A stretch of DNA of 64,000 bases from Sedimentisphaerales bacterium (GTDB lineage: Bacteria; Planctomycetota; Phycisphaerae; Sedimentisphaerales; SM23-30), in NCBI GenBank assembly GCA_963663965.2, contig CAXXFK010000030.1:160001-224000 (forward strand), given 5' to 3'. Below the pieces are notes generated by a model. The model was given only the letters and a program-made list of their open reading frames with translations. It was not told the origin of the DNA and ran no database searches. Shown piece after piece: positions 1 to 64,000 of the stretch (positions within the stretch are counted from its first letter, which is position 1; every line of letters starts with the position of its first letter). The translations under genes were made by a program, and so were the position numbers.

Positions 1-1
1 A

Positions 2-193
2 TATAGCACGCCGCTGCCGGAAAACTGGGACAGAGTGGTTCATGCTAATCTCAGTGAGAAGGATTGTGAGCGTTTTCAAAACGCGATCCGGCGGGGCTGT
101 CCGTTGGGAGATGCGGGCTGGACAGAAAAGATTGCCGCCCAATTCGAGTTAGAGTCGACTCTGCGGCCCAGAGGAAGGCCGAGATCGACTTAA
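2..193 (+). mobile_element. 3' end of a REP-associated tyrosine transposase (RAYT/Y1_Tnp), truncated by window edge
   Basis: Frame +2 reads ...ERFQNAIRRGCPLGDAGWTEKIAAQFELESTLRPRGRPRST*, the typical C-terminus (RG.P.G...W...LRPRGRP) of this RAYT subgroup; followed directly by AAAAGGTTCCTGACCCTTTT. Confidence 0.75.
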
Positions 194-240
194 AAGGTTC
201 CTGACCCTTTTACTCTCTGACCCTTTTACTCTTTTACTGA
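192..240 (+). repeat. REP-like motif cluster (GGTTCCTGACCCTTTT and degenerate tandem copies)
   Basis: CTGACCCTTTTAC occurs twice in tandem; related copies at 1062-1077 (inverted), 1090-1121 and 1748-1761 (inverted). Confidence 0.7.
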
Positions 241-441
241 CCTAGTGGAAAAATTGGATTGCTTGGCAATAGTATATTAGGTTATCATATGGATACTAAT
301 GCAACCTATGCTATGGGAATATCTCAGATAGGAGTGTCAATGACCTTATTAGAAGCTGCTTCAGGTTTGTCAGGGGGCAATTTGGGTTCGGGTGCTGAAG
401 CAGCGGCTACAGCTTGGGTAGATTATTGGGCTAATCTTTAG
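241..441 (+). pseudogene. Headless ORF fragment, possibly an orphan polymorphic-toxin C-terminus
   Basis: Open frame from 241 (PSGKIGLLGNS...VDYWANL*) begins at the REP motif with no convincing start or RBS; Gly/Ala-rich and hydrophobic. Confidence 0.35.
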
Positions 442-495
442 GCATGAAACATTTGTCTCCGCAATATTTTCATTCGTCCAATAAGGGAAATATGT

Positions 496-951
496 ATGAT
501 TAAAAGAAAACACAAAAAGAGTTTAATTTGGGATGGGATTTTTTGGGTTATGATTTTATATATATTTTTATATTTTATGGAAAATCTGTTTGAAAATTAT
601 TTCTGTGTCACTATTCCAGATTTTGTTACAGTAATTTTGTGCCATGCATTCATGCTGGTTTATTTATTGGTATCAATTCGTAATATTCAAAATAGAAATA
701 CCAATACCAGCCTAACCGAGAAGGTAGAATCATCACCAAAACTTAAAATCCTGAATGTAATATTAATATATATTTGTATTGTTATATTTTGTATTTTAGG
801 AAATTATTTTTTCTCCATTTTTATTGATGTTCCCAGGCTTGACCAACTTAGCATGGTGTCTTTTCCGCTGGTATTTGTTTGCTTATTATTTTCAAAGTAC
901 TTATCAGTAGATAGCCTAAACAACGATTTACACGTTAGCAATAAAAAATGA
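496..951 (+). CDS. AT-rich 4-TM membrane protein (possible immunity protein)
   Basis: 151 aa with four hydrophobic segments; very low GC relative to neighbours. Confidence 0.6.
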   Translation: MIKRKHKKSLIWDGIFWVMILYIFLYFMENLFENYFCVTIPDFVTVILCHAFMLVYLLVSIRNIQNRNTNTSLTEKVESSPKLKILNVILIYICIVIFCILGNYFFSIFIDVPRLDQLSMVSFPLVFVCLLFSKYLSVDSLNNDLHVSNKK

Positions 952-1205
952 GATTAAGTAATAAACTTCCAATTGGGTTTAAGTATTATTTGTTTCACCA
1001 GCCTTTCTCCTCAACCAATCTTATTGGGCTCTTTGAGTTCCAAGAATTCAAGAATTAAAGAAGTCAGGAACCCTTAAGCTACCGCCATTTGTTCCTGACC
1101 TCTTTAAAATCGACCCCTTTAAATTCTCCCCGATTCAATTCGTGAAGAATACCGAGTATTGAGTTATAATGAAATAAAAGCACTTGCAAAAGAAATGTTT
1201 AATAA

Positions 1206-1718
1206 ATGACTATAAATAGCCTTACAGTTGAAGAGTGTAAAAGTCAGATAAATAAGTTGATTGGACTACCGATGAGTCGTGCAATTGCAGGCATCAATAC
1301 GGGTTCAGTTGTATCGTTTGATTTCGGAAAAATAACAAAAATGCCTTTTGAATTTCAGAAGAATAAAGCTCATTTCCGTGGTGAGATTTGCATGATGGTG
1401 TGCTGCCCTTGGCGGATTGAAAGCGATACAAATATTGTGTGTGGTTCAGGAGATTCGAACGAAAAAAAAGGACCGATGATTAAAGGATTAGATGACCTTA
1501 AAGGAAAATATGTTCAGGAAATAATGTTTAATACATTTCTTGATATTTCAATAGTATTTGAAGGTGGTTATGTGTTAAAGGTATTTTGCGATAATATTTC
1601 GGATGATGATTATGAAAGTTGTTACTTTTTCCTTTTCGAGGAGGATCTTCTTTGTGTTTCGGTAAGAGGAAATGGTAATATTTGGTCCGATGAAATTGTA
1701 AGAGACAACAGAAAATGA
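1206..1718 (+). CDS. Hypothetical protein, immunity-protein-like
   Basis: 170 aa AT-rich ORF (CPWRIE, L.I.FE.GY.LKVF); ATGA overlap with the stop of an upstream headless frame (1129-1209). Confidence 0.6.
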   Translation: MTINSLTVEECKSQINKLIGLPMSRAIAGINTGSVVSFDFGKITKMPFEFQKNKAHFRGEICMMVCCPWRIESDTNIVCGSGDSNEKKGPMIKGLDDLKGKYVQEIMFNTFLDISIVFEGGYVLKVFCDNISDDDYESCYFFLFEEDLLCVSVRGNGNIWSDEIVRDNRK

Positions 1719-1802
1719 GGGGAATTAAATGGAGAGGAATTAAAGTAGGCAGGAACCTTTTAGGTTGACAGGGTGCTGAGATGGTACCTGGATAGGGTGA
1801 TC

Positions 1803-1955
1803 ATGCCACGAGCAAAGCGCAAAAGTTATGGCGGTTATCTTTACCCTGTACTCAACCGGGCGAATGGCCGGCTGCGGATTTTTCGCAAGGCCGGCGATTT
1901 TGCGGCGTTTGAGGCCGTTCTCGGCGAGGGCCAGGAGCGGACGGGGAGAGGATGA
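1803..1955 (+). pseudogene. Truncated RAYT transposase, N-terminal fragment
   Basis: MPRAKRKSYGGYLYPVLNRANGRLRIFRKAGDFAAFEAVL matches the RAYT N-terminus (MPR..R...G..YHVLNR.N.R..IF...D...F); stops after ~50 aa; preceded by an inverted REP motif. Confidence 0.7.
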
Positions 1956-2019
1956 GGCGTATTTGAATTGCCGAGGGGGTTGGGGTAAGGCGGGAGATAA
2001 GGGTTGAGCATATAACGGC

Positions 2020-3010
2020 CGGTTTATCCGCAGATGATGCAGATAAAAATTAGTTAAGATATTGAAATATAAGAAGATATAACCACGGAAAAACGCGGAA
2101 AGGCACGGAAGAAAAGCGGGTGGCTGCGCCACGATTTAAATGGGTTATTACCACAGAGGTCAGGAGGGCACAGAGGATGAGGAGCAGGGAAGAATAAAAG
2201 CTTTTTAGACAGGATCATCCCGATCCCGATGGCTCGGGATTTCGCTTTGCTCAATATCCGGGACTTTCAGCCGATTGACAGGATTAAATGGGAATCCATA
2301 TAAAATATAACAGCCTTATGAACCGCAGATAAACGCAGATGGACGCAGATAAAAACTGGTTTATGTTATTATAATAAAAGAAGTTAGAATCACGGAATAT
2401 GCGGAATACCTGGGGCGGGCAAGCCGCAACCCAATTAAACAGCTGAACCACGAATCCCGATGAATCGGGACGAATGGACGCGAATAAGAGCCAGAGGCCT
2501 GATCAGGATATCGTTTAAAACTGAAACTTCGATTCAACCAGGAAAGCAATAACTTGTTTTTCAATAAATGGTTATCAGTTCAAAGACAAATAAACACGCA
2601 TAAAAAACAAGAATATGAAGGATTGTAGTACGGAAGAAGAAAATATCATACATTTTCACCGTATAGTAAGTGAAGGGAGTCCTGATGAATATCGGGATAA
2701 ATTCCGGAACGGCCGAAGAGATGAAAAAAGCACTGAAGCGTGAACTCCGAACGGGCCGGGAACTGGCGGTCCGCCTGAGGCGGATCTTCGACTCTTCGGG
2801 CTTCACTGATGTGAATGTGGGCTGATTGATATTGTTAAATTGATGGGATTGCAGGCCGAGGAAAAGGGGGGAGATGAGATTTGAAATAAAGATAAATAGG
2901 GGGAAGGAAAAGGGCAACCACGGGGGGTTGCCCGTACGTGGAGGATGGGATTTGGGGGATTGCGTGGCGGCACGGACGGGCACGGACGGAACACGGACAA
3001 ACACAGGATG
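2020..3010. repeat. Non-coding region with degenerate 9-11-mer tandem triplets and short palindromes
   Basis: e.g. CGCAGATAAA-CGCAGATGGA-CGCAGATAAA (2324-2353), CACGGAAAAA-CGCGGAAAGG-CACGGAA, CACGGACGGG-CACGGACGGAA-CACGGAC. Confidence 0.65.
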
Positions 3011-3127
3011 GGGATGGAGGGGGGGATGGATTTTGGGGATTGCGTGGGGGTGGGGGTTGTGGTACAACTGGGGGGTGTTTTTTTGTGTGGTAGACATTAT
3101 GGATAGGCGAATTTATGCATAGACAGG

Positions 3128-4772
3128 ATGGCTGTTATGAAGATGATTGGATTGAACAGGCGGATGGCGGCGGTCTGTGGGCTGATGATGGTGATGATTG
3201 GATCGGTGTGGGCGGAACGGGTGCGGGTTGGGGGTGGTGAGTTGGAAGGAACGATTAATCAGGATAGCGGGATATTTGAATTTAAGGGGGTGCCGTTTGC
3301 TCAGCCGCCGGTGGGCGAGTTGCGCTGGCGGGAGCCGCAGCCGGTGACCGGCTGGGAGGGTGTGCGGCGGGCGGACCAGTTCGGGCCGCGGGCGATGCAG
3401 TTATCGGTGTTTGGCGATATGAAGTTCCGGTCGGATGGTATGAGTGAGGATTGTCTGTATCTGAATATCTGGACGCCGAAGCTGGGCGCAGGCGCGAAGC
3501 TGCCGGTGCTGGTGTATTTTTATGGCGGGGGTTTCATTGCCGGTGCTGGATCGGAAGGGCGGTATGATGGGCATAGTATGGCGACGAAGGGGATGGTGGC
3601 GGTGACGGTGAATTACCGGCTGGGAGTGTTTGGTTTTTTCGCGCATCCGGAGCTGTCGAAAGAGTCGGCGCAGGGAGCGTCGGGGAATTATGGATTGCTG
3701 GATCAGGCAGCGGCGTTGAAATGGGTGTATGAGAATATCGCAGCGCTGGGTGGGGATCCCAAACGGATTACGATCGCGGGTGAATCGGCCGGCTCGATTT
3801 CGGTGAGCGCGCAGCTGGTGTCGCCGCTGTCGAAGGGGATGATCGCCGGGGCGATTGGGGAAAGCGGTTCGATCCTGGGGGCGTTGCCGGCGATCCCGCT
3901 GGCGGAGGCGGAGGTGAAGGGTTTGGAACTGGCCAAGAAGCTGGGCCAGGATGGGGCGTTGTCATTGGCGGCGCTACGGGCGATGGATGGCGAGACCTTA
4001 TTGGGGAGGTGACGAAGGCGGGCTTCATGTGGTTTAATCCGACGGTGGATGGTTATCTGCTGCCGGAGGATCCGTTTGCGTTGTACGCGGCCGGTCAGCA
4101 GGCGCAGGCGCCGCTACTGGCGGGAGTGAATTCGCAGGAGTCGGATTATAAGGCGGTGTTGGGTAACGCGGAACCGACGGTGGCGAATTATCGCGCGGCG
4201 CTGGAGCGGCTGTACCCGGGTCAGGGCGAGCGGTTGTTTGAGGTGTATGGCGCGGCGACGGAGGATGAGGTGATGGACGCGGCGATGGCCCTGGCGGGGG
4301 ACCGGTTTATCAGTCAGAGCACCTGGCGGTGGATCGACCGGGTGACGAAGACGGGCGCTCAGAAGACGTTTTATTACCTGTATGCCCGGCCGCGGCCGGT
4401 GATGCGGGCGGAGATGGGCAATCTGATCGCGGGTCTGGCCGGGGGTGTGATGAAGAATCCGGATCCGCAGGCCAAGCCGCAGCCCCAGTCGCGCGGCGCA
4501 GTGCATTCGGCGGAGATCGAATACGCGCTGGGGAACCTGGGTTATAATGAGCGTGTATGCCTGGACGGAGGAAGATCATGAGATTTCGCGGCAAATGCAG
4601 GCGTACTTTGTGAACTTTATCAAGACGGGGAATCCGAACGGGGCGGGATTGCCGGAGTGGCCGGTGTTCAAGAAGGGACAACGGCTGGTGATCGATGTGA
4701 AGACGCCGCGCGGAGAGCGTTGAACGGTTGCGGAAGCGGTATGATCTGCTGGAGGAGCTGGCCAAGCCATAA
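3128..4772 (+). pseudogene. Secreted type-B carboxylesterase with three single-base frameshifts
   Basis: FKGVPFAQPPVGELRW, SEDCLYLNIW, GESAG nucleophile, GAVHSAEI His; frame breaks near 4006, 4551 and 4706; the shifted frames continue VYAWTEEDHEISRQMQAYFVNFIKTGNPN and RAESVERLRKRYDLLEELAKP*. Confidence 0.85.
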
Positions 4773-4814
4773 GGGCGGATTGAAGAGACAACAACGCCGG
4801 GTGATACCCGTCGA

Positions 4815-7184
4815 TTAGAAGCGGTAGGCCAGGCTCAGGCCGATGGCGGTGGCGTGGCTGCGAAAGGCGCCGCTGGAGAGGTAGTTGCGTTTGTTGAAAT
4901 CATCGTTGAACAGGCCGAGCAGGTTGTAGCCATCGATGCGGCAGGTGAGGTTTTCGATGGGTTGATATTGCAGGCCCAGGTTGAGATAGTAGTTGCCGCG
5001 ATAGCCGCGCTGCCAGTCCGGTTCGACCGGGGCCAGGCCGCCTGTGGAGGCGTAGCGGTATTCGTTGTAGTCTTTGAGGCCGGGGAAGCCCCAGTAGACG
5101 CGCATGGAGCCATCCAGGGTCCACTGGTCATTAAGTTGCTGATGGGCGGTCAGTTTGGTGATATGGTTGGACCAGAGGGTCAGGTCTTTGCCGTAGCCAT
5201 AGGGGTAGGCAGAAATTAAGGTATCGGCATTATCGCCCAGGTTGAAATCATAGAGTTTGGTAAAGCCGTGCGAGAGACCCAGCCGGGTTCGTTGCGTATG
5301 ATAATACGCTTCGAGGTCCAGGCCGTAATCGCGTTGCGTGCCGACATTGACCACGCTGGCGCTGGCATCGCTGTAGCCCATCAATTCCAGGTTGTAATGG
5401 ACAAAGGGATTGACGGCCACGTCGAAGCGATCGTTGCACTTTCGTTCGTAGCGGAATTCGAGGCTGTCGAGTTTTTCGGGGGCGCTGTCCGTGGCGCCAT
5501 CCAGCATGTTGGCGACTTTCATTTCCTCTTCGAAGTTGGAGCGGACGGAGCGGGCCCAGATCCATTTGAGGGTATCTTTTTCGGTGGGGGTATATATCAA
5601 CGCGCCGCGCGGTGAGAACATCGGATCGGTGTAGGTGTGTTTATCGATCCGGGCGCTGATGAAGGTGGTCCATTGATCGGAGAGGGTCCACTGGTGTTCG
5701 CCCATGGCGGAAACCAAATTGGTGGACCATTGGGGCATATCCAGCTGGTTACCGGAGAACCGTTCGGTCGTCGAATCGCCATTCTGCGGCCAGGCGAGGC
5801 TGTCCAGGCCCAGTTCATTGTGGGCGAGTTCGCCACCCAACGCGATTTTATGATGGTCGTTAATCTCCCGGCGATAGATGGCCTTGAGCTGATAGCGGTC
5901 TTCGCGGTAACAGTGGGCCAGGGCGTCCTGTGTCCAGATTTCGGTATCGGTGAGGGTGTAGCTGAACGAGGTGTCGAGGGTGGCGTTGTCTGACAGTTCC
6001 GTATTTTTTCCGGCGAACAGGGTGGCCTGCTGATACCCGTATCCCTGTTGCTGCAGCGGCTGAACCCAGTCGGCCCAGCCGTAGGGGTCGCGAGCCAGGA
6101 CCCCGTTTTCCCAGACCATCTGTTTACCGCCGAGGGTGTAACGGCCCCAGAAGGTCCAGTCCTCGCGTTTGATTTCGGTATAGAGTTTCATGGGCGGGAC
6201 GCCGCGATGCGATTCGCCGTCGTTGTTCAGGCCAATGCCGAGCATGGGATCGCCGGCCCGGGTTCCATCACCGGGCAGGTGGGCCGGTCCGGTATTGACG
6301 CCCCAATCCGGATTCCACCAGGAGTAGTTGGATTCGGTGGGGAAATCAAAGCCGTAGATCTGCGGCGCGTCGTGGGTGGTGGCGCCGTTATATTTGCCGA
6401 TCCCGAGATAAAGGAACAGACCGCCGCCGCCATCGTTAAACTGGCGGCCGTGGCGGATTTCGGTGGAATAGAATTCTTCGATGATGCCGGCGCGCGTGGT
6501 GATATCGGTGCCCTGGAAGGTATCGGAGTTGAAGGTGGTAATATTGATGACCATCGAGACGGCGCCGGGTCCGTAGAGCGAGGAACCGGGCCCGCGGACG
6601 ATGTCGATATGATGGATGTCTTTCAGGTGAACAAGATCTTTTTCGGTCAGGGCGCCATAATGGGTTCGTTCATTCATCATCACCCCATTGACCAGGAGCA
6701 GGTATTTATCATCCCGGTCGCCCATAATACCGCGCAGGCCCATGACATCGGCTTCCCAGTTATGCCGTCGCCATTGCAGGTTGGGGACGTAGATGTCGAG
6801 CAGTTCGAACAGGCTGCGGGCGCCGGCGGCCTGGATATCCTCGGCGGTGATGGTGGTGACGGCGGCGGGGGCCAGGCGGGGGCTGACCGAGGTGAGTGAG
6901 GCTGACGATCCGACTTCCACCTGCATCAATTCCTCCAGGGACATATCCAATAAATCGGCGCTGGCGGCATCATCCCGGGTTGGACGGTTTTGTTCGGAAT
7001 CGATCGTATCGGACGATGTGGTTTGTGCAGATGCCATTGAAGTGATGGATAGTAATTGTGGCACTGAACCGAAAGTGAACAAGATCCAGCTGATCAGCAG
7101 GGCGAACCCGCAAAGGATTCGGTGGGGATTCTGTGACAGCAAGCAGTGTTTTTTGCCGGTAATCCGGTTGACTGGGTGGCTCAT
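4815..7184 (-). CDS. TonB-dependent outer-membrane receptor
   Basis: LLDMSLEELM, plug motif IDIVRGPGSSLYGPGAVSMVINITT, C-terminal LAYRF. Confidence 0.9.
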   Translation of the reverse strand: MSHPVNRITGKKHCLLSQNPHRILCGFALLISWILFTFGSVPQLLSITSMASAQTTSSDTIDSEQNRPTRDDAASADLLDMSLEELMQVEVGSSASLTSVSPRLAPAAVTTITAEDIQAAGARSLFELLDIYVPNLQWRRHNWEADVMGLRGIMGDRDDKYLLLVNGVMMNERTHYGALTEKDLVHLKDIHHIDIVRGPGSSLYGPGAVSMVINITTFNSDTFQGTDITTRAGIIEEFYSTEIRHGRQFNDGGGGLFLYLGIGKYNGATTHDAPQIYGFDFPTESNYSWWNPDWGVNTGPAHLPGDGTRAGDPMLGIGLNNDGESHRGVPPMKLYTEIKREDWTFWGRYTLGGKQMVWENGVLARDPYGWADWVQPLQQQGYGYQQATLFAGKNTELSDNATLDTSFSYTLTDTEIWTQDALAHCYREDRYQLKAIYRREINDHHKIALGGELAHNELGLDSLAWPQNGDSTTERFSGNQLDMPQWSTNLVSAMGEHQWTLSDQWTTFISARIDKHTYTDPMFSPRGALIYTPTEKDTLKWIWARSVRSNFEEEMKVANMLDGATDSAPEKLDSLEFRYERKCNDRFDVAVNPFVHYNLELMGYSDASASVVNVGTQRDYGLDLEAYYHTQRTRLGLSHGFTKLYDFNLGDNADTLISAYPYGYGKDLTLWSNHITKLTAHQQLNDQWTLDGSMRVYWGFPGLKDYNEYRYASTGGLAPVEPDWQRGYRGNYYLNLGLQYQPIENLTCRIDGYNLLGLFNDDFNKRNYLSSGAFRSHATAIGLSLAYRF

Positions 7185-7479
7185 CTTAACATCTCTCTAT
7201 TTGACTTTTCATCCTAACAGGGGAAATGGGTACACAGATTATATCGAGTTAATTTTCAGGCCGGTTAAATGGTGGTTGAATTTCTGGTCACTTTGAACCG
7301 GTCCGAATGAGGTGGCCGATAATAACCGGTGGTATCGGGTAGAGAGCGGGTCTTGCCGGGTTGGCGGGAAGGTCATGATTGGAAAAAATAGCCGGACAAG
7401 AAAGGTATCGGACGTAAATAGCGAAGCGGGATTTTTATTGTGTTTCGGAAAGGGGGCGGCGGTCCGGGATTTTCGTTTT

Positions 7480-9033
7480 TTAATTGCGTAAATACTGGAG
7501 TCGCGGCGGGAGGGGGATGTTGTTGCCGAAGTTGTCTTCGCCGTAGCCGTTTTCGGCGAGGAGGCGGATATCGTTCAGGACGCGTTTATCGCCGATGAAG
7601 GTGACGGTCAGTTCGGTCTGGATATCGATTTTGCCGAGCGCCTGCATGCGGGCCAGTTCTTCGGTGATGCGCTGGAGCGGGGCGGCGTCGGCGATATCGT
7701 TTAATTTTTCGGGGAAGACCAGGGGCTGTTCGTAGAGGACCATTTTGCCCATTTCGGCCAGGGTAAGAATGATGCCGCGCAGGATGTCTTCGAGCGGGCG
7801 TTGGACGCGGTCTTCGGGCACCAGATGGAGTCTGACAATTTCACTGCTGAGCCATTTACGTTTGCGGGCGTTGATCTTTTCGTTGACGCGGAAGATATCC
7901 ATGGGCGAGCCGGCGTTGTAGGACTGGCCTTCAAGTTCCATGCAGACATCGCTGCCATAGTGCATGACGATGCGCGCCACCAGGGTAGAGGGCCGGACAT
8001 GAAAGCCGCGATAGCGCGGCACGGACACTTCGATATTGTCGACCTCGGTATAGCGTTTGAGCATATTCTGGCAGAGTTGCTGGGCGGCGGTCTGGTAGCG
8101 TTCGGCGTAATGGATGGCGTATTCGATCAGCAGGGTGAGCAGTTGATCGGGATCGACCAGGAGTTTTTTGATGTCTTCGCGCGTACCGCTGTGGAGGTGG
8201 ATATGCCGTTCGAAGTAATGGGCGAACTGGGTGGCCACCTGGAGCAGGTGGAAGATCACGCTGACATGGCCGCGCAGGACGGGCAGATCGACGTCGTAGA
8301 TTTCGGTGCGGGTTTCGGAGACATAGGTGTCGTAGAGCGATTGCAGGTTGTGGAATTTATGCTGAAGATCGCGCAGGTTTTTTTCGCTGATGGGATCGGG
8401 GATAAAGGCATGATAATCGACAACATCTTTTTTGGAGGTTTTGACCAGTTTGCTTTCGGCGGCCAGATTGAGGAAGGCGGTGGCGAGCAGGGTAACGGTT
8501 TTTTCCACGGAGTTGGCCTGGCGGGATTGGCGGTCCTGGGGGAGTTGTCCGGTGGGGAGTTGTTCGACGTAGTAGGTATCGTGCTGCATGGGCAGGGGGG
8601 CGGGCAGGCCGAGAGTATCGCCCAGGTGCAGGAGGCTATCGCAAATGGCGTAGAGCGTGCTCCAGCAGAACCCAAGGGTGCGTGAGGTGGCCAGGACAAA
8701 ATCTTCATCGATATCCATCAGGCGATAGTTCGGGATCCGGTGAAAGATATGCTTGAGTTCGTAGGTGACATCGGCGAAGAGTTTGATGGCGGCGATACAG
8801 GAGCGCAGGGGATACCAGCGAAGGTTGTTTTTGGCGCCGTAGCTGTCCAGAAGTTCTTCGATCTGCATGGCCTGGGAGAGCATTTCGCCCAGCAGCGGCC
8901 GGGTCAGGCGGCCGGGATCGGTGCAGAAATCGAGGTAGTATCGACTGACTCGCAACAGCCGGGTGGTTCGACTGGAAATGACTTCCAGGAAATCTTCTTC
9001 CTGAAGCGTTTTGGTGACAAACATTTTAGGCAT
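7480..9033 (-). CDS. Large HPr-domain phosphocarrier-like protein
   Basis: GFHVRPSTLVARIVMHYGSDV (HPr His15 motif) and NAGSPM (Ser46-like) after a ~330 aa helical N-terminal region. Confidence 0.75.
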   Translation of the reverse strand: MPKMFVTKTLQEEDFLEVISSRTTRLLRVSRYYLDFCTDPGRLTRPLLGEMLSQAMQIEELLDSYGAKNNLRWYPLRSCIAAIKLFADVTYELKHIFHRIPNYRLMDIDEDFVLATSRTLGFCWSTLYAICDSLLHLGDTLGLPAPLPMQHDTYYVEQLPTGQLPQDRQSRQANSVEKTVTLLATAFLNLAAESKLVKTSKKDVVDYHAFIPDPISEKNLRDLQHKFHNLQSLYDTYVSETRTEIYDVDLPVLRGHVSVIFHLLQVATQFAHYFERHIHLHSGTREDIKKLLVDPDQLLTLLIEYAIHYAERYQTAAQQLCQNMLKRYTEVDNIEVSVPRYRGFHVRPSTLVARIVMHYGSDVCMELEGQSYNAGSPMDIFRVNEKINARKRKWLSSEIVRLHLVPEDRVQRPLEDILRGIILTLAEMGKMVLYEQPLVFPEKLNDIADAAPLQRITEELARMQALGKIDIQTELTVTFIGDKRVLNDIRLLAENGYGEDNFGNNIPLPPRLQYLRN

Positions 9034-9540
9034 AAGGCGTTGACTCTCAACCAGGCTTATTCAATTAAAGTATCCCATTTCTCAAGAATACCATATATCA
9101 TAATCATTCGGTAAGATTTATAATCGACATTATTTTTAATCGACAATTATACCGCGGGCTTTATGTCAATTAGTTACTGGTAATAAAGGAATTAGCAAAA
9201 TTAACCCTTTAAATTGGCCTAAATCCAGGATGATTGGGGCAATCTCACCCCAAGGATTCCCCGGGTTTGAAATTAATTGAATGCCAGCCGGGATCCGCGG
9301 AATCCGCCTGATTTGTAAATACTGGAATAAGGCATATTGTTTATATTGTGGGATTAAATATTTGATATTGTTTATGTCATATTAGAATTATGGGCTATGC
9401 AAACAGGTCTGATTTCATCAGGAGATTCACCGGAATTTTGCTGGTCTGGTCTGGCGATTGAGCCTATAATACCGCCACGAAACTGGAATGGCCGCCAGAG
9501 CAGAGCGGCCTTAACCTTACAAGACAGATTGGAGAGACAG

Positions 9541-10011
9541 ATGTTTGAACGGTACACGGAGAACGCGCGCAATGTTTTGAATCGGGCCAGCCAGGAGGCC
9601 CAGAAAATGCATCATGATCATATCGGCACGGAACACATCCTGCTGGGATTGATCGAAGTCAAAGCGGGCGTGGCGGCCAAGGTCTTTGAACACCGCAACC
9701 TGGATCTGCCTCACGCTATCGAACAAGTGGCCCTGCTGGCCCAGAACGGTCCGGAGGCCGAAGGTCACGATTGTGAAGTCCTGCCGCGGACGGTGCATGC
9801 CCAGAGCCTGCTGGATGACGCGGTTCAGGAAGCGCGCGCGTTGAAGCACAATTATATCGGTACGGAACATATCCTGCTGGGGTTGCTGCATGAGAATGAA
9901 GGCACCGGCGCGCAGGTGATCCGCAATCTTGGTTTCAAGCTGGACGATATCCGTCAGGATGTCCTGCATCTGTTTGACCGGGACGATACGCTGAAGGCGG
10001 AACATAGCTGA
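9541..10011 (+). CDS. Stand-alone Clp amino-terminal (ClpC-N) repeat protein
   Basis: MFERYTENAR start, two HxxIGTEHILLGL repeats, no AAA module; GGAGAG RBS before ATG 9541. Confidence 0.9.
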   Translation: MFERYTENARNVLNRASQEAQKMHHDHIGTEHILLGLIEVKAGVAAKVFEHRNLDLPHAIEQVALLAQNGPEAEGHDCEVLPRTVHAQSLLDDAVQEARALKHNYIGTEHILLGLLHENEGTGAQVIRNLGFKLDDIRQDVLHLFDRDDTLKAEHS

Positions 10012-10582
10012 TCGTTGATGATCTATCCAATCACCTAGTTTGCTAAGTTAAACAGAACGATTTCATTTTATTTCGTCTTTTTCAGATAAAGGCTATATCC
10101 TTCCGGGACAGCATTCGTCTAAAAGATTGAATTGGCCGAGATAGCCGTTTTCTGTCAATTTTCATTACAAGCCAGGTAGTCGTGTTCCGATAAGCTGAGT
10201 TTTCCAGTCATCGGTGGGATAGTCCTCCTGGGATCGGGATTATTGTAATATGCCCCCTTAACTCATTGGGGTCAAAGCGGATACCTTGATAACACCGACC
10301 GCCATTCGGGAAGACGCCTGCGGCTTTGCTTCAGATACCGGGGTTGACCTGTTTTGAACCTGGGTTACCGGATGGGGTCTGTTGGCGGCTTGAATGTGAC
10401 CCGGGTCTTCATCATACGGGATAATTGGCTAGAATTCGAGACTAAATCCTGCTATACTTACAGGTAGATAGCAGACATGGCGGGTAAGTCTTACCGGTCG
10501 TGCCATCGTGATCTGGCGTATCGAATTACCGGCACAATAAAACCAGGGAATCCCAAGGTATTTTTTGCAAAGGATAAGAAAA

Positions 10583-13500
10583 ATGAAACAGATATTCGCC
10601 ATAGTAATAACGATCCTGGTATTGGGTACGGGAGTCTGGGCTGCCGGCGGGAATTTCGGGGGTGGTGACGGCACTTATCAGAATCCATTTCTGATTGAAG
10701 ATGGCGCTGATTTGCAGGCGGTGAACGGCGATCTGAAGCGGTGCTATAAACTGGTTCATGATATCGATCTGGCGGGTCAGGTGTTTACCCATTCAGTCAT
10801 TGCACCCACATTGATTGACAAACCAACTTTGAAGTTTCAGGGGATACTGGATGGTAACGGCCACACCATAAACAATTTAACCATAAAGAGCCATGATGAG
10901 CTCGGCGAGACCGGCCTTATCGGGTCTGCTAGAAATCTGTCTTTCTGGCCCTGTGAGATCAAAAATCTGACTTTGGCCAATGTTCACATAGAGGGCGGAC
11001 AAGCCTGGGCGACAGGGGCCCTGGTGGGAGATGGCACTTCGTTTGTGATGACTAATTGCCATGTCATCGGGGGCAGTGTTGTGGGGCAGTCTTCTAGTTA
11101 TTACTATTTAAGCCAGCATCTTGTTGGCGGCCTGGTTGGCAATATAGCCATGTGTGAGATCGATCGATGTTCCACTCGTGGCGTTACCGTTTCTGCCACA
11201 AGCCAGGAAAATAATTGCGGCGGTTTGCTGGGCGGCATGTGGTGGAGCGGGGGTTTAATTAAGCAGTGTTATACGGTGGATGGCAGCGTCAGCGGAGGCA
11301 TTAACAATGGCGGATTGGTGGGCCTGGTGCAGGGATCGGATGCCCATTCAGCCAATATTTATGACTGTTACAGTACCTCAACGGTTAATGGAAACATTAG
11401 TGGCGGATTGATTGGCACTCGTTACCATTCCACTAAGGATGATGAGGCCGGACCTTATTTAAGACGCTCCTACAGTACCGGGTCGGTTAGCGGTACCGGT
11501 CATGTGGGAGGTTTAATCGGTTACAATACCTGGCTTTCCGGGCGTGTTTCAAATTGTTTCTGGAATGTCACGACAAGCGGCGTTGCGATAGGATGCGGTA
11601 TTAATCCGGACATTAATATCGTTGGCATTGACAATGCCCAGATGGAAAAACAGAGTACGTATAGTGGGTGGGATTTTACCAATGTCTGGAAGATGGATAA
11701 CAGCGGTTATTATGCCCGGCCCATGCTGCGGAACAATGCCGAACCGGATTATTTTGAGGTCCGTGTTTCTTCGGGCGAAAATGGCAGCGTCAGTCCCGCG
11801 GGGGTGAACTGGTATATCACGGGATCTGAGCTGATATTGGTAGCGAGTGAATATTATGGATTTTGCGTGGATAAATGGTATGTGAATGGGACGGTCGCGC
11901 AGGTAGGCGGAATAACTTACGATGCCGGGCCCGTGTTAGCTGACATGGCCATTGAGGTAACATTTAAAGCGGTGGGGCCAAGCTGTACGGTGACGATCAC
12001 ACAAGGCGCCCATGGCAATGTTGTGCCCTGGCCCGAGGTCAGGGTGATTCAGCAGGGAGATGAATTGACCATCTATGCCCAGCCGCATAACGGCTATCAG
12101 GTGGATTCCTGGCAGCTCAACGGGTCGGTATACCAGTATGGATCCAATTCGTTCACCCTGTACGACACGCGAACCCATGTCAGCAGTTTAAGCGTGCATG
12201 TGACCTTTAAGCCGGTCCTGTTTACGGTCCATGTCGAGCCCGGCATCCCGACGGGCAATGGAGATATGCGGATTGGTCATCATGGTACAACCAGCCACGA
12301 TGGCTATCAACAGATTCAAGCGGGCTCTTCATTAACCATAACGGCTTATCCCGATCCGGGATATCAGGTGAGCGCCTGGCAGGTCAACGGCGTTCTGTGC
12401 GGCCAGGGATTGGCAAGCTATGAGATCGATGCCGTGACAGATCATCTGGCTATTGGCGTTCTGTTTACCCATCTGGCTTTTGCTCAGGGAACCGGCACGG
12501 CTTATGATCCCTATCGGGTTTATGATGTGGCCACGCTCAATGCGGTGGATGATGATCGGGCGGCGCACTATATCCTGATAAACGATATCGATCTGTCCGG
12601 CCAGCCGGACTATGAAGATGCCGTTATCGGCAAGGGTCCGGCCACTCCGTTCCTGGGGGTTTTTGATGGGAATCACCGGGAAATCACCGGACTTGCCATC
12701 AACGGCCACAACGATTATCTGGGCCTGTTTGGTTGTCTCTCGGCCGGTAACGGCTTGCAGGGCCAGATTAAACATCTTACCCTGGCCGGTGTGACCGTTT
12801 GTGGCGATGGCACGACGATAGGCGGGTTGTGCGGACTCAATCAATCCGGGCTCATCGAGAAATGCCGGGTGACGGATGCGGATATTCATGGCGATCAGCG
12901 CGTCGGGGGTTTATGCGGATACAATACCGGGACCATTCGATACGCTTGCGCGGAAGGAACGGTCGCAGGCCGCTACCGGGTGGGGCTGCTGACGGGCAAT
13001 TGCTATTTGGGGACCATTGTCGACTGCTATGCCATCGGCGCAATCAGCATGGAGGGTGAGGCTTCCTCCGGTGGCGGGGTCTCCGGGGATAATAACCAGG
13101 CGACGATCTCCAACTGCTACGCCAGTTGTACTATTTTTGGGTCCGGCCAGAAACTGGGCAGTTTTGTCGGCTGGAGCCAGAACAGCGGCTATACCGGCTG
13201 CGTGACCAACCGGCAGACCTATGACACTGCGATTGGCGGTTCTGGCGGCGGCGATACGGGCACGATTGCGGGTTGGGGTCAGTCTCAGATGCAGACCCTG
13301 GAGACCTGGGCGACTATCAACTGGGATTTTGTGGGCAACCCTGCCGATGGCGCCGAAGATATCTGGCGGCTGTGCCGGGATGGTGTGGATTTTCCACGGT
13401 TGTGGTGGCAGTTTGGACCGGGAGATATTGTCTGCAAGGATGGGGTGGATTTGGCGGATTTTGCCGAACTGAGCCGAAACTGGCTGACCATTCAAACGGT

Positions 13501-13591
13501 CTCCGGTTTTTACGATAATGCAGATATTAATTACGACGGGATTATCGATAGTTCTGATCTATTGATTATGTCCGATTTCTGGTTGAAATGA
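10583..13591 (+). CDS. Secreted GLUG-motif protein with internal beta-repeat domains and C-terminal dockerin-like domain
   Basis: Signal peptide, GGGDGT..NPFLI, many GGL(V/I)G repeats, three PxPGYxVxxW repeats, C-terminal DGVDLADFAELSRNWL...DINYDGIIDSSDL. Confidence 0.85.
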   Translation: MKQIFAIVITILVLGTGVWAAGGNFGGGDGTYQNPFLIEDGADLQAVNGDLKRCYKLVHDIDLAGQVFTHSVIAPTLIDKPTLKFQGILDGNGHTINNLTIKSHDELGETGLIGSARNLSFWPCEIKNLTLANVHIEGGQAWATGALVGDGTSFVMTNCHVIGGSVVGQSSSYYYLSQHLVGGLVGNIAMCEIDRCSTRGVTVSATSQENNCGGLLGGMWWSGGLIKQCYTVDGSVSGGINNGGLVGLVQGSDAHSANIYDCYSTSTVNGNISGGLIGTRYHSTKDDEAGPYLRRSYSTGSVSGTGHVGGLIGYNTWLSGRVSNCFWNVTTSGVAIGCGINPDINIVGIDNAQMEKQSTYSGWDFTNVWKMDNSGYYARPMLRNNAEPDYFEVRVSSGENGSVSPAGVNWYITGSELILVASEYYGFCVDKWYVNGTVAQVGGITYDAGPVLADMAIEVTFKAVGPSCTVTITQGAHGNVVPWPEVRVIQQGDELTIYAQPHNGYQVDSWQLNGSVYQYGSNSFTLYDTRTHVSSLSVHVTFKPVLFTVHVEPGIPTGNGDMRIGHHGTTSHDGYQQIQAGSSLTITAYPDPGYQVSAWQVNGVLCGQGLASYEIDAVTDHLAIGVLFTHLAFAQGTGTAYDPYRVYDVATLNAVDDDRAAHYILINDIDLSGQPDYEDAVIGKGPATPFLGVFDGNHREITGLAINGHNDYLGLFGCLSAGNGLQGQIKHLTLAGVTVCGDGTTIGGLCGLNQSGLIEKCRVTDADIHGDQRVGGLCGYNTGTIRYACAEGTVAGRYRVGLLTGNCYLGTIVDCYAIGAISMEGEASSGGGVSGDNNQATISNCYASCTIFGSGQKLGSFVGWSQNSGYTGCVTNRQTYDTAIGGSGGGDTGTIAGWGQSQMQTLETWATINWDFVGNPADGAEDIWRLCRDGVDFPRLWWQFGPGDIVCKDGVDLADFAELSRNWLTIQTVSGFYDNADINYDGIIDSSDLLIMSDFWLK

Positions 13592-13646
13592 TCAGTGGAA
13601 TATCGCTGCAACAGCGACTAACACCGTTGTTGGCAAATTATCTGCA

Positions 13647-14759
13647 TTAAATTTCTTCAACATGCAGTGTCTCGCTAAAATCCGCTTTAATCCATTGTAA
13701 CATTCCCAGATTCCGGATGGCAGAAGCGATGGCCTGTTTTTTTTCGGGCTGGTCCCAATGCTTCTTCCATTGCAGGATCTTATCATAGATTTCGTTTTCC
13801 GAGACCATAGGTTTTTCTTTTTTCAGTTTACGGATTACATAAAAAACTGTCGTAACTTCTTCGGCTTGTTCACTGTTTTTAATTCGCATGAACAGATCGG
13901 TTACTTTGTCAATTTTCGTTTTGTGCCGTTCAATAAAATTCAGGTGTTCATTATGAAAAATTTCATATGCCGGTCCTGTTTTTAACGCAGTCATTTTTCC
14001 CAACTGCTGTTCAAATACGATATTGTTGTTCGACAGAATTTTCAAAGCGGTTTTGATCTCCGCAGCGTAAGGGCCATAATTGCCTTGTTTGAAGTGAAAA
14101 CCAAGGTCAATATCTGTTTCATGTAAGACATAGCATATTTTTTGAAATGTCGTTCGGCCGACGGGCGCGGCGTAAGGTTGCCGTTCGAGATTATGCAATA
14201 CTTCAAGCGGGGCCGCCCATTCCGGTCTGATTTTTTCTAATTTTTTACCGACGATATTTTGTTTACTGGTTACATGCGATGTATCAAGAAAGGTTTCATT
14301 CAGAAATTTTTGAGGAGTCCCGTATGGCGCATAAATTTCAACCGGGATATCCAGTGGCGATAACGTTTGATACATGATTGGTCCAACAATTTCCCATTCC
14401 AATCCACCGTTTCCACATCCCAGAGGGGGAAAGGCAACCGATTCGATTTTCCAATTCTGATAATTTTTGACGAAAAATTCCAGCCCCTTTCTGATATCGT
14501 CCAGACGCGACATTGCCCGCCAATGGTCTTTGGTGGGGAAATTGATAATTGACGTCCCAAACATGTCCTGATAATGATAGGGCATGCCGGGCTTGACCTG
14601 GTGAGACTGACATCGTTTTGTGTAGTCGCCATACATTTCGGGATATTTTTTTTTGAATTCCTGCGCAATCCCTTTGCCCATAACACCGACGCAATTGACA
14701 GTATTTACCAGGGTTTGTGCCTTGCTTTCAAAAAGGTTTCCAATTAAAACTCTTATCAT
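13647..14759 (-). CDS. darG: DarG antitoxin (macrodomain DNA ADP-ribosylhydrolase)
   Basis: GNLFESKAQTLVNTVNCVGVMGKGIA, INFPTK, PPLGCGNGGL macrodomain motifs plus C-terminal YGPYA domain. Confidence 0.9.
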   Translation of the reverse strand: MIRVLIGNLFESKAQTLVNTVNCVGVMGKGIAQEFKKKYPEMYGDYTKRCQSHQVKPGMPYHYQDMFGTSIINFPTKDHWRAMSRLDDIRKGLEFFVKNYQNWKIESVAFPPLGCGNGGLEWEIVGPIMYQTLSPLDIPVEIYAPYGTPQKFLNETFLDTSHVTSKQNIVGKKLEKIRPEWAAPLEVLHNLERQPYAAPVGRTTFQKICYVLHETDIDLGFHFKQGNYGPYAAEIKTALKILSNNNIVFEQQLGKMTALKTGPAYEIFHNEHLNFIERHKTKIDKVTDLFMRIKNSEQAEEVTTVFYVIRKLKKEKPMVSENEIYDKILQWKKHWDQPEKKQAIASAIRNLGMLQWIKADFSETLHVEEI

Positions 14760-14774
14760 CGTTACACCAATAAG

Positions 14775-15365
14775 TTAAGCAAAAAACATCTTTGCGTTAA
14801 TTGTCACTGTTGGGCGGAATTCTGTTGCTTTCATTCTTTCCAGCGCAATTGAATTCGCGACATATGCCCCATCAATATACTCGACATCGATACTATTGGG
14901 AACAAGAACTTCTGCACATTTTATTGAGGCGTGACGCCAATGAGCAATTTGATCTTCAGGATGGTTCCAGTTTTCTGCAAAAACATCATCAAAATTAATA
15001 TGATGCAGTCCCTGGGGAGATTTATAAAAACGAACATAATTACTGGCGGCATTCTGGTCCGTTAATACAACATCCGGGAGAAGCAGTATCTGTCGATTGA
15101 CTCGCAAAACACAGAGTTGATCCTGACAGGCCTGTCTTTTGTACATCATGGGATTTCTGGCGCAAAAATAGAGATTGGCATATTGATGTAAAGCCAATCC
15201 CCCTGGAACTCTTTTGTTTTTTCGCCGGTCCTGCACATCTGGCAATGAAATATCGGTATGCGCAAGCGTTGATGCTTTTTCGTGTGACAGGATTCCGTAT
15301 TGCATAACCGAAGGAATGTTGCCTATGGGCATAATACAATATAATTCGGTTACCCTATGACTCAT
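14775..15365 (-). CDS. darT: DarT toxin (DUF4433 ssDNA ADP-ribosyltransferase)
   Basis: NIPSVMQYGILS, LHQYANLYFCARNPMMY, TDQNAAS, catalytic AEVLV; directly upstream of darG. Confidence 0.9.
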   Translation of the reverse strand: MSHRVTELYCIMPIGNIPSVMQYGILSHEKASTLAHTDISLPDVQDRRKNKRVPGGLALHQYANLYFCARNPMMYKRQACQDQLCVLRVNRQILLLPDVVLTDQNAASNYVRFYKSPQGLHHINFDDVFAENWNHPEDQIAHWRHASIKCAEVLVPNSIDVEYIDGAYVANSIALERMKATEFRPTVTINAKMFFA

Positions 15366-15604
15366 CGTTTTGCCCTATTACAATATTTGGTCCCGGAGGT
15401 TCATAAAATCCTGACAGATTGCTGTCCAAATAAAATTTTACTGATGCTGTAGTTGGAGTCAATTATTATTTTGTATAAACGTAACGTTTTTGATAACAAG
15501 TGGTTATAGGCAATAGGGCGAACGGTTTGAAATCTATTTGCCTGGGTAAGGAATTTGGTTCATACTTGATATAGCCCTGTTTTGGTTCAAACGATAGAGG
15601 TATT

Positions 15605-15706
15605 ATGAAACATACGCATCATATATCGGTCAATGAGGTGGTGGAAGCGTTACTGATGCTGCTGGCGTTGATTTTTGTGATCTGGTTGCATTTTAAAGTA
15701 CAATAA
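15605..15706 (+). CDS. Putative 33-aa single-TM small protein
   Basis: AGAGG RBS, MKHTHHISVNEVVEALLMLLALIFVIWLHFKVQ*; below the ORF-track cutoff. Confidence 0.45.
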   Translation: MKHTHHISVNEVVEALLMLLALIFVIWLHFKVQ

Positions 15707-15739
15707 TGCGGTTTAGGGAACAGGCGTAAGCCAGCCGGT

Positions 15740-16342
15740 TCAGGTTGAGGGCGGCAGCAGCACGTTACGTACTCCGTCCATGACGATCTGGGCGGCCATG
15801 GCGCTGAGGATGAGTCCGAAGAGCTTGTTAATCACCTGCATACCGCGGCGCCCGAGGATTCGTTCGACCCAATCGCAGAAAAAGAGCAGGAAGAACATAA
15901 GGGTGATGACGCAAAAGAGCGCCGCGAGGGTGGAGATGCGCAGGGACCAATCCTGGACGTCGGCGCTGATCACCATGAGGTAACCGATGGTGCCGGGGCC
16001 GACGGTGATGGGGATGGCGAAGGGAACAATGGCAAAGTCATCGCCCGGTTTGGGTTTTTGAAAGAAATCGATGCCGCGAATAATAGAAATGGCGGTTAGG
16101 AACAGTACGACCCCGGTACCGATCCGGAAGGCGTCGAGGGTGATTCCCAGACCGCGTAACAGATGGCGGCCGGTGAGGTAGATCATCAGGGTGATGGCGA
16201 TAATCGCAATGGTGGCGCGGACGGCGGCTTTGCGGCGTTCGGCGGCAGTTAATTCACTGGTGCTGGCCAGGAAGACCGAGGCGCTGCCAAAGGGTGATAA
16301 CAGGGCAAACAACTGAATGAGGGTATTGATGAAAAATGCCAT
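15740..16342 (-). CDS. MarC family membrane protein
   Basis: LGITLDAFRIGTGVVLF, AIVPFAIPITVGPGTI motifs; 6 TM. Confidence 0.9.
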   Translation of the reverse strand: MAFFINTLIQLFALLSPFGSASVFLASTSELTAAERRKAAVRATIAIIAITLMIYLTGRHLLRGLGITLDAFRIGTGVVLFLTAISIIRGIDFFQKPKPGDDFAIVPFAIPITVGPGTIGYLMVISADVQDWSLRISTLAALFCVITLMFFLLFFCDWVERILGRRGMQVINKLFGLILSAMAAQIVMDGVRNVLLPPST

Positions 16343-16409
16343 CGGGATTCTCGGTTTTTCAATAGACTATATTTCAGGGAGGTCTTCCGCGTGATTTTCG
16401 GGAGTCCCT

Positions 16410-19052
16410 TTAACGGTTTTCCAATTCTTTTTTGATTTCATGCAGGAGGTTGATTGCCTGCATGGGGGTCAGATTGTTCAGGTCGACGGTTCTGAGTTTG
16501 TCCAGAATGGGATCGGGCGGGCTCAGATCGAAGAGCAGCATCTGGCCGTCTTCGTTGCGGTGTTTTTCGAGTTTGCCGCCGATGCGCCGGGTGTGGGCTT
16601 CACGGGAGAAGTTACTTTCCAGTTCGTCGAGGATTTCGTTGGCGCGCCGGATGACCTCGCGCGGGATACCGGCCAGGCGGGCGACGTGGATGCCGTAGCT
16701 TTTGTCGGTGCGGCCTTCGATGATTTTGTGCAGAAAGACGACTTCATCTTTCCATTCCCGCACGGAGACGTTGTAGTTTTTGACGTTATCGAGCAGGTCG
16801 GCCAGTTCGGTGATTTCGTGGTAATGGGTGGCGAACAGGGTGCGGCAGCGGATGCGGGTGGCGATGTGTTCGGTGATGGCCCAGGCCAGCGAGAGGCCGT
16901 CGTAGGTGCTGGTACCGCGGCCGACCTCATCCAGAATCACGAGCGAGCGGTCGGTGGCGTTGTTGACAATATTGGCGGTTTCGATCATTTCGACCATGAA
17001 GGTGGACTGGCCGCGGGTCAGTTCGTCACTGGCGCCCACCCGGGTGAAGATGCGGTCCACCAGGCCGATATGAGCACTCCTGGCGGGGATATAGCTGCCC
17101 ATGTGGGCCATGAGCGCCAGGAGCGCGGTCTGGCGGATATAGGTGCTTTTGCCGGCCATGTTGGGGCCGGTGATCACAGCGAGATCGCCGGAGGTCCGGC
17201 CCAGCGCGACATCGTTGGGAACAAACTGACTGCCCAGGCTGACATCCAGAACGGGATGGCGGCCTTCGCGGATATCCATATCGCGTTCGTGATGGATTTC
17301 GGGCCGGCAGTAATTGCGATGGCGGGCGATATGGGCCAGTCCGGCCAGGACGTCAACGGTGGCGACGGCTTCGGCGACCTGCTGGAGGCGGAGGGTATGG
17401 CCGGCCGCTTCGCGCCGGACTTCATTGAAAAGCTGTTCTTCCAGATCTTTGCAACGTTGTTCGGCGGTGAGGGCTTCGCTTTCGTAGCGTTTGAGTTCGT
17501 CGGTGATGTAGCGTTCGGCGTTTTTGAGGGTTTGTTTGCGGACGAAGCCGGGCGGGAGTTTTTCGCTGTGCAGATGGGAGACTTCGACATAGTAGCCAAA
17601 CACACGGTTGAAGCCCACCTTGAGCATGTTGATGCCGGTCTCTTCAATGAGTTTTTTCTGATAGGAGGCCAACCAGGCCTGGCCATCCTGTGACAGGTTG
17701 CGCAGGCGATCGATTTCGGCGTGATAGCCGGTGCGGATAATGCCGCCATCACGGATCGACAGTCCGGCTTCGGGCGAGATGGCCGAATCGATCAGTTGGG
17801 TCAGTTTTTCCATGGGGTCGCAACGCTCGGTTAATTGCGTCAGCATGGGGGAGGCGCATTCTTTGAGGATGTCGCGGAGGCGGGGAATCTGCGAGAGCGC
17901 CTGATGCAGTCCGAGCAGGTCGCGCGGGACGGCGCGGCCGGTGCTGATCCGGGTGGCGATGCGTTCGATATCGGTGATCTCTTTCAGGGCGTCGCGCAAC
18001 TGGTCACGCAGGGCGTCCATCTGCACCAGTTCGGCGACGGCATCCTGACGTTTCTGGATGGGTTCCAACTGGCAGAGAGGATAGCACACCCACAGGCGGA
18101 GCTTGCGCGCGCCCATGGAGGTGCGGGTCTGATCCAGCGCGCCCAGCAGGGAGCCGTGGATGGAGCCATCGCGGATGGTGCGTTCGACTTCGAGGCTGCG
18201 CAGGGTGGCCTGATCGAGCTGAAGGAAGGTTTCGCGGCCGACTTTGCGGAGGGTTCCGATATGGTCCAGGGCGACTTTTTGAGTTTCGGTGAGGTAGTCT
18301 AAAATGACACCGGCAGCCGCCAGGGAGAGGTCGGGTTTGGTGAAACCGAATCCTTCGAGGCTGGCAACGCCGAAATGTTTTTTCAGGGTTTCGTGGCCCT
18401 GGTGGGTGTCGAAGCCCCAGCCGGGGCGGTGGGTCAGCACACAACCGGCGAGATCTCGTATTTCGTGCGTGAATTTGCGCTGGTCCGCGTCCAGGTCATC
18501 GCTGACCAGGCATTCGGCCGGCCGGACGCGGGCCAGTTCATCGAGGACAAAACGGCGTTCCATGACCTGGGCATAAAACGCGCCGGTGGATAATTCGATC
18601 CAGGCCAGTCCGGCGGGAGCGTTCAGATCGGTTTTGTTGCCGAGGCAGAGCGCGGCCAGGTAGTTGCCTTTGGATTCTTCCAGCAGTGAATCTTCGGTGA
18701 GAGTACCGGGGGTGATCAGACGCACCACATCGCGTTTGACGATGCCTTTGGCCTGGGCGGGGTCTTCCACCTGTTCGCAGATCGCGACTTTATGGCCGGC
18801 GCGCACCAGTTTGCCCAGATAGTTATCGAGCGCGTGGTAGGGGATACCGGCCAGCGGGATGGGATTGTCGCTTTTGCTGTTGCGGCTGGTGAGCGCGATG
18901 CCCAGCACCCGGGCGCAGACCTGGGCGTCGTCGTAGAAGGTTTCGTAGAAATCGCCCATGCGAAATAACAGGACCGCCTCGGGATACTGCGACTTGAAGT
19001 GCATGTACTGCCGCATGGCGGGAGTCAGGTTTTGCGTGTCGATGTCTGTCAT
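16410..19052 (-). CDS. mutS: DNA mismatch repair protein MutS
   Basis: TPAMRQY, FRMGDFYE, GPNMAGKST, STFMVEM, SYGIHVA. Confidence 0.98.
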   Translation of the reverse strand: MTDIDTQNLTPAMRQYMHFKSQYPEAVLLFRMGDFYETFYDDAQVCARVLGIALTSRNSKSDNPIPLAGIPYHALDNYLGKLVRAGHKVAICEQVEDPAQAKGIVKRDVVRLITPGTLTEDSLLEESKGNYLAALCLGNKTDLNAPAGLAWIELSTGAFYAQVMERRFVLDELARVRPAECLVSDDLDADQRKFTHEIRDLAGCVLTHRPGWGFDTHQGHETLKKHFGVASLEGFGFTKPDLSLAAAGVILDYLTETQKVALDHIGTLRKVGRETFLQLDQATLRSLEVERTIRDGSIHGSLLGALDQTRTSMGARKLRLWVCYPLCQLEPIQKRQDAVAELVQMDALRDQLRDALKEITDIERIATRISTGRAVPRDLLGLHQALSQIPRLRDILKECASPMLTQLTERCDPMEKLTQLIDSAISPEAGLSIRDGGIIRTGYHAEIDRLRNLSQDGQAWLASYQKKLIEETGINMLKVGFNRVFGYYVEVSHLHSEKLPPGFVRKQTLKNAERYITDELKRYESEALTAEQRCKDLEEQLFNEVRREAAGHTLRLQQVAEAVATVDVLAGLAHIARHRNYCRPEIHHERDMDIREGRHPVLDVSLGSQFVPNDVALGRTSGDLAVITGPNMAGKSTYIRQTALLALMAHMGSYIPARSAHIGLVDRIFTRVGASDELTRGQSTFMVEMIETANIVNNATDRSLVILDEVGRGTSTYDGLSLAWAITEHIATRIRCRTLFATHYHEITELADLLDNVKNYNVSVREWKDEVVFLHKIIEGRTDKSYGIHVARLAGIPREVIRRANEILDELESNFSREAHTRRIGGKLEKHRNEDGQMLLFDLSPPDPILDKLRTVDLNNLTPMQAINLLHEIKKELENR

Positions 19053-19127
19053 ATTGATCGCGTGAATTCAGGTTATTTATTGACGAAAGCCCTAGTGTCC
19101 CGGATATGGCGCGGGATGTCAAGGGTA

Positions 19128-20267
19128 TCAACCGCCCAGGGTGCCGAGCATTTTATAGAGGATAATAATGGCGGTATAGGCATCGCGGGCTTCCAGGGCG
19201 GCGGTCAGGATATTCTGCTGGCGCTCAGTAAAGACCAGGGGGGCGGCCGGATCAAAGTGGTCGAAGCCCAGACGGGTTCGGATGGTCTTTTTCAAAGTGT
19301 CGATACCGGCGGTGGTATGAACCGAGAGCGCCAGGTGACGGAAGTCATTTTTTGATGGATCGATTAAATCCGATTTGGTGACCAGTTGGATTACGGGTTT
19401 ATCCTGGGGGATCCATTGTAATTGATAATCGAAGGTGGATTCATCATAGTCGTTGGCCGGCGCCATGAGCAAGATCAATTGGGCCTGCTGTAATTGCTGA
19501 CCGGCATGGCGGAGCGCCTGGGTTTCCAGGTCATCGCCGGTTTCACGCCGACCGGCGGTATCGACCAGAATGGCCGGTATGCCTTCGATATCTGCGTGAT
19601 GTTCGGTCCAGTCGCGGGTAGTGCCGGCCAGGTCGGAAACCAGGCTTTGCGGCCGGCCGCAGAGGTAATTGGCCAGAGTACTTTTGCCGGCGTTGGGCGG
19701 ACCGGCTAATGCGATCCGGGGAGGGGTCAGCAGGCGATGGCCCAAGGGCCGGGTGGTCAGGACCTTTCTGATCTGATCGTGGAGTTGCTCTATGGTCCAG
19801 CTGTCATTTTGAATGTGTTCGATGGCTTGCGAGCACCAGCGGGTGAGGCCATCGGGATATTGCGCGGCCAGCGCCAGGGCGGCCAGGGCCGTACGGGTTT
19901 CGGGCAGGTGGCGCTGGATCTCCTGTTCGATGGTCTTGCCTTCGATCAGGTCGCGCCAGTGGCAGATTTCGGCTTCGTGGCGTTGCAGCAGCATAAAGAC
20001 GCGCTGAACGATGCGGGTTCCGCCGTGGCAATTGATATCCACCCAGGGGCCGGAGGGATTATGCGCGATTACGACCTGATCGATATGGTCCGGGCCGTCG
20101 TGTATGATTCCGAACCGAAGCCGGTTGTCTTGAATAGTGTTGGCGTCCAGGGGGTGGCGGGTTTGAAAGACACGGTTGATCAGGCCGGGCAGGTTGTCAC
20201 CGGTGACCCTTACGACGGCGATCCCGCCCGTTCCCGCAGGGGTAATAAGCGCCGCACGCCGTTTCAC
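19128..20267 (-). CDS. Short MnmE/TrmE-like GTPase
   Basis: TPAGTGGIAVVR, NCHGG, GPPNAGKS, GTTRD, DTAG; shortened helical domain and no C-terminal FC(I/V)GK. Confidence 0.8.
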   Translation of the reverse strand: MKRRAALITPAGTGGIAVVRVTGDNLPGLINRVFQTRHPLDANTIQDNRLRFGIIHDGPDHIDQVVIAHNPSGPWVDINCHGGTRIVQRVFMLLQRHEAEICHWRDLIEGKTIEQEIQRHLPETRTALAALALAAQYPDGLTRWCSQAIEHIQNDSWTIEQLHDQIRKVLTTRPLGHRLLTPPRIALAGPPNAGKSTLANYLCGRPQSLVSDLAGTTRDWTEHHADIEGIPAILVDTAGRRETGDDLETQALRHAGQQLQQAQLILLMAPANDYDESTFDYQLQWIPQDKPVIQLVTKSDLIDPSKNDFRHLALSVHTTAGIDTLKKTIRTRLGFDHFDPAAPLVFTERQQNILTAALEARDAYTAIIILYKMLGTLGG

Positions 20268-20269
20268 GA

Positions 20270-22145
<1,876 letters not shown>

Positions 22146-22174
22146 TTATTTCGTTCGTGTGAAACCAGGAAAGA

Positions 22175-22411
22175 TCAGGCCTGGACACTCACCTTTCGGC
22201 CCTGGAAAATAACCCGGCCATCGGTCATGGCATAGATGGTGAAATCACGGCCCATACCGACGTTTTTGCCGGGATGGAATTTGGTGCCGCATTGACGCAC
22301 GATGATCGAGCCGGTTGTGACGGCCTGGCCGCCGTAAGCTTTAACGCCGCGATACTGCGGATTACTGTCGCGTCCGTTACGAGAAGAACCTTGTCCTTTT
22401 TTATGTGCCAT
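22175..22411 (-). CDS. rpmA: 50S ribosomal protein L27
   Basis: [16 protein letters not shown]...[13 protein letters not shown]. Confidence 0.99.
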
Positions 22412-22461
22412 AGCTGAATCCTGATAGTCTTATGTTATTTAATTTCTTGTTAATACTAAGG

Positions 22462-23097
22462 TTAACGCATGATCCATTCCCGGTCGCGATACAACAAGAC
22501 CCGCTTGTCGGGATTGAAGCGGTCGCCGGGGATCTGGTATTGTAGCATTAAAGTGCGGTGAAGCAAGAACTTTTTGGATTTTCCGATAGAATTGATGGTG
22601 ATTTCTTCGGATTCGTTGCTGAGTCCGGCAAAGAAGATTTTGAGACTGGTGGCTTCGGGATCGAAATCTTCGAAGATGATCACGGAATCACGGGCGTTGT
22701 CCTGTCCCTGGAGCAGTTTTCCGGAGACGAAATCACGCGGTTCCATCAGGGGGATGGTGTTATTATAGCGGTCCCGGATGGCTTCAAAGACCTCGCGTCG
22801 GTTTTTGACGCCGGTTTCGTAGAGTTTGAAGGTATTGGTAAAGGCTTCGACCCGGGGATAGAAATCGATATCTTCGCCGGTATTGTTGGTGACGGTATAG
22901 GTCAGGTACCAGAAGCGTCTGGGTTGATCTTCGCCGGCGAGTTTAACCATGATTGGCTGAGGAGCGCTGTGGAACTGGACATCCACCAGCCATTCGCCCG
23001 GGGCGAGGATCAAAGAGGGTTCTGGAACGGCCATCGCGGCTGAAACCAGCAACGCCATCACACCGGCAACCAATGGGAGATTTCTGTGAAAAATCAT
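22462..23097 (-). CDS. Secreted hypothetical protein
   Basis: Signal peptide; 211 aa; FWYLTYTVTN, FFAGLSN, YQIPGD. Confidence 0.75.
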   Translation of the reverse strand: MIFHRNLPLVAGVMALLVSAAMAVPEPSLILAPGEWLVDVQFHSAPQPIMVKLAGEDQPRRFWYLTYTVTNNTGEDIDFYPRVEAFTNTFKLYETGVKNRREVFEAIRDRYNNTIPLMEPRDFVSGKLLQGQDNARDSVIIFEDFDPEATSLKIFFAGLSNESEEITINSIGKSKKFLLHRTLMLQYQIPGDRFNPDKRVLLYRDREWIMR

Positions 23098-23416
23098 CTT
23101 AAGTTCCTGTGATTGAGTTAGTTAATGACAAAAAGGCTTGCACTGGGACATATGAGTATATCTCAATTTGTGCTTTCTGTCAATCTATAAGATCGGCAAA
23201 ACCAGGATAGGATTTTATATGGGGGATTGGAATTTGGGTCGGTGATCCACTTCGGACAGGGAATGCGGGGTCAAAGCTGTTTATGATTATTTCTGATACT
23301 GCGAATTGTGTAAGTGAATATGGCGATCAATATAATACGGGAATTTAGTAAATAAACTAATGCAAACAAAGGGTTTGGTATGTAAAATGATGTGGCTCAT
23401 AATTACTGGAGGCGTT

Positions 23417-23842
23417 ATGTCAACACTGGAAAAAGCTATTGAAATTGCGGCGTCAGCTCATCAGGGCCAGAAACAAAAGGATGGGATGCCTTATATTATT
23501 CATCCATTGACAGTCATGATGAAGGTGGAGACGCTTGAGGAAAAGATAGTGGCGGTATTGCACGATGTGATCGAGGATACCGAAGTGACCCTGGCCGATC
23601 TGCAAGAGGCGGGATTTGCTGATGAGGTTCTGGCGGGGGTTGAACTGATGACCCGGACAGAGGGTCAGGATTATGAGGAGTATATTGAAGCGATCAGCCG
23701 GAACGCGATTGCCCGCAAGGTGAAACTGGCGGATATGCGGAATAATATCGATTTATTGCGGATTCCGGTTGTGAAGGATAAGGATCTGGAACGGTGCCGG
23801 AAATATCATCGCTCTATACGGTATCTGGAGGAAATTGACTAG
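23417..23842 (+). CDS. HD-domain protein, Mesh1/small alarmone hydrolase-like
   Basis: AHQGQ..KDG.PYIIHP, AVLHDVIEDT, VKLAD..N; GGAGG RBS. Confidence 0.85.
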   Translation: MSTLEKAIEIAASAHQGQKQKDGMPYIIHPLTVMMKVETLEEKIVAVLHDVIEDTEVTLADLQEAGFADEVLAGVELMTRTEGQDYEEYIEAISRNAIARKVKLADMRNNIDLLRIPVVKDKDLERCRKYHRSIRYLEEID

Positions 23843-24567
23843 TGCGGGTCTATGTATGCAGTGATTTGCATGTGGAGTTTCATCCTGACGGTGGAGCAGA
23901 ACTTATAGGCTGCCGGTTACCCGAGGCTGACCTGATCCTGGTCGCGGGGGATCTGGCGAACGCCCGGTTGTTGCCGGAGGCATTGAAATTGCTGGCCAGG
24001 CGCTATCCCCAAGTGGTTTATGTTGCCGGGAACCATGAGTATTATGGATCGAACCGGGAAGAGGTCGCCTTGTTGCGGGAAGGTCTGCCGGGCAATATCG
24101 CCTGGCTGGAGAACGAGGTTATCGAGCTGAATGGTCTGTGTATCGCGGGTTGTACAATGTGGTTTGGACCGCAACCCCTGGAAGCCCGGTGCCTGGTAAA
24201 CGATTTTTACCGGATCGGTGGTCTGGGAGACTGGTATGTCGAGGCCAATCGTCGTTCGCTGGAATTTCTGGATCAGGTTGTGACGTCAAATACGATGGTG
24301 ATGACCCATCACGCGCCGAGTATTCAGAGTGTGGATCCGCTTTATCGCCATAAGCAGAGCACCGGTTTTTTTGTCTGCCCGGAGGCGGAGATGCTCATTG
24401 CCCGCTGTCAGCCGCCACTCTGGATTCACGGTCATACGCATCGGAGCGCCGACTATATGATCGGGGGTACGCGGATTTACTGTAATCCATATGGGTATCA
24501 TCACCGTGAGATGAATTCTCTGTTCCAATGGCAGGAAGGGGTGTTTGACTGGCAGGAATTAATATAA
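23842..24567 (+). CDS. Calcineurin-like metallophosphoesterase
   Basis: SDLH, AGD, GNHE, THHAP, HGHTH; GTG start overlaps the HD gene's TAG. Confidence 0.9.
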   Translation: MRVYVCSDLHVEFHPDGGAELIGCRLPEADLILVAGDLANARLLPEALKLLARRYPQVVYVAGNHEYYGSNREEVALLREGLPGNIAWLENEVIELNGLCIAGCTMWFGPQPLEARCLVNDFYRIGGLGDWYVEANRRSLEFLDQVVTSNTMVMTHHAPSIQSVDPLYRHKQSTGFFVCPEAEMLIARCQPPLWIHGHTHRSADYMIGGTRIYCNPYGYHHREMNSLFQWQEGVFDWQELI

Positions 24568-24677
24568 TATTTCGATGAAATGGGGTTGTAATATAAAACA
24601 ATTTATGGTATATCTAAGTTTTGAGTTGATAATCAAGTTAATAATCGAGGCGAAATAAAATATATCAGGGGATATTC

Positions 24678-26369
24678 ATGCGATCGGAAGCCTTACCCAC
24701 CCAGACTGAGATGATTGCCTATCTGGATCGTTATGTTCGAGGCCAGAAAACCACCAAGCAGGCTATTGCAACGGCTATTTATGAACACTACCTGGGCCAT
24801 GCCCTGAGCGAATCGGAGTCCGGCGGTTGTCGCGATTTCGGTCCTCAGCACATATTGGTTATCGGACCAACAGGCAGCGGAAAAACATATCTGATCCGCA
24901 AGTTGTCCGAGTATCTGAATGTGCCGATCGTTTTTGCCAGCGCCGCCAGTATGTCGGGAACCGGCTATGTGGGGTCCAAGCCGCAAACGTTTGTCCAGCG
25001 GCTGCTGCATATGCGCGGGATGGATCCCCGGGAGGCGGAGAAAGGGATCATTTTTCTGGATGAATTCGATAAAGTGCGTAAAGTGTCGGGCGAGTGGCGG
25101 GATGTGTCGGGTGAGGATGTTCAGAACAGTCTTTTGACGTTTCTGGATGGCGGGAAAACGCCCATTCCCACCGACCGGGAGGAGCGGGAGTTTGTGACGG
25201 TGGATGTCTCGAAAATACTGTTTATCTGTTCGGGTGCGTTTGTCGGTCTGACCGATATCGTCAGGCAGCGGTGCAACATCGCGGAACCGTTTGGATTCAA
25301 CCAGGATTCGGGGGCTGAAGGCAACGCTTCGGCGACGGATGATGAGATTCTGGCCAGGGTTGAGGATCAGGATGTGATTGATTTTGGATTCATTCCCGAG
25401 CTGATCGGCCGGTTTGGCGCAATAACCCGGTTACATCATCTGTCTGAAGAGGACCTGATTGCGATTCTGACCACGACGGAAGGTTCGATACTTCGCAAAC
25501 GCCAGGCGTTATTTGGGGTGCACGGCATCGAGCTGACCTATACGCCGGCCGCGTTGACGGCGATCGCCCGGAAGTCCATTGGCATGAATATCGGCGCGCG
25601 CGGGCTGAACCAGATCGTCTTGAAGTCGACTGACGCGGTGGAATGGCGTTTGCATGAATTGTATCAAGAGGGGGTGAGGCGGATCGAGATCGATGCGGAT
25701 GTGATCGACGGGACGGGCGAACCGCGTTTGTCAAACGACACCAGTGATCCGTCGGTCAGGCTGGAGCCAGTGGCGAACGAATTACGCGCCCGGGCGCTGG
25801 GCAAAGCGATACCCGCCGAGAAGTATATCGCGACGGATAAAGGTTTTATTACCAATACGTCCGGTTGGAGCAGGGCCAAGCTGTCTGAGGAACTGGAGAA
25901 GATAAAAGAAGAGCATCTGGACTGGCCCAATACGACGGGCAGCGCGAAAAAATGGTGGGAGGCGTTTGAAAAAGAAAACCAGCACCGGTTAGAACTGATC
26001 TATCGTCTGGCGGAGGAATTGCGGAACCGCAAGGCCACGATAACGGAATTCTTCCTGGCGTATGTCTATTCCAATACGGACAATATTCAGGGTAATTTGT
26101 ATTATCTGGATTATACCCGGCTGAAAAAGGAAGAAGAGCGGAAGAGGAAAGAGGCCTTAAACAATAAGCAGCGTTTTCATACCGGCGAAACGGTGCCTGG
26201 GGGGGAGGCCGGCAGTTATTGCTTTGGCGGTTATTGCGACAGCGATCAGGCGGTCGATCCGGGAGATGAAGAGCAGGGGATTACGCTTGATGAGGGTGAC
26301 GAGTTTCCTGCGAGTTCGTCCGGATTGGATTGCTGGTGGGAGAAGGTGGCTGATGATGTCCCATTTTAG
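24678..26369 (+). CDS. ClpX-like AAA+ ATPase lacking the Zn-binding domain, with C-terminal extension
   Basis: GPTGSGKT, GYVG, IIFLDEFDK, RDVSGEDVQNSLL, GFIPELIGRF, GARGL; ~190 extra C-terminal aa. Confidence 0.85.
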   Translation: MRSEALPTQTEMIAYLDRYVRGQKTTKQAIATAIYEHYLGHALSESESGGCRDFGPQHILVIGPTGSGKTYLIRKLSEYLNVPIVFASAASMSGTGYVGSKPQTFVQRLLHMRGMDPREAEKGIIFLDEFDKVRKVSGEWRDVSGEDVQNSLLTFLDGGKTPIPTDREEREFVTVDVSKILFICSGAFVGLTDIVRQRCNIAEPFGFNQDSGAEGNASATDDEILARVEDQDVIDFGFIPELIGRFGAITRLHHLSEEDLIAILTTTEGSILRKRQALFGVHGIELTYTPAALTAIARKSIGMNIGARGLNQIVLKSTDAVEWRLHELYQEGVRRIEIDADVIDGTGEPRLSNDTSDPSVRLEPVANELRARALGKAIPAEKYIATDKGFITNTSGWSRAKLSEELEKIKEEHLDWPNTTGSAKKWWEAFEKENQHRLELIYRLAEELRNRKATITEFFLAYVYSNTDNIQGNLYYLDYTRLKKEEERKRKEALNNKQRFHTGETVPGGEAGSYCFGGYCDSDQAVDPGDEEQGITLDEGDEFPASSSGLDCWWEKVADDVPF

Positions 26370-26762
26370 CGCCCCTAAAAAATGAGTTTTCTACTACGAC
26401 CGGCTGCCAAAGTCGCCCGCTGCGTTCTCGGGGCCCAACATCCTCGACACCCCATAGAAAAGTTGCCTGCGGGAGTTTGATCCCTGCGGCCCTCCTGAGG
26501 CGGATCTTCGACCTTGCTGACTCCATTTTCGCCCGGTCTCACTACAGAAATCATTTTGTCAGGCACTCTTAGAAAAAAAATGATGACTTATGCTGTCAGA
26601 AGCATTAAACTGCCTTAAGTGCCTGATCCGGCAATGCCGGTTTCCGAAAAGGGCACAGATGCCATTGGCTCACTATAAGATAAGGTGGCCATTTTGCGAA
26701 AAAGTTTTTTTGTAAGAGATTGGCAAGACAGGGTTTTTCAACGACTTGTCAGGTCCTCTTAG
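26367..26762. mobile_element. Two adjacent MITE-like elements
   Basis: Imperfect inverted ends; right ends TGTCAGGCACTCTTAG (26557-26572) and TGTCAGGTCCTCTTAG (26747-26762); TAAGTGCCTGA at ~26616 is the inverse end. Confidence 0.45.
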
Positions 26763-26787
26763 AAAAATTCAATACAGGAGTATTCCT

Positions 26788-27579
26788 ATGACCGATTCCT
26801 ATATTTATCCCGATGCCTCCGACGCAATTACATTGAAGATGATAGATACCCATGAGCCCAGGCCCGGTTACTGGGCGCAAAGCGAATCTGTTATCATAGA
26901 CAAATTAAGAGACTATTGTAATCAGCATATGGGTGACAGGCGGGATTTGACGTTGCTGGACATCGGCGGGGGCATGGGTCGTTTGTCGGTGGTATTGCAG
27001 GATCTGTTTTCTCGAATCGTTTTGCTGGAGCCGGATATTACCCGATTGCAGCAAGCCGAAGCGGAGATCGCGTCAAAGGGGTTGGGGGAGAAATTTGAGT
27101 TTGTGAATTTACTGGCGGAAAATTATCATCCTGGGATTCAATTCGATGTTATCTTGAACAGTCATGTTCTTCAACATATTCCGGTTGATTGTAGTTCGAA
27201 GCTGCTGGACACCATGTGTCAGTTGCTGAAGCCGGGCGGAGTGGGAGCGGTATTAACGACACATGCCAAATGCACCTATTTTGTTCGTCAGTCGATAATC
27301 GATAACCAGGTCATCGAGCAACCGATCGAGCAGGCGTTGTTCGATTCGCTGTGTTATCACACGAAAGATGAATTACCCATACGCTTTTTTGGCCAGGATG
27401 ACCTGCTTGCCCTGTTGTCGCGGCATGGATTTAACGTTTCAACGTTTTGGGTTTATCATTGTCTGGAAAATTTTGGCGACGCGGAAACTTATATAGCAAG
27501 AGACGAGCTGGTTAATGCCATTCCAGTTTTGCAGACGAATCTGGGGCGTGACTGTTTTGCGATCGTAACAAAAGCCTAG
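26788..27579 (+). CDS. Class I SAM-dependent methyltransferase
   Basis: LLDIGGGMGR, FDVILNSHVLQHI, LKPGG; AGGAG RBS. Confidence 0.9.
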   Translation: MTDSYIYPDASDAITLKMIDTHEPRPGYWAQSESVIIDKLRDYCNQHMGDRRDLTLLDIGGGMGRLSVVLQDLFSRIVLLEPDITRLQQAEAEIASKGLGEKFEFVNLLAENYHPGIQFDVILNSHVLQHIPVDCSSKLLDTMCQLLKPGGVGAVLTTHAKCTYFVRQSIIDNQVIEQPIEQALFDSLCYHTKDELPIRFFGQDDLLALLSRHGFNVSTFWVYHCLENFGDAETYIARDELVNAIPVLQTNLGRDCFAIVTKA

Positions 27580-27806
27580 AGGGTGGTTTGGTTCAATGAT
27601 CATATTGAATGACGTTCGAAATGATTAAGGGGTGTCGCTGACGATGGTTGGCGGGCATCGTGAGTATGGTTTCGGGTGTGGCCCGTCGCCCGGCCAGTAG
27701 CCGGTTCGGGCGCAAGGAAATGATTCCGGAGGGTTTCTGTTGCTCGTTGGTGTTGATTGTTCCGAAGTTTAAGGTTTTGTCTCAAGTTCATTAAGGAGTT
27801 GGCTCA

Positions 27807-29333
27807 ATGGAATCGATCATTGAATTTGATGCTATTTTTACATTTGGCATTTGTTTTGCCATCGAGGATGATACGTTAATCCATAATTTCATGACCCGGA
27901 ATAATGACCGAGCGAAACAAAGCGCACAAAACGAGGCCATTAAACAGATCCGAGATACATTCAACTTTACCTTTCCGGCCTATCATCATTTATTCGGCAA
28001 AGAGGTCTTGCAGATATTTAAATATGAATCGGACCTTTCGCTTGAGTTACCTGAATCAGGCGAGAGCGAGAATCCAAGAATTCTTAAAGGCAGTATATAT
28101 TTTCTGAGTGTTAAGAATCCCAATGTGATCTGTATCTTATTGACATTGGGTTCTCCGGAAACTGGTAAAATGTATTTATCAACCGATGAGATCATAAAAG
28201 TATATAAAAACGTGCGATCTTCTGTCGATGGTTATCGTTATTCCATAATCCATGAGGGTCAGGTTCTGGATACCTATGATACCCTGTATAAGTTATTGGA
28301 AAAACTCAAAACCGAACCATCGGATAATAATTCTCAAGGCGAAACAGAAGCCTGGAAGATTCCATCAGAAGAAATTCTTTGCGAACGAAACGCGCATCAG
28401 CAGGATATCATAGATTTTCATTGTCTGGAGATCCGAAAAATACGAAAATCCAAGACTGAGACCGCCTCTGCAATTGAGGCGCAGGATTATCCCCAGCAAT
28501 TATATGGTCTGTTATCGGGAGACGAAGGATGGCGTTTTGTTCCAATCGAAACCGCCCAAAAAAGAACCGAACCCGAATGGCAGGTCCGGGATTTTTGTAT
28601 CATCATTCCTTTCGGACGGGCCTTGTTGAGCCTGAATGACAAACCCGATGCCTATATCGATTTTCAGCGGGCGAATAATGTGGGTCATCAAACGTATTTT
28701 GGGATGAGAAGCGAGATAGCCTGTCTCGATCATTGCGCATTACCATTGCTGTTGAACGCGTTGTTTCGATTGTCGCCGATTATTCGTTCTTACGATGAAA
28801 TTAGAAATATGCGATTATTCGAAATCGATGGATTTAAAGATCCGGTAAAAGGCAAGAAAAAGAAAGCTAAATTGAAGGTGTTAAAACGTCGCCAGGCGGA
28901 CATCTACCGGTTATTGCAGATTCTGGAGATCGATAATATCCGTGAGCTGGATTTGCTGGAAGAAATTATTGTCGAAAATGTCGGATTACAATCTTACGCG
29001 GATGCTTTAAATCGGGACATTGAGAATCTACATGCGGCGATAAAACAGGAGGAAGATAAGCGAACTAATTTAATTATGATGGCATTGACAGTCATTATGT
29101 TATTTTCTACATTGATAATGCTGGTTCCGATTCTCATTCAAGTGTATAGTCTGTTGACCGAAAAACCAAGCCAAACCAATTCTGAGTCATCGTCCAATAC
29201 GCCATGTGTCGCCCCCATAGACGAGCGCGAAAATGATTCCGGGTTAAGAGTAGATGAAAATGGTCAGCCGGAAATCGGTCTTCCCATAAAAGCTGCCGAT
29301 CCAGGCACTGTCGAACCAGCCGGCGGGGATTGA
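27807..29333 (+). CDS. Hypothetical protein with coiled-coil and C-terminal TM helix
   Basis: 508 aa, AAGGAG RBS, hydrophobic segment after KRTNL. Confidence 0.75.
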   Translation: MESIIEFDAIFTFGICFAIEDDTLIHNFMTRNNDRAKQSAQNEAIKQIRDTFNFTFPAYHHLFGKEVLQIFKYESDLSLELPESGESENPRILKGSIYFLSVKNPNVICILLTLGSPETGKMYLSTDEIIKVYKNVRSSVDGYRYSIIHEGQVLDTYDTLYKLLEKLKTEPSDNNSQGETEAWKIPSEEILCERNAHQQDIIDFHCLEIRKIRKSKTETASAIEAQDYPQQLYGLLSGDEGWRFVPIETAQKRTEPEWQVRDFCIIIPFGRALLSLNDKPDAYIDFQRANNVGHQTYFGMRSEIACLDHCALPLLLNALFRLSPIIRSYDEIRNMRLFEIDGFKDPVKGKKKKAKLKVLKRRQADIYRLLQILEIDNIRELDLLEEIIVENVGLQSYADALNRDIENLHAAIKQEEDKRTNLIMMALTVIMLFSTLIMLVPILIQVYSLLTEKPSQTNSESSSNTPCVAPIDERENDSGLRVDENGQPEIGLPIKAADPGTVEPAGGD

Positions 29334-29399
29334 CTTTGTGTCTGTGAAATAATCGGTTCAGGAATTTTCTGTCGAGAGTTATCTTGATTTTTTATTCGT

Positions 29400-31643
29400 T
29401 TATTTCGATTCGGTCCAGGGGGCGTTTTGGAAATGGGTGACGATCATTTGCTGGACGGGGATGAGGTAGCGGACCATGCCGTAGTGGTCGGTTTTGAACC
29501 AGCGGATCTCGGCGGCGGCGGTGTCGGCCAGTCGGCGGGCGCATTGGGCGGGGATGATGGGGTCCTGGGAGCCGTTGACCATGAGCAGGCGGGTGTGGGT
29601 GAGGCGATCGGCGAAGTTGACCGGTTCGATAGTGGCCAGCAGGCGGCGCAGATCGGACAGGGAGATGTTGTTCTGTTGCAAGAGTAATTTGAACTGTTTG
29701 ACTTCATTGCTGTCGGAATTCAGGATGGAGACCAGATCGCCGCCGGCCAGCAGGGTAAAGACACGTGGGAACCGGCCATCGACCCCGGCGGCCAGGGCCG
29801 CGATACAGCCGCCCAGGCTGGTACCGCAGAGTCCGATGCGATCGGCGTCGACGTGAGGCAGGGCGGCCAGCACCTGAGCGGTGCGCTGGACATCCATAAC
29901 AGCCTGCCGGACGGCGGAAACCAGGGTGTTGGGGTCGTCGGTCATTCTTTTGAGCTCGACGGTATTGGTGGCGGAACGCTGGCCGTAACAGGGCAAGACC
30001 ATGATGCAGGCGTTGACCCCGGAATGGGCCAGGGTGTTGGCGATGATTCTGGAGGCGGTCATGGAGCCATCGAGGATATCCAACAGGATCACCGCCGGGC
30101 GGGATTCGGCGCCCTGGCAGTCGTAATATTCGCAATAGACGGTGTTGTGCTGCGGGACGGCGCTGTGCCAGGATGAAGGGAAAGAGAGCTGATGGACCTG
30201 ATAGGCGCCCAGGTCGTGGGTGGGTTTGATCTGGTATTCGAAGGGGGCGGGCTGGACGCGATAGACACTGAGCAGCCGGTCCTGTTGGGGATTGGCGGCG
30301 GGGGGCAGGGCGCGGAAGCCGGCTGGTGAGACGGAACCGGTGATAGTTTGGGCATCTTCCAGGCGGGTAGGCTGGGAGGCGTTGCCTGTTTCCTGCCGGG
30401 GTCTGGGGGGGACTGCAGTCACACCCTCGGGAGTTTGAGCGGGGATCATTTTCAGCAGGGTGGGTAACTCGTAGGCGTAATAGGGTTGATAACAGGCGGC
30501 GAAGTTGTCGTTTTCGGGAGCGATCGCGTTGGCGACCCAGAGCCGCAGGGTCTGGGGGGCGAATAACACCCGATGCAGGCAACTGGTCATGGCGATGGGG
30601 CGGTTCATCAGGTCGAGGGCGTGGTCCAGGTCGATCTTGCCGTATTGGGCCTGCACCCGGGCGGCGAGGTGTTCATAACGATCGCCGGCGCTGAGCAGGA
30701 CGGCGTCTTTGACGGGATGGGGCAGTTGGGGATGGGATTGGCCTGGGGCGACGACTTCGAAGCGGTCGGGGGCACAGGCCAGGCCGCGGGCGTCGGGCAG
30801 TTTGCCATCGCTGATGACGTAATAATATTCGCAGGTGCGCGGGGTGGAACGAAAGATCTCGACGGCCTGGTTGAGTGAATCGGCCTCTTCGAGCGCCTTG
30901 CGCACCAGGAAAGACATGGGCATGCCATCCCAGTTGCCTTCGCCGCGGCCGCCCATTTCGCCGATGGCGACCTGGCGGGCGTTCATGCCGGTGACCGAGC
31001 CGATAAAGCCGGCGTAACCGATGGTGATAAACGGGGTCTGGCCGTCCGGCTGGGCGACGGTGATGAGGGCGTGCTGCTGGAGGCCGACTTCGGTCATGTA
31101 ATCGAGGATGCGGCCGTGATAGAGTGTGCCGTCGCTGGTGGCGGAGGCAGAGAGGGCAAATCCGCTGCAATGGAACAGTTCGGGGAAAATATTGCCCCAC
31201 TGGATTTCGTTGAGCGGGATGCCGGAGCCTGCGGCCAGTCCGGCCATTTCATCCAGATAGCGCTGGGGAATAAACGGGCGGGTGCGCTGCCAGGCCTGTT
31301 CGATGGAGCCGTTGAAATAGTCATCGTAGCGGTTGGAATCGGCGGCGCGGGCGACGGTGAGGACCGTTTTCATCATGGCCTGGATGGGGCCGGAGAGTAA
31401 TTTGCCCTGTTGATAGCCCATTTCCCAGGGACTGCCGGCGATGAGCAGGACACGCTGGCCTTCGATTTCGAGCAGGGCGCCGCGGCCGCAACGGTCCAGG
31501 ACTTTGGGCTGTCCGGTTGGGATGATGGTGGCGGCCGGAAGCGGCCGGTTCGCCAGGGCGATCAGGCATCCGGCGATCAGGATGGTCAGGATGCGCAGGG
31601 TCCGGGGGATAGCTACCGATGGGGTGTTCGTAGTCATAAGCAC
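29400..31643 (-). CDS. Secreted fusion: C45/Ntn-hydrolase peptidase plus alpha/beta hydrolase
   Basis: FHCSGFA (Ntn Cys), HGRILDY; second domain GTSLGG, NGSQDPII, DHYG. Confidence 0.8.
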   Translation of the reverse strand: MLMTTNTPSVAIPRTLRILTILIAGCLIALANRPLPAATIIPTGQPKVLDRCGRGALLEIEGQRVLLIAGSPWEMGYQQGKLLSGPIQAMMKTVLTVARAADSNRYDDYFNGSIEQAWQRTRPFIPQRYLDEMAGLAAGSGIPLNEIQWGNIFPELFHCSGFALSASATSDGTLYHGRILDYMTEVGLQQHALITVAQPDGQTPFITIGYAGFIGSVTGMNARQVAIGEMGGRGEGNWDGMPMSFLVRKALEEADSLNQAVEIFRSTPRTCEYYYVISDGKLPDARGLACAPDRFEVVAPGQSHPQLPHPVKDAVLLSAGDRYEHLAARVQAQYGKIDLDHALDLMNRPIAMTSCLHRVLFAPQTLRLWVANAIAPENDNFAACYQPYYAYELPTLLKMIPAQTPEGVTAVPPRPRQETGNASQPTRLEDAQTITGSVSPAGFRALPPAANPQQDRLLSVYRVQPAPFEYQIKPTHDLGAYQVHQLSFPSSWHSAVPQHNTVYCEYYDCQGAESRPAVILLDILDGSMTASRIIANTLAHSGVNACIMVLPCYGQRSATNTVELKRMTDDPNTLVSAVRQAVMDVQRTAQVLAALPHVDADRIGLCGTSLGGCIAALAAGVDGRFPRVFTLLAGGDLVSILNSDSNEVKQFKLLLQQNNISLSDLRRLLATIEPVNFADRLTHTRLLMVNGSQDPIIPAQCARRLADTAAAEIRWFKTDHYGMVRYLIPVQQMIVTHFQNAPWTESK

Positions 31644-31989
31644 TCCTTTGATCTGGGAGTTATGTCAGGTTGACAGGGCGCTTGCCGGGTTGATAAATTG
31701 TTATTAATAAGTAATACCATCTGGCGGGATGGATGTTACAGAGTATGTTGAGCGCTAAACACAGGGCGGTCAAGCCGCAATCAAGAAAATATATCTCACA
31801 CGAAGTCACGAAGCCACTAAGGTTAACAGCCATTTAGACAAGATCACAGGATTGACAGGATAAAAAGTTCGGGGTAACAATTTTGATTTATAAGGAATTC
31901 AATTTAAAATACTTATGGAATATCAGATAAAAATTCTTGTTAAGAAAACAAAGAGACGATGGATTGTAGTACGTAGGCCTGGATCGTTG

Positions 31990-32679
31990 TCATGGATTTC
32001 CGGCGGCGTGTTTATCCAGCAGGTCGACGACATCGAAATGGCCTTTACTGGCGGCGAAGTCGCGGGCGTTTTCGCCGTCGACGTCGGTCAGTCGGTAGTT
32101 GGCCCGGGCTTCCAGCAGGCGGGCGACGACACCGGCCTGGCCTTCGGAAGCGGCGAACATCAGCGCGGTCCATTGCTCTTCGCTGTCGGCGGCGTCGATG
32201 TCGGGATTGTGTTTGAGCAGCAGAGAGACGGCGGCCTCGTTGGGGCCGCTGGCCGCGTACATCAGGGCTGTCCTTTTCATGGAATCTTTGGCGTTGATGT
32301 CGGCTTTATGTTCCAGCAGCAGTTGGCAGATATCGGTATGGCCGTTAAAAGCCGCCAGCATGAGGGCGGTGCGGCCTTCGTCGTTGACGGATTGGGGATC
32401 GATATCCTCACCGAGCGCCGACTGGATGGCGGCCAGGTCGCCATTGAAGGCGGCGTCGAAAAATTCGGGGCCGGCCGGTTTTAATGGTTTGGGAGGATTG
32501 GAGTTGTCGATGATTTCATGAAGAGTCTGGGCGGGGGGGGCTTTGTCGGGTTCGACATCCGATTCGCAACCAGTTAAGAAACTTATTGTGATTAAACAAG
32601 TTATAATAGGAAATATAATAACAGCTTTCAAAGTAGAGATCTCCTGTGGTCTATGTGAATATACCCAGTGTAGTTTCAA
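31990..32679 (-). CDS. Ankyrin-repeat lipoprotein
   Basis: LTGC lipobox; TALM(L/Y/F)AA repeats; true start may lie downstream. Confidence 0.85.
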   Translation of the reverse strand: MKLHWVYSHRPQEISTLKAVIIFPIITCLITISFLTGCESDVEPDKAPPAQTLHEIIDNSNPPKPLKPAGPEFFDAAFNGDLAAIQSALGEDIDPQSVNDEGRTALMLAAFNGHTDICQLLLEHKADINAKDSMKRTALMYAASGPNEAAVSLLLKHNPDIDAADSEEQWTALMFAASEGQAGVVARLLEARANYRLTDVDGENARDFAASKGHFDVVDLLDKHAAGNP

Positions 32680-32764
32680 ATTCTGAAAGTGTCAATGATG
32701 TAAGGTTATGAAGAAAATAGCAGTAATCGCGCGGTTTCCCGAACGTGATTGGGTAACCATAAAT

Positions 32765-32801
32765 AAAAAAGGCTCTGTCGATTTACTTGAGACAGAGCCT
32801 T
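32765..32801 (-). terminator. Intrinsic terminator of the FGE-domain gene
   Basis: AAGGCTCTGTC...GACAGAGCCTT stem flanked by A/T runs. Confidence 0.75.
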
Positions 32802-32820
32802 CAAAAATTATCATTAACGA

Positions 32821-34365
32821 TTAATTAAAATGTTTAACCAGATAAATATTGTCGATTCCACACTCGTTACCAACAGATGCACTAATATTCATCATCAGAC
32901 GAACCTGCTTAACATCTTTGATTACGTCAGAGAAGGAGTTTGTCGAAGGGCCGTCATAGTGAGCCCAACCCGATGCATCGTCCAGAGGAATGACTGCTTT
33001 TGTCCAGGTTTCTTTGATGTTAGCCGGTCGAATAAACCAGTAACTCGTTCCATTATTCCCTTCAACAATTATTACAGGGTTATAAGTGTTGTTCGTGCCC
33101 TGATTGAAGATATATTCGTCCCATTCAATGGTGTTGTATTGAGATAAATCTCCAGATAACATATCGGTATTGGCGATTTCCAGGGGACTGCCAACCGGGA
33201 CGATTTCTTCGGCGGCCAAGTAGGTTTGAATTTCAGAGATTGGGCTAGTTAGAAATTTCAGATTACCACCAGAAAAATTATATTTAAACCAACCTTGATA
33301 AGTGCCATCATTGAAATCAGAGATAAGAGTTTTTTCGTCCTCAATTTTATTATCTTTAACCGGTCGGAATCCGGCGCCATTATCTTTATCGTAGTCAATT
33401 AAGGACCTGCGCGTTAATCGACAGGACCACGCATTGTTAGTCCAGGCTCCTCCACGAATAATTCGTTGGGTGCCATTAACCGGACCCGTTGGATTTGTCT
33501 GGGGTGAATAGGAATAATAATTTTTATCATACCAGTCGCTTACCCATTCCCAGTTATTACCGATCATATCATACAGACCATAATCATTGGGAGGGAAACT
33601 ACCAACCGGTGACATATAGGGCGCTCTACCTACTCCATAATATCTGGGATGATAATTAGCGTCTTCATAACTGTATAACGGATCCGTACGATAGTTGGCG
33701 TACTTTTGGGAGATGGTGTTTCCCCAGGAAAATCGGTTTTGCACCAAGCCGCCACGTGCGGCGTATTCCCATTCGGCTTCTGTTGGTAAACGGCAATCGT
33801 GCGCTTGGCAAAAGGCAGTCGCGCCATACCAGGTGACCCAGTTGACCGGGTGCTGAGCTCGATTGTGGCCGTCGGTCTGTTGCAGAACAAAAGAAGCTCC
33901 ATATTCATTTTCGACATATTTGATTCGGCTGAAAGTTTGGGCTGCTGTTGTCAAAAACCATGGCCGGCTATTGGTCTGGTCATCAATGGCGTAGACAAAG
34001 CCATCTACTACTTTGATTTTTTCCTGGGCCAATTGATCATTTAAAAAAGCGGCATATTGCGCATTGGTGACTTCATATTTACTCATTTTGAAAGAATCAA
34101 GGGTAACCGTATGAACGGGGCGTTCGTTTGCATCGCCTTCACCGTACGAGTCGCCCATCAGAAATGAACCACCGGGAATATCGACCCATTCTATATCAAT
34201 GCCTGGCTGAGAAGTATCGAGCCATTGTGAAGCCATGACAGCGAAGTCAGCAATATCAACCATACCATCGACATTAATATCAGAGCTTGAACTCTGAGCA
34301 AAAGTATTAAGACATAATACCAACAACGATAAACAGAAAATTACCCGTACGTTTTTAGCACACAT
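32821..34365 (-). CDS. Secreted formylglycine-generating enzyme (FGE-sulfatase) domain protein with dockerin-like N-terminus
   Basis: DINVDGMVDIADF, F.MG, RLPTEAEWEYAARGG, GLYDMIGNNWEW, RGGAW, GFR. Confidence 0.9.
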   Translation of the reverse strand: MCAKNVRVIFCLSLLVLCLNTFAQSSSSDINVDGMVDIADFAVMASQWLDTSQPGIDIEWVDIPGGSFLMGDSYGEGDANERPVHTVTLDSFKMSKYEVTNAQYAAFLNDQLAQEKIKVVDGFVYAIDDQTNSRPWFLTTAAQTFSRIKYVENEYGASFVLQQTDGHNRAQHPVNWVTWYGATAFCQAHDCRLPTEAEWEYAARGGLVQNRFSWGNTISQKYANYRTDPLYSYEDANYHPRYYGVGRAPYMSPVGSFPPNDYGLYDMIGNNWEWVSDWYDKNYYSYSPQTNPTGPVNGTQRIIRGGAWTNNAWSCRLTRRSLIDYDKDNGAGFRPVKDNKIEDEKTLISDFNDGTYQGWFKYNFSGGNLKFLTSPISEIQTYLAAEEIVPVGSPLEIANTDMLSGDLSQYNTIEWDEYIFNQGTNNTYNPVIIVEGNNGTSYWFIRPANIKETWTKAVIPLDDASGWAHYDGPSTNSFSDVIKDVKQVRLMMNISASVGNECGIDNIYLVKHFN

Positions 34366-34568
34366 TTTATTACTCCTTGAAAATTCCATCAAAAACCAAA
34401 AACCTTAGTCCCGATCTGGTTGGGACCGGAACGCTCTTTATTAATTATTTTAATTAAAATCCGGTTGCTATTCAAGACAAAATATTGGGATTATCGGATG
34501 AATATACGTCAGAATAGCGCATATTTGTTAAAATGGGTAATTTGTCATAGCATGGCGGATTTGACCGG

Positions 34569-34997
34569 TCAGGCCTGACCGGTGAGCCAGACGAGGAAGT
34601 AGAGGATGCGTGGGGTGTAGCCGGTGTGGACGCCCCAGGTATTGTACCAGGCGGCGAAGAATCCGAGGAAGGCGGCGACGGTGAAGATGTAGAGGGCCCA
34701 GCGTCGCAGGTAGATGGCGACGAGGCAGGCGGCGACGAATTTGCCGAGGACCATGAAGACCATGGCCGGCAGAGGGGTGAGGCAGGCGATGGCGATCTGG
34801 ATGAAGGGGTTGGCTTCTTCGAGATGGCCGCTGATACAGAGGAAGTGCCAGGTGCTGACCGCGTCGCAACTGATGGCGATGGTGAAGATGATGATGGGGA
34901 CGCGAAACGCCGGCCAGAAACCGCGGCTGTTGTCGCGTAAGCGGTTGAGGACTTTGTTTATGCCTGAAGCGGGTTGGATTGACGGGTTGTTATCCAT
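34569..34997 (-). CDS. Membrane protein (DUF5658-like)
   Basis: DAVST...EANP...K motif with 4 TM. Confidence 0.7.
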   Translation of the reverse strand: MDNNPSIQPASGINKVLNRLRDNSRGFWPAFRVPIIIFTIAISCDAVSTWHFLCISGHLEEANPFIQIAIACLTPLPAMVFMVLGKFVAACLVAIYLRRWALYIFTVAAFLGFFAAWYNTWGVHTGYTPRILYFLVWLTGQA

Positions 34998-35448
34998 TCA
35001 CATCTCAACGTTATAGCATACCAGTTCAGTAACCGGGGCACTCGCCGGTGAAGATTCAAGATTCGATACACTCAGTATAAAATTTTGAGTGAGATAAAAC
35101 AATAAAAAATTGCCTGGCTTTTGTTGGAGCATGCCAGGGGGAAATGTGTGCAGTTGGGGCGGTATGGGGATGGGAAAAACATTTTTTTGAAAAAATTTTT
35201 ACTGCTTGTTCTGGCGTGGGATAGCGAAACTGGGTGGTGGTCTGGACGGACCGTTTTCGGCGCAATTGCTTCCGGTTGGTAGTAAAGGGTGAGAGGCTGA
35301 TTGATGCGAAAAGGGAAGAAAAAATAGCTCACACAAAGCCGCAAAGCCACGAAGGGAAACAGCCAGGTAGGCTAAAAGGCGAGAAGATAAGAAGGTAAGA
35401 AAAACAATACCAATACAACAGTAAAAAAATTAACACGCATAACTGAGG

Positions 35449-36990
35449 ATGATGGATATGGCATTTGAATTTGGACATTTTCGACGGACGCAGCTGAAGG
35501 GTATGGAGACGCTGGATGAGGATTTTGTGGACTGGCTGGTGCATGACTGGGGTGTTGAGCAGATGCGCCGGTGTGAGTGGCTGCGGGATTATTATCACAA
35601 TGACTTCAGCGCGACGCTGTGGGATCCGGCGGGCGATCTTAACGTTGGCGGGCTGCCTTATCGACAGGCGCAGGAAGCGGGCCTGCCCCGGCGCATTACG
35701 GGTCGGGTATCGGGCGGCGAGAATACCGATCCAAAGAACCGGCGCAAGGAGGTGGTGATCGAAAACGATATCGCCTGGCGAATCGATACGATTGTGGATT
35801 TTCTGTTCGGCAAGCCGTTTCAGATCATTTCGCGCTGTCCGGATCCGAACCGGGCCCAGGCGATGCAGCAGATTATCGAAGCGGTCTTCAGCGCCAACGG
35901 CGGTGCGAGTTATTTTCAGGGGCTGGCGCTGCTGGGCAGTATTTATGGCCTGGTGGATGTGGTGTTACGCTGGGATCGGATCGGGGGTGGAACGGGCAGA
36001 GGAGAGGTGGCAGGACGGCAGGGGCGCGGCGCGAGCGGGCCTGAACAAATTGAAGAAGCGCTGCATGCGGCGCGAAGCATGATACTGGAGGCGATTGAAG
36101 CGCCGCGCTGCCTGCCTGTTCTGAATACCTGCGATTATACCCGGATCGATTATTACATTCAGCATTACTGGCTGGAGCATCCGCACATGAGCGACGGGGC
36201 GTCGTGGCTGGAATCGGAAACGGCGCAGGGGCGGCGGGTGACGCCGCGCCGGGAGACGCATGAAGTGGAGATCCTGGCGCCCCGCTGGTATCAGCGGTAC
36301 CGGGATCGGATCTTGCTGGATGAAGGGCCCAATCCGCTGGGCGTGGTGCCGGTGGTGCATATTCAGAACATGCCGCTGCCGTTGAAGTATGAAGGGCAGA
36401 GCGATGTCGAACCGCTGATCCCGTTGCAGGATGAGTTGAACACCCGGTTGAGTGACCGGGCCAACCGGATCGCGTTGCAGAGTTTCAAGATGTACCTGGG
36501 CAAGGGGATCGACGGTTTTGTGGAGCGGCAAGTCGGGCCAGGCCAGATGTGGAGTACGCTCAATACGCAGGCATCGATCGAGGTTTTTGGCGGTGACAGC
36601 GCCTGCCCCAGCGAGACGGAACATATCGAACAGATCCGGGAAGCGATGGAAAAGGCCAGCGGGGTGGCCTCGGTGGCGGCGGGGATTCTGAAAGGCCGGG
36701 TGGGCAACCTGACCAGCGCGGTGGCGCTTAAGGTGACCTTGATGGGCGTGCTGGCGAAGACCGAACGCAAACGCCAGAGCTATGGCCAGGGTATCAAAGA
36801 GTTGTGCCGGCTGATTCTGCTGGCGATGGATAAGACGGGGGTCTTTCCCAACGACGAATCGGAACGGGAGTTTGATATTCTCTGGCCCGATCCGCTGCCG
36901 GAAAATAAACTGGAGAAGCTACAGGAAGCGAAAATGAAGCTGGAAGTGGGGGTGGGGCCGGACCAGGTCTTGAAAGAGCTGGGTTACTAA
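35449..36990 (+). CDS. Phage portal protein (SPP1 gp6-like)
   Basis: 513 aa; IVDFLFGKP, NPLGVVPVVHIQN, GQSDVEPLIPLQDELN, GNLTSAVALK, W.DPLP. Confidence 0.85.
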   Translation: MMDMAFEFGHFRRTQLKGMETLDEDFVDWLVHDWGVEQMRRCEWLRDYYHNDFSATLWDPAGDLNVGGLPYRQAQEAGLPRRITGRVSGGENTDPKNRRKEVVIENDIAWRIDTIVDFLFGKPFQIISRCPDPNRAQAMQQIIEAVFSANGGASYFQGLALLGSIYGLVDVVLRWDRIGGGTGRGEVAGRQGRGASGPEQIEEALHAARSMILEAIEAPRCLPVLNTCDYTRIDYYIQHYWLEHPHMSDGASWLESETAQGRRVTPRRETHEVEILAPRWYQRYRDRILLDEGPNPLGVVPVVHIQNMPLPLKYEGQSDVEPLIPLQDELNTRLSDRANRIALQSFKMYLGKGIDGFVERQVGPGQMWSTLNTQASIEVFGGDSACPSETEHIEQIREAMEKASGVASVAAGILKGRVGNLTSAVALKVTLMGVLAKTERKRQSYGQGIKELCRLILLAMDKTGVFPNDESEREFDILWPDPLPENKLEKLQEAKMKLEVGVGPDQVLKELGY

Positions 36991-37054
36991 CTGCCAAACT
37001 ATATTAAGGGTATATCGAAATTTTTAACCAGAATTTTATTCAAGGAGGTCCATT

Positions 37055-37495
37055 ATGGATGACATGAAAGACACAGTACAGGAATCGCAACCGGAACCGC
37101 AGGTGAATACGTCGACGCTCGGCGATCAGGTGCGGCAGTTGCAGACGGAGCTGGCCCAGGTGCGGCGGGAGAATGATTTGATTGTGCAGATGGCTCAGCG
37201 CGGGGTAGTGGATATTGAAGCGGCGGCGCTGTTGATCAGCCGCAAGCACGCCGGTGAGGGCGGTGATGACAATATTGACGCGCTGATCGAGCAGTTGCGT
37301 CAGGACCGGCCGTGGCTGTTTGGCCGGAACGATCAAACCGCGCCGGCGATGAACCAGCCGACCGCGGCGGTGCGTTCCGAACGCAATACCGACCGGATCG
37401 AGATGGACAAGGCGGCGCGTCAGGCGCGTCAGAGCGGTCAGCGTCGTGATCTGATCGCGTATCTGAGATTGCGGCGATTGAAGCGCGGGCGTTGA
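37055..37495 (+). CDS. Putative capsid scaffolding protein
   Basis: Coiled-coil, IEQLRQDRPWLF motif, basic C-terminus, located between portal and capsid; AAGGAGG RBS. Confidence 0.65.
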   Translation: MDDMKDTVQESQPEPQVNTSTLGDQVRQLQTELAQVRRENDLIVQMAQRGVVDIEAAALLISRKHAGEGGDDNIDALIEQLRQDRPWLFGRNDQTAPAMNQPTAAVRSERNTDRIEMDKAARQARQSGQRRDLIAYLRLRRLKRGR

Positions 37496-37564
37496 AAACG
37501 AAAAGGCGAATAGGCGAAAAGTCAAAAAGATAAGAAGGCAAAATTTTGAAAGGAAGGATTTACG

Positions 37565-38716
37565 ATGTCATTTACAGGAAAAGCAACCTATAGCGCCGGG
37601 GCGACCCTGGCGGAGCTGGTGGAGGATATTTCGGATTTGATCGGGATTGTCTCTCCGTATGAAACGCCGCTGCTGGATGCGCTGGGCGATCCGCTGCGCG
37701 CGGCCCAGAGCACCTATCACGAATGGCTGGAGGACAGCCTGCTGCCCAACCGTGACGCGATCAGCGACAATACCTACGGCAATCCGGCGACGGATACCAG
37801 TTTTGATGTGGTGAACGGCGACCGGTTCCGGGTGGGCGATCAGATCCAGGTGGAGGGCAGCGGGGAGTTGATGCTGGTGACAGCGATCAGCAGTAATACG
37901 CTGACGGTGACGCGTGGTTATGCCGGGACGACCCAGGAGGCGCTGGCCGATGGCAAGGCCGTTAATATTCTTTGTAACGCGGCGCTGGAAGGCGCGGACA
38001 AGGCTGCCAGCCGGTTTACCAACCGGGCCCGGCATGGCAACTATACGCAGATCTTCACTGCGTCGGTGGAGGTGTCGGGCAGTATGCTGGCGGCGCGTCA
38101 GGTGGGCCTGAGCGATGAGATGGATTATCAGAAGCAGGAGCGGTTGCGGGAACTGCTGCGCGATCTGGAGAATACGGTGATCAATGGCGGCCAGGCTGCC
38201 GGCACTCCGCAGGGTGGACCAACCACGCGGCGCACGATGCGCGGGATAGTTCAGCATATCCAGACCAACGCGTGGGAAGTGGGTGATACCGGGTTGCCGA
38301 GCGGAACCGATCTGGATGAGGCCAAGCTCAGCTATGTCATGCGGCAGATCTGGGAAAACAGCAACGGCCAGATCGATCTGATTGTGGTGAACGGGTCACA
38401 GAAGCGGCGCATCAATGGATTTGTCAGTTCGAGCCGGCGCTATCAGCCGGAAGATCATACCTTCAGCGATATGATCGGAACCTACGAAAGCGATTTTGGC
38501 GTCTGCCGGGTGGTGTTGTCGCGCTGGGTACCGCGTGACGCGGTGCTGCTGCTGGACAGTTCGCGGATTGAGGTTTTGCCGCTGGCGGGGCGGAGTTTCC
38601 ATTTCAAACCGCTGGCCTCGGGCGGCGATTATGAATGCGGTCAGATTATCGGCGAATATACGCTGGAGATGCGCAACGAGGAGGCGCATGGGTGTTTGCG
38701 GGGATTGAGTGTTTAG
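37565..38716 (+). CDS. Major capsid protein (SU10/DUF5309-type, HK97 fold inferred)
   Basis: EDISDLI.IVSP.ETPLL, HEWLEDSL, NYTQIF...V.VSGS, RTMRGI, YESDFG, GQIIGEYTLE; inserted LTVTRGYAGT domain. Confidence 0.85.
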   Translation: MSFTGKATYSAGATLAELVEDISDLIGIVSPYETPLLDALGDPLRAAQSTYHEWLEDSLLPNRDAISDNTYGNPATDTSFDVVNGDRFRVGDQIQVEGSGELMLVTAISSNTLTVTRGYAGTTQEALADGKAVNILCNAALEGADKAASRFTNRARHGNYTQIFTASVEVSGSMLAARQVGLSDEMDYQKQERLRELLRDLENTVINGGQAAGTPQGGPTTRRTMRGIVQHIQTNAWEVGDTGLPSGTDLDEAKLSYVMRQIWENSNGQIDLIVVNGSQKRRINGFVSSSRRYQPEDHTFSDMIGTYESDFGVCRVVLSRWVPRDAVLLLDSSRIEVLPLAGRSFHFKPLASGGDYECGQIIGEYTLEMRNEEAHGCLRGLSV

Positions 38717-38735
38717 TAGGGTTATTGAAGGGGAC

Positions 38736-38770
38736 CGGCGGCCGGGATTGTGTTTCCGGCCGCCTATTTT
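38736..38770 (+). terminator. Hairpin after the capsid gene
   Basis: GGCGGCCGGGA-TTGTGT-TTCCGGCCGCC-TATTTT. Confidence 0.6.
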
Positions 38771-38784
38771 CGAAGGAAACGACG

Positions 38785-39417
38785 ATGGAAATTGCTGGTA
38801 ACGATATTGATTTGTTGATCTGGGAGCCGATGCTGTTTCGTGAATATGGCGCGGCCGGCCAGGTGGTGGTGGAAGGTGACGGCGCGACGATTGACGGGGT
38901 GACACTGACCGATACGGGAGCGGATTTTCAGACGCAGGGTGTGTTGGCGGGTATGGTCGCGCATGTCTGGAACGCTGAGACGAATGCGGATGATTTACTG
39001 GAAGTGGTGGCGGTGGATTCTGAGACGCAACTGACGGTATCGCGGCTGCGGATGAGCCGGGAGGGCGCGCCGGTGAATGCAATGCTTACCGGAACAGGGA
39101 TGGCCTATCGTGTTATCAGCTATCGCCGCCAGATCGAGGAGACCATTCAGCGGCTCAGCCGGATATGCGGTCTGGACCGGAGTGACGGTGAGCTGGTGAA
39201 TAGCGATGTTTTGCGGCAGGTGGTGGCATTGGATACGGTGGTGACGATTCTGATGGGCTGTGGCGAACTGGATAGTTTGATTATGAAGCGGATCGGTAAT
39301 TATCGCAGGCTTTACGAGCAGGCACTGGAGAGTATCTGCCTGATGATCGACCTGGATGGCGATGGCGCGGCTGATATGAACCGTTCGGGCCGGGTGATCC
39401 ATTTGACAAGGGTGTAA
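38785..39417 (+). CDS. Putative head-completion/adaptor protein
   Basis: Directly follows the capsid gene; helical C-half ending DLDGDGAAD; function from position only. Confidence 0.55.
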   Translation: MEIAGNDIDLLIWEPMLFREYGAAGQVVVEGDGATIDGVTLTDTGADFQTQGVLAGMVAHVWNAETNADDLLEVVAVDSETQLTVSRLRMSREGAPVNAMLTGTGMAYRVISYRRQIEETIQRLSRICGLDRSDGELVNSDVLRQVVALDTVVTILMGCGELDSLIMKRIGNYRRLYEQALESICLMIDLDGDGAADMNRSGRVIHLTRV

Positions 39418-39418
39418 G

Positions 39419-39802
39419 ATGAAACGACAGACGATTACATTTAATGGGCAACGTTTTTTTGAACGGGGCAGACACCGAATGGTCGCCGGTTCGCCCGAAC
39501 GGCGCACGATGGATCAGACGGCGGCCGGGGTGGATGGTGTGCTGGGTGTCGACCTGGGTGGTTGCGGGCGAACGCTGACGCAGGATGGTGTGCTGGTTGC
39601 GGTTGATAACGAGGCGCTGGCCGATCTGGTTACCCGGATCGAGAGTTATATCGATGGACTGGCTTATCGTCTGATCGATGAACGCGGGGTAGTTTATGAC
39701 AATGTCCGGTTGGTGCGGTTTGACGCGCAACCGGCGGTATCGAGCGGGCGGCTGGTTTGCTGTCGGTATCGGATCGAATATCGGCAATTATCGGTGGAGT
39801 AA
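39419..39802 (+). CDS. Putative virion structural protein
   Basis: 127 aa beta-rich, tightly coupled in the operon. Confidence 0.55.
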   Translation: MKRQTITFNGQRFFERGRHRMVAGSPERRTMDQTAAGVDGVLGVDLGGCGRTLTQDGVLVAVDNEALADLVTRIESYIDGLAYRLIDERGVVYDNVRLVRFDAQPAVSSGRLVCCRYRIEYRQLSVE

Positions 39803-39805
39803 AAC

Positions 39806-40510
39806 ATGACAGGTAATCGAATCATAGGATTATGGGCGGAACCGGTAGTAATGGGGACCGGGCCGGGCGACCGGCCGGTTTTTGTGCCGGGCGTGATCTG
39901 GCTACGGTGGGAGAGTGTGGCGGATGGCATGGTCCGGATTTTTATTAACGGGCAGTTCTCGGCCAGTTCCGATTTGCCTCAACAGCGCGAATTGATGGCG
40001 GCCTGGGACAGCAGTAAGACCGCAATTATTGAAGCGGTGATAGAGGGTGAGAATCCGCTGGATTTGAATCGGGCAGGGCTGTTGGCGGAAATCGGTTGGC
40101 TGAAAAAAGATACCATGCCGTTGGATACGCTCGTGCAAATCGTTAACGATGATACGGATGAGGTGGTGTATGAAGGGCCGCTCTGGAATGGCGTATGGGA
40201 ACAGTGGGGTTTTGGATGTGGCGGGTTTGGTGAAGAGGGATTTAGTTATGACGGTGGTAACGCGCCGGGTATGGCTGGAGGGGCGTTTGGTTTGGGCAGG
40301 TTTGGTTTTGACTGGATTCGGCGGTGTGTGATTCAGCCGGCCGGATCCGGTCTGAGCCGGTATCAGGTGCGTTATGAGGATGGCGAGCATCAACTGGTAG
40401 AGGAACAGCCGGTTGCGTGTTATGGCGATCCGGTATCGAAGTCGTACCGGTTGGAATGGCGCCGCTATGATGTGGATAATGATTGTGTGTATTTAACGAT
40501 TGAATTTTGA
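39806..40510 (+). CDS. Hypothetical structural protein with GFG-rich segment
   Basis: WGFGCGGFGEEGFSYDG...GAFGLGRFGFD; GGAG RBS. Confidence 0.6.
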   Translation: MTGNRIIGLWAEPVVMGTGPGDRPVFVPGVIWLRWESVADGMVRIFINGQFSASSDLPQQRELMAAWDSSKTAIIEAVIEGENPLDLNRAGLLAEIGWLKKDTMPLDTLVQIVNDDTDEVVYEGPLWNGVWEQWGFGCGGFGEEGFSYDGGNAPGMAGGAFGLGRFGFDWIRRCVIQPAGSGLSRYQVRYEDGEHQLVEEQPVACYGDPVSKSYRLEWRRYDVDNDCVYLTIEF

Positions 40511-40521
40511 GGAGGTTTCAC

Positions 40522-41322
40522 ATGGCTGAGTTGTATCCCAATGATGATCTGTTGCTGGCGCTGGCGCAGGATGAAGGAACGGGCGTGGATTATATCGAGA
40601 CGGGCCGGACGCCTTATTACCTGGAGTTTCGGCGGATGCTTTATCGTCTGCTGGATACGGCGCGGCGGGCGGGCGATTTGCGCGTGTATGCCGATGGCGA
40701 TCTGTCGATTGGCGTGAAGCCCGGCGCGTTCTGGGACGGTGCGGTGTTGCGGGATTATGGCGGCTGTGACCAGTCACCGCTGGTTGATGATCGGGCGGCG
40801 ATCTATGTCTATCTGAACCGTGATGGTGGACTGGTTACGGATGAGTATACCGGTTTTCCGGAGCCGGATGTGCTGCATATTCGACTGGCCCGGATTGAGA
40901 CGAGTGGCGGTAAGATCGCGGCGATAGTGGACTGCCGTGGTCAGCAGTTGTGGAATCAGCCGGTTTCGGGCGCGCATTGTGTGGGGTGTGGTGTGAACGG
41001 GACGCCGATGATCCTGTTTCATGTTGCTGTGGAAAATGGCGCGACAGTGAATCTTCATGCCGGTGACGCGCCGTATGGATATCGGATTATCGATGCCTGG
41101 TCGATTGCTCGCGGTACGGCCAGCGGATCGTGGCAGTTGCAGACCGGGGTGAATCCGGTGAGTGATCTGGTTAGTCTGCCCACACAGAGCGGGGGTTTAA
41201 GCCGGGCAGGATTGATCGATCCGGTTTATGCCGAAATCAGCCTGGGCGGCTCGCTGGCGGTGGTGGGCGACGGCGCCAATGCGCATGTGGATGTCTATAT
41301 CGCCGCGGTCAGGATGGTGTGA
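40522..41322 (+). CDS. Putative tail/fibre-associated protein
   Basis: GAGGAGG RBS; IYVYL...G.L....GFP....HIRLA resembles fibre-anchor segments. Confidence 0.55.
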   Translation: MAELYPNDDLLLALAQDEGTGVDYIETGRTPYYLEFRRMLYRLLDTARRAGDLRVYADGDLSIGVKPGAFWDGAVLRDYGGCDQSPLVDDRAAIYVYLNRDGGLVTDEYTGFPEPDVLHIRLARIETSGGKIAAIVDCRGQQLWNQPVSGAHCVGCGVNGTPMILFHVAVENGATVNLHAGDAPYGYRIIDAWSIARGTASGSWQLQTGVNPVSDLVSLPTQSGGLSRAGLIDPVYAEISLGGSLAVVGDGANAHVDVYIAAVRMV

Positions 41323-41323
41323 T

Positions 41324-42610
41324 ATGATTACGATAACAGGAACCAACAGCGGCCAGCCGTGGACCTGGCAAAGCTGGTACGCGGCGAATCCAGCCGGTAT
41401 TAGCGAAGTGGTGCCCGGCGCGGTGTATGGTATTCACGATCAGGTGACGTTTGGCGATGGCGTGACTGCGACCGTGTTTCAATCGTGCAATGAGATGGTC
41501 TGGTTCGATGACGGCATGACTTTCAATCTGACCGAGCAGGCTACTTTGGCTCTGGGTGAACTGGCCGGGGACTGGGGGATTAATGGTTCGTTCTGGTCGC
41601 TGGGGCCGGCGGCATCGTGGCTGCTGATGGCGTATCTGGATACTTCGGTTTTTAATGTTTACGCCAGCCGGTTGCATATCCGCACGAATAACCGGACCCA
41701 GTTTTACGGCGGGCAGATTACTATTTTGAATTCGGTGTTGTCATCGATATTCCATGAAGGCGGGATCAACGACCGGGCCGGCTTCTATTTTTACAGTCCG
41801 TGTGAGTCTCTGGTGTTGCGCAAGGTACGGATTGAGAATGCCCTGGTGTTGAGTCTCAGTCTGACTCCGGACAGTTTCGAACAGATCCACTGTCACCGCT
41901 GTTATAACGGCGTGGCGGCCAATAGCGCTGATGTGACGGTTCAGGGTGTCGAGCTGACCAGTTGCGATGTGGAACTGATTCAGACGGGACTGGCGGCCTG
42001 TTTGGAGGTCGATAATCCTCAAACCCCGATCCAGACGGTTGCCATTGGATCGAACGACCCCGCGGCCAGGGTTGTTGAACTTTTTGACTGTCTGATTGAG
42101 GCCCGGGATGAATCTGGCGCGGCGGTCGCGTCCGCCCTGGTAACTTTGCGGCAAAGCCATGTGGTTGCTTATGACAGTACGGTTTATCGTTGTCGGGTAT
42201 CGCATACGAGCGATACGTTTTATGCCGATCTGGCGGCGGGTTACTGGGTAGTTGATAGCGAGATCGAAAATGCTCCGCCCTGGCGCGCGGCTATGGCGTA
42301 TGTGGCGGATCAATACGATGGCGGGATATTCAATGGCGCATCCGGGTTGCTTACCAATGGAGAGGGTCTGGCGCTCTGGAACGATCAAACCCCGCGGATA
42401 CCTGCCCGGCGATGGACCACGACCAGTGAATGGCAGGAACGCTGGGTTTATACTCTGACAATAGCCAAGGCGGGCTATGAATCTTTGGCGATTTCCAGTA
42501 TCGATTTTGATCGGCCGCGCCGCTGGCGTATTCCGTTGAGTTGCTATCGACCGCGCGCGTTACCGTGTGGACCCAGTGTGGGATCGGCCGTATCGGGCGC
42601 GTTTGTCTGA
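41324..42610 (+). CDS. Putative tail spike/receptor-binding protein
   Basis: Beta-helix-like core and CBM5/12-like segment YDSTVYRCRVSHTS....DLAAGYW. Confidence 0.5.
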   Translation: MITITGTNSGQPWTWQSWYAANPAGISEVVPGAVYGIHDQVTFGDGVTATVFQSCNEMVWFDDGMTFNLTEQATLALGELAGDWGINGSFWSLGPAASWLLMAYLDTSVFNVYASRLHIRTNNRTQFYGGQITILNSVLSSIFHEGGINDRAGFYFYSPCESLVLRKVRIENALVLSLSLTPDSFEQIHCHRCYNGVAANSADVTVQGVELTSCDVELIQTGLAACLEVDNPQTPIQTVAIGSNDPAARVVELFDCLIEARDESGAAVASALVTLRQSHVVAYDSTVYRCRVSHTSDTFYADLAAGYWVVDSEIENAPPWRAAMAYVADQYDGGIFNGASGLLTNGEGLALWNDQTPRIPARRWTTTSEWQERWVYTLTIAKAGYESLAISSIDFDRPRRWRIPLSCYRPRALPCGPSVGSAVSGAFV

Positions 42611-42635
42611 GGATTATCCGGAAGGAGGTTTTACC

Positions 42636-43061
42636 ATGTTTTATTATGTCTATTTTCAACACAACGGCCAGCCTTATCCCGCTCTCACGCCGCAATGGTT
42701 GAGTTTGTATACTGCCGGTCAGGGGCTGAACAAGCTGGCCCTGGCTCCGACTATTGAAGAGATTGGCGGCGGCTGGTACCGGTTCGATATCCGTTATGGC
42801 TACGCGCCCTGGGATCTTACCGGTGAAGACCTGGTCGGGGTGATCGATGGCGGCGAGGTTTTGGAAACCGCCGAACGGTATAAGCCGGTGGTGTTATCAT
42901 TGCGCGGACTGGGACTGGCGCGGATCGCCCATCGCGGCGTTCAGGATAAACAAAACGGGCAGGTAACGATTTATGCCCCGGACGGGGTAACGCCGGAACT
43001 GAAGTTGGCTATGACGGAAACGGTCGATCAGATTGAACGGGCGCCAACGCGGGGGGATTAG
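42636..43061 (+). CDS. Hypothetical protein in phage-like operon
   Basis: AAGGAGG RBS; EIGGGWYRF motif. Confidence 0.6.
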   Translation: MFYYVYFQHNGQPYPALTPQWLSLYTAGQGLNKLALAPTIEEIGGGWYRFDIRYGYAPWDLTGEDLVGVIDGGEVLETAERYKPVVLSLRGLGLARIAHRGVQDKQNGQVTIYAPDGVTPELKLAMTETVDQIERAPTRGD

Positions 43062-43063
43062 CG

Positions 43064-43441
43064 ATGGACAAGCGGTTTTACGGCTCATTATTGGAAGGGG
43101 ATTTTTCTTCGAGGTTATCGTTGGCGATGGGTCTGGTGGAGGGGGATTTCTGGCCGAGAAGCCGGGATGTGAGTGTGTTGTATCGGGGGCTGGACAGCGT
43201 TGATCGGATCGATCTGGAACGGCCGGTTGCTGTTCTGGAAGGTGAGGGCGAGTTGGCGCTGCCGGATTGGCTGGAACATCCGGTGGGGCGTGATGTGTGG
43301 TATCTGCTGCGCCGGGTGAGTGTGACGGGCAGGCAGGAAAATAATACGGTGTCTGTAGTGGGTGTAAGGCGTGATTCCGATGGTGTGATCCGGCCTTTGA
43401 CGCGTGGCGTGATTTCAACGAGGGAGGATGGACATGGATAG
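43064..43441 (+). CDS. Hypothetical protein in phage-like operon
   Basis: 125 aa, coupled to both neighbours. Confidence 0.55.
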   Translation: MDKRFYGSLLEGDFSSRLSLAMGLVEGDFWPRSRDVSVLYRGLDSVDRIDLERPVAVLEGEGELALPDWLEHPVGRDVWYLLRRVSVTGRQENNTVSVVGVRRDSDGVIRPLTRGVISTREDGHG

Positions 43442-45173
43442 CCATGTTGTGACAGTCGATCCGCAACTGATTCCAGAAGCGAGTTGTGTGCGGGTATTGC
43501 CATTGTCGATTATGCTCGAGGGCCGGGAGGAAAGCCGGTTGAAGGTTATTAAGATCGAGCATGGGTCCGGTGTGGACGGCCGCCGGCTGCTGATGCGGTC
43601 GTGGCGGCCGGGGGATCATACGGCGCTGATGGGCGAATGTTATTCCGGACGTAAAGTGACTGTCTGGACACCTGTGACACAAGGGGGGAGGGCAAATGTC
43701 TGGCGGCGGCGGATTCTATTTGCCGGCCTGGTGGAATCGTGTCAGGTTATCCGCGGGAAGACTGCGACCTGTCTTGAAGTTATTGCCAGGGATTCGCTGC
43801 CTTCGGCATCTGCTACATGGATTGATTCATTCTGGGTCAATGATAATTATCAACCGCTGACGATCAAGAGCGGTCAGGTCGTCTTTAATCCGGAGGGTCT
43901 GCCAAACCGGACGGAGGGACGATATAAGCTTAAAGGGCATTCGGTGTATCTGTTTGAAGCTTTGGCTGAAAATGGCCGGTTGTGGACAGCCGGTGACGCG
44001 ATTGAATATTTATTGGCCCAGGTTGATGAAGCAATCGAGGTCTGTGGGCTGGAGTCTTTGAGAGAATCTCAGTATTGTTTGAACGCTCTTGAAGTAGCAG
44101 GATTAACCGTGATGCAGGCGATAGAGAAAATTGTCGAGGGGGCAGGCCGGTATTTTGTCTTGGATCGATGTCCGGTTGGTAATTGTATGACAGCGGTGAT
44201 GCGATTTACGGAGAATAGCACAGGGCGGCTGGTTCCCATTGCTGCCGGTTCGGCGGTCCGGTTGGATAGAACCCACTTTCGTTATCCCGTTTCAAATGGA
44301 GAAGCGAGATTACAGGTTATCGCAACCGGTGGGCTAAAACGCTATGAAAGCACGTTTGAGTTGATGCCCGGCTGGGACCGGTCGCTGGAAAGTCCGGATT
44401 ATGAATGCTATTCAGCCGCGACCAGTCCGGATTTTATCGCGGTGAAAGATGTGTTTCGCAAATGGGTGTTGAATGAAACCGGGCGCTACAGTCAGCCGCC
44501 TTTTGATAGCGGACCTCGCGCTGATCTGAGCGGCCTGTTCGAAGGGGATGCTTATACTATCTGTTCGCGGCGGTTTCTGCCGTGCATCAGCCGGGTAGAG
44601 AATGCATCTGCCGGGGTAACATTAAAAGGGGGCTATTATGTGGAGGTGTCTTATAACGGTGGCTATCGCTGGCTGCCTTATGATGGGGCCTGTCATATCC
44701 TGACGGATGAATGCGGGATTTATCTCAGTCATGGCCAGTTTGACCTGACGATGTGGATTGCCATCTGCAAAGATGTGCTGCGGATGCGTATCACCGCGTC
44801 TGTGGAAAGTGATACGCCTTTAAGAGAAGTGGTGACGATCCGGCCGGGAGTTGGATTTCAGAAAGCCCGGATGGCAACCTGTGATGCGGGTGACCGCTAT
44901 CGCTATTGGAAGGTAGCGCCCGGCAGCCGGTTTTATCGGGGTGTCAACAGTGCCGGGCAGTATGACGATGGCGCGGCATTGCGCCGGTATGCCTGGCAAT
45001 ATGGTAAAAGGTTGTTTGCCCAGGTTGAACCGGCACGTATCACGATACCCTGGCCGCGAATGGATATCCGGCCGGGCGATCAAATTGTCTGGCATGACGG
45101 TGAACGTAGTGGACAGGTTGAAAAGGTTGTGCTGGATTATAGTAACTGGCAGACAGAACTCTGGATTATTTGA
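43428..45173 (+). CDS. Large putative tail hub/baseplate-like protein
   Basis: 581 aa; ILFAGLVE, LEVIARD and terminal DIRPGDQI...VEKV patterns resemble tail-hub proteins. Confidence 0.5.
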   Translation: MDMDSHVVTVDPQLIPEASCVRVLPLSIMLEGREESRLKVIKIEHGSGVDGRRLLMRSWRPGDHTALMGECYSGRKVTVWTPVTQGGRANVWRRRILFAGLVESCQVIRGKTATCLEVIARDSLPSASATWIDSFWVNDNYQPLTIKSGQVVFNPEGLPNRTEGRYKLKGHSVYLFEALAENGRLWTAGDAIEYLLAQVDEAIEVCGLESLRESQYCLNALEVAGLTVMQAIEKIVEGAGRYFVLDRCPVGNCMTAVMRFTENSTGRLVPIAAGSAVRLDRTHFRYPVSNGEARLQVIATGGLKRYESTFELMPGWDRSLESPDYECYSAATSPDFIAVKDVFRKWVLNETGRYSQPPFDSGPRADLSGLFEGDAYTICSRRFLPCISRVENASAGVTLKGGYYVEVSYNGGYRWLPYDGACHILTDECGIYLSHGQFDLTMWIAICKDVLRMRITASVESDTPLREVVTIRPGVGFQKARMATCDAGDRYRYWKVAPGSRFYRGVNSAGQYDDGAALRRYAWQYGKRLFAQVEPARITIPWPRMDIRPGDQIVWHDGERSGQVEKVVLDYSNWQTELWII

Positions 45174-45186
45174 CAGGGAGAACGCG

Positions 45187-45471
45187 ATGAACACAATCAA
45201 TGAACATCTGGATCGACTGGTTTTGGAGCCAGGGCCGCCAGTTCCGGCGTGGACGGCGCGTGTTGCCGGTTGGTTGGAATACAATCGTTATGAACTGGAA
45301 CTGACCGAAATCGTTGCGGCCGGTCAGTCGCCTTTGCCGCTGCCGGGGCGGATATCGGCGTATAATCTGGCTGAGCCATTTCAGACCGCCGGAACGCTGG
45401 CAATCGGAACCAATGTGATCGTCTGGCGGGCGGGGTCGGTTTATGTCTTCAATGTGTCAGCCAATGTTTAG
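45187..45471 (+). CDS. Small hypothetical protein, last gene of the phage-like operon
   Basis: GGGAG RBS; 94 aa; AYNLAE...G.L..GT.V.V. Confidence 0.6.
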   Translation: MNTINEHLDRLVLEPGPPVPAWTARVAGWLEYNRYELELTEIVAAGQSPLPLPGRISAYNLAEPFQTAGTLAIGTNVIVWRAGSVYVFNVSANV

Positions 45472-45551
45472 ACTGGACGCTGTTGTCAATTTATTATATG
45501 ATCATGGTATCAGTGATGAAATATTAGACTCACTCTCATTCAGGACTTCCC

Positions 45552-46394
45552 ATGAAATCTCCCGCTATAAAAATAACGGTATTGATCGAAAACACGGTTT
45601 TCAAGCCCCGGTTGCTGGCTGAGCATGGCCTGTCGTTCTGGATCGATTATGGCAGCCGGCATATCCTGTTCGATACCGGTCAGAGTTCGGCGCTGGTCCA
45701 TAACGCTGAATGCCTGGGGATCGATTTGAGCCTGACTGATGCCATTGTGTTGAGTCACGGCCATTACGATCACACGGGCGGGCTGGTCGCGGTGAGTGAC
45801 TATTGTCCCGATGCCACGATTTATCTCTGCCGGGAAGCGACCCATATCAAATATTCCACCACGCGCGGCCATATCCATCAGGTGGGCATGCCGGAAGAGG
45901 CGCGCGAACTGATAATGGATAAAGAGGCGCGCGGTCAGGTGGTCTGGTGCGATAAACCGACTCCGGTTGCCGGTGGGTTGTGGTGTACCGGGCCGGTCCT
46001 GCGCCACTATCAACTGGAGGATCTGTGTGGAATTTTCGTACAGGATCCCCAGGGCGAACGTGAAGATACGATTCCGGACGACCAGTCGCTGGTGATCGAT
46101 ACGAATACGGGTCCGCTGGTGATGATGGGCTGCGGTCATGCCGGCGTGATGAATACCATTCGGCATATCCAGATGCTGCGTAATGACAAGACGATACGCG
46201 GCCTGTTTGGCGGCTTGCATCTGTCCGGCGGCGATACGGAACGGCTGAATACAACCATCGATTTTTTACGGGACGCCGGTTTGCGTTGTGCCGGTTCACT
46301 GCATTGCAGCGGCCGCGAGGCCACGCGCCGGATCGAACAAATCACAACTGAGGGTTATCACCGTCTCAGTACCGGTTCGGCTATCACGTTTTAG
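45552..46394 (+). CDS. MBL-fold metallo-hydrolase
   Basis: AEHGLS, LFDTG, LSHGHYDHTGG, GCGHAG, GGLHL, HCSG. Confidence 0.92.
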   Translation: MKSPAIKITVLIENTVFKPRLLAEHGLSFWIDYGSRHILFDTGQSSALVHNAECLGIDLSLTDAIVLSHGHYDHTGGLVAVSDYCPDATIYLCREATHIKYSTTRGHIHQVGMPEEARELIMDKEARGQVVWCDKPTPVAGGLWCTGPVLRHYQLEDLCGIFVQDPQGEREDTIPDDQSLVIDTNTGPLVMMGCGHAGVMNTIRHIQMLRNDKTIRGLFGGLHLSGGDTERLNTTIDFLRDAGLRCAGSLHCSGREATRRIEQITTEGYHRLSTGSAITF

Positions 46395-46514
46395 CAGGGG
46401 TGAATGCGATAGTTGGTTAGACTCGTACGAGAAAAATAATGTGAAAGATGGCAATCGTATCTTAACCGGGAGGCAAATCCTGCTGTGCCCCTGTTTGGTT
46501 CCGGCACTGCCGGG

Positions 46515-47426
46515 CTAAGGCCGGGGGTGGAATTTTTTGTGGATGGCGCGGAGGTATTCCTGATCGACATGGGTATAGATCTGGGTGGTGGTGACATCGG
46601 CGTGTCCCAGCATTTCCTGAACGGTGCGCAGGTCCGCGCCGCCCTGGAGCAGGTGCGAGCCGAAGCAATGGCGCAAGGTATGGGGCGTGACTTTGCCGAT
46701 CAGGCCGGCGACGGCGGCCGCCTTTTTGACAATGCGCCAGACTTCGATGCGGTCCAGCGCCCGGCCGGTTCGTGAGACAAACAACGTGCCGGGATCGCGT
46801 TTGATTGTCAGTTTGGGTCGCAACTCCCGCAGATACTGTTCCAGCACCGACTGGGCCAGTTCATAAAAGGGAATAATCCGTTCTTTGTTGCCTTTACCAA
46901 AGCAGCGAATGAACCGGATCTGAAAATTGACATCTTCCAGTTTGAGTCCGGCTACTTCCGAGGCCCGCATGCCGGTGGCGTAGAGGAGTTCCAGCAATGC
47001 CCGGTCCCGCAACGCCATGGGACTGGCCGGGTCGATACTTTCAACCAGACTGAGAGTGGACTGCTTGTTGAGTACCCGCGGCACCCGCTGCCAGGTCTTG
47101 GGGGTTTCCAGCGCCGCGCAGACATCTTTGGTGGTGAGATTTTCCAAAAGATGAAAACGCATGAACATCCGAACCGAGACCAGGTGGCGCGCGATGGAGG
47201 CGGTGGAGAGTTTATCTTCCGCGAGGAAACGCGCGTATTCCTGGACCACCAGTGGCGAGATCCGATCCACGGCATCGAGGCCGTTCTGGCGGCAGTACCG
47301 GTCGAATTTTTTCAGATCCCGACGATAAGAGATAATGGTATTGGCTGCCAGGCCGCATTCGATCCGCAGGTAATGCATAAACGGCTCGATTTGACTGTCA
47401 GGCCAGACCAGATGCGATTCAGACAT
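46515..47426 (-). CDS. xerD: Tyrosine recombinase XerD
   Basis: GLAANTIISYRRDL, RDRALLELLYATGMRASE, GKGNKER, TPHTLRH, LGHADVTTTQIYTHV, KFHPR. Confidence 0.92.
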   Translation of the reverse strand: MSESHLVWPDSQIEPFMHYLRIECGLAANTIISYRRDLKKFDRYCRQNGLDAVDRISPLVVQEYARFLAEDKLSTASIARHLVSVRMFMRFHLLENLTTKDVCAALETPKTWQRVPRVLNKQSTLSLVESIDPASPMALRDRALLELLYATGMRASEVAGLKLEDVNFQIRFIRCFGKGNKERIIPFYELAQSVLEQYLRELRPKLTIKRDPGTLFVSRTGRALDRIEVWRIVKKAAAVAGLIGKVTPHTLRHCFGSHLLQGGADLRTVQEMLGHADVTTTQIYTHVDQEYLRAIHKKFHPRP

Positions 47427-47452
47427 AAGCTTTTTGTTTTAATGATAATCGG

Positions 47453-47653
47453 TTATGAATGAGCCAGAACCAGTTCTTCGGCGTGATGGTTTTCTTCGGT
47501 TGCGGATAGCTGCGTTTCCAGTTTTGTCATATTGCGGTAAATGGGACACTGGCGGAAGTTATCCACGCAATAGATCATGGCTTCATTCAAGTTTTGAAGG
47601 TTCAGGTGCTCACTGCATTTGGGTCGTAAGGTATCGATAAATGGACAGTCCAT
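47453..47653 (-). CDS. Small four-cysteine protein
   Basis: MDCPF.....C................C.....CPIY; AAAGGAAA RBS; co-oriented with xerD. Confidence 0.7.
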   Translation of the reverse strand: MDCPFIDTLRPKCSEHLNLQNLNEAMIYCVDNFRQCPIYRNMTKLETQLSATEENHHAEELVLAHS

Positions 47654-47852
47654 TATTTTCCTTTCATTTGGCTATTCATATACCATCGACCAATACCCCT
47701 GTTTTTCATCAATCATTTTAGAGTGTTTATCTGAGCGCCTAAGTCCTTTAAAATTAACAACAAACCAACAGAATGATCATCACTCGTAAACAAATATCTG
47801 ATCATTTGACAGATAGGATACAAGGGGAATTGGCTATGACGACCCTTGAAAT

Positions 47853-47952
47853 AAAAAAAGTGAACCAGCGAAAAAGAGTGTGTGGCTGAGAGAACGCTGG
47901 TCCACTGAGTTTCAGAGCAGGTATGGAACACCTGCACTGTTCGTTGATCGTA
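47853..47952 (-). ncRNA. Candidate ~100-nt small RNA
   Basis: Promoter upstream, 7-bp hairpin, 12-bp terminator stem with a CU-rich loop and T7; no ORF. Confidence 0.6.
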
Positions 47953-47957
47953 TCAGA

Positions 47958-47986
47958 ATAATACGCGATTTGAGCCGGCAAGTCAA
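47958..47986 (-). promoter_or_regulatory. sigma70-type promoter
   Basis: TTGACT-17 nt-TATTAT on the minus strand. Confidence 0.7.
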
Positions 47987-48146
47987 GTTATTTCAATTGG
48001 TTAGGGGGGAGCAGGTGGCTTTCGGCCCGACAATGATTATCGAAAGCGGGGTTGACGGCCCTGATCAAATTTAACTTATTTCAGAAATAATAATGACATA
48101 ATGTTATCGATATGACGAAATCCGCAATAAATACAACCGCGAATTA

Positions 48147-48710
48147 ATATCCGCCGCCTGGCTGGGGCACGATCCCAACGATCCAGCGTGGCAGGCCGAC
48201 CCGAACCTGGTTAATCCAAACGCTGCGGCTATATGGAAATCAGTCTGCAATCTGGATGCCACCGGAGGTAGTCAGTATGCCATTGACATACCTGATTTGA
48301 CGGCGTTCTGTGATGAATGGCTGTGGCAGGCCTGCTGGCGCGAGAACTATCTGGCGTATACCAGCGCTATGGCAGGCGGCGGCGAGATGATGGCCATGAC
48401 CGTCCCCATGTTCGAAACGTTGTCAACCATTCTGATCGCCGAAGCCGATGCGTATGTCCCGGTTAATCCCTATGTCGATCTGTCCCGCGCTGAACTGGCC
48501 CGGCTGGCTATCAATGCCTCTGAAATCATAGGTTATATCGAAGCGGAATTAGAGAATGAACCCGATAATGCCGAGGCGTTAATTGAGGGTCTGGAATTCC
48601 TGCGATCGATTTTATCGGACATTCGTGAAGTGTTACAGTCCCATCTTGACATGAAGCCTCGCGATTTGATACAATCGGATGAACAAAGTTTAAGGAGAAC
48701 CGGATTATGA
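48147..48710 (+). pseudogene. Headless C-terminal (dockerin-like plus acidic helical) fragment, repeat unit 1
   Basis: ISAAWLGHDPNDP...CNLDATGGSQYAID..DL..FCDEWLW; the frame upstream hits a stop at 48099 with no start codon. Confidence 0.65.
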
Positions 48711-49321
48711 AAAGATTATGGTTTATTCTGTTGGGTGTCTGTTTGATGATAACGGCAGTAAAAGCAAGTTATCTGGATGGTTATATTACCACTGGCGAAT
48801 ATGAATACACAGTGAGATGGTCTGGCTACGATCCCCCTTTGATTGTCGATGGGGGGGGGGGGGATAGTTTTGAAATAGACAATGGCTTGTTGGAGGTCTG
48901 GTCCACTTCTCAACCCGTTGATAATAATCATGGTATTTATGATATTATCTTGTCCCACAATAGTACACTGTTGTTTCTCGATGGTGCCCTTGATCTGTTA
49001 TCCACTTATCACAATGCTATGGCAGTTTTTAAAGGCGGTCAGATCAATATGATCCGCTGTATGCAACTGGTTGAAGGTACGCCGCATATCACGATTGAAT
49101 GCCGTCCCGGCTGGAACTGGATCTATGACAATCAGAGCGCCATTAAGGGTGTTGCCGGCCTGTGGGCGGATGATTCGGTTTTTTCCATCCAGTTCATCGA
49201 TAAAACCGACCGCGGTTACGATCCGGTCTGGCAAAATATCAAGATTGTGGAAGTGCCCGAACCAACCACTTTGAGTTTATTAGCCCTGGGTGGATTCTGG
49301 TTAAAACGGCGGCCCTGTTAA
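48707..49321 (+). CDS. PEP-CTERM surface protein, copy 1 (G13 tract, in frame)
   Basis: Signal peptide, VPEPTTLSLLALGGFWLKRR; AAGGAG RBS. Confidence 0.9.
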   Translation: MKRLWFILLGVCLMITAVKASYLDGYITTGEYEYTVRWSGYDPPLIVDGGGGDSFEIDNGLLEVWSTSQPVDNNHGIYDIILSHNSTLLFLDGALDLLSTYHNAMAVFKGGQINMIRCMQLVEGTPHITIECRPGWNWIYDNQSAIKGVAGLWADDSVFSIQFIDKTDRGYDPVWQNIKIVEVPEPTTLSLLALGGFWLKRRPC

Positions 49322-49340
49322 GGTAAATACATCGCACATC

Positions 49341-49383
49341 AAAACCTCCGGATGGTTATCTATCCGGAGGTTTTTCCTTTTTT
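49341..49383 (+). terminator. Intrinsic terminator (repeated at 50384-50425)
   Basis: AAAACCTCCGGAT...ATCCGGAGGTTTTT. Confidence 0.8.
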
Positions 49384-49400
49384 GTGCGAAGAGCGGCTAA

Positions 49401-49752
49401 TTATAGTTCTATGGCAGGCGGCGGCGAGATGATGGCCATGACCGTCCCCATGTTCGAAACGTTGTCAACCAGCCTGATCACCGAAGCCGATGCGTATGCC
49501 CCGGTCAATCCCTATGCCGATCTGTCCCGCGCCGAACTGGCCCGGTTGGCCGTCAACGCCTATGAAATCATGGGCTATATCGAAGCGGAATTAGCAAACG
49601 AATCCGATAACGCCGAGGCGTTAATTGAGGGTTTGGAATTCCTGCGATCGATTTTATCGGACATACGCGAGGTGTTGCAGTCCCATCTTGACATGAGACC
49701 CCGTGATTTGATACAATCGGGTGAGCAAAGTATAAGGAGAACCGGATTATGA
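49401..49752 (+). pseudogene. Headless C-terminal fragment, repeat unit 2 (shorter)
   Basis: Near-identical to units 1 and 3 from YSSMAGGGE onward. Confidence 0.65.
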
Positions 49753-50364
49753 AAAGATTATGGTTGATTCTGTTGGGGATCTGTTTGTTTGTAACAACGA
49801 GTAATGCTGGCTATCTGGATGGCTATATTACCGCCGGCGAATATGAATATGGTGTCAGGTGGTCTGGTTACGATCCCCCTTTGATTGTCGATGGGGGGGG
49901 GGGGGGATACCATTGAAATAGACTATGGACGATTAGAGGTTTGGTCCACTTCTCAACCCGTTGATAATAATCATGGGATTCTTGATATTTCTTTATCACA
50001 TGACAGTTCATTGTTGTTTTTGGGTGGCGCTTTAGATTTGTTGTCGACTAGTCATAATTCTACAGCAATCTTTAAAGGCGGTCAGATCAATATGATCCGT
50101 TGTATGCAACTGGTTGAAGGTACGCCGCATATCACGATTGAATGTCAGCCCGGTTGGAACTGGATCTATGACAATCAGAGCGCCATTAAGGGCATCGCCG
50201 GTCTGTGGGCGGATGATACCGCCTTTTCCATCCAGTTCATCGATAAAACCGACCGCGGTTACGATCCGGTCTGGCAAAATATTAAGATTGTGGAAGTGCC
50301 CGAACCTGCCACTTTGAGTTTATTAGCCTTGGGTGGATTCTGGTTAAAACGGCGGACCTGTTAA
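49749..50364 (+). pseudogene. PEP-CTERM surface protein, copy 2, frameshifted in a G14 tract
   Basis: ATG 49749 to TAA 50364 is 616 nt versus 615 for copy 1; extra G in run 49893-49906; otherwise intact. Confidence 0.85.
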
Positions 50365-50447
50365 GGTAAATACATCACACCTCAAAACCTCCGGATGGTT
50401 ATCTATTCGGAGGTTTTTCCTTTTTGTGCGAAGAGCGGCTAAGTATC

Positions 50448-50945
50448 ATGCGTGACGCCGCGGCCATCTGGAAATCGGCCTGTAACCTGGATGCCACCGG
50501 CGCCAGTCAGTATGCCATCGATACGGTCGATTTGGCGGCCTTTTGTGATGAATGGCTGTGGCAGGCCTGCTGGCGCGAAAATTACCTGGCTTATTATAGT
50601 TCTATGGCAGGCGGCGGCGAGATGATGGCCATGACCGTCCCCATGTTCGAAACGCTGTCAACCAGTCTGATCACTGAAGCCGATGCGTATGTCCCGGTCA
50701 ATCCCTATGCTGATCTGTCCCGTGCCGAGTTAACCCGGCTGGCTATCAATGCCTCTGAAATAATGGGCTATATCGAAACGGAATTAGAAAATGAAACGGA
50801 TAACGCTGAGGCCCTGGTCGAAGGGTTGGAATTCCTGCAATCGATTTTATCGGACATTCGCGAGGTTTTGCAGTCCCATCTTGACATGAAGCCTCGCGAT
50901 TTGATACAATCAGATGAACAAGGCATAAGGAGAACCGGATTATGA
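50448..50945 (+). pseudogene. C-terminal fragment, repeat unit 3
   Basis: DAAAIWKSACNLDATG...; possible ATG at 50448 with a weak RBS. Confidence 0.6.
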
Positions 50946-51565
50946 AAAGATTATGGTTAATTTTATTGGGTATATGTTTATTTGTAACAACGAGCAATGC
51001 CAGCTATCTGGATGGCTTTATCTCGGCAGGTGAATATATTAATACCGTAAAATGGACAAGTTATGATCCTCCCTTGATTGTTAATGGGGGGGGGGGTAAC
51101 AGTATCGAAATTGATTATGGTCGCATAGAGGTTTGGTCCACTTCGTTGCCACTGGAACAGCATGTGTCGGGAATATTTGACTTGGGCTTATCGCATAGTA
51201 GCTCGCTTATTTTTTATGATGGCGCCTTGGAGTTGTTATCAACGCACCATAATGCTACAGCGCTTTTTAAGGGCGGTCAGGTTAATATGATTCGTTGCTT
51301 TCAATTAGTTGAGGGCACGCCGCACATCACGATTGAATGTCAGCCCGGCTGGAACTGGATCTATGACAATCAGAGCGCCATTAAGGGCATCGCCGGTCTG
51401 TGGGCGGATGATACAGCCTTTTCCATCCAGTTCATCGACAAAGTCGATATCTTTGGCTTCGACCCGGTTTGGCAAAATATCAAGATTGTGGAAGTGCCCG
51501 AACCAACCAGCCTGCTCTTACTGGGCCTCGGCGCGCTGGCCATCAAACGCCAACGGCGTTTGTGA
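50942..51565 (+). CDS. PEP-CTERM surface protein, copy 3 (G11 tract, in frame)
   Basis: Signal peptide, VPEPTSLLLLGLGALAIKRQRR. Confidence 0.9.
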   Translation: MKRLWLILLGICLFVTTSNASYLDGFISAGEYINTVKWTSYDPPLIVNGGGGNSIEIDYGRIEVWSTSLPLEQHVSGIFDLGLSHSSSLIFYDGALELLSTHHNATALFKGGQVNMIRCFQLVEGTPHITIECQPGWNWIYDNQSAIKGIAGLWADDTAFSIQFIDKVDIFGFDPVWQNIKIVEVPEPTSLLLLGLGALAIKRQRRL

Positions 51566-51587
51566 TCGTCACTCATACAAAGAATTC

Positions 51588-51618
51588 AAGCCGGATATCA
51601 CAAGGTTATCCGGCTTTT
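51588..51618. terminator. Bidirectional terminator
   Basis: AAGCCGGATA...TATCCGGCTTTT between convergent genes. Confidence 0.7.
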
Positions 51619-52780
51619 ATTGATTCAGGCAAGTCTCCAGCAGTTGTGCGGCTTTATCGATGGGGATCCCGAATCCGGCGCCGTCGAAATCGCGGATCAG
51701 GGCGGCGTTGACGGCGACGACCCGGCCCTGTTTATCGACGACGGGTGAACCGGAAGCGCCCTGGGCGGTCGAGGCGTCGTAAATAATCCGGTCGCCGGCC
51801 ACTTTGCCGCACATGCCGCGGGTTGCCAGCGGTCCAATCAGTTGCAGGCGCGCCAGGTTTTCGGCAATCTGCATGGCCTGGGTCTGAAGCTGCGCGGTTC
51901 CCCGATTGCCGTCGGGGCTTACCAGGCGGGCCGCCAACAGGTCCAGGCCCCGCGGGTAACCCAGGATCAATAAAGTCTGGCCGGGTTGAACCGAACCGGC
52001 GCTGCCGAATGCCAGCGGCGGCAGTTCGGGGTTCGTGCGGCATTGCACAATGGCCAGATCATCGTCCGGGCTTTTCGCGCGTACGGTCAGCTCGATCGGC
52101 TTGCGTAATTCCGGGAAAAAGGCGCGTAAGACATGCACTTTGGGCTGGTAGCCCGCGTTGATACAATGCTGATAGGTCTGGTCCGCGCTCCAGGGCTCGA
52201 TGACATGACGGTTGGTGACGATATAGCCATCGCTGTGGACCAGAAAACCCGTTCCGGTAAAGTGGATTTTGAGGATATCGCCCACTCCCTCGGTTGAAAC
52301 CGTGGCGGCGGCCGGTTCGATGGGGGAGTCATCCTCAACCGGGTCCGGCGGATCGACATAGCGCAACGGCAGCCCGGTCTGCGGTTCGACAAAGATATAT
52401 TCACCCTGGATCAGGCAGATACTCCCGGACAGGTCATGGATGACGCGGGATTCCTGCTCGTCCGCATCGTCAATAATATACTGACCGATCCGGTCCAGCT
52501 GCGATTCGGTCTGACTGATGCGGTTGTCCACGTTGCGCTGCAAAGAGTCCAGGGTGTAGTTCAGTTCTTTCGAGCGTTCTTCCAGAACCGCCGAATGCTG
52601 ATTTAACGCGCCGATCCGGTCCACCTGGGTCAGGACCAAGCGTGAGTCGATCTGATTATTGCGTAACTCCTGGATCTGTTGATATTGACGTAAGCTCATC
52701 AGACCCAGGGCGCAGACCGCCAGCGCCAGTACGGCGATGGTCAGATAGGGCGGGCGTTTATGGTGCGACAGGTGCGTCAT
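51617..52780 (-). CDS. Membrane-anchored trypsin-like (S1C) serine protease
   Basis: GTGF, VTNRHV, DDLAI, GASGSP; N-terminal TM plus coiled coil. Confidence 0.9.
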   Translation of the reverse strand: MTHLSHHKRPPYLTIAVLALAVCALGLMSLRQYQQIQELRNNQIDSRLVLTQVDRIGALNQHSAVLEERSKELNYTLDSLQRNVDNRISQTESQLDRIGQYIIDDADEQESRVIHDLSGSICLIQGEYIFVEPQTGLPLRYVDPPDPVEDDSPIEPAAATVSTEGVGDILKIHFTGTGFLVHSDGYIVTNRHVIEPWSADQTYQHCINAGYQPKVHVLRAFFPELRKPIELTVRAKSPDDDLAIVQCRTNPELPPLAFGSAGSVQPGQTLLILGYPRGLDLLAARLVSPDGNRGTAQLQTQAMQIAENLARLQLIGPLATRGMCGKVAGDRIIYDASTAQGASGSPVVDKQGRVVAVNAALIRDFDGAGFGIPIDKAAQLLETCLNQ

Positions 52781-52918
52781 AACAAACTTTTCTCCGGGTG
52801 ACAACTACCTTGCTAGTATCGTCGGACTGTCGACCGGAAATAACCTGGTGAGTAAAAAAGTCTGTCTATAACGTTGAAAAGGATTTGTTAGTACTGAAAA
52901 GGCGGACCGGGCAACGGA

Positions 52919-54868
52919 TTATCGGACGAGATCAAGGCATCGCCGGGCGATGTGCCGGGCGGATACCTGGTCCAGCAACCGTTGGCGGGCCCGCCGGGCC
53001 ACGGTCTGGCGATGATCAGGATGGTCCAGAAAATGGCGGATCTTGCGTACCAGGTCTTCGGGGGTATCAAAAGTGATCAACTCATCGGACAGGTTGAAAA
53101 GCTTGCCGAGACATCCTTCGGAGTTGATATCGGGATTGGTTCGCACCAGCACCAGCTTTTCAGCGGCGATCGCGCTCAATAGCCCGGCGGTCGGCCGGCT
53201 GACCGGTTCGATCTCGAGGACCAGTTTGACCGATTGGTACAGCCGGTTCAGGGATGCGTCGTACGCGACCACACCGGCAACATGATCCCGGCAGGGCGAT
53301 TCGCTCCAGGTGGTGCCCAGACGTTGGTTAACCGGTTCATTGACTCCGGCCCAGTCCCAGATCTTCAGATCGTAGCCGCGGGCCAGCACATATTTGCAGT
53401 AGGTATCTTTCAAGGCCGACCGGCCGATAAACTGCCGGATGATACGGGTAAAGTTATCGCGCAGTTCTTTTTCCTGTAAGGTTACGCCGCAGGCCTGGGC
53501 CCGGTTGAGATAACGATGAGCGCTTTCGGTGTGAAAACCGGCCGGGGCCTTTTCGATCTCGGCGAGGATGTGTTTCCAGAGCAGTTGATGAGAGGGCAGG
53601 TTGATCTGGTAACGTTGCGGTTCGGTACTGTAGCGATCGGATATCATCGCGATATCGCTGCATAAACCCTCCTCGACTACGCAATGGCCGGCCGGGAAAA
53701 ACAGATGCGGATCGACCGGCGGGGCGATCAAGGCCGTGCGTTCGTTTGCCAGACCCTTTTCGCGCAGCGCCGACAGGACATCCGGGCGGTAACAAACCAC
53801 GCCATCCTGCGGCCCTGCTAATTTGGCGATCTGGTCCGGCAGATCGTCAGCCGGTTGCGTCCAGACGGTCAGGCATCGAACCGAGCCGGGTATCGCCAAG
53901 CCCGATTCGTTCCGGAATTTATTGACCATAACCAGCAGATCCGGATCATGGTCAACGATATTTTTAAGCTGCCAGTGCATGGCGACTTGTCCAGGTTGAT
54001 CGGTTTTGAGCCATTGGGCCGATCCGCCCCAATCGGCGAAGCCGGCCAGCAGATCACGGCTCTGATAGATCGTATCCCGCGAAACCCCGCCGGGCAGGTT
54101 GATGGTGCGGAGTCGGGCGGGATCGGAATAATCGACCGTGGTCTGGTGTCGTTCGGCTGCTTTTTTGTTCCAGAGTTCTGTCAGCGAATTCAGTTGATTT
54201 TTTTGCTCCACGGCGATCGATTCCATGGCCTGGGTCACCTGGCGGTTGAACGCGCTGTTTTCCTGACGGGTTCGCCAGGGGCACATGACCGTAGTGGTGA
54301 CAATCTGGTAGCCTGGATTGCTGTGATAAAACCCAGCCAGCAGTTCGGTTGGGTTATCACCGCACAGCAGCACGAGCCGGCCGGAACTGAGCGGTGCGCT
54401 CAGGTCATGTAACTGAAAAACCAGTTTCAGGTTACGTGGGCCCCGGGCCAGGTTTTCAAAGGCGATTAGTGACTGGGCCAGACCGACTTTTTTCTCCAGC
54501 AGCAGCCGGGCGATAAACCCATTGCCGACTTCCACCATGGCCAGGTTGCCAGAGCCGGTTTCGATCCGTTCCAGCAAACTCTGGGCGGCATAAAAAGGCG
54601 TGGAACAATAGCCCAGCCATTCCGTTTCGAATATTTCACAGGGTACTTTGAAAGTGACCGAACCATCCAGCGCGACGACCCTTTCCACACCCGGCGGGAT
54701 CCCGGCCTGACGGATTTGCTCAGCCAGCTCCGGTTGAGTGGCCGCCAGCGCCGCCAAGTTGGCTTCCAGCAGTTCGGCCGCCGGCCATTCTTTCAGGAGG
54801 CGCTCTACATCGGCGGCCGGTTCGGTCAGTCGATCCGGAAAGCTAATCGAATCGCCCGTCTGCATCAT
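52919..54868 (-). CDS. Glycosyltransferase-family protein (C-terminal GT-B/CgeB-like domain)
   Basis: ELITFDTPEDLVRKIRHFL.HPD.RQ.VA..ARQR C-terminus; LLEANLAAL N-terminus. Confidence 0.7.
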   Translation of the reverse strand: MMQTGDSISFPDRLTEPAADVERLLKEWPAAELLEANLAALAATQPELAEQIRQAGIPPGVERVVALDGSVTFKVPCEIFETEWLGYCSTPFYAAQSLLERIETGSGNLAMVEVGNGFIARLLLEKKVGLAQSLIAFENLARGPRNLKLVFQLHDLSAPLSSGRLVLLCGDNPTELLAGFYHSNPGYQIVTTTVMCPWRTRQENSAFNRQVTQAMESIAVEQKNQLNSLTELWNKKAAERHQTTVDYSDPARLRTINLPGGVSRDTIYQSRDLLAGFADWGGSAQWLKTDQPGQVAMHWQLKNIVDHDPDLLVMVNKFRNESGLAIPGSVRCLTVWTQPADDLPDQIAKLAGPQDGVVCYRPDVLSALREKGLANERTALIAPPVDPHLFFPAGHCVVEEGLCSDIAMISDRYSTEPQRYQINLPSHQLLWKHILAEIEKAPAGFHTESAHRYLNRAQACGVTLQEKELRDNFTRIIRQFIGRSALKDTYCKYVLARGYDLKIWDWAGVNEPVNQRLGTTWSESPCRDHVAGVVAYDASLNRLYQSVKLVLEIEPVSRPTAGLLSAIAAEKLVLVRTNPDINSEGCLGKLFNLSDELITFDTPEDLVRKIRHFLDHPDHRQTVARRARQRLLDQVSARHIARRCLDLVR

Positions 54869-55803
54869 AATGATCCGGAACCACCCCGGACCGTGCGTTT
54901 ACCGGCCGGTTGTTCGTCCGGGTGCGTTTCTTCCGGCCGGAGGATTTCCACCGCGCAGTAGCCAAACTGCTGCAGACGGTTGGTCTTGAGTTTGATATCA
55001 CAGGGATTGCACCGGCCGAATTCATCGCACGGCCGGAATTCGCCGGTCATGGTGAAATCCGGGTCCAGAATCGAACCGACAGGTTCAAAGCCATCATAGA
55101 GATAATGGTGGCAGCGGTGGATGCCGCCCTGGGGATCGATCAGCAGTTCGGTCGTCCGGCACATGACCGGTTGGCCGGGTTCGTTGGAACAGGCCTGCGG
55201 GTAATGATAAGTGCCGTAGAGCCGGCCATCATGCCGGCCCAGAAACTCTTTTGTGCGGAAATCGAGCCCCTTTTCGGTCGCGATCCGCTGACATTCCAGA
55301 ATATGATCCTCCTGGTCCGGGTGGAGTACCCCAAAGATTCCGATCGAAAAGCCCACATCCTGTAAGCGGCGGGTTTTGTTCAGTAATTCGTCGAAATCGA
55401 CCTCGGTGGGATGATAGCTGACCCGGATGGAGGCGTAAGGCGCGTCGCGCCAGAGCCGTTCGGGATCGACCCGCCGGATCATTTCTTTTTCGTCGAAGGC
55501 CAGGTTGGTCAGGATATCGATCCGGATCCGGTCCGGCAGGCCGTTGATAATCTCGTAAAAACCCGGATGGACGCTCGGTTCACCGCCCTGCAGGGTCACC
55601 GGTACGACGCCTTCATCCCGTTTCAGGTTGGTCAGGCGCGACAGGCCCGCGATCCACTGGTCCGCGGTCAGGTGATGCGTGCCGTTGCGTCGCGAGCCGT
55701 ATTCATTGATACAATACGAGCATCGATAGGGACAGGCCATGGTTAAAAATGCCGCGATATAATTGCAGTCCTCTTTAACTGGTATGTCGGGTAATGATCC
55801 CAC
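54865..55803 (-). CDS. Radical SAM protein with C-terminal auxiliary Cys cluster
   Basis: CPYRCSYC, GGEP, C-terminal C..C.....C..C. Confidence 0.9.
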   Translation of the reverse strand: MGSLPDIPVKEDCNYIAAFLTMACPYRCSYCINEYGSRRNGTHHLTADQWIAGLSRLTNLKRDEGVVPVTLQGGEPSVHPGFYEIINGLPDRIRIDILTNLAFDEKEMIRRVDPERLWRDAPYASIRVSYHPTEVDFDELLNKTRRLQDVGFSIGIFGVLHPDQEDHILECQRIATEKGLDFRTKEFLGRHDGRLYGTYHYPQACSNEPGQPVMCRTTELLIDPQGGIHRCHHYLYDGFEPVGSILDPDFTMTGEFRPCDEFGRCNPCDIKLKTNRLQQFGYCAVEILRPEETHPDEQPAGKRTVRGGSGSL

Positions 55804-55847
55804 GGATCGTTTTCTCCAGCTTGAGATTATTTTATTCGCCGTCCGAT

Positions 55848-56891
55848 CTACAGTTTGCTGCTGACGGACGGTTTGTTATCCGCCGGCATATCCAGCGGCT
55901 CGGGCACCATGGGCGAGTGCATCAGTTCTTCCACCGCCTCGACCACGGTATCGACCGTCAGGAATTCCATACAGGTTTCGTTAAATTCGCATTGCGCTTG
56001 AAAACAGGGCACACAGGCCCGGTCGCAACCGGGGGTAAGTTTGACGCCGCAACCGTACATGTAGACCATTTCCGGCGGGGTGGAACCGAACAACGCGACG
56101 ATTTTCTTGCGCAGCGCCAGCGACATGTGCAAGCCCAGTGAATCGCAGGTGACAATCAACCGGCAGGAAGCCAGCCAGTCGATATAATGCCGGACACTGT
56201 TCAGCGACTGCTGCCAGCAGACCGCGTAACGCTCGCTCAGGCGGCGGTAGAGTTCCTGCCAGTGGCTCTGGGGCCACAGTTTGGTCGGCCACTTGGGCCC
56301 CACGTGGCAATTTAATCCGATATCGTAGATATCCACCAGTTTGGGTTGGTAGCCCAGGACATAGCGCTCGCCGGACCATTCCAGTCCGACGGTTTTGAAC
56401 AGGCTCTCCTGCATCGGGCGGTAATCGCCCCGGTTCAGGCATTCGCTCAAGCCGGCTACGGATTCGGGATAGTAACAGTCATTACCGCTGGCCGCCCAGT
56501 TTTTAAATCCGAACCGGTGTGTGGCTGAAATGGATTCGGCAAACTCACACCAGTCTTTCTGTTTTTCCAGATTGATCAGGATATCGTAGTGGCCGGCGAT
56601 TTGTCCTTCGGGCAGCTCTTCCGGATTATCCGCAAGGATCAGGCTGTTGATCAGGTGATTCTGGGTTAAAAGATCGTGGGCGGCCCTTGCCGAAATCCAG
56701 GTGACATGATATCCCCGGTACGCTTCCAGCAGACAGGTACAGCGAAAGACATCGCCATAACTGACCACGGGCGAAATGTTGTGATCGCAAGTCTCTGAAA
56801 ATCCGTGCTTTATGATCAATACACGTTGCCGTTCTGCCATGAGCTTCCTTACTCTTTCTGGATCGCAATCCTGGTTACAGTTACTATCCAT
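55848..56891 (-). CDS. Glycosyltransferase family 9 (heptosyltransferase-like)
   Basis: YGDV, KWPTKLWP, DSLGLHMSLAL...VALFGST. Confidence 0.88.
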   Translation of the reverse strand: MDSNCNQDCDPERVRKLMAERQRVLIIKHGFSETCDHNISPVVSYGDVFRCTCLLEAYRGYHVTWISARAAHDLLTQNHLINSLILADNPEELPEGQIAGHYDILINLEKQKDWCEFAESISATHRFGFKNWAASGNDCYYPESVAGLSECLNRGDYRPMQESLFKTVGLEWSGERYVLGYQPKLVDIYDIGLNCHVGPKWPTKLWPQSHWQELYRRLSERYAVCWQQSLNSVRHYIDWLASCRLIVTCDSLGLHMSLALRKKIVALFGSTPPEMVYMYGCGVKLTPGCDRACVPCFQAQCEFNETCMEFLTVDTVVEAVEELMHSPMVPEPLDMPADNKPSVSSKL

Positions 56892-57480
56892 GTCGGATAC
56901 ATTATCGGTCCAACATGAATTTTTACTCGATATACCGACTGTACCTGGGTTCAGCCAGCAAGTTCCGTCTATAACAATAAGATTGGCCGGGCAAAATCGC
57001 CGTTTTTGACGTTATGTGCTATAACGCTTTACCGAATAAGGCGTTAAATGATTAATGACTTAGCTGTACAATTTGGACTATTGTTACCAAAGACCGATAA
57101 CAATGCAAGGATTTATTAGCAAATTGTTTGTGCTCCAATTTTATCCCCAGAATAAGCGCTCTTTGAAATTATCAACAGGTTATCCCCAAATTATAGCCTG
57201 GCGGGATCGGATTGAATAAAAAAGTCATAAGATATTTTAAGGTAGTGAGTTATACCAAAAGACCTGCCTGGCGATTCGGAGTCCAGGCATCATCAATGTG
57301 TATCAGTATACCAAGCCGTTCAAATTATGGAGAAATCTTGCATATCATATCCCGTCTCTTATTAAGGTGATTGAATATTTTACTGGATTATCGCCGGAGA
57401 TTTTAATAAACCTTCTCTTATCTTAAAGTGTTCCCAGATAAACATGCCTTTAAAACAGAATTATGAAAGGAGTATGTAAA

Positions 57481-58209
57481 ATGAAAAAAGGTTGTCTGAT
57501 CGCGGTTGTTATTATTGGGTTATTTCTCTTTGCCGGGATTGCCGGGGTTGGGTATCTGGCCAAGAAAATGGGCGGTATGGCCAAAGAATTTCAGACTACT
57601 TTGGCTGAAATGCGTCAGGAAAGTGACCGGCTCAATGCGGCTTATCCTTTTGAAGAACCCGCCGCCATTGCGCTGACGGTTCCGCAGGTCGAAAATCTCA
57701 TCGCGATCCGGCAGGAACTGGATCAGGCCGCCAGTGAAACGGCTTTCTTTCAGAAAGTCAAACAGTTCGAAAACCAGAAAGACAGCGGCGAAAAACCGGG
57801 CTTTAAAGATGTGATGACTTTTTTCAGTTCGATCGCTTCTTCAATGAAACAGATTTCCCAGGCCTGGATGACGATTCTGGATCAACACCAGGTCTCGCCC
57901 CGGGAATATCATTATGTTTCTTCGGTGATCCTGTCTGTCATCGCGGATGAATTGAATCAAGGGCGACTCAAAGAGGAGATTTCTACGGAGATGAGCCGCG
58001 GCCTGCGCCGGATGATACTGCAAGCCGAAGAAGAACGGACCGATCTTTACCAGATTTATAACGCCGTTCAGAATCTGGATGAAGCCACCCATGCCCAGCT
58101 GGTGGAGACCATCCGGCCCTGCCTGGATAAAATCAACCAGTTTGAAGAGACCCTTTATTTCGATGCGTTCCTGACCAACGTGCAGATGAATTTCAGTAAG
58201 GAGCAGTGA
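57481..58209 (+). CDS. Hypothetical protein with N-terminal TM
   Basis: MKKGCLIAVV; AAGGAG RBS. Confidence 0.8.
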   Translation: MKKGCLIAVVIIGLFLFAGIAGVGYLAKKMGGMAKEFQTTLAEMRQESDRLNAAYPFEEPAAIALTVPQVENLIAIRQELDQAASETAFFQKVKQFENQKDSGEKPGFKDVMTFFSSIASSMKQISQAWMTILDQHQVSPREYHYVSSVILSVIADELNQGRLKEEISTEMSRGLRRMILQAEEERTDLYQIYNAVQNLDEATHAQLVETIRPCLDKINQFEETLYFDAFLTNVQMNFSKEQ

Positions 58210-58308
58210 TTGCCGTTGCGGGTGAGCCCGACCGGCAGGCTTCTGTGACTTCCTCTGACGCTCTGTATTTAAGTATTATTAATCTGGTTCACTTTATGTG
58301 AGGAATTT

Positions 58309-59040
58309 ATGGATACGATTTATGTTTGGTTGGAGTATGTTTTTCTGTTCGCGATCTTGTTATCGATACTGGCGGCTTTAAAAAAAATCGCAGGAAAAAG
58401 CAAAAAAACATTCAGAAGCGCTTTGCTGTTATTTTCCTGGATGATAGTGGGCGCTGGACTTTGGGTGGTTGTGGCGGGGCATTTAAGGAATGGCCATTGG
58501 ATCTGGGAACGGGAGAGCGAATACCGGCCTGAATCGGGCGTGGCATTGGATTCGTCAAAAAAGATGAATCCGCCTGAGTCGGGGATTTTTGTTAATAATG
58601 AATATGGATTTTCAATTGTATTCCCGGATGGGTGGCTGATCAATCCGACGGTCCCGGGTGATTCCATTAAGGTTAAAGCGGTTCACCGGGATAGCGTGAC
58701 GGATAATTTTTCTGAATTGAATATTGATGTAAAAGAAAATGAATGGGGCGGCCGTTTTGCGGAGATGACGGCCAAAGATATCTGCAAAGCGGTGTACGGT
58801 GATACTGCTGAATTATTGGGATATGGGGAAGAGAAGATCGATGGCCATAAAGCATTATGGCAGACCCTGGTAATCTTTAAACAGGATGTCCCGACTTACG
58901 CAATCCATTACACTTTAGTGGATGGCGATTATGTGTATGATTTATGTGGCAATACGATGCACGGGGGTTATGAATGGTATAAAGAAAATGAGGATTTGCT
59001 AAAAACAGCCATTCGATCATTCAAGTTTTTGGAGAAATAA
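58309..59040 (+). CDS. Membrane protein with PsbP-like soluble domain
   Basis: Two TM, YGFSIVFPDGW, IDGHKA, terminal SFKF. Confidence 0.7.
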   Translation: MDTIYVWLEYVFLFAILLSILAALKKIAGKSKKTFRSALLLFSWMIVGAGLWVVVAGHLRNGHWIWERESEYRPESGVALDSSKKMNPPESGIFVNNEYGFSIVFPDGWLINPTVPGDSIKVKAVHRDSVTDNFSELNIDVKENEWGGRFAEMTAKDICKAVYGDTAELLGYGEEKIDGHKALWQTLVIFKQDVPTYAIHYTLVDGDYVYDLCGNTMHGGYEWYKENEDLLKTAIRSFKFLEK

Positions 59041-59050
59041 GGAATCCGGA

Positions 59051-59308
59051 CGGATGGCCTCGGCCTGGTTGTCCGGGGTGGCCTCCAAGAGAGTTTATGA
59101 GTCTTTCTCCAATTCTGCAACTAAGGAATATGGGTGTTATGACACAGCCTCGGATGGTCCCGGCTAGAGACTCTCAGCCCGCCTGAGGCGGATCTTCGAC
59201 CCTTCGGGCTTCAATGGTGCGATTGTATGATTGAAAGGAGGCATTTACCCGATGGCCATTGATGCGTCAGGCACCCACAAGCTTCGCTTTGCTGCGCTTG
59301 AAGGTGCC
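59051..59308 (+). mobile_element. Internally deleted derivative of the RAYT element at 60993-61779
   Basis: 59051-59089 matches the left end; 59225-59308 matches the last codons plus right repeat of the RAYT. Confidence 0.7.
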
Positions 59309-59397
59309 CGAGAGAGTTTAACGTAACCATCCGTCGATATCTATATGGATATGTGAAACTGAAGATGGTCCAATTGTTGATATAAACATAGTATTTT

Positions 59398-59508
59398 AGA
59401 GGCTGTTGCATAAACCCAGCCAATTAACGTAAGTCCTTATTTTACGTTGGTTGTTTTAACGAAAACAAAGGACTTAGGAGAATTACTGTTAATTGTGCAA
59501 CAGGCTCT
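59398..59508. mobile_element. ~110-bp MITE-like element
   Basis: Terminal inverted repeats AGAGGCTGTTGCATAA / TTGTGCAACAGGCTCT (14/16); internal inverted AAGTCCTT/AAGGACTT. Confidence 0.6.
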
Positions 59509-59526
59509 TTAATGGAGAATTAACGA

Positions 59527-60972
59527 ATGATATGGTTTTGGAGATTTATTGTTGCAATATTGGCGATAGCAAGTTTAGCTAGAGCAGATTCTGTGTGTTA
59601 TGAAAACAGCCAGATTCTTATTTCGGAATGCCGGCCAGATACAGTTTTGATCCCTTTATCGCTTAATGTAGCATTTGACGAATTAACCGAAGGAAACGCG
59701 GCGTTACATTACCGAAAGGCAATTAATCTGATTGATGAGAATCTGGACTTTAAATTAATCAAAGAAAGATTGAAATCAAATTTTGATAGTTACGACGATT
59801 ATCATCAAATTGTTTATTCCTATTCTTATATTTACCAGGAAATCAGAAGGGGAACATTTTGTGATCATTGTGATTGGGGCGAATTAGCGTATAAGAGTAC
59901 AGTAAGTAAGGAAATTTCTGATTTTAAAGGAATACAAAAATTAGTGGATTTATTACTGGTCAAAGTTCGTTACGAACTTATAAAAGAGGACCGGGCGGAC
60001 TTTGATGAGGTGATTGGCATAATAAGAGATGGTTTTAAGTTGTCTGCCAATCTAAATAAGAGCATGAACTATGAAAATCGCATTGCCGCATTTTTAATAT
60101 CGAAAGTCTTTTTGCGAGAGCTATATAATATTATACAACGACCTGGAGCGCCTATTCTTTTCGATGCGTTATCATCCTTCTATTACGATAATGGTCTTTA
60201 TCAGGCATATCGTGTTCATAATGGGAAGCCTTGGTTAGAGTTTCCTCGGCTCAAGTTACTATGCAATTTTGATATCTCCGATGAGGAGCGAATAGACATA
60301 TGGAACGAATATTGTGAAAGTGTGCATCGGGAATGGGAAAAAATAGATTTAAAAGGCACGCGAGTGAAACATGAAATCAAGCCGGAGATTTTAGCTGTTG
60401 TAAAAAAAGATCGTGAGCAGGCATTACAATTTTTTAAACAAAAGGGAATTAAACAGAAAAAGATTGAAGCTATCCCTGCACCGATTTTGGCTGAAATGTT
60501 CCATATGTGTTCTTATCAAGAGCAGTTAAACCGGATGTATCATTTAATGAAAATGGAGGCGTGGCTGGTTTTAGATGAAATCAGTTCTGCCAGAAAAGTA
60601 CTATTTGAAAAAACCTCATTTGCTACACTTACCTATTTTGATGATATTAATATTGAAATTGATACGATGAATCCATATGCTCCAGAACTTAGCATGTTTG
60701 CCAGCTATTATTATTTAACACTAGAACTCGAACAGCAGATAAGGATTCTTGTTATATTAGAAGCATTAAGAGATTATTTCTATAGTAATCAAAAATTAGC
60801 CGAATCATTATGTGATATTGCAAATAGATTGCCTATTGATCCAGTGACCGGAAAGTGTTTTGAGTATAGCAAAGTTGGGAATCAGGGAGTTATTGAATAC
60901 ACTATTATTAACTATGAATACGATAGAGAAGCAAGACAGGCAACCATTGTTTTTAAAGAAAATGGTGATTGA
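59527..60972 (+). CDS. AT-rich secreted hypothetical protein
   Basis: Signal peptide, GNAALHY, C..CDW, LPIDPVTGK.FEY. Confidence 0.8.
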   Translation: MIWFWRFIVAILAIASLARADSVCYENSQILISECRPDTVLIPLSLNVAFDELTEGNAALHYRKAINLIDENLDFKLIKERLKSNFDSYDDYHQIVYSYSYIYQEIRRGTFCDHCDWGELAYKSTVSKEISDFKGIQKLVDLLLVKVRYELIKEDRADFDEVIGIIRDGFKLSANLNKSMNYENRIAAFLISKVFLRELYNIIQRPGAPILFDALSSFYYDNGLYQAYRVHNGKPWLEFPRLKLLCNFDISDEERIDIWNEYCESVHREWEKIDLKGTRVKHEIKPEILAVVKKDREQALQFFKQKGIKQKKIEAIPAPILAEMFHMCSYQEQLNRMYHLMKMEAWLVLDEISSARKVLFEKTSFATLTYFDDINIEIDTMNPYAPELSMFASYYYLTLELEQQIRILVILEALRDYFYSNQKLAESLCDIANRLPIDPVTGKCFEYSKVGNQGVIEYTIINYEYDREARQATIVFKENGD

Positions 60973-60992
60973 TGAAGAGGTGAACTCAACGG

Positions 60993-61779
60993 CCGGGTGG
61001 CCTCGGCCAGGCTGTGCGGGGTGGCACCTTCAAGCGTAACGCAGTGGAGCTTGTGGGTGCAATAACGCTGCGATTGGAACTGGTTGACAATGGAAATTTG
61101 AACATGACACCAACTGGAAAACAGGCTTATGGAGACGATTGACGGCTATCGCAAGAAACGGCATGCGTTCAATATGCCGGGTCATTCGCATGAGCTGACT
61201 TTCAGTACCTTCCGGCGTCAGCAATTTTTGGGATACCGTTTATTCTGTGACTATTTCGTCGAGGCTGTCATCCAATCATCGCAAAAGTGGCAGTACGATG
61301 TCCGGGCGTTTGTGGTTATGCCTGACCATGTGCATCTGCTGATATCGCCCTTGCGACGGGAGTATCAAATTGAGCAGACTTTGAAGTCCATTAAGCAGAG
61401 TGTGGCGCGACGGGCGTTGAATCATTTACGCCGGGAAATTCCGGAAAAACTGGCCTGCCTGGCCACGGGCCAGAAACATGAGCCGTATCGGTTCTGGCAG
61501 GATGGCGGGGGTTATGATCGCAATATCACCTCGCGGGAGGCTTTTTATAATTCGTTGCGCTATATCCATTTTAACCCGGTCAAGCGCGGCCTTGTGGAGC
61601 GGCCGGAGTTGTGGTATTATTCCAGCTATCGCTTCTGGGCAGGGACAGGCGACAGCCCGGTGCCCGGTATGATAGAAAGGAGACATTTACCCGATAGCGA
61701 TTGATGCGTTTTGCACCCACAAGCTTCGCTTTGCTGCGCTTGAAGGTGCCACCCGGGACATGTTAACGAGGCCACCCGG
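60993..61779 (+). mobile_element. RAYT element with ~70-bp imperfect inverted flanks
   Basis: 60993-61062 is an imperfect reverse complement of 61711-61779 (GGTGGCACCTTCAAGCG...AGCTTGTGGGTGCAA). Confidence 0.8.
61129..61704 (+). CDS. REP-associated tyrosine transposase (Y1/HUH)
   Basis: HELTFS, VMPDHVHLL, FWQ...YDRNI, YIHFNPVKRGLV, WYYSS. Confidence 0.92.
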   Translation: METIDGYRKKRHAFNMPGHSHELTFSTFRRQQFLGYRLFCDYFVEAVIQSSQKWQYDVRAFVVMPDHVHLLISPLRREYQIEQTLKSIKQSVARRALNHLRREIPEKLACLATGQKHEPYRFWQDGGGYDRNITSREAFYNSLRYIHFNPVKRGLVERPELWYYSSYRFWAGTGDSPVPGMIERRHLPDSD

Positions 61780-61861
61780 GCGATCAGTTTCTGAGGTATG
61801 CTCTGGTACTGATTGATCATCAATAACTGTCCGCTGAAATATACCCGTATCAGGAGTTTTT

Positions 61862-62506
61862 ATGATCCAGACATTCAGTTTTACTGAGGCCGGCGAATCT
61901 TCGGCGAATGAGGATGCCTTTATCATCCAGCCGCATCCGGATGATCCGGACTGTTGGTTGTGCATGGTGGCCGATGGCCAGGGCGGCAGCGGCGGGGGAC
62001 GGGAGGCGGCCCGGCTGGCGGTGCAAACGGCCATGGACCGGATGGGCGCGTATCCGCCGGCCCAACTGGCGCTGGCCTCGACCTGGGGTTTGATACTCTT
62101 TGAGGTGGATCAGGCCGTCTTCCGGTCGTCCGAAGCGGGCCTGACCAGCCTGGTCTGCCTGGCGCTCTATCGGGAGTATGTCATGGGCGCGGCCAGCGGC
62201 GATTGCGCCGCGCTGGTTTTCAGTGGCCCGAGGCATTATAACCTGACCGCCACCCAGAGCGGCGATCCGGTGGGTTCAGGCGAGGTGGTCTGCAACGCCT
62301 TTTCCTACCCGCTGCAAGACCCGTGGAAGATCGTGGCCATGACCGACGGCGTCTGGAAATACGCCGGCTGGCAGCATGTATTCGATTATGCCCGCGAAAC
62401 CCCCGGCCAGGAACTGATCGACCGGCTGATTCTCAAAGCCCGGCTGCCCGGCTCCGGGAAATTTCAGGATGATTTTACCGTGGTGGTGCTGGAGAGTGAG
62501 GCGTAA
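61862..62506 (+). CDS. PP2C-family protein phosphatase
   Basis: NEDA, ADGQGG, GDC, MTDGVW, DDFT. Confidence 0.88.
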   Translation: MIQTFSFTEAGESSANEDAFIIQPHPDDPDCWLCMVADGQGGSGGGREAARLAVQTAMDRMGAYPPAQLALASTWGLILFEVDQAVFRSSEAGLTSLVCLALYREYVMGAASGDCAALVFSGPRHYNLTATQSGDPVGSGEVVCNAFSYPLQDPWKIVAMTDGVWKYAGWQHVFDYARETPGQELIDRLILKARLPGSGKFQDDFTVVVLESEA

Positions 62507-62528
62507 TATTTTATTTCAGGAGATAGCG

Positions 62529-63971
62529 ATGCGCTTAAAAGATGTATTAGTGGCGTGTTGTATTTTGGTGGCGCTATTATTGAACAATTCAAATGGGGAT
62601 AGTTGGGCTCCCCCAATGACACGATTGGGTCATTCTGATTCGGGTCAGATTAGCGTTCTGATTATACCTGCGACCAGTGATTGTCCTTGCCGGTTGATGG
62701 TTTATCGCGAAAATAATCCTGATATTCAGGCAATCAGGGACGCCTTATGGGGTACTAAAGCGGGTTGGGAGAAATATTTAAATCCAGAAATTGAAAAGTG
62801 GCAACAGTCGTCAGAACGAAAGTTGCTTTGGCAGGCAGAATTGGATAAATGCGTCGCCCCCAATTATATTGATGTAAGTGAAGATGGTAAATATATTGTT
62901 AAACTCGATAATTGGTATTCTATAGGTCATGGTGACAATGTGGTGGCTTTTTATAATGAGGAAGGTTTAATTAAGAAATATTCATTGGAAGAAGTTGTTC
63001 CCTTAGATTCAGAGAGAGTGAAAAGACTTATTCGTAATTCTCAAACGAAAATTCAAATTGCATTTGATGAGGAAAACGAATTTTTCTTCAAGGAAGCCAA
63101 AGACTATTCAAGCCTGAGTAATATTAATCCATATGAAGGATTGTTTGACCATACAACATCTTCACGACATTGGAGAAAGAATGGCGTTGAAGTAATGCTG
63201 CCTTTGAATGGTAAGGTGTTTTTTGGTGTCTGGTTATCCTGGTTATGTGACTGGGTGATCTGGGATATGGCCAACGGAAACATTATACAGGCAACACCGG
63301 AACTCTTGCAGGCGTTGAATTGTCAGGCCCGAAAGCAGGTTCGTAAGAATATGGAATGGGATGAAGTGGGGGCGGCTTGTCATTTTCTGACCTACTTTCG
63401 TGTTGCGGAAGATCGGCAATTTATTCAGGATTTACTTCAGTATAATAAATTCGTGGTCAGCTTTGGAGAAGATTATATCCATAGTTATTCTGAAGAAAGG
63501 CGGTATGCCGATATGGCCTTGTCAATCTGGGATGGCGAACGCCAAAGATTTATCGATACTAATAGCTATAAATGTCGATATTTAGGTGGTTTTGAAGGAG
63601 CCGTTGTATCAGATAGCTTACCCCAATCTAACCTGATATTCTATCTATATCTGGTGCCGGCCGATATTTCAGAGAACCAGTGGACGCAGCAGTCGACTTT
63701 ACATAAAATGATTTTTGATACTACTGACGATAGATTCAAAGACTGTTCAGAAATTCCATTAAAAATGAGCGATATCACACCGGGGCGATATTACATTAAA
63801 TGTATCCTTGATCGAAATAGTCTGAAAAATCCCAATCAATACCGGCTCTATTCCCGGGATTATTTTGGTCAGAAAGGAGATTTAACCAATAGTGAATTGA
63901 CCATTGTTGACATAGTGCCGGGAGAACAGTGTGAAGATGTTCGGATTGTTTGTAATACTCCGATAGAATAA
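62529..63971 (+). CDS. AT-rich secreted hypothetical protein
   Basis: AGGAG RBS, signal peptide, DSWAPP, VSEDGKYIV.LDNW..GHG. Confidence 0.8.
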   Translation: MRLKDVLVACCILVALLLNNSNGDSWAPPMTRLGHSDSGQISVLIIPATSDCPCRLMVYRENNPDIQAIRDALWGTKAGWEKYLNPEIEKWQQSSERKLLWQAELDKCVAPNYIDVSEDGKYIVKLDNWYSIGHGDNVVAFYNEEGLIKKYSLEEVVPLDSERVKRLIRNSQTKIQIAFDEENEFFFKEAKDYSSLSNINPYEGLFDHTTSSRHWRKNGVEVMLPLNGKVFFGVWLSWLCDWVIWDMANGNIIQATPELLQALNCQARKQVRKNMEWDEVGAACHFLTYFRVAEDRQFIQDLLQYNKFVVSFGEDYIHSYSEERRYADMALSIWDGERQRFIDTNSYKCRYLGGFEGAVVSDSLPQSNLIFYLYLVPADISENQWTQQSTLHKMIFDTTDDRFKDCSEIPLKMSDITPGRYYIKCILDRNSLKNPNQYRLYSRDYFGQKGDLTNSELTIVDIVPGEQCEDVRIVCNTPIE

Positions 63972-64000
63972 GAGATTACTGACAATAGGAATTTGAATTT

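What the first reader, a model, noticed from the sequence alone, without database searches (positions are those of the whole stretch)
35449..45471. Intact, self-contained phage head/tail operon with no phage life-cycle genes: candidate domesticated GTA-like particle
Seen: 12 co-oriented, tightly coupled, apparently intact ORFs, most with clear RBSs: portal, scaffold, SU10/DUF5309-type capsid, a hairpin, then 9 putative neck/tail/spike genes. They span only ~10 kb between ordinary host genes (DUF5658-like membrane protein, MBL hydrolase), and GC content looks host-like by eye. I find no terminase, integrase, repressor, replication, tape-measure or lysis gene, no att repeats and no pseudogene debris. 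Known: gene transfer agents and tailocins are phage structural modules retained as host operons, often with packaging and regulator genes elsewhere. Inference: a vertically inherited virion-like particle (GTA or portal-bearing nanocompartment) of Phycisphaerae-like bacteria, of a type I do not know to be described.
Basis: partly seen in the sequence, partly recalled or inferred. Interest (0 to 1): 0.88.

Follow-up and report, generated by a model that had tools for sequence, protein, structure and literature searches.

The report
Domesticated phage particle genes, Phycisphaerae
These twelve genes are the head-and-tail half of an ancient phage-derived particle kit that Phycisphaerae bacteria inherit with their chromosome and keep intact, which makes it a candidate new gene-transfer-agent-like system not found in print.

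Summary
The 12 co-oriented ORFs exist as described. Pfam confirms portal, scaffold and SU10-type capsid; g11 folds as a gp27/VgrG-type baseplate hub; g04 looks neck-like (tentative). It is not a decaying prophage. The capsid gene is single-copy and intact in 88 of 149 good genomes sampled from the class. The cluster is syntenic across at least 8 families. Capsid, portal and terminase distances track MutS distances (Mantel r 0.71-0.85), and dN/dS is mostly 0.07-0.31.

"No terminase" holds only for the window. A divergent large terminase lies about 72 kb upstream on the same contig. It co-occurs with the capsid (86 both, 4 capsid only, 8 terminase only, 53 neither), and in relatives it sits in a conserved control-and-packaging module.

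Corrections: the locus is not self-contained; its GC is 56.6% against 48.6% for the genome; this genome's copy lacks several genes that relatives keep. Many lineages have lost the tail genes but kept head and packaging genes. Two complete phages each carry a lone captured copy of the host capsid gene.

No particle, packaged DNA or expression data exist. Earlier notes of this scan describe the same system on other genomes. My literature searches found no description.

The parts
35368..35398 (+). 31-nt A/G-rich motif upstream of the portal gene, repeated upstream of the capsid gene; candidate shared promoter or regulator site (inference)
   Evidence: family D1: copies at 35368-35398, 37503-37533 and 37511-37541 with 74-84% identity; sequences read; a relaxed form of the motif found only one other match in the genome
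35449..36990 (+). portal protein (513 aa)
   Evidence: PF05133 SPP1_portal E 5.4e-23; phrog_64 E 5e-27; orthologue in 40 of 41 loci
37055..37495 (+). scaffolding protein (146 aa)
   Evidence: PF06810 E 1.5e-5, below cut-off; phrog_2303 E 1.7e-4; lies between portal and capsid; orthologue in 33 of 41 loci
37503..37541 (+). two overlapping copies of the upstream motif, in front of the capsid gene
37565..38716 (+). major capsid protein, SU10/DUF5309 type (383 aa)
   Evidence: PF17236 E 3.2e-88; phrog_1328 E 6e-79; single copy in the genome; present in 41 of 41 loci
38737..38764 (+). terminator-like hairpin (11-bp stem, 9 GC pairs, then a T-run) between capsid and g04; probable attenuator setting the capsid excess (inference)
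   Evidence: 35 of 40 related loci fold at -25 kcal/mol or lower in the 90 nt after the capsid stop (no shuffled control run)
38785..39417 (+). g04, about 210 aa; neck/head-tail adaptor-like helices with an inserted beta-barrel (tentative)
   Evidence: AF2 pLDDT 91.7; VIA-align Z 5.1-6.3 to the neck/connector proteins of phages Mu, 812, P74-26, JBD30 and Bxb1, Z 7.9 for the barrel alone; no Foldseek PDB match at E<=0.001; orthologue in 35 of 41 loci, always next to the capsid gene
39419..39802 (+). g05, 127 aa, unknown
   Evidence: no family; orthologue in 18 of 41 loci
39806..40510 (+). g06, 234 aa, unknown; possible C-terminal Ig-like domain
   Evidence: weak Big_13 hits in 4 of 9 orthologues, E 0.016-0.18; orthologue in 15 of 41 loci; protein atlas gave no usable hit
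40507..41322 (+). g07, 271 aa; N-terminal part resembles a phage long tail fibre (weak)
   Evidence: profile A3 against PDB: 8kec_A 'Long tail fiber', E 1.3e-4, profile positions 54-142; orthologue in 16 of 41 loci
41324..42610 (+). g08, 428 aa; hypervariable slot, probable receptor-binding protein (inference from relatives)
   Evidence: no orthologue detected in any locus; the same slot in relatives holds Beta_helix proteins (5 of 6 tested, 2 over the cut-off) or a Laminin_G_3 protein; the window's own g08 has no Pfam hit
42636..43061 (+). g09, about 141 aa, unknown
   Evidence: orthologue in 8 of 41 loci; no family
43064..43441 (+). g10, 125 aa; N-terminal half only, compared with orthologues of about 230 aa
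   Evidence: the g10 profile matches only this ORF in the genome
43428..45173 (+). g11, 581 aa; baseplate hub / central spike protein (gp27 / Mu gp44 / VgrG fold)
   Evidence: AF2 pLDDT 78.7; Foldseek PDB gave 54 matches at E<=0.001, top hits the AlgoCIS and Anabaena CIS hubs, VgrG1, Mu gp44 and T4 gp27; orthologue in 17 of 41 loci
45187..45471 (+). g12, about 94 aa, unknown; follows the hub gene in relatives too
   Evidence: tblastn to the c12 family, E down to 2e-18; c12 present in 10 loci

Best explanation
The window holds the structural half (head, neck and tail tip) of an ancient phage-derived particle system. Phycisphaerae inherit it vertically and keep it under selection.

Proposed mechanism. 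Steps 1-3 rest on homology. Steps 4-6 are inferred.
1. Portal, scaffold and SU10-type capsid protein build a procapsid.
2. A divergent large terminase pumps DNA through the portal. It is encoded about 72 kb away. In relatives it sits in a module with a CI-like repressor, a tandem sigma-70-region-4 activator, two ABC-type ATPase-like proteins, a ParB-like protein and a candidate small terminase.
3. g04 closes the neck. g05 to g12 add a short tail tip, built on a gp27/VgrG-type hub (g11) and a fast-evolving receptor-binding protein (g08).
4. The hairpin after the capsid gene attenuates read-through, so capsid protein is made in excess.
5. The genes lie on at least 83 kb of chromosome and include no replication or integration functions, so a particle could not carry its own kit unless its head held more than 83 kb of DNA. 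It would carry host DNA instead.
6. The system therefore most likely works like a gene transfer agent.
For: Distribution.
- The capsid gene is found in 32 of 41 relatives across 8 families of the order, single-copy and full-length, at 60-75% identity.
- It is found in 88 of 149 good genomes sampled from the class. Whole families are positive (16/16, 12/12, 19/21, 7/7, 5/5) or negative (0/9, 0/7, 0/4).

Synteny.
- Gene order is conserved in f1, f2, f4, f6, f7, f9, f15 and f21, while the flanking host genes differ.

Vertical descent.
- Mantel correlation with MutS distances: capsid r 0.71 (n 30), portal 0.84 (n 26), TerL 0.85 (n 15), each with 0 of 2000 permutations as high.
- Mean capsid distance (0.39) is below that of MutS (0.47).
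- Family labels need 13 changes on the capsid tree against a minimum of 12; the shuffled mean is 28.5.
- Cluster GC follows host GC from 42 to 71%.

Selection.
- dN/dS is 0.065-0.31 for head, tail and envelope genes in five pairs with unsaturated dS.
- dN/dS is 0.09-0.24 for the packaging module in two close pairs.

Terminase.
- G000 C30:122206-123675 encodes a 489-aa protein matching phrog_2 at E 3e-12.
- Its G151 orthologue passes the Pfam Terminase_6C cut-off.
- Across 151 genomes it co-occurs with the capsid: 86 both, 4 capsid only, 8 TerL only, 53 neither.
- It lies next to the portal gene in f14 and f16.
- In metagenomic phages with a related capsid, TerL and capsid are both related to the host genes and lie in one operon.

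Other.
- Hub fold of g11.
- Cluster GC exceeds its flanks in 34 of 38 loci (mean +3.1 points), as reported for RcGTA regions (PMC7360931, passages read).
- The nearest isolated phages reach only 30% (capsid) and 27% (TerL) identity.
Against: - There is no evidence of expression, particles, packaged DNA or transfer.
- No endolysin or holin was recognised in either locus.
- No tail tube, sheath or tape-measure protein was recognised, so the tail architecture is unknown.
- This genome's copy looks reduced. It lacks c7 and c4, the envelope genes that relatives keep at the end of the cluster. Its g10 is half-length. The ParB-like and TerS-like genes next to TerL are missing, and two cytochrome genes are inserted there.
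- Many lineages (f8, part of f1, f5, part of f6) keep only portal, scaffold, capsid, g04, c7 and c4. In 4 of 5 such genomes a hub profile found nothing. Tail-mediated delivery therefore cannot be the universally selected function.
- One more distant pair gave dN/dS of 0.26-0.48. One packaging-module pair gave 0.32-0.76.
- Some genomes hold only fragments of the capsid gene, or a TerL with a stop codon: G124, G158, G109, G135.
Confidence: 0.6

Rival explanations
1. It is a domesticated phage-interference system rather than a gene-transfer device. After DNA damage or infection the CI-like switch turns on host capsids and terminase. These package or cut DNA indiscriminately, including phage DNA, and lower the phage yield, much as capsid-forming satellites do. 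Tails would be optional.
For: - Two complete phage genomes with terminal repeats and their own terminase and portal genes (one also with its own capsid gene of another family) each carry a lone copy of the host-type capsid gene among early replication and recombination genes.
- The two copies nest separately inside host clades: one is sister to an f9 host (98-99% SH-aLRT support), the other lies among f1 hosts.
- One copy still has 27 codons of the host scaffold gene upstream of it. This fits capture of the host gene as a decoy or poison subunit.
- Head and packaging genes persist where tail genes are lost.
- A repressor with an S24 peptidase domain sits beside the packaging module in 10 of 23 loci.
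Against: - There are only two phage cases among 108 viral-contig relatives.
- No known defence family was tested or matched; PADLOC was not searched.
- Long-form lineages keep eight or more tail genes under purifying selection, and interference would not need them.
- The purpose of the phage copies is pure inference.
Confidence: 0.2
2. It is a cryptic prophage remnant decaying neutrally after losing its life-cycle genes.
For: - There is no integrase, replication or lysis gene in the window.
- This genome's copy lacks several genes that relatives have.
- Some genomes hold pseudogenised copies.
Against: - The genes are intact, single-copy and syntenic across a class.
- dN/dS is far below 1.
- The capsid protein diverges more slowly than MutS.
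- An unlinked TerL is co-retained.
Confidence: 0.07
3. It is an active temperate phage or satellite that is widespread because it infects many Phycisphaerae.
For: - IMG/VR lists one host-type cluster as a viral contig (L232).
- A CI-like repressor and a late-activator-like gene are present.
Against: - There is no integrase, att site or tRNA.
- The loci are split by 4 kb to 690 kb.
- Distances track MutS and GC tracks each host.
- There is one copy per genome.
- L232 carries the ordinary host gene order.
Confidence: 0.03
4. It is a portal-bearing protein nanocompartment that packages no DNA.
For: The window itself has no terminase.
Against: - A terminase with intact ATPase and nuclease parts is co-conserved and under purifying selection.
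- No cargo-like gene was seen.
Confidence: 0.03

Closest known systems
RcGTA-type gene transfer agents of Alphaproteobacteria (Rhodobacter capsulatus, Caulobacter crescentus)
   Same: - A phage-derived head-tail cluster fixed in the chromosome.
- Vertical inheritance over a class-level clade, with purifying selection.
- Genes spread over several loci.
- GC above the host average (PMC7360931, passages read).
- No integrase or replication genes.
   Different: - A different ancestral phage: the capsid is SU10/DUF5309-type, not a Phage_capsid family hit.
- TerL is usually unlinked from the head genes.
- No prohead protease, tape measure or tube was recognised.
- A CI-like repressor and a sigma-r4 activator sit beside the packaging genes.
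- Tail genes have been lost repeatedly.
- Particle production and DNA transfer are unproven here.
Other experimentally known GTAs: BaGTA (Bartonella), VSH-1 (Brachyspira), Dd1 (Desulfovibrio), VTA (Methanococcus voltae); list taken from PMC11841831 (passages read)
   Same: They are independent domestications of tailed phages in separate lineages. This would be one more.
   Different: None is from Planctomycetota. Sequence relation to these was not tested here. Each of them has particle or transfer data, which this system lacks.
Capsid-forming phage satellites (cf-PICI type; properties recalled, not checked in a call)
   Same: - They encode their own capsid, portal and connector genes but lack a full phage life cycle.
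- They are in conflict with phages.
   Different: - Satellites are mobile, carry an integrase and are patchily distributed. This element has no integrase, is vertically inherited and has its own TerL.
- Many copies also have tail-tip genes.
Phage SU10 and other phages with PF17236-type capsids
   Same: - The capsid family is shared.
- The portal, scaffold, capsid gene order is shared.
- Metagenomic phages with 37-45% identical capsids also have a TerL related to the host's, at 25-31% identity.
   Different: - Isolated phages reach at most 30% capsid identity.
- Those phages are complete viruses with TerL next to the head genes.

Membership tests
Gene transfer agent / viriform (functional class) | Particle genes of phage origin encoded in the host chromosome | tested here: met
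   Portal, scaffold, capsid, hub fold and TerL, all between host genes
Gene transfer agent / viriform (functional class) | Inherited vertically with the host and kept by purifying selection | tested here: met
   descent; dN/dS
Gene transfer agent / viriform (functional class) | Cannot transmit itself: particles hold less DNA than the encoding genes span | tested here: inconclusive
   The genes span at least 83 kb in G000 (C30:122206-205471), and 167 kb and 690 kb in G138 and G037. No replication or integration genes were seen. Head capacity is unknown.
Gene transfer agent / viriform (functional class) | Packages essentially random host DNA | not testable with these tools
   Needs sequencing of DNase-protected particle DNA
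Gene transfer agent / viriform (functional class) | Delivers DNA to recipient cells | not testable with these tools
   Needs a marker-transfer assay. Tail genes are missing in many lineages.
Gene transfer agent / viriform (functional class) | Particles are released, usually through lysis genes | tested here: inconclusive
   No endolysin or holin family was found. In relatives, c7 (membrane helix plus coiled coil) and c4 (lipoprotein signal plus C-terminal membrane helix) look spanin-like by eye. Both are missing in G000.
RcGTA family (homology) | Head-tail genes homologous to RcGTA g2-g15, including an HK97-type capsid and a prohead protease | tested here: not met
   The capsid matches PF17236 SU10_MCP only. 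No protease or RcGTA-type family appeared in the Pfam scans.
Functional temperate prophage | Integrase, att sites, replication and lysis modules contiguous with the structural genes | tested here: not met
   none in the 40 related loci either
Tailocin / contractile injection system | Tail or sheath-tube particle without capsid, portal or terminase | tested here: not met
   Capsid, portal and TerL are present. No sheath or tube family was found.
Encapsulin-type nanocompartment | HK97-fold shell without a portal or terminase, with a cargo protein | tested here: not met
   Portal and TerL are co-conserved

The most novel reading that the evidence does not exclude
The unit under selection is the DNA-packaging head (terminase, portal, scaffold, capsid, neck protein and two envelope proteins), not a complete virion. 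Tails have been lost several times while this core stays under purifying selection. Phages that infect these bacteria have twice captured the host capsid gene and express it among their early genes.

This suggests a host-owned capsid-and-terminase machine that is in direct conflict with phages: a domesticated 'defensive capsid' that sequesters or chops DNA, which phages counter with decoy subunits. Alternatively, it may export DNA-filled tail-less capsids as a new route of DNA exchange. Neither mode is among the known uses of domesticated phage particles.
Probability: 0.2. Interest if true: 0.92.

Novelty: new variant of a known kind. Interest (0 to 1): 0.8.

Why it matters
Per the 2024 review I read in passages (PMC11841831), experimentally shown gene transfer agents come from only a few lineages: Alphaproteobacteria (RcGTA-like and Bartonella's), Brachyspira, Desulfovibrio and Methanococcus. 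That review asks whether more exist.

Here a class of Planctomycetota, with relatives of the capsid gene in at least 548 stretches of species-representative genomes, carries an independently domesticated particle kit. The kit is as conserved as a DNA-repair gene. By their record titles and earlier scan notes, some carriers appear to be isolates or complete genomes, so the hypothesis may be directly testable.

Three features could show what selection actually keeps in such systems:
- natural 'tail-less' variants;
- a phage-like repressor-and-activator switch;
- capsid gene copies captured by phages.

These bear on whether the selected function is gene exchange, defence or something else.

Tried and rejected
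- **Generic terminase models on the own genome.** PF03237, PF17289, PF03354, PF04466 and PF20441 found nothing, and phrog_2 gave only four weak hits elsewhere. All missed the real, divergent TerL. I found it only by following a weak hit in G151. Those negative results therefore cannot be read as absence.
- **Pfam TerL families in cluster-bearing genomes.** They are patchy: 8 of 26 and 3 of 26 genomes. Apart from the two weak G037/G151 hits that led to the real TerL, I read these as probable unrelated prophages.
- **Profiles against PDB sequences.** g11 and g04 gave no match at E<=1.
- **Foldseek PDB for g04.** Nothing at E<=0.001. BFVD gave only partial matches to tail-fibre domains.
- **Protein atlas for g06.** No usable hit.
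- **Relaxed Pfam scan** of 62 orthologues of g05, g06, g09, g10, g12, c7 and c4 at E<=0.5. Nothing was consistent except weak Ig-like hits in g06.
- **Expression.** No RNA holder was listed among the sequencing runs. I laid no reads.
- **att sites.** I found none.
- **Missing genes in G000.** HMM searches of the G000 ORFs for c7, c4, TerS-like and ParB-like proteins gave only weak or unrelated hits: c7 at E 0.005 on C20; TerS-like at E 9e-5 on C22; ParB-like only on the ORF that tblastn matched to the long, chromosomal-type ParB homologue.
- **Not run.** A careful IQ-TREE search did not finish, so the quick tree stands in its place. The AU test on the two phage copies was not run. PADLOC was not searched.
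- **Literature.** Six full-text searches found no description of a Planctomycetota or Phycisphaerae GTA or of this cluster. The Namib preprint they returned concerns alphaproteobacterial GTAs only (passages read). Subscription journals are not covered.

Full report
**What is in the window**

Twelve + strand ORFs run from 35449 to 45471, separated by gaps of 1-69 nt or small overlaps. Pfam and PHROGs identify three of them:
- portal: PF05133, E 5e-23;
- scaffold: PF06810, E 1.5e-5, below the curated cut-off;
- SU10/DUF5309-type major capsid protein: PF17236, E 3e-88.

The other nine match no Pfam or PHROG family. An 11-bp G+C-rich hairpin followed by a T-run lies between the capsid gene and g04 (38737-38764). 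A 31-nt A/G-rich motif occurs both upstream of the portal gene and upstream of the capsid gene.

The flanks are host genes: an FGE-sulfatase-domain protein, a 142-aa ORF with no family, an MBL-fold hydrolase, and a tyrosine recombinase that scores as the XerD equivalog (334.8 bits against a cut-off of 329.6). The window has no tRNA and no exact flanking repeats.

The cluster is 56.6% GC against 48.6% for the genome, the top percentile of 10-kb windows.

**Where else it occurs**

The window is contig C30:160001-224000 of a 7.24-Mb genome in 42 contigs, 94.6% complete and 5.4% contaminated. Record titles of the nearest relatives name Phycisphaerae, Sedimentisphaerales and Anaerohalosphaeraceae.

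The capsid gene is single-copy in this genome. Its wider distribution:
- 32 of 41 relatives in 8 families of the order, full-length, 60-75% identical;
- 90 of 151 genomes sampled from the class, or 88 of 149 good ones, with whole families positive or negative;
- 12 of 231 genomes sampled from the rest of the phylum, six of them in one family (f67) at 51-55% identity;

A few genomes hold only fragments of the gene, or pieces with stop codons: G017, G124, G158, G109, G054, G150, G162.

**Synteny**

I fetched up to 20 kb around the capsid gene in 40 genomes. I chose these for long contigs or complete assemblies, so they are not a random sample. I then clustered their ORFs. Counts include the window:

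| Gene | Loci with an orthologue (of 41) |
|---|---|
| capsid | 41 |
| portal | 40 (the missing one is cut by a contig end) |
| g04 | 35 |
| scaffold | 33 |
| g05 | 18 |
| g11 | 17 |
| g07 | 16 |
| g06 | 15 |
| g10 | 12 |
| g09 | 8 |

The full gene order is: portal, scaffold, capsid, g04, g05, g06, g07, a variable gene, g09, g10, g11, g12, c7, c4. It is found in families f1, f2, f4, f6, f7, f9, f15 and f21.

- The variable slot (g08 in the window) holds right-handed beta-helix proteins in 5 of 6 relatives tested, or a Laminin_G_3 protein.
- c7 is about 90 aa, with a membrane helix and a coiled coil. c4 is about 195 aa, with a lipoprotein signal and a C-terminal membrane helix. Both were read by eye. 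They close the cluster in 17 and 19 loci.
- Flanking host genes are not conserved between families. They are conserved within f67 (argS) and f15 (a sigma-54 activator).

A short form (portal, scaffold, capsid, g04, c7, c4) occurs in f8, f5 and parts of f1 and f6. A profile of the hub g11 found nothing in 4 of 5 such genomes. The one hit, in G004, lies 16 kb from a separate Terminase_6N gene and about 208 kb from the capsid gene.

**The missing terminase**

Five generic terminase models and phrog_2 found no convincing TerL in the own genome. A weak Terminase_6N hit in G151, 9 kb from its short cluster, led to a 482-aa ORF that passes the Terminase_6C cut-off.

Its orthologue in G000 is 40% identical (E 8e-111) and lies at C30:122206-123675 on the - strand. 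That is about 72 kb upstream of the portal gene on the same contig, outside the window. It matches phrog_2 at 3e-12 and phrog_5653 at 2e-8.

In the same 151-genome class sample this TerL is found in 94 genomes. Set against the capsid hits, the split is 86 both, 4 capsid only, 8 TerL only and 53 neither. I tallied this by hand from the two listings. The E-value thresholds differ (1e-3 and 1e-10), and related genomes are not independent.

Distance from the capsid gene varies. TerL is adjacent to the portal gene in f14 and f16, about 9-37 kb away in many genomes, 167 kb away in G138 and 690 kb away in G037.

Around TerL, 23 loci share a module. In order:
- a divergently transcribed HTH_3 plus Peptidase_S24 repressor (10 loci);
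- a small protein with two sigma-70 region-4 / antiterminator-Q-like HTH parts (15 loci);
- two ABC-ATPase-like proteins, the second with weak GNAT hits (19 loci);
- a ParB_N protein;
- a protein of about 145 aa that may be the small terminase;
- TerL.

In G000 the ParB-like and 145-aa genes are not found, and two cytochrome genes are inserted in the module.

Metagenomic phages whose capsids are 37-45% identical to the host type also carry a TerL 25-31% identical to the host TerL, about 4-6 kb upstream of the capsid gene. Both host loci therefore plausibly derive from one ancestral phage.

**Vertical descent and selection**

- Pairwise protein distances correlate with those of the host marker MutS: capsid r 0.71 (30 genomes), portal 0.84 (26), TerL 0.85 (15), each with 0 of 2000 permutations as high.
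- The capsid diverges less than MutS: mean p-distance 0.39 against 0.47.
- On a quick maximum-likelihood capsid tree, 13 family labels need 13 changes. The minimum is 12 and the shuffled mean is 28.5, with 0 of 200 shuffles as low. The careful search did not finish.
- dN/dS (NG86) in pairs with unsaturated dS is 0.065-0.31 for all head, tail and envelope genes. It is 0.09-0.24 for the packaging module.
- Two more distant pairs gave higher values: 0.26-0.48 and 0.32-0.76. The second of these involves G047, which has TerL but no capsid hit.
- Cluster GC follows each host from 42 to 71%, but exceeds its flanks in 34 of 38 loci (mean +3.1 points). This is the same direction as reported for RcGTA regions (PMC7360931, passages read).

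**What the unknown genes look like**

- **g11.** The AlphaFold model has pLDDT 78.7 and pTM 0.53. Foldseek returns 54 PDB matches at E<=0.001: contractile-injection-system hubs, VgrG, Mu gp44, T4 gp27 and siphophage tail tips. TM-scores of 0.2-0.6 point to similarity at the level of domains.
- **g04.** The model has pLDDT 91.7 and no Foldseek PDB match. VIA-align places its terminal helices on phage neck and connector proteins at Z 5.1-6.3, and its inserted barrel on tail-fibre domains at Z 7.9. The tool itself warns that such Z values may be unspecific.
- **g07.** The profile touches a 'long tail fiber' chain, 8kec_A, at E 1.3e-4.
- No tube, sheath, tape-measure, protease, endolysin or holin was recognised.

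**Phages that carry the host capsid gene**

Two IMG/VR genomes have direct terminal repeats: G415 (62.5 kb, rated 100% complete) and G416 (41 kb, rated 56% complete).
- Both have their own terminase and portal genes. G416 also has its own capsid gene, of another family (phrog_334).
- Each carries a lone SU10-type capsid gene, 64-66% identical to the window's. The genes lie among DnaB, replication-initiator, RuvC, RecT, exonuclease and methyltransferase genes.
- One copy is sister to the capsid of an f9 host (80% identity, 98-99% SH-aLRT support). The other lies among f1 hosts (76% identity). A fully supported branch separates the two.
- The first copy keeps 27 codons of the host scaffold gene just upstream of it.

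This points to two separate captures, from host to phage. No other element gene is present in these phages except distant beta-helix and fibre similarities. Among 108 viral-contig relatives found with a capsid profile, the only contigs with a capsid above 60% identity were these two phages and one misfiled host contig, L232.

**Reading**

The evidence rules out a decaying prophage or an active phage for the family as a whole. It supports an ancient domesticated particle system with DNA packaging retained.

A GTA-like function is the most economical reading, but it rests on analogy. Repeated tail loss and the phage-borne capsid copies leave room for a role in conflict with phages.

The copy in this genome is intact in its 12 ORFs but lacks several accessory genes that relatives keep.

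**Prior notes and literature**

After finishing the analyses above, I found five earlier notes of this scan that describe the same system on other genomes. They agree with my results but are not independent evidence.

Six full-text searches found no published description.

Noticed in passing
viral loci L053 (5970-7124) and L054 (7023-8183); whole genomes in L084-L088: Two complete phages with terminal repeats each carry a lone host-type capsid gene among early replication and recombination genes. One keeps a 27-codon remnant of the host scaffold gene upstream of it. They look like independent captures from different host families.
   Followed up: partly
G000 contig C30:122206-131764 (outside the window; locus L173 7206-16764): Control-and-packaging module: CI-like HTH plus S24 repressor, tandem sigma-r4 HTH protein, two ABC-ATPase-like proteins and a divergent TerL. 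In this genome two c-type cytochrome genes are inserted, and the ParB-like and TerS-like genes are missing.
   Followed up: partly
window 13647-15365 (- strand): A DarT (ssDNA thymidine ADP-ribosyltransferase) gene next to a Macro-domain gene, which looks like a DarTG toxin-antitoxin or defence pair.
   Followed up: no
window 3128-4581: A carboxylesterase split into two adjacent ORFs (profile positions 4-242 and 276-445). This could be a frameshift or a pseudogene.
   Followed up: no
window 48297-51565: A run of small + strand genes, three of them with PEP-CTERM sorting signals.
   Followed up: no
window 61129-61704: An IS200-like Y1 transposase.
   Followed up: no
loci L025-L027 (family f67, another class of the phylum): The same portal and capsid genes next to argS in all three genomes, followed by a different tail set (proteins of about 435, 375 and 900-1280 aa). 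This may be a sister domestication or a tail swap.
   Followed up: no
TerL hits of family f10 (G065, G072, G085, G092, G120, G146): TerL aligns in three pieces inside one open frame of 590-700 aa without stops, so these orthologues carry two insertions of unknown nature.
   Followed up: no
G047 (locus L191): A complete genome that has the full packaging module but no capsid hit. Its module gave higher dN/dS against G156 (0.32-0.76), possibly relaxed selection after loss of the head genes. dS is near saturation.
   Followed up: no
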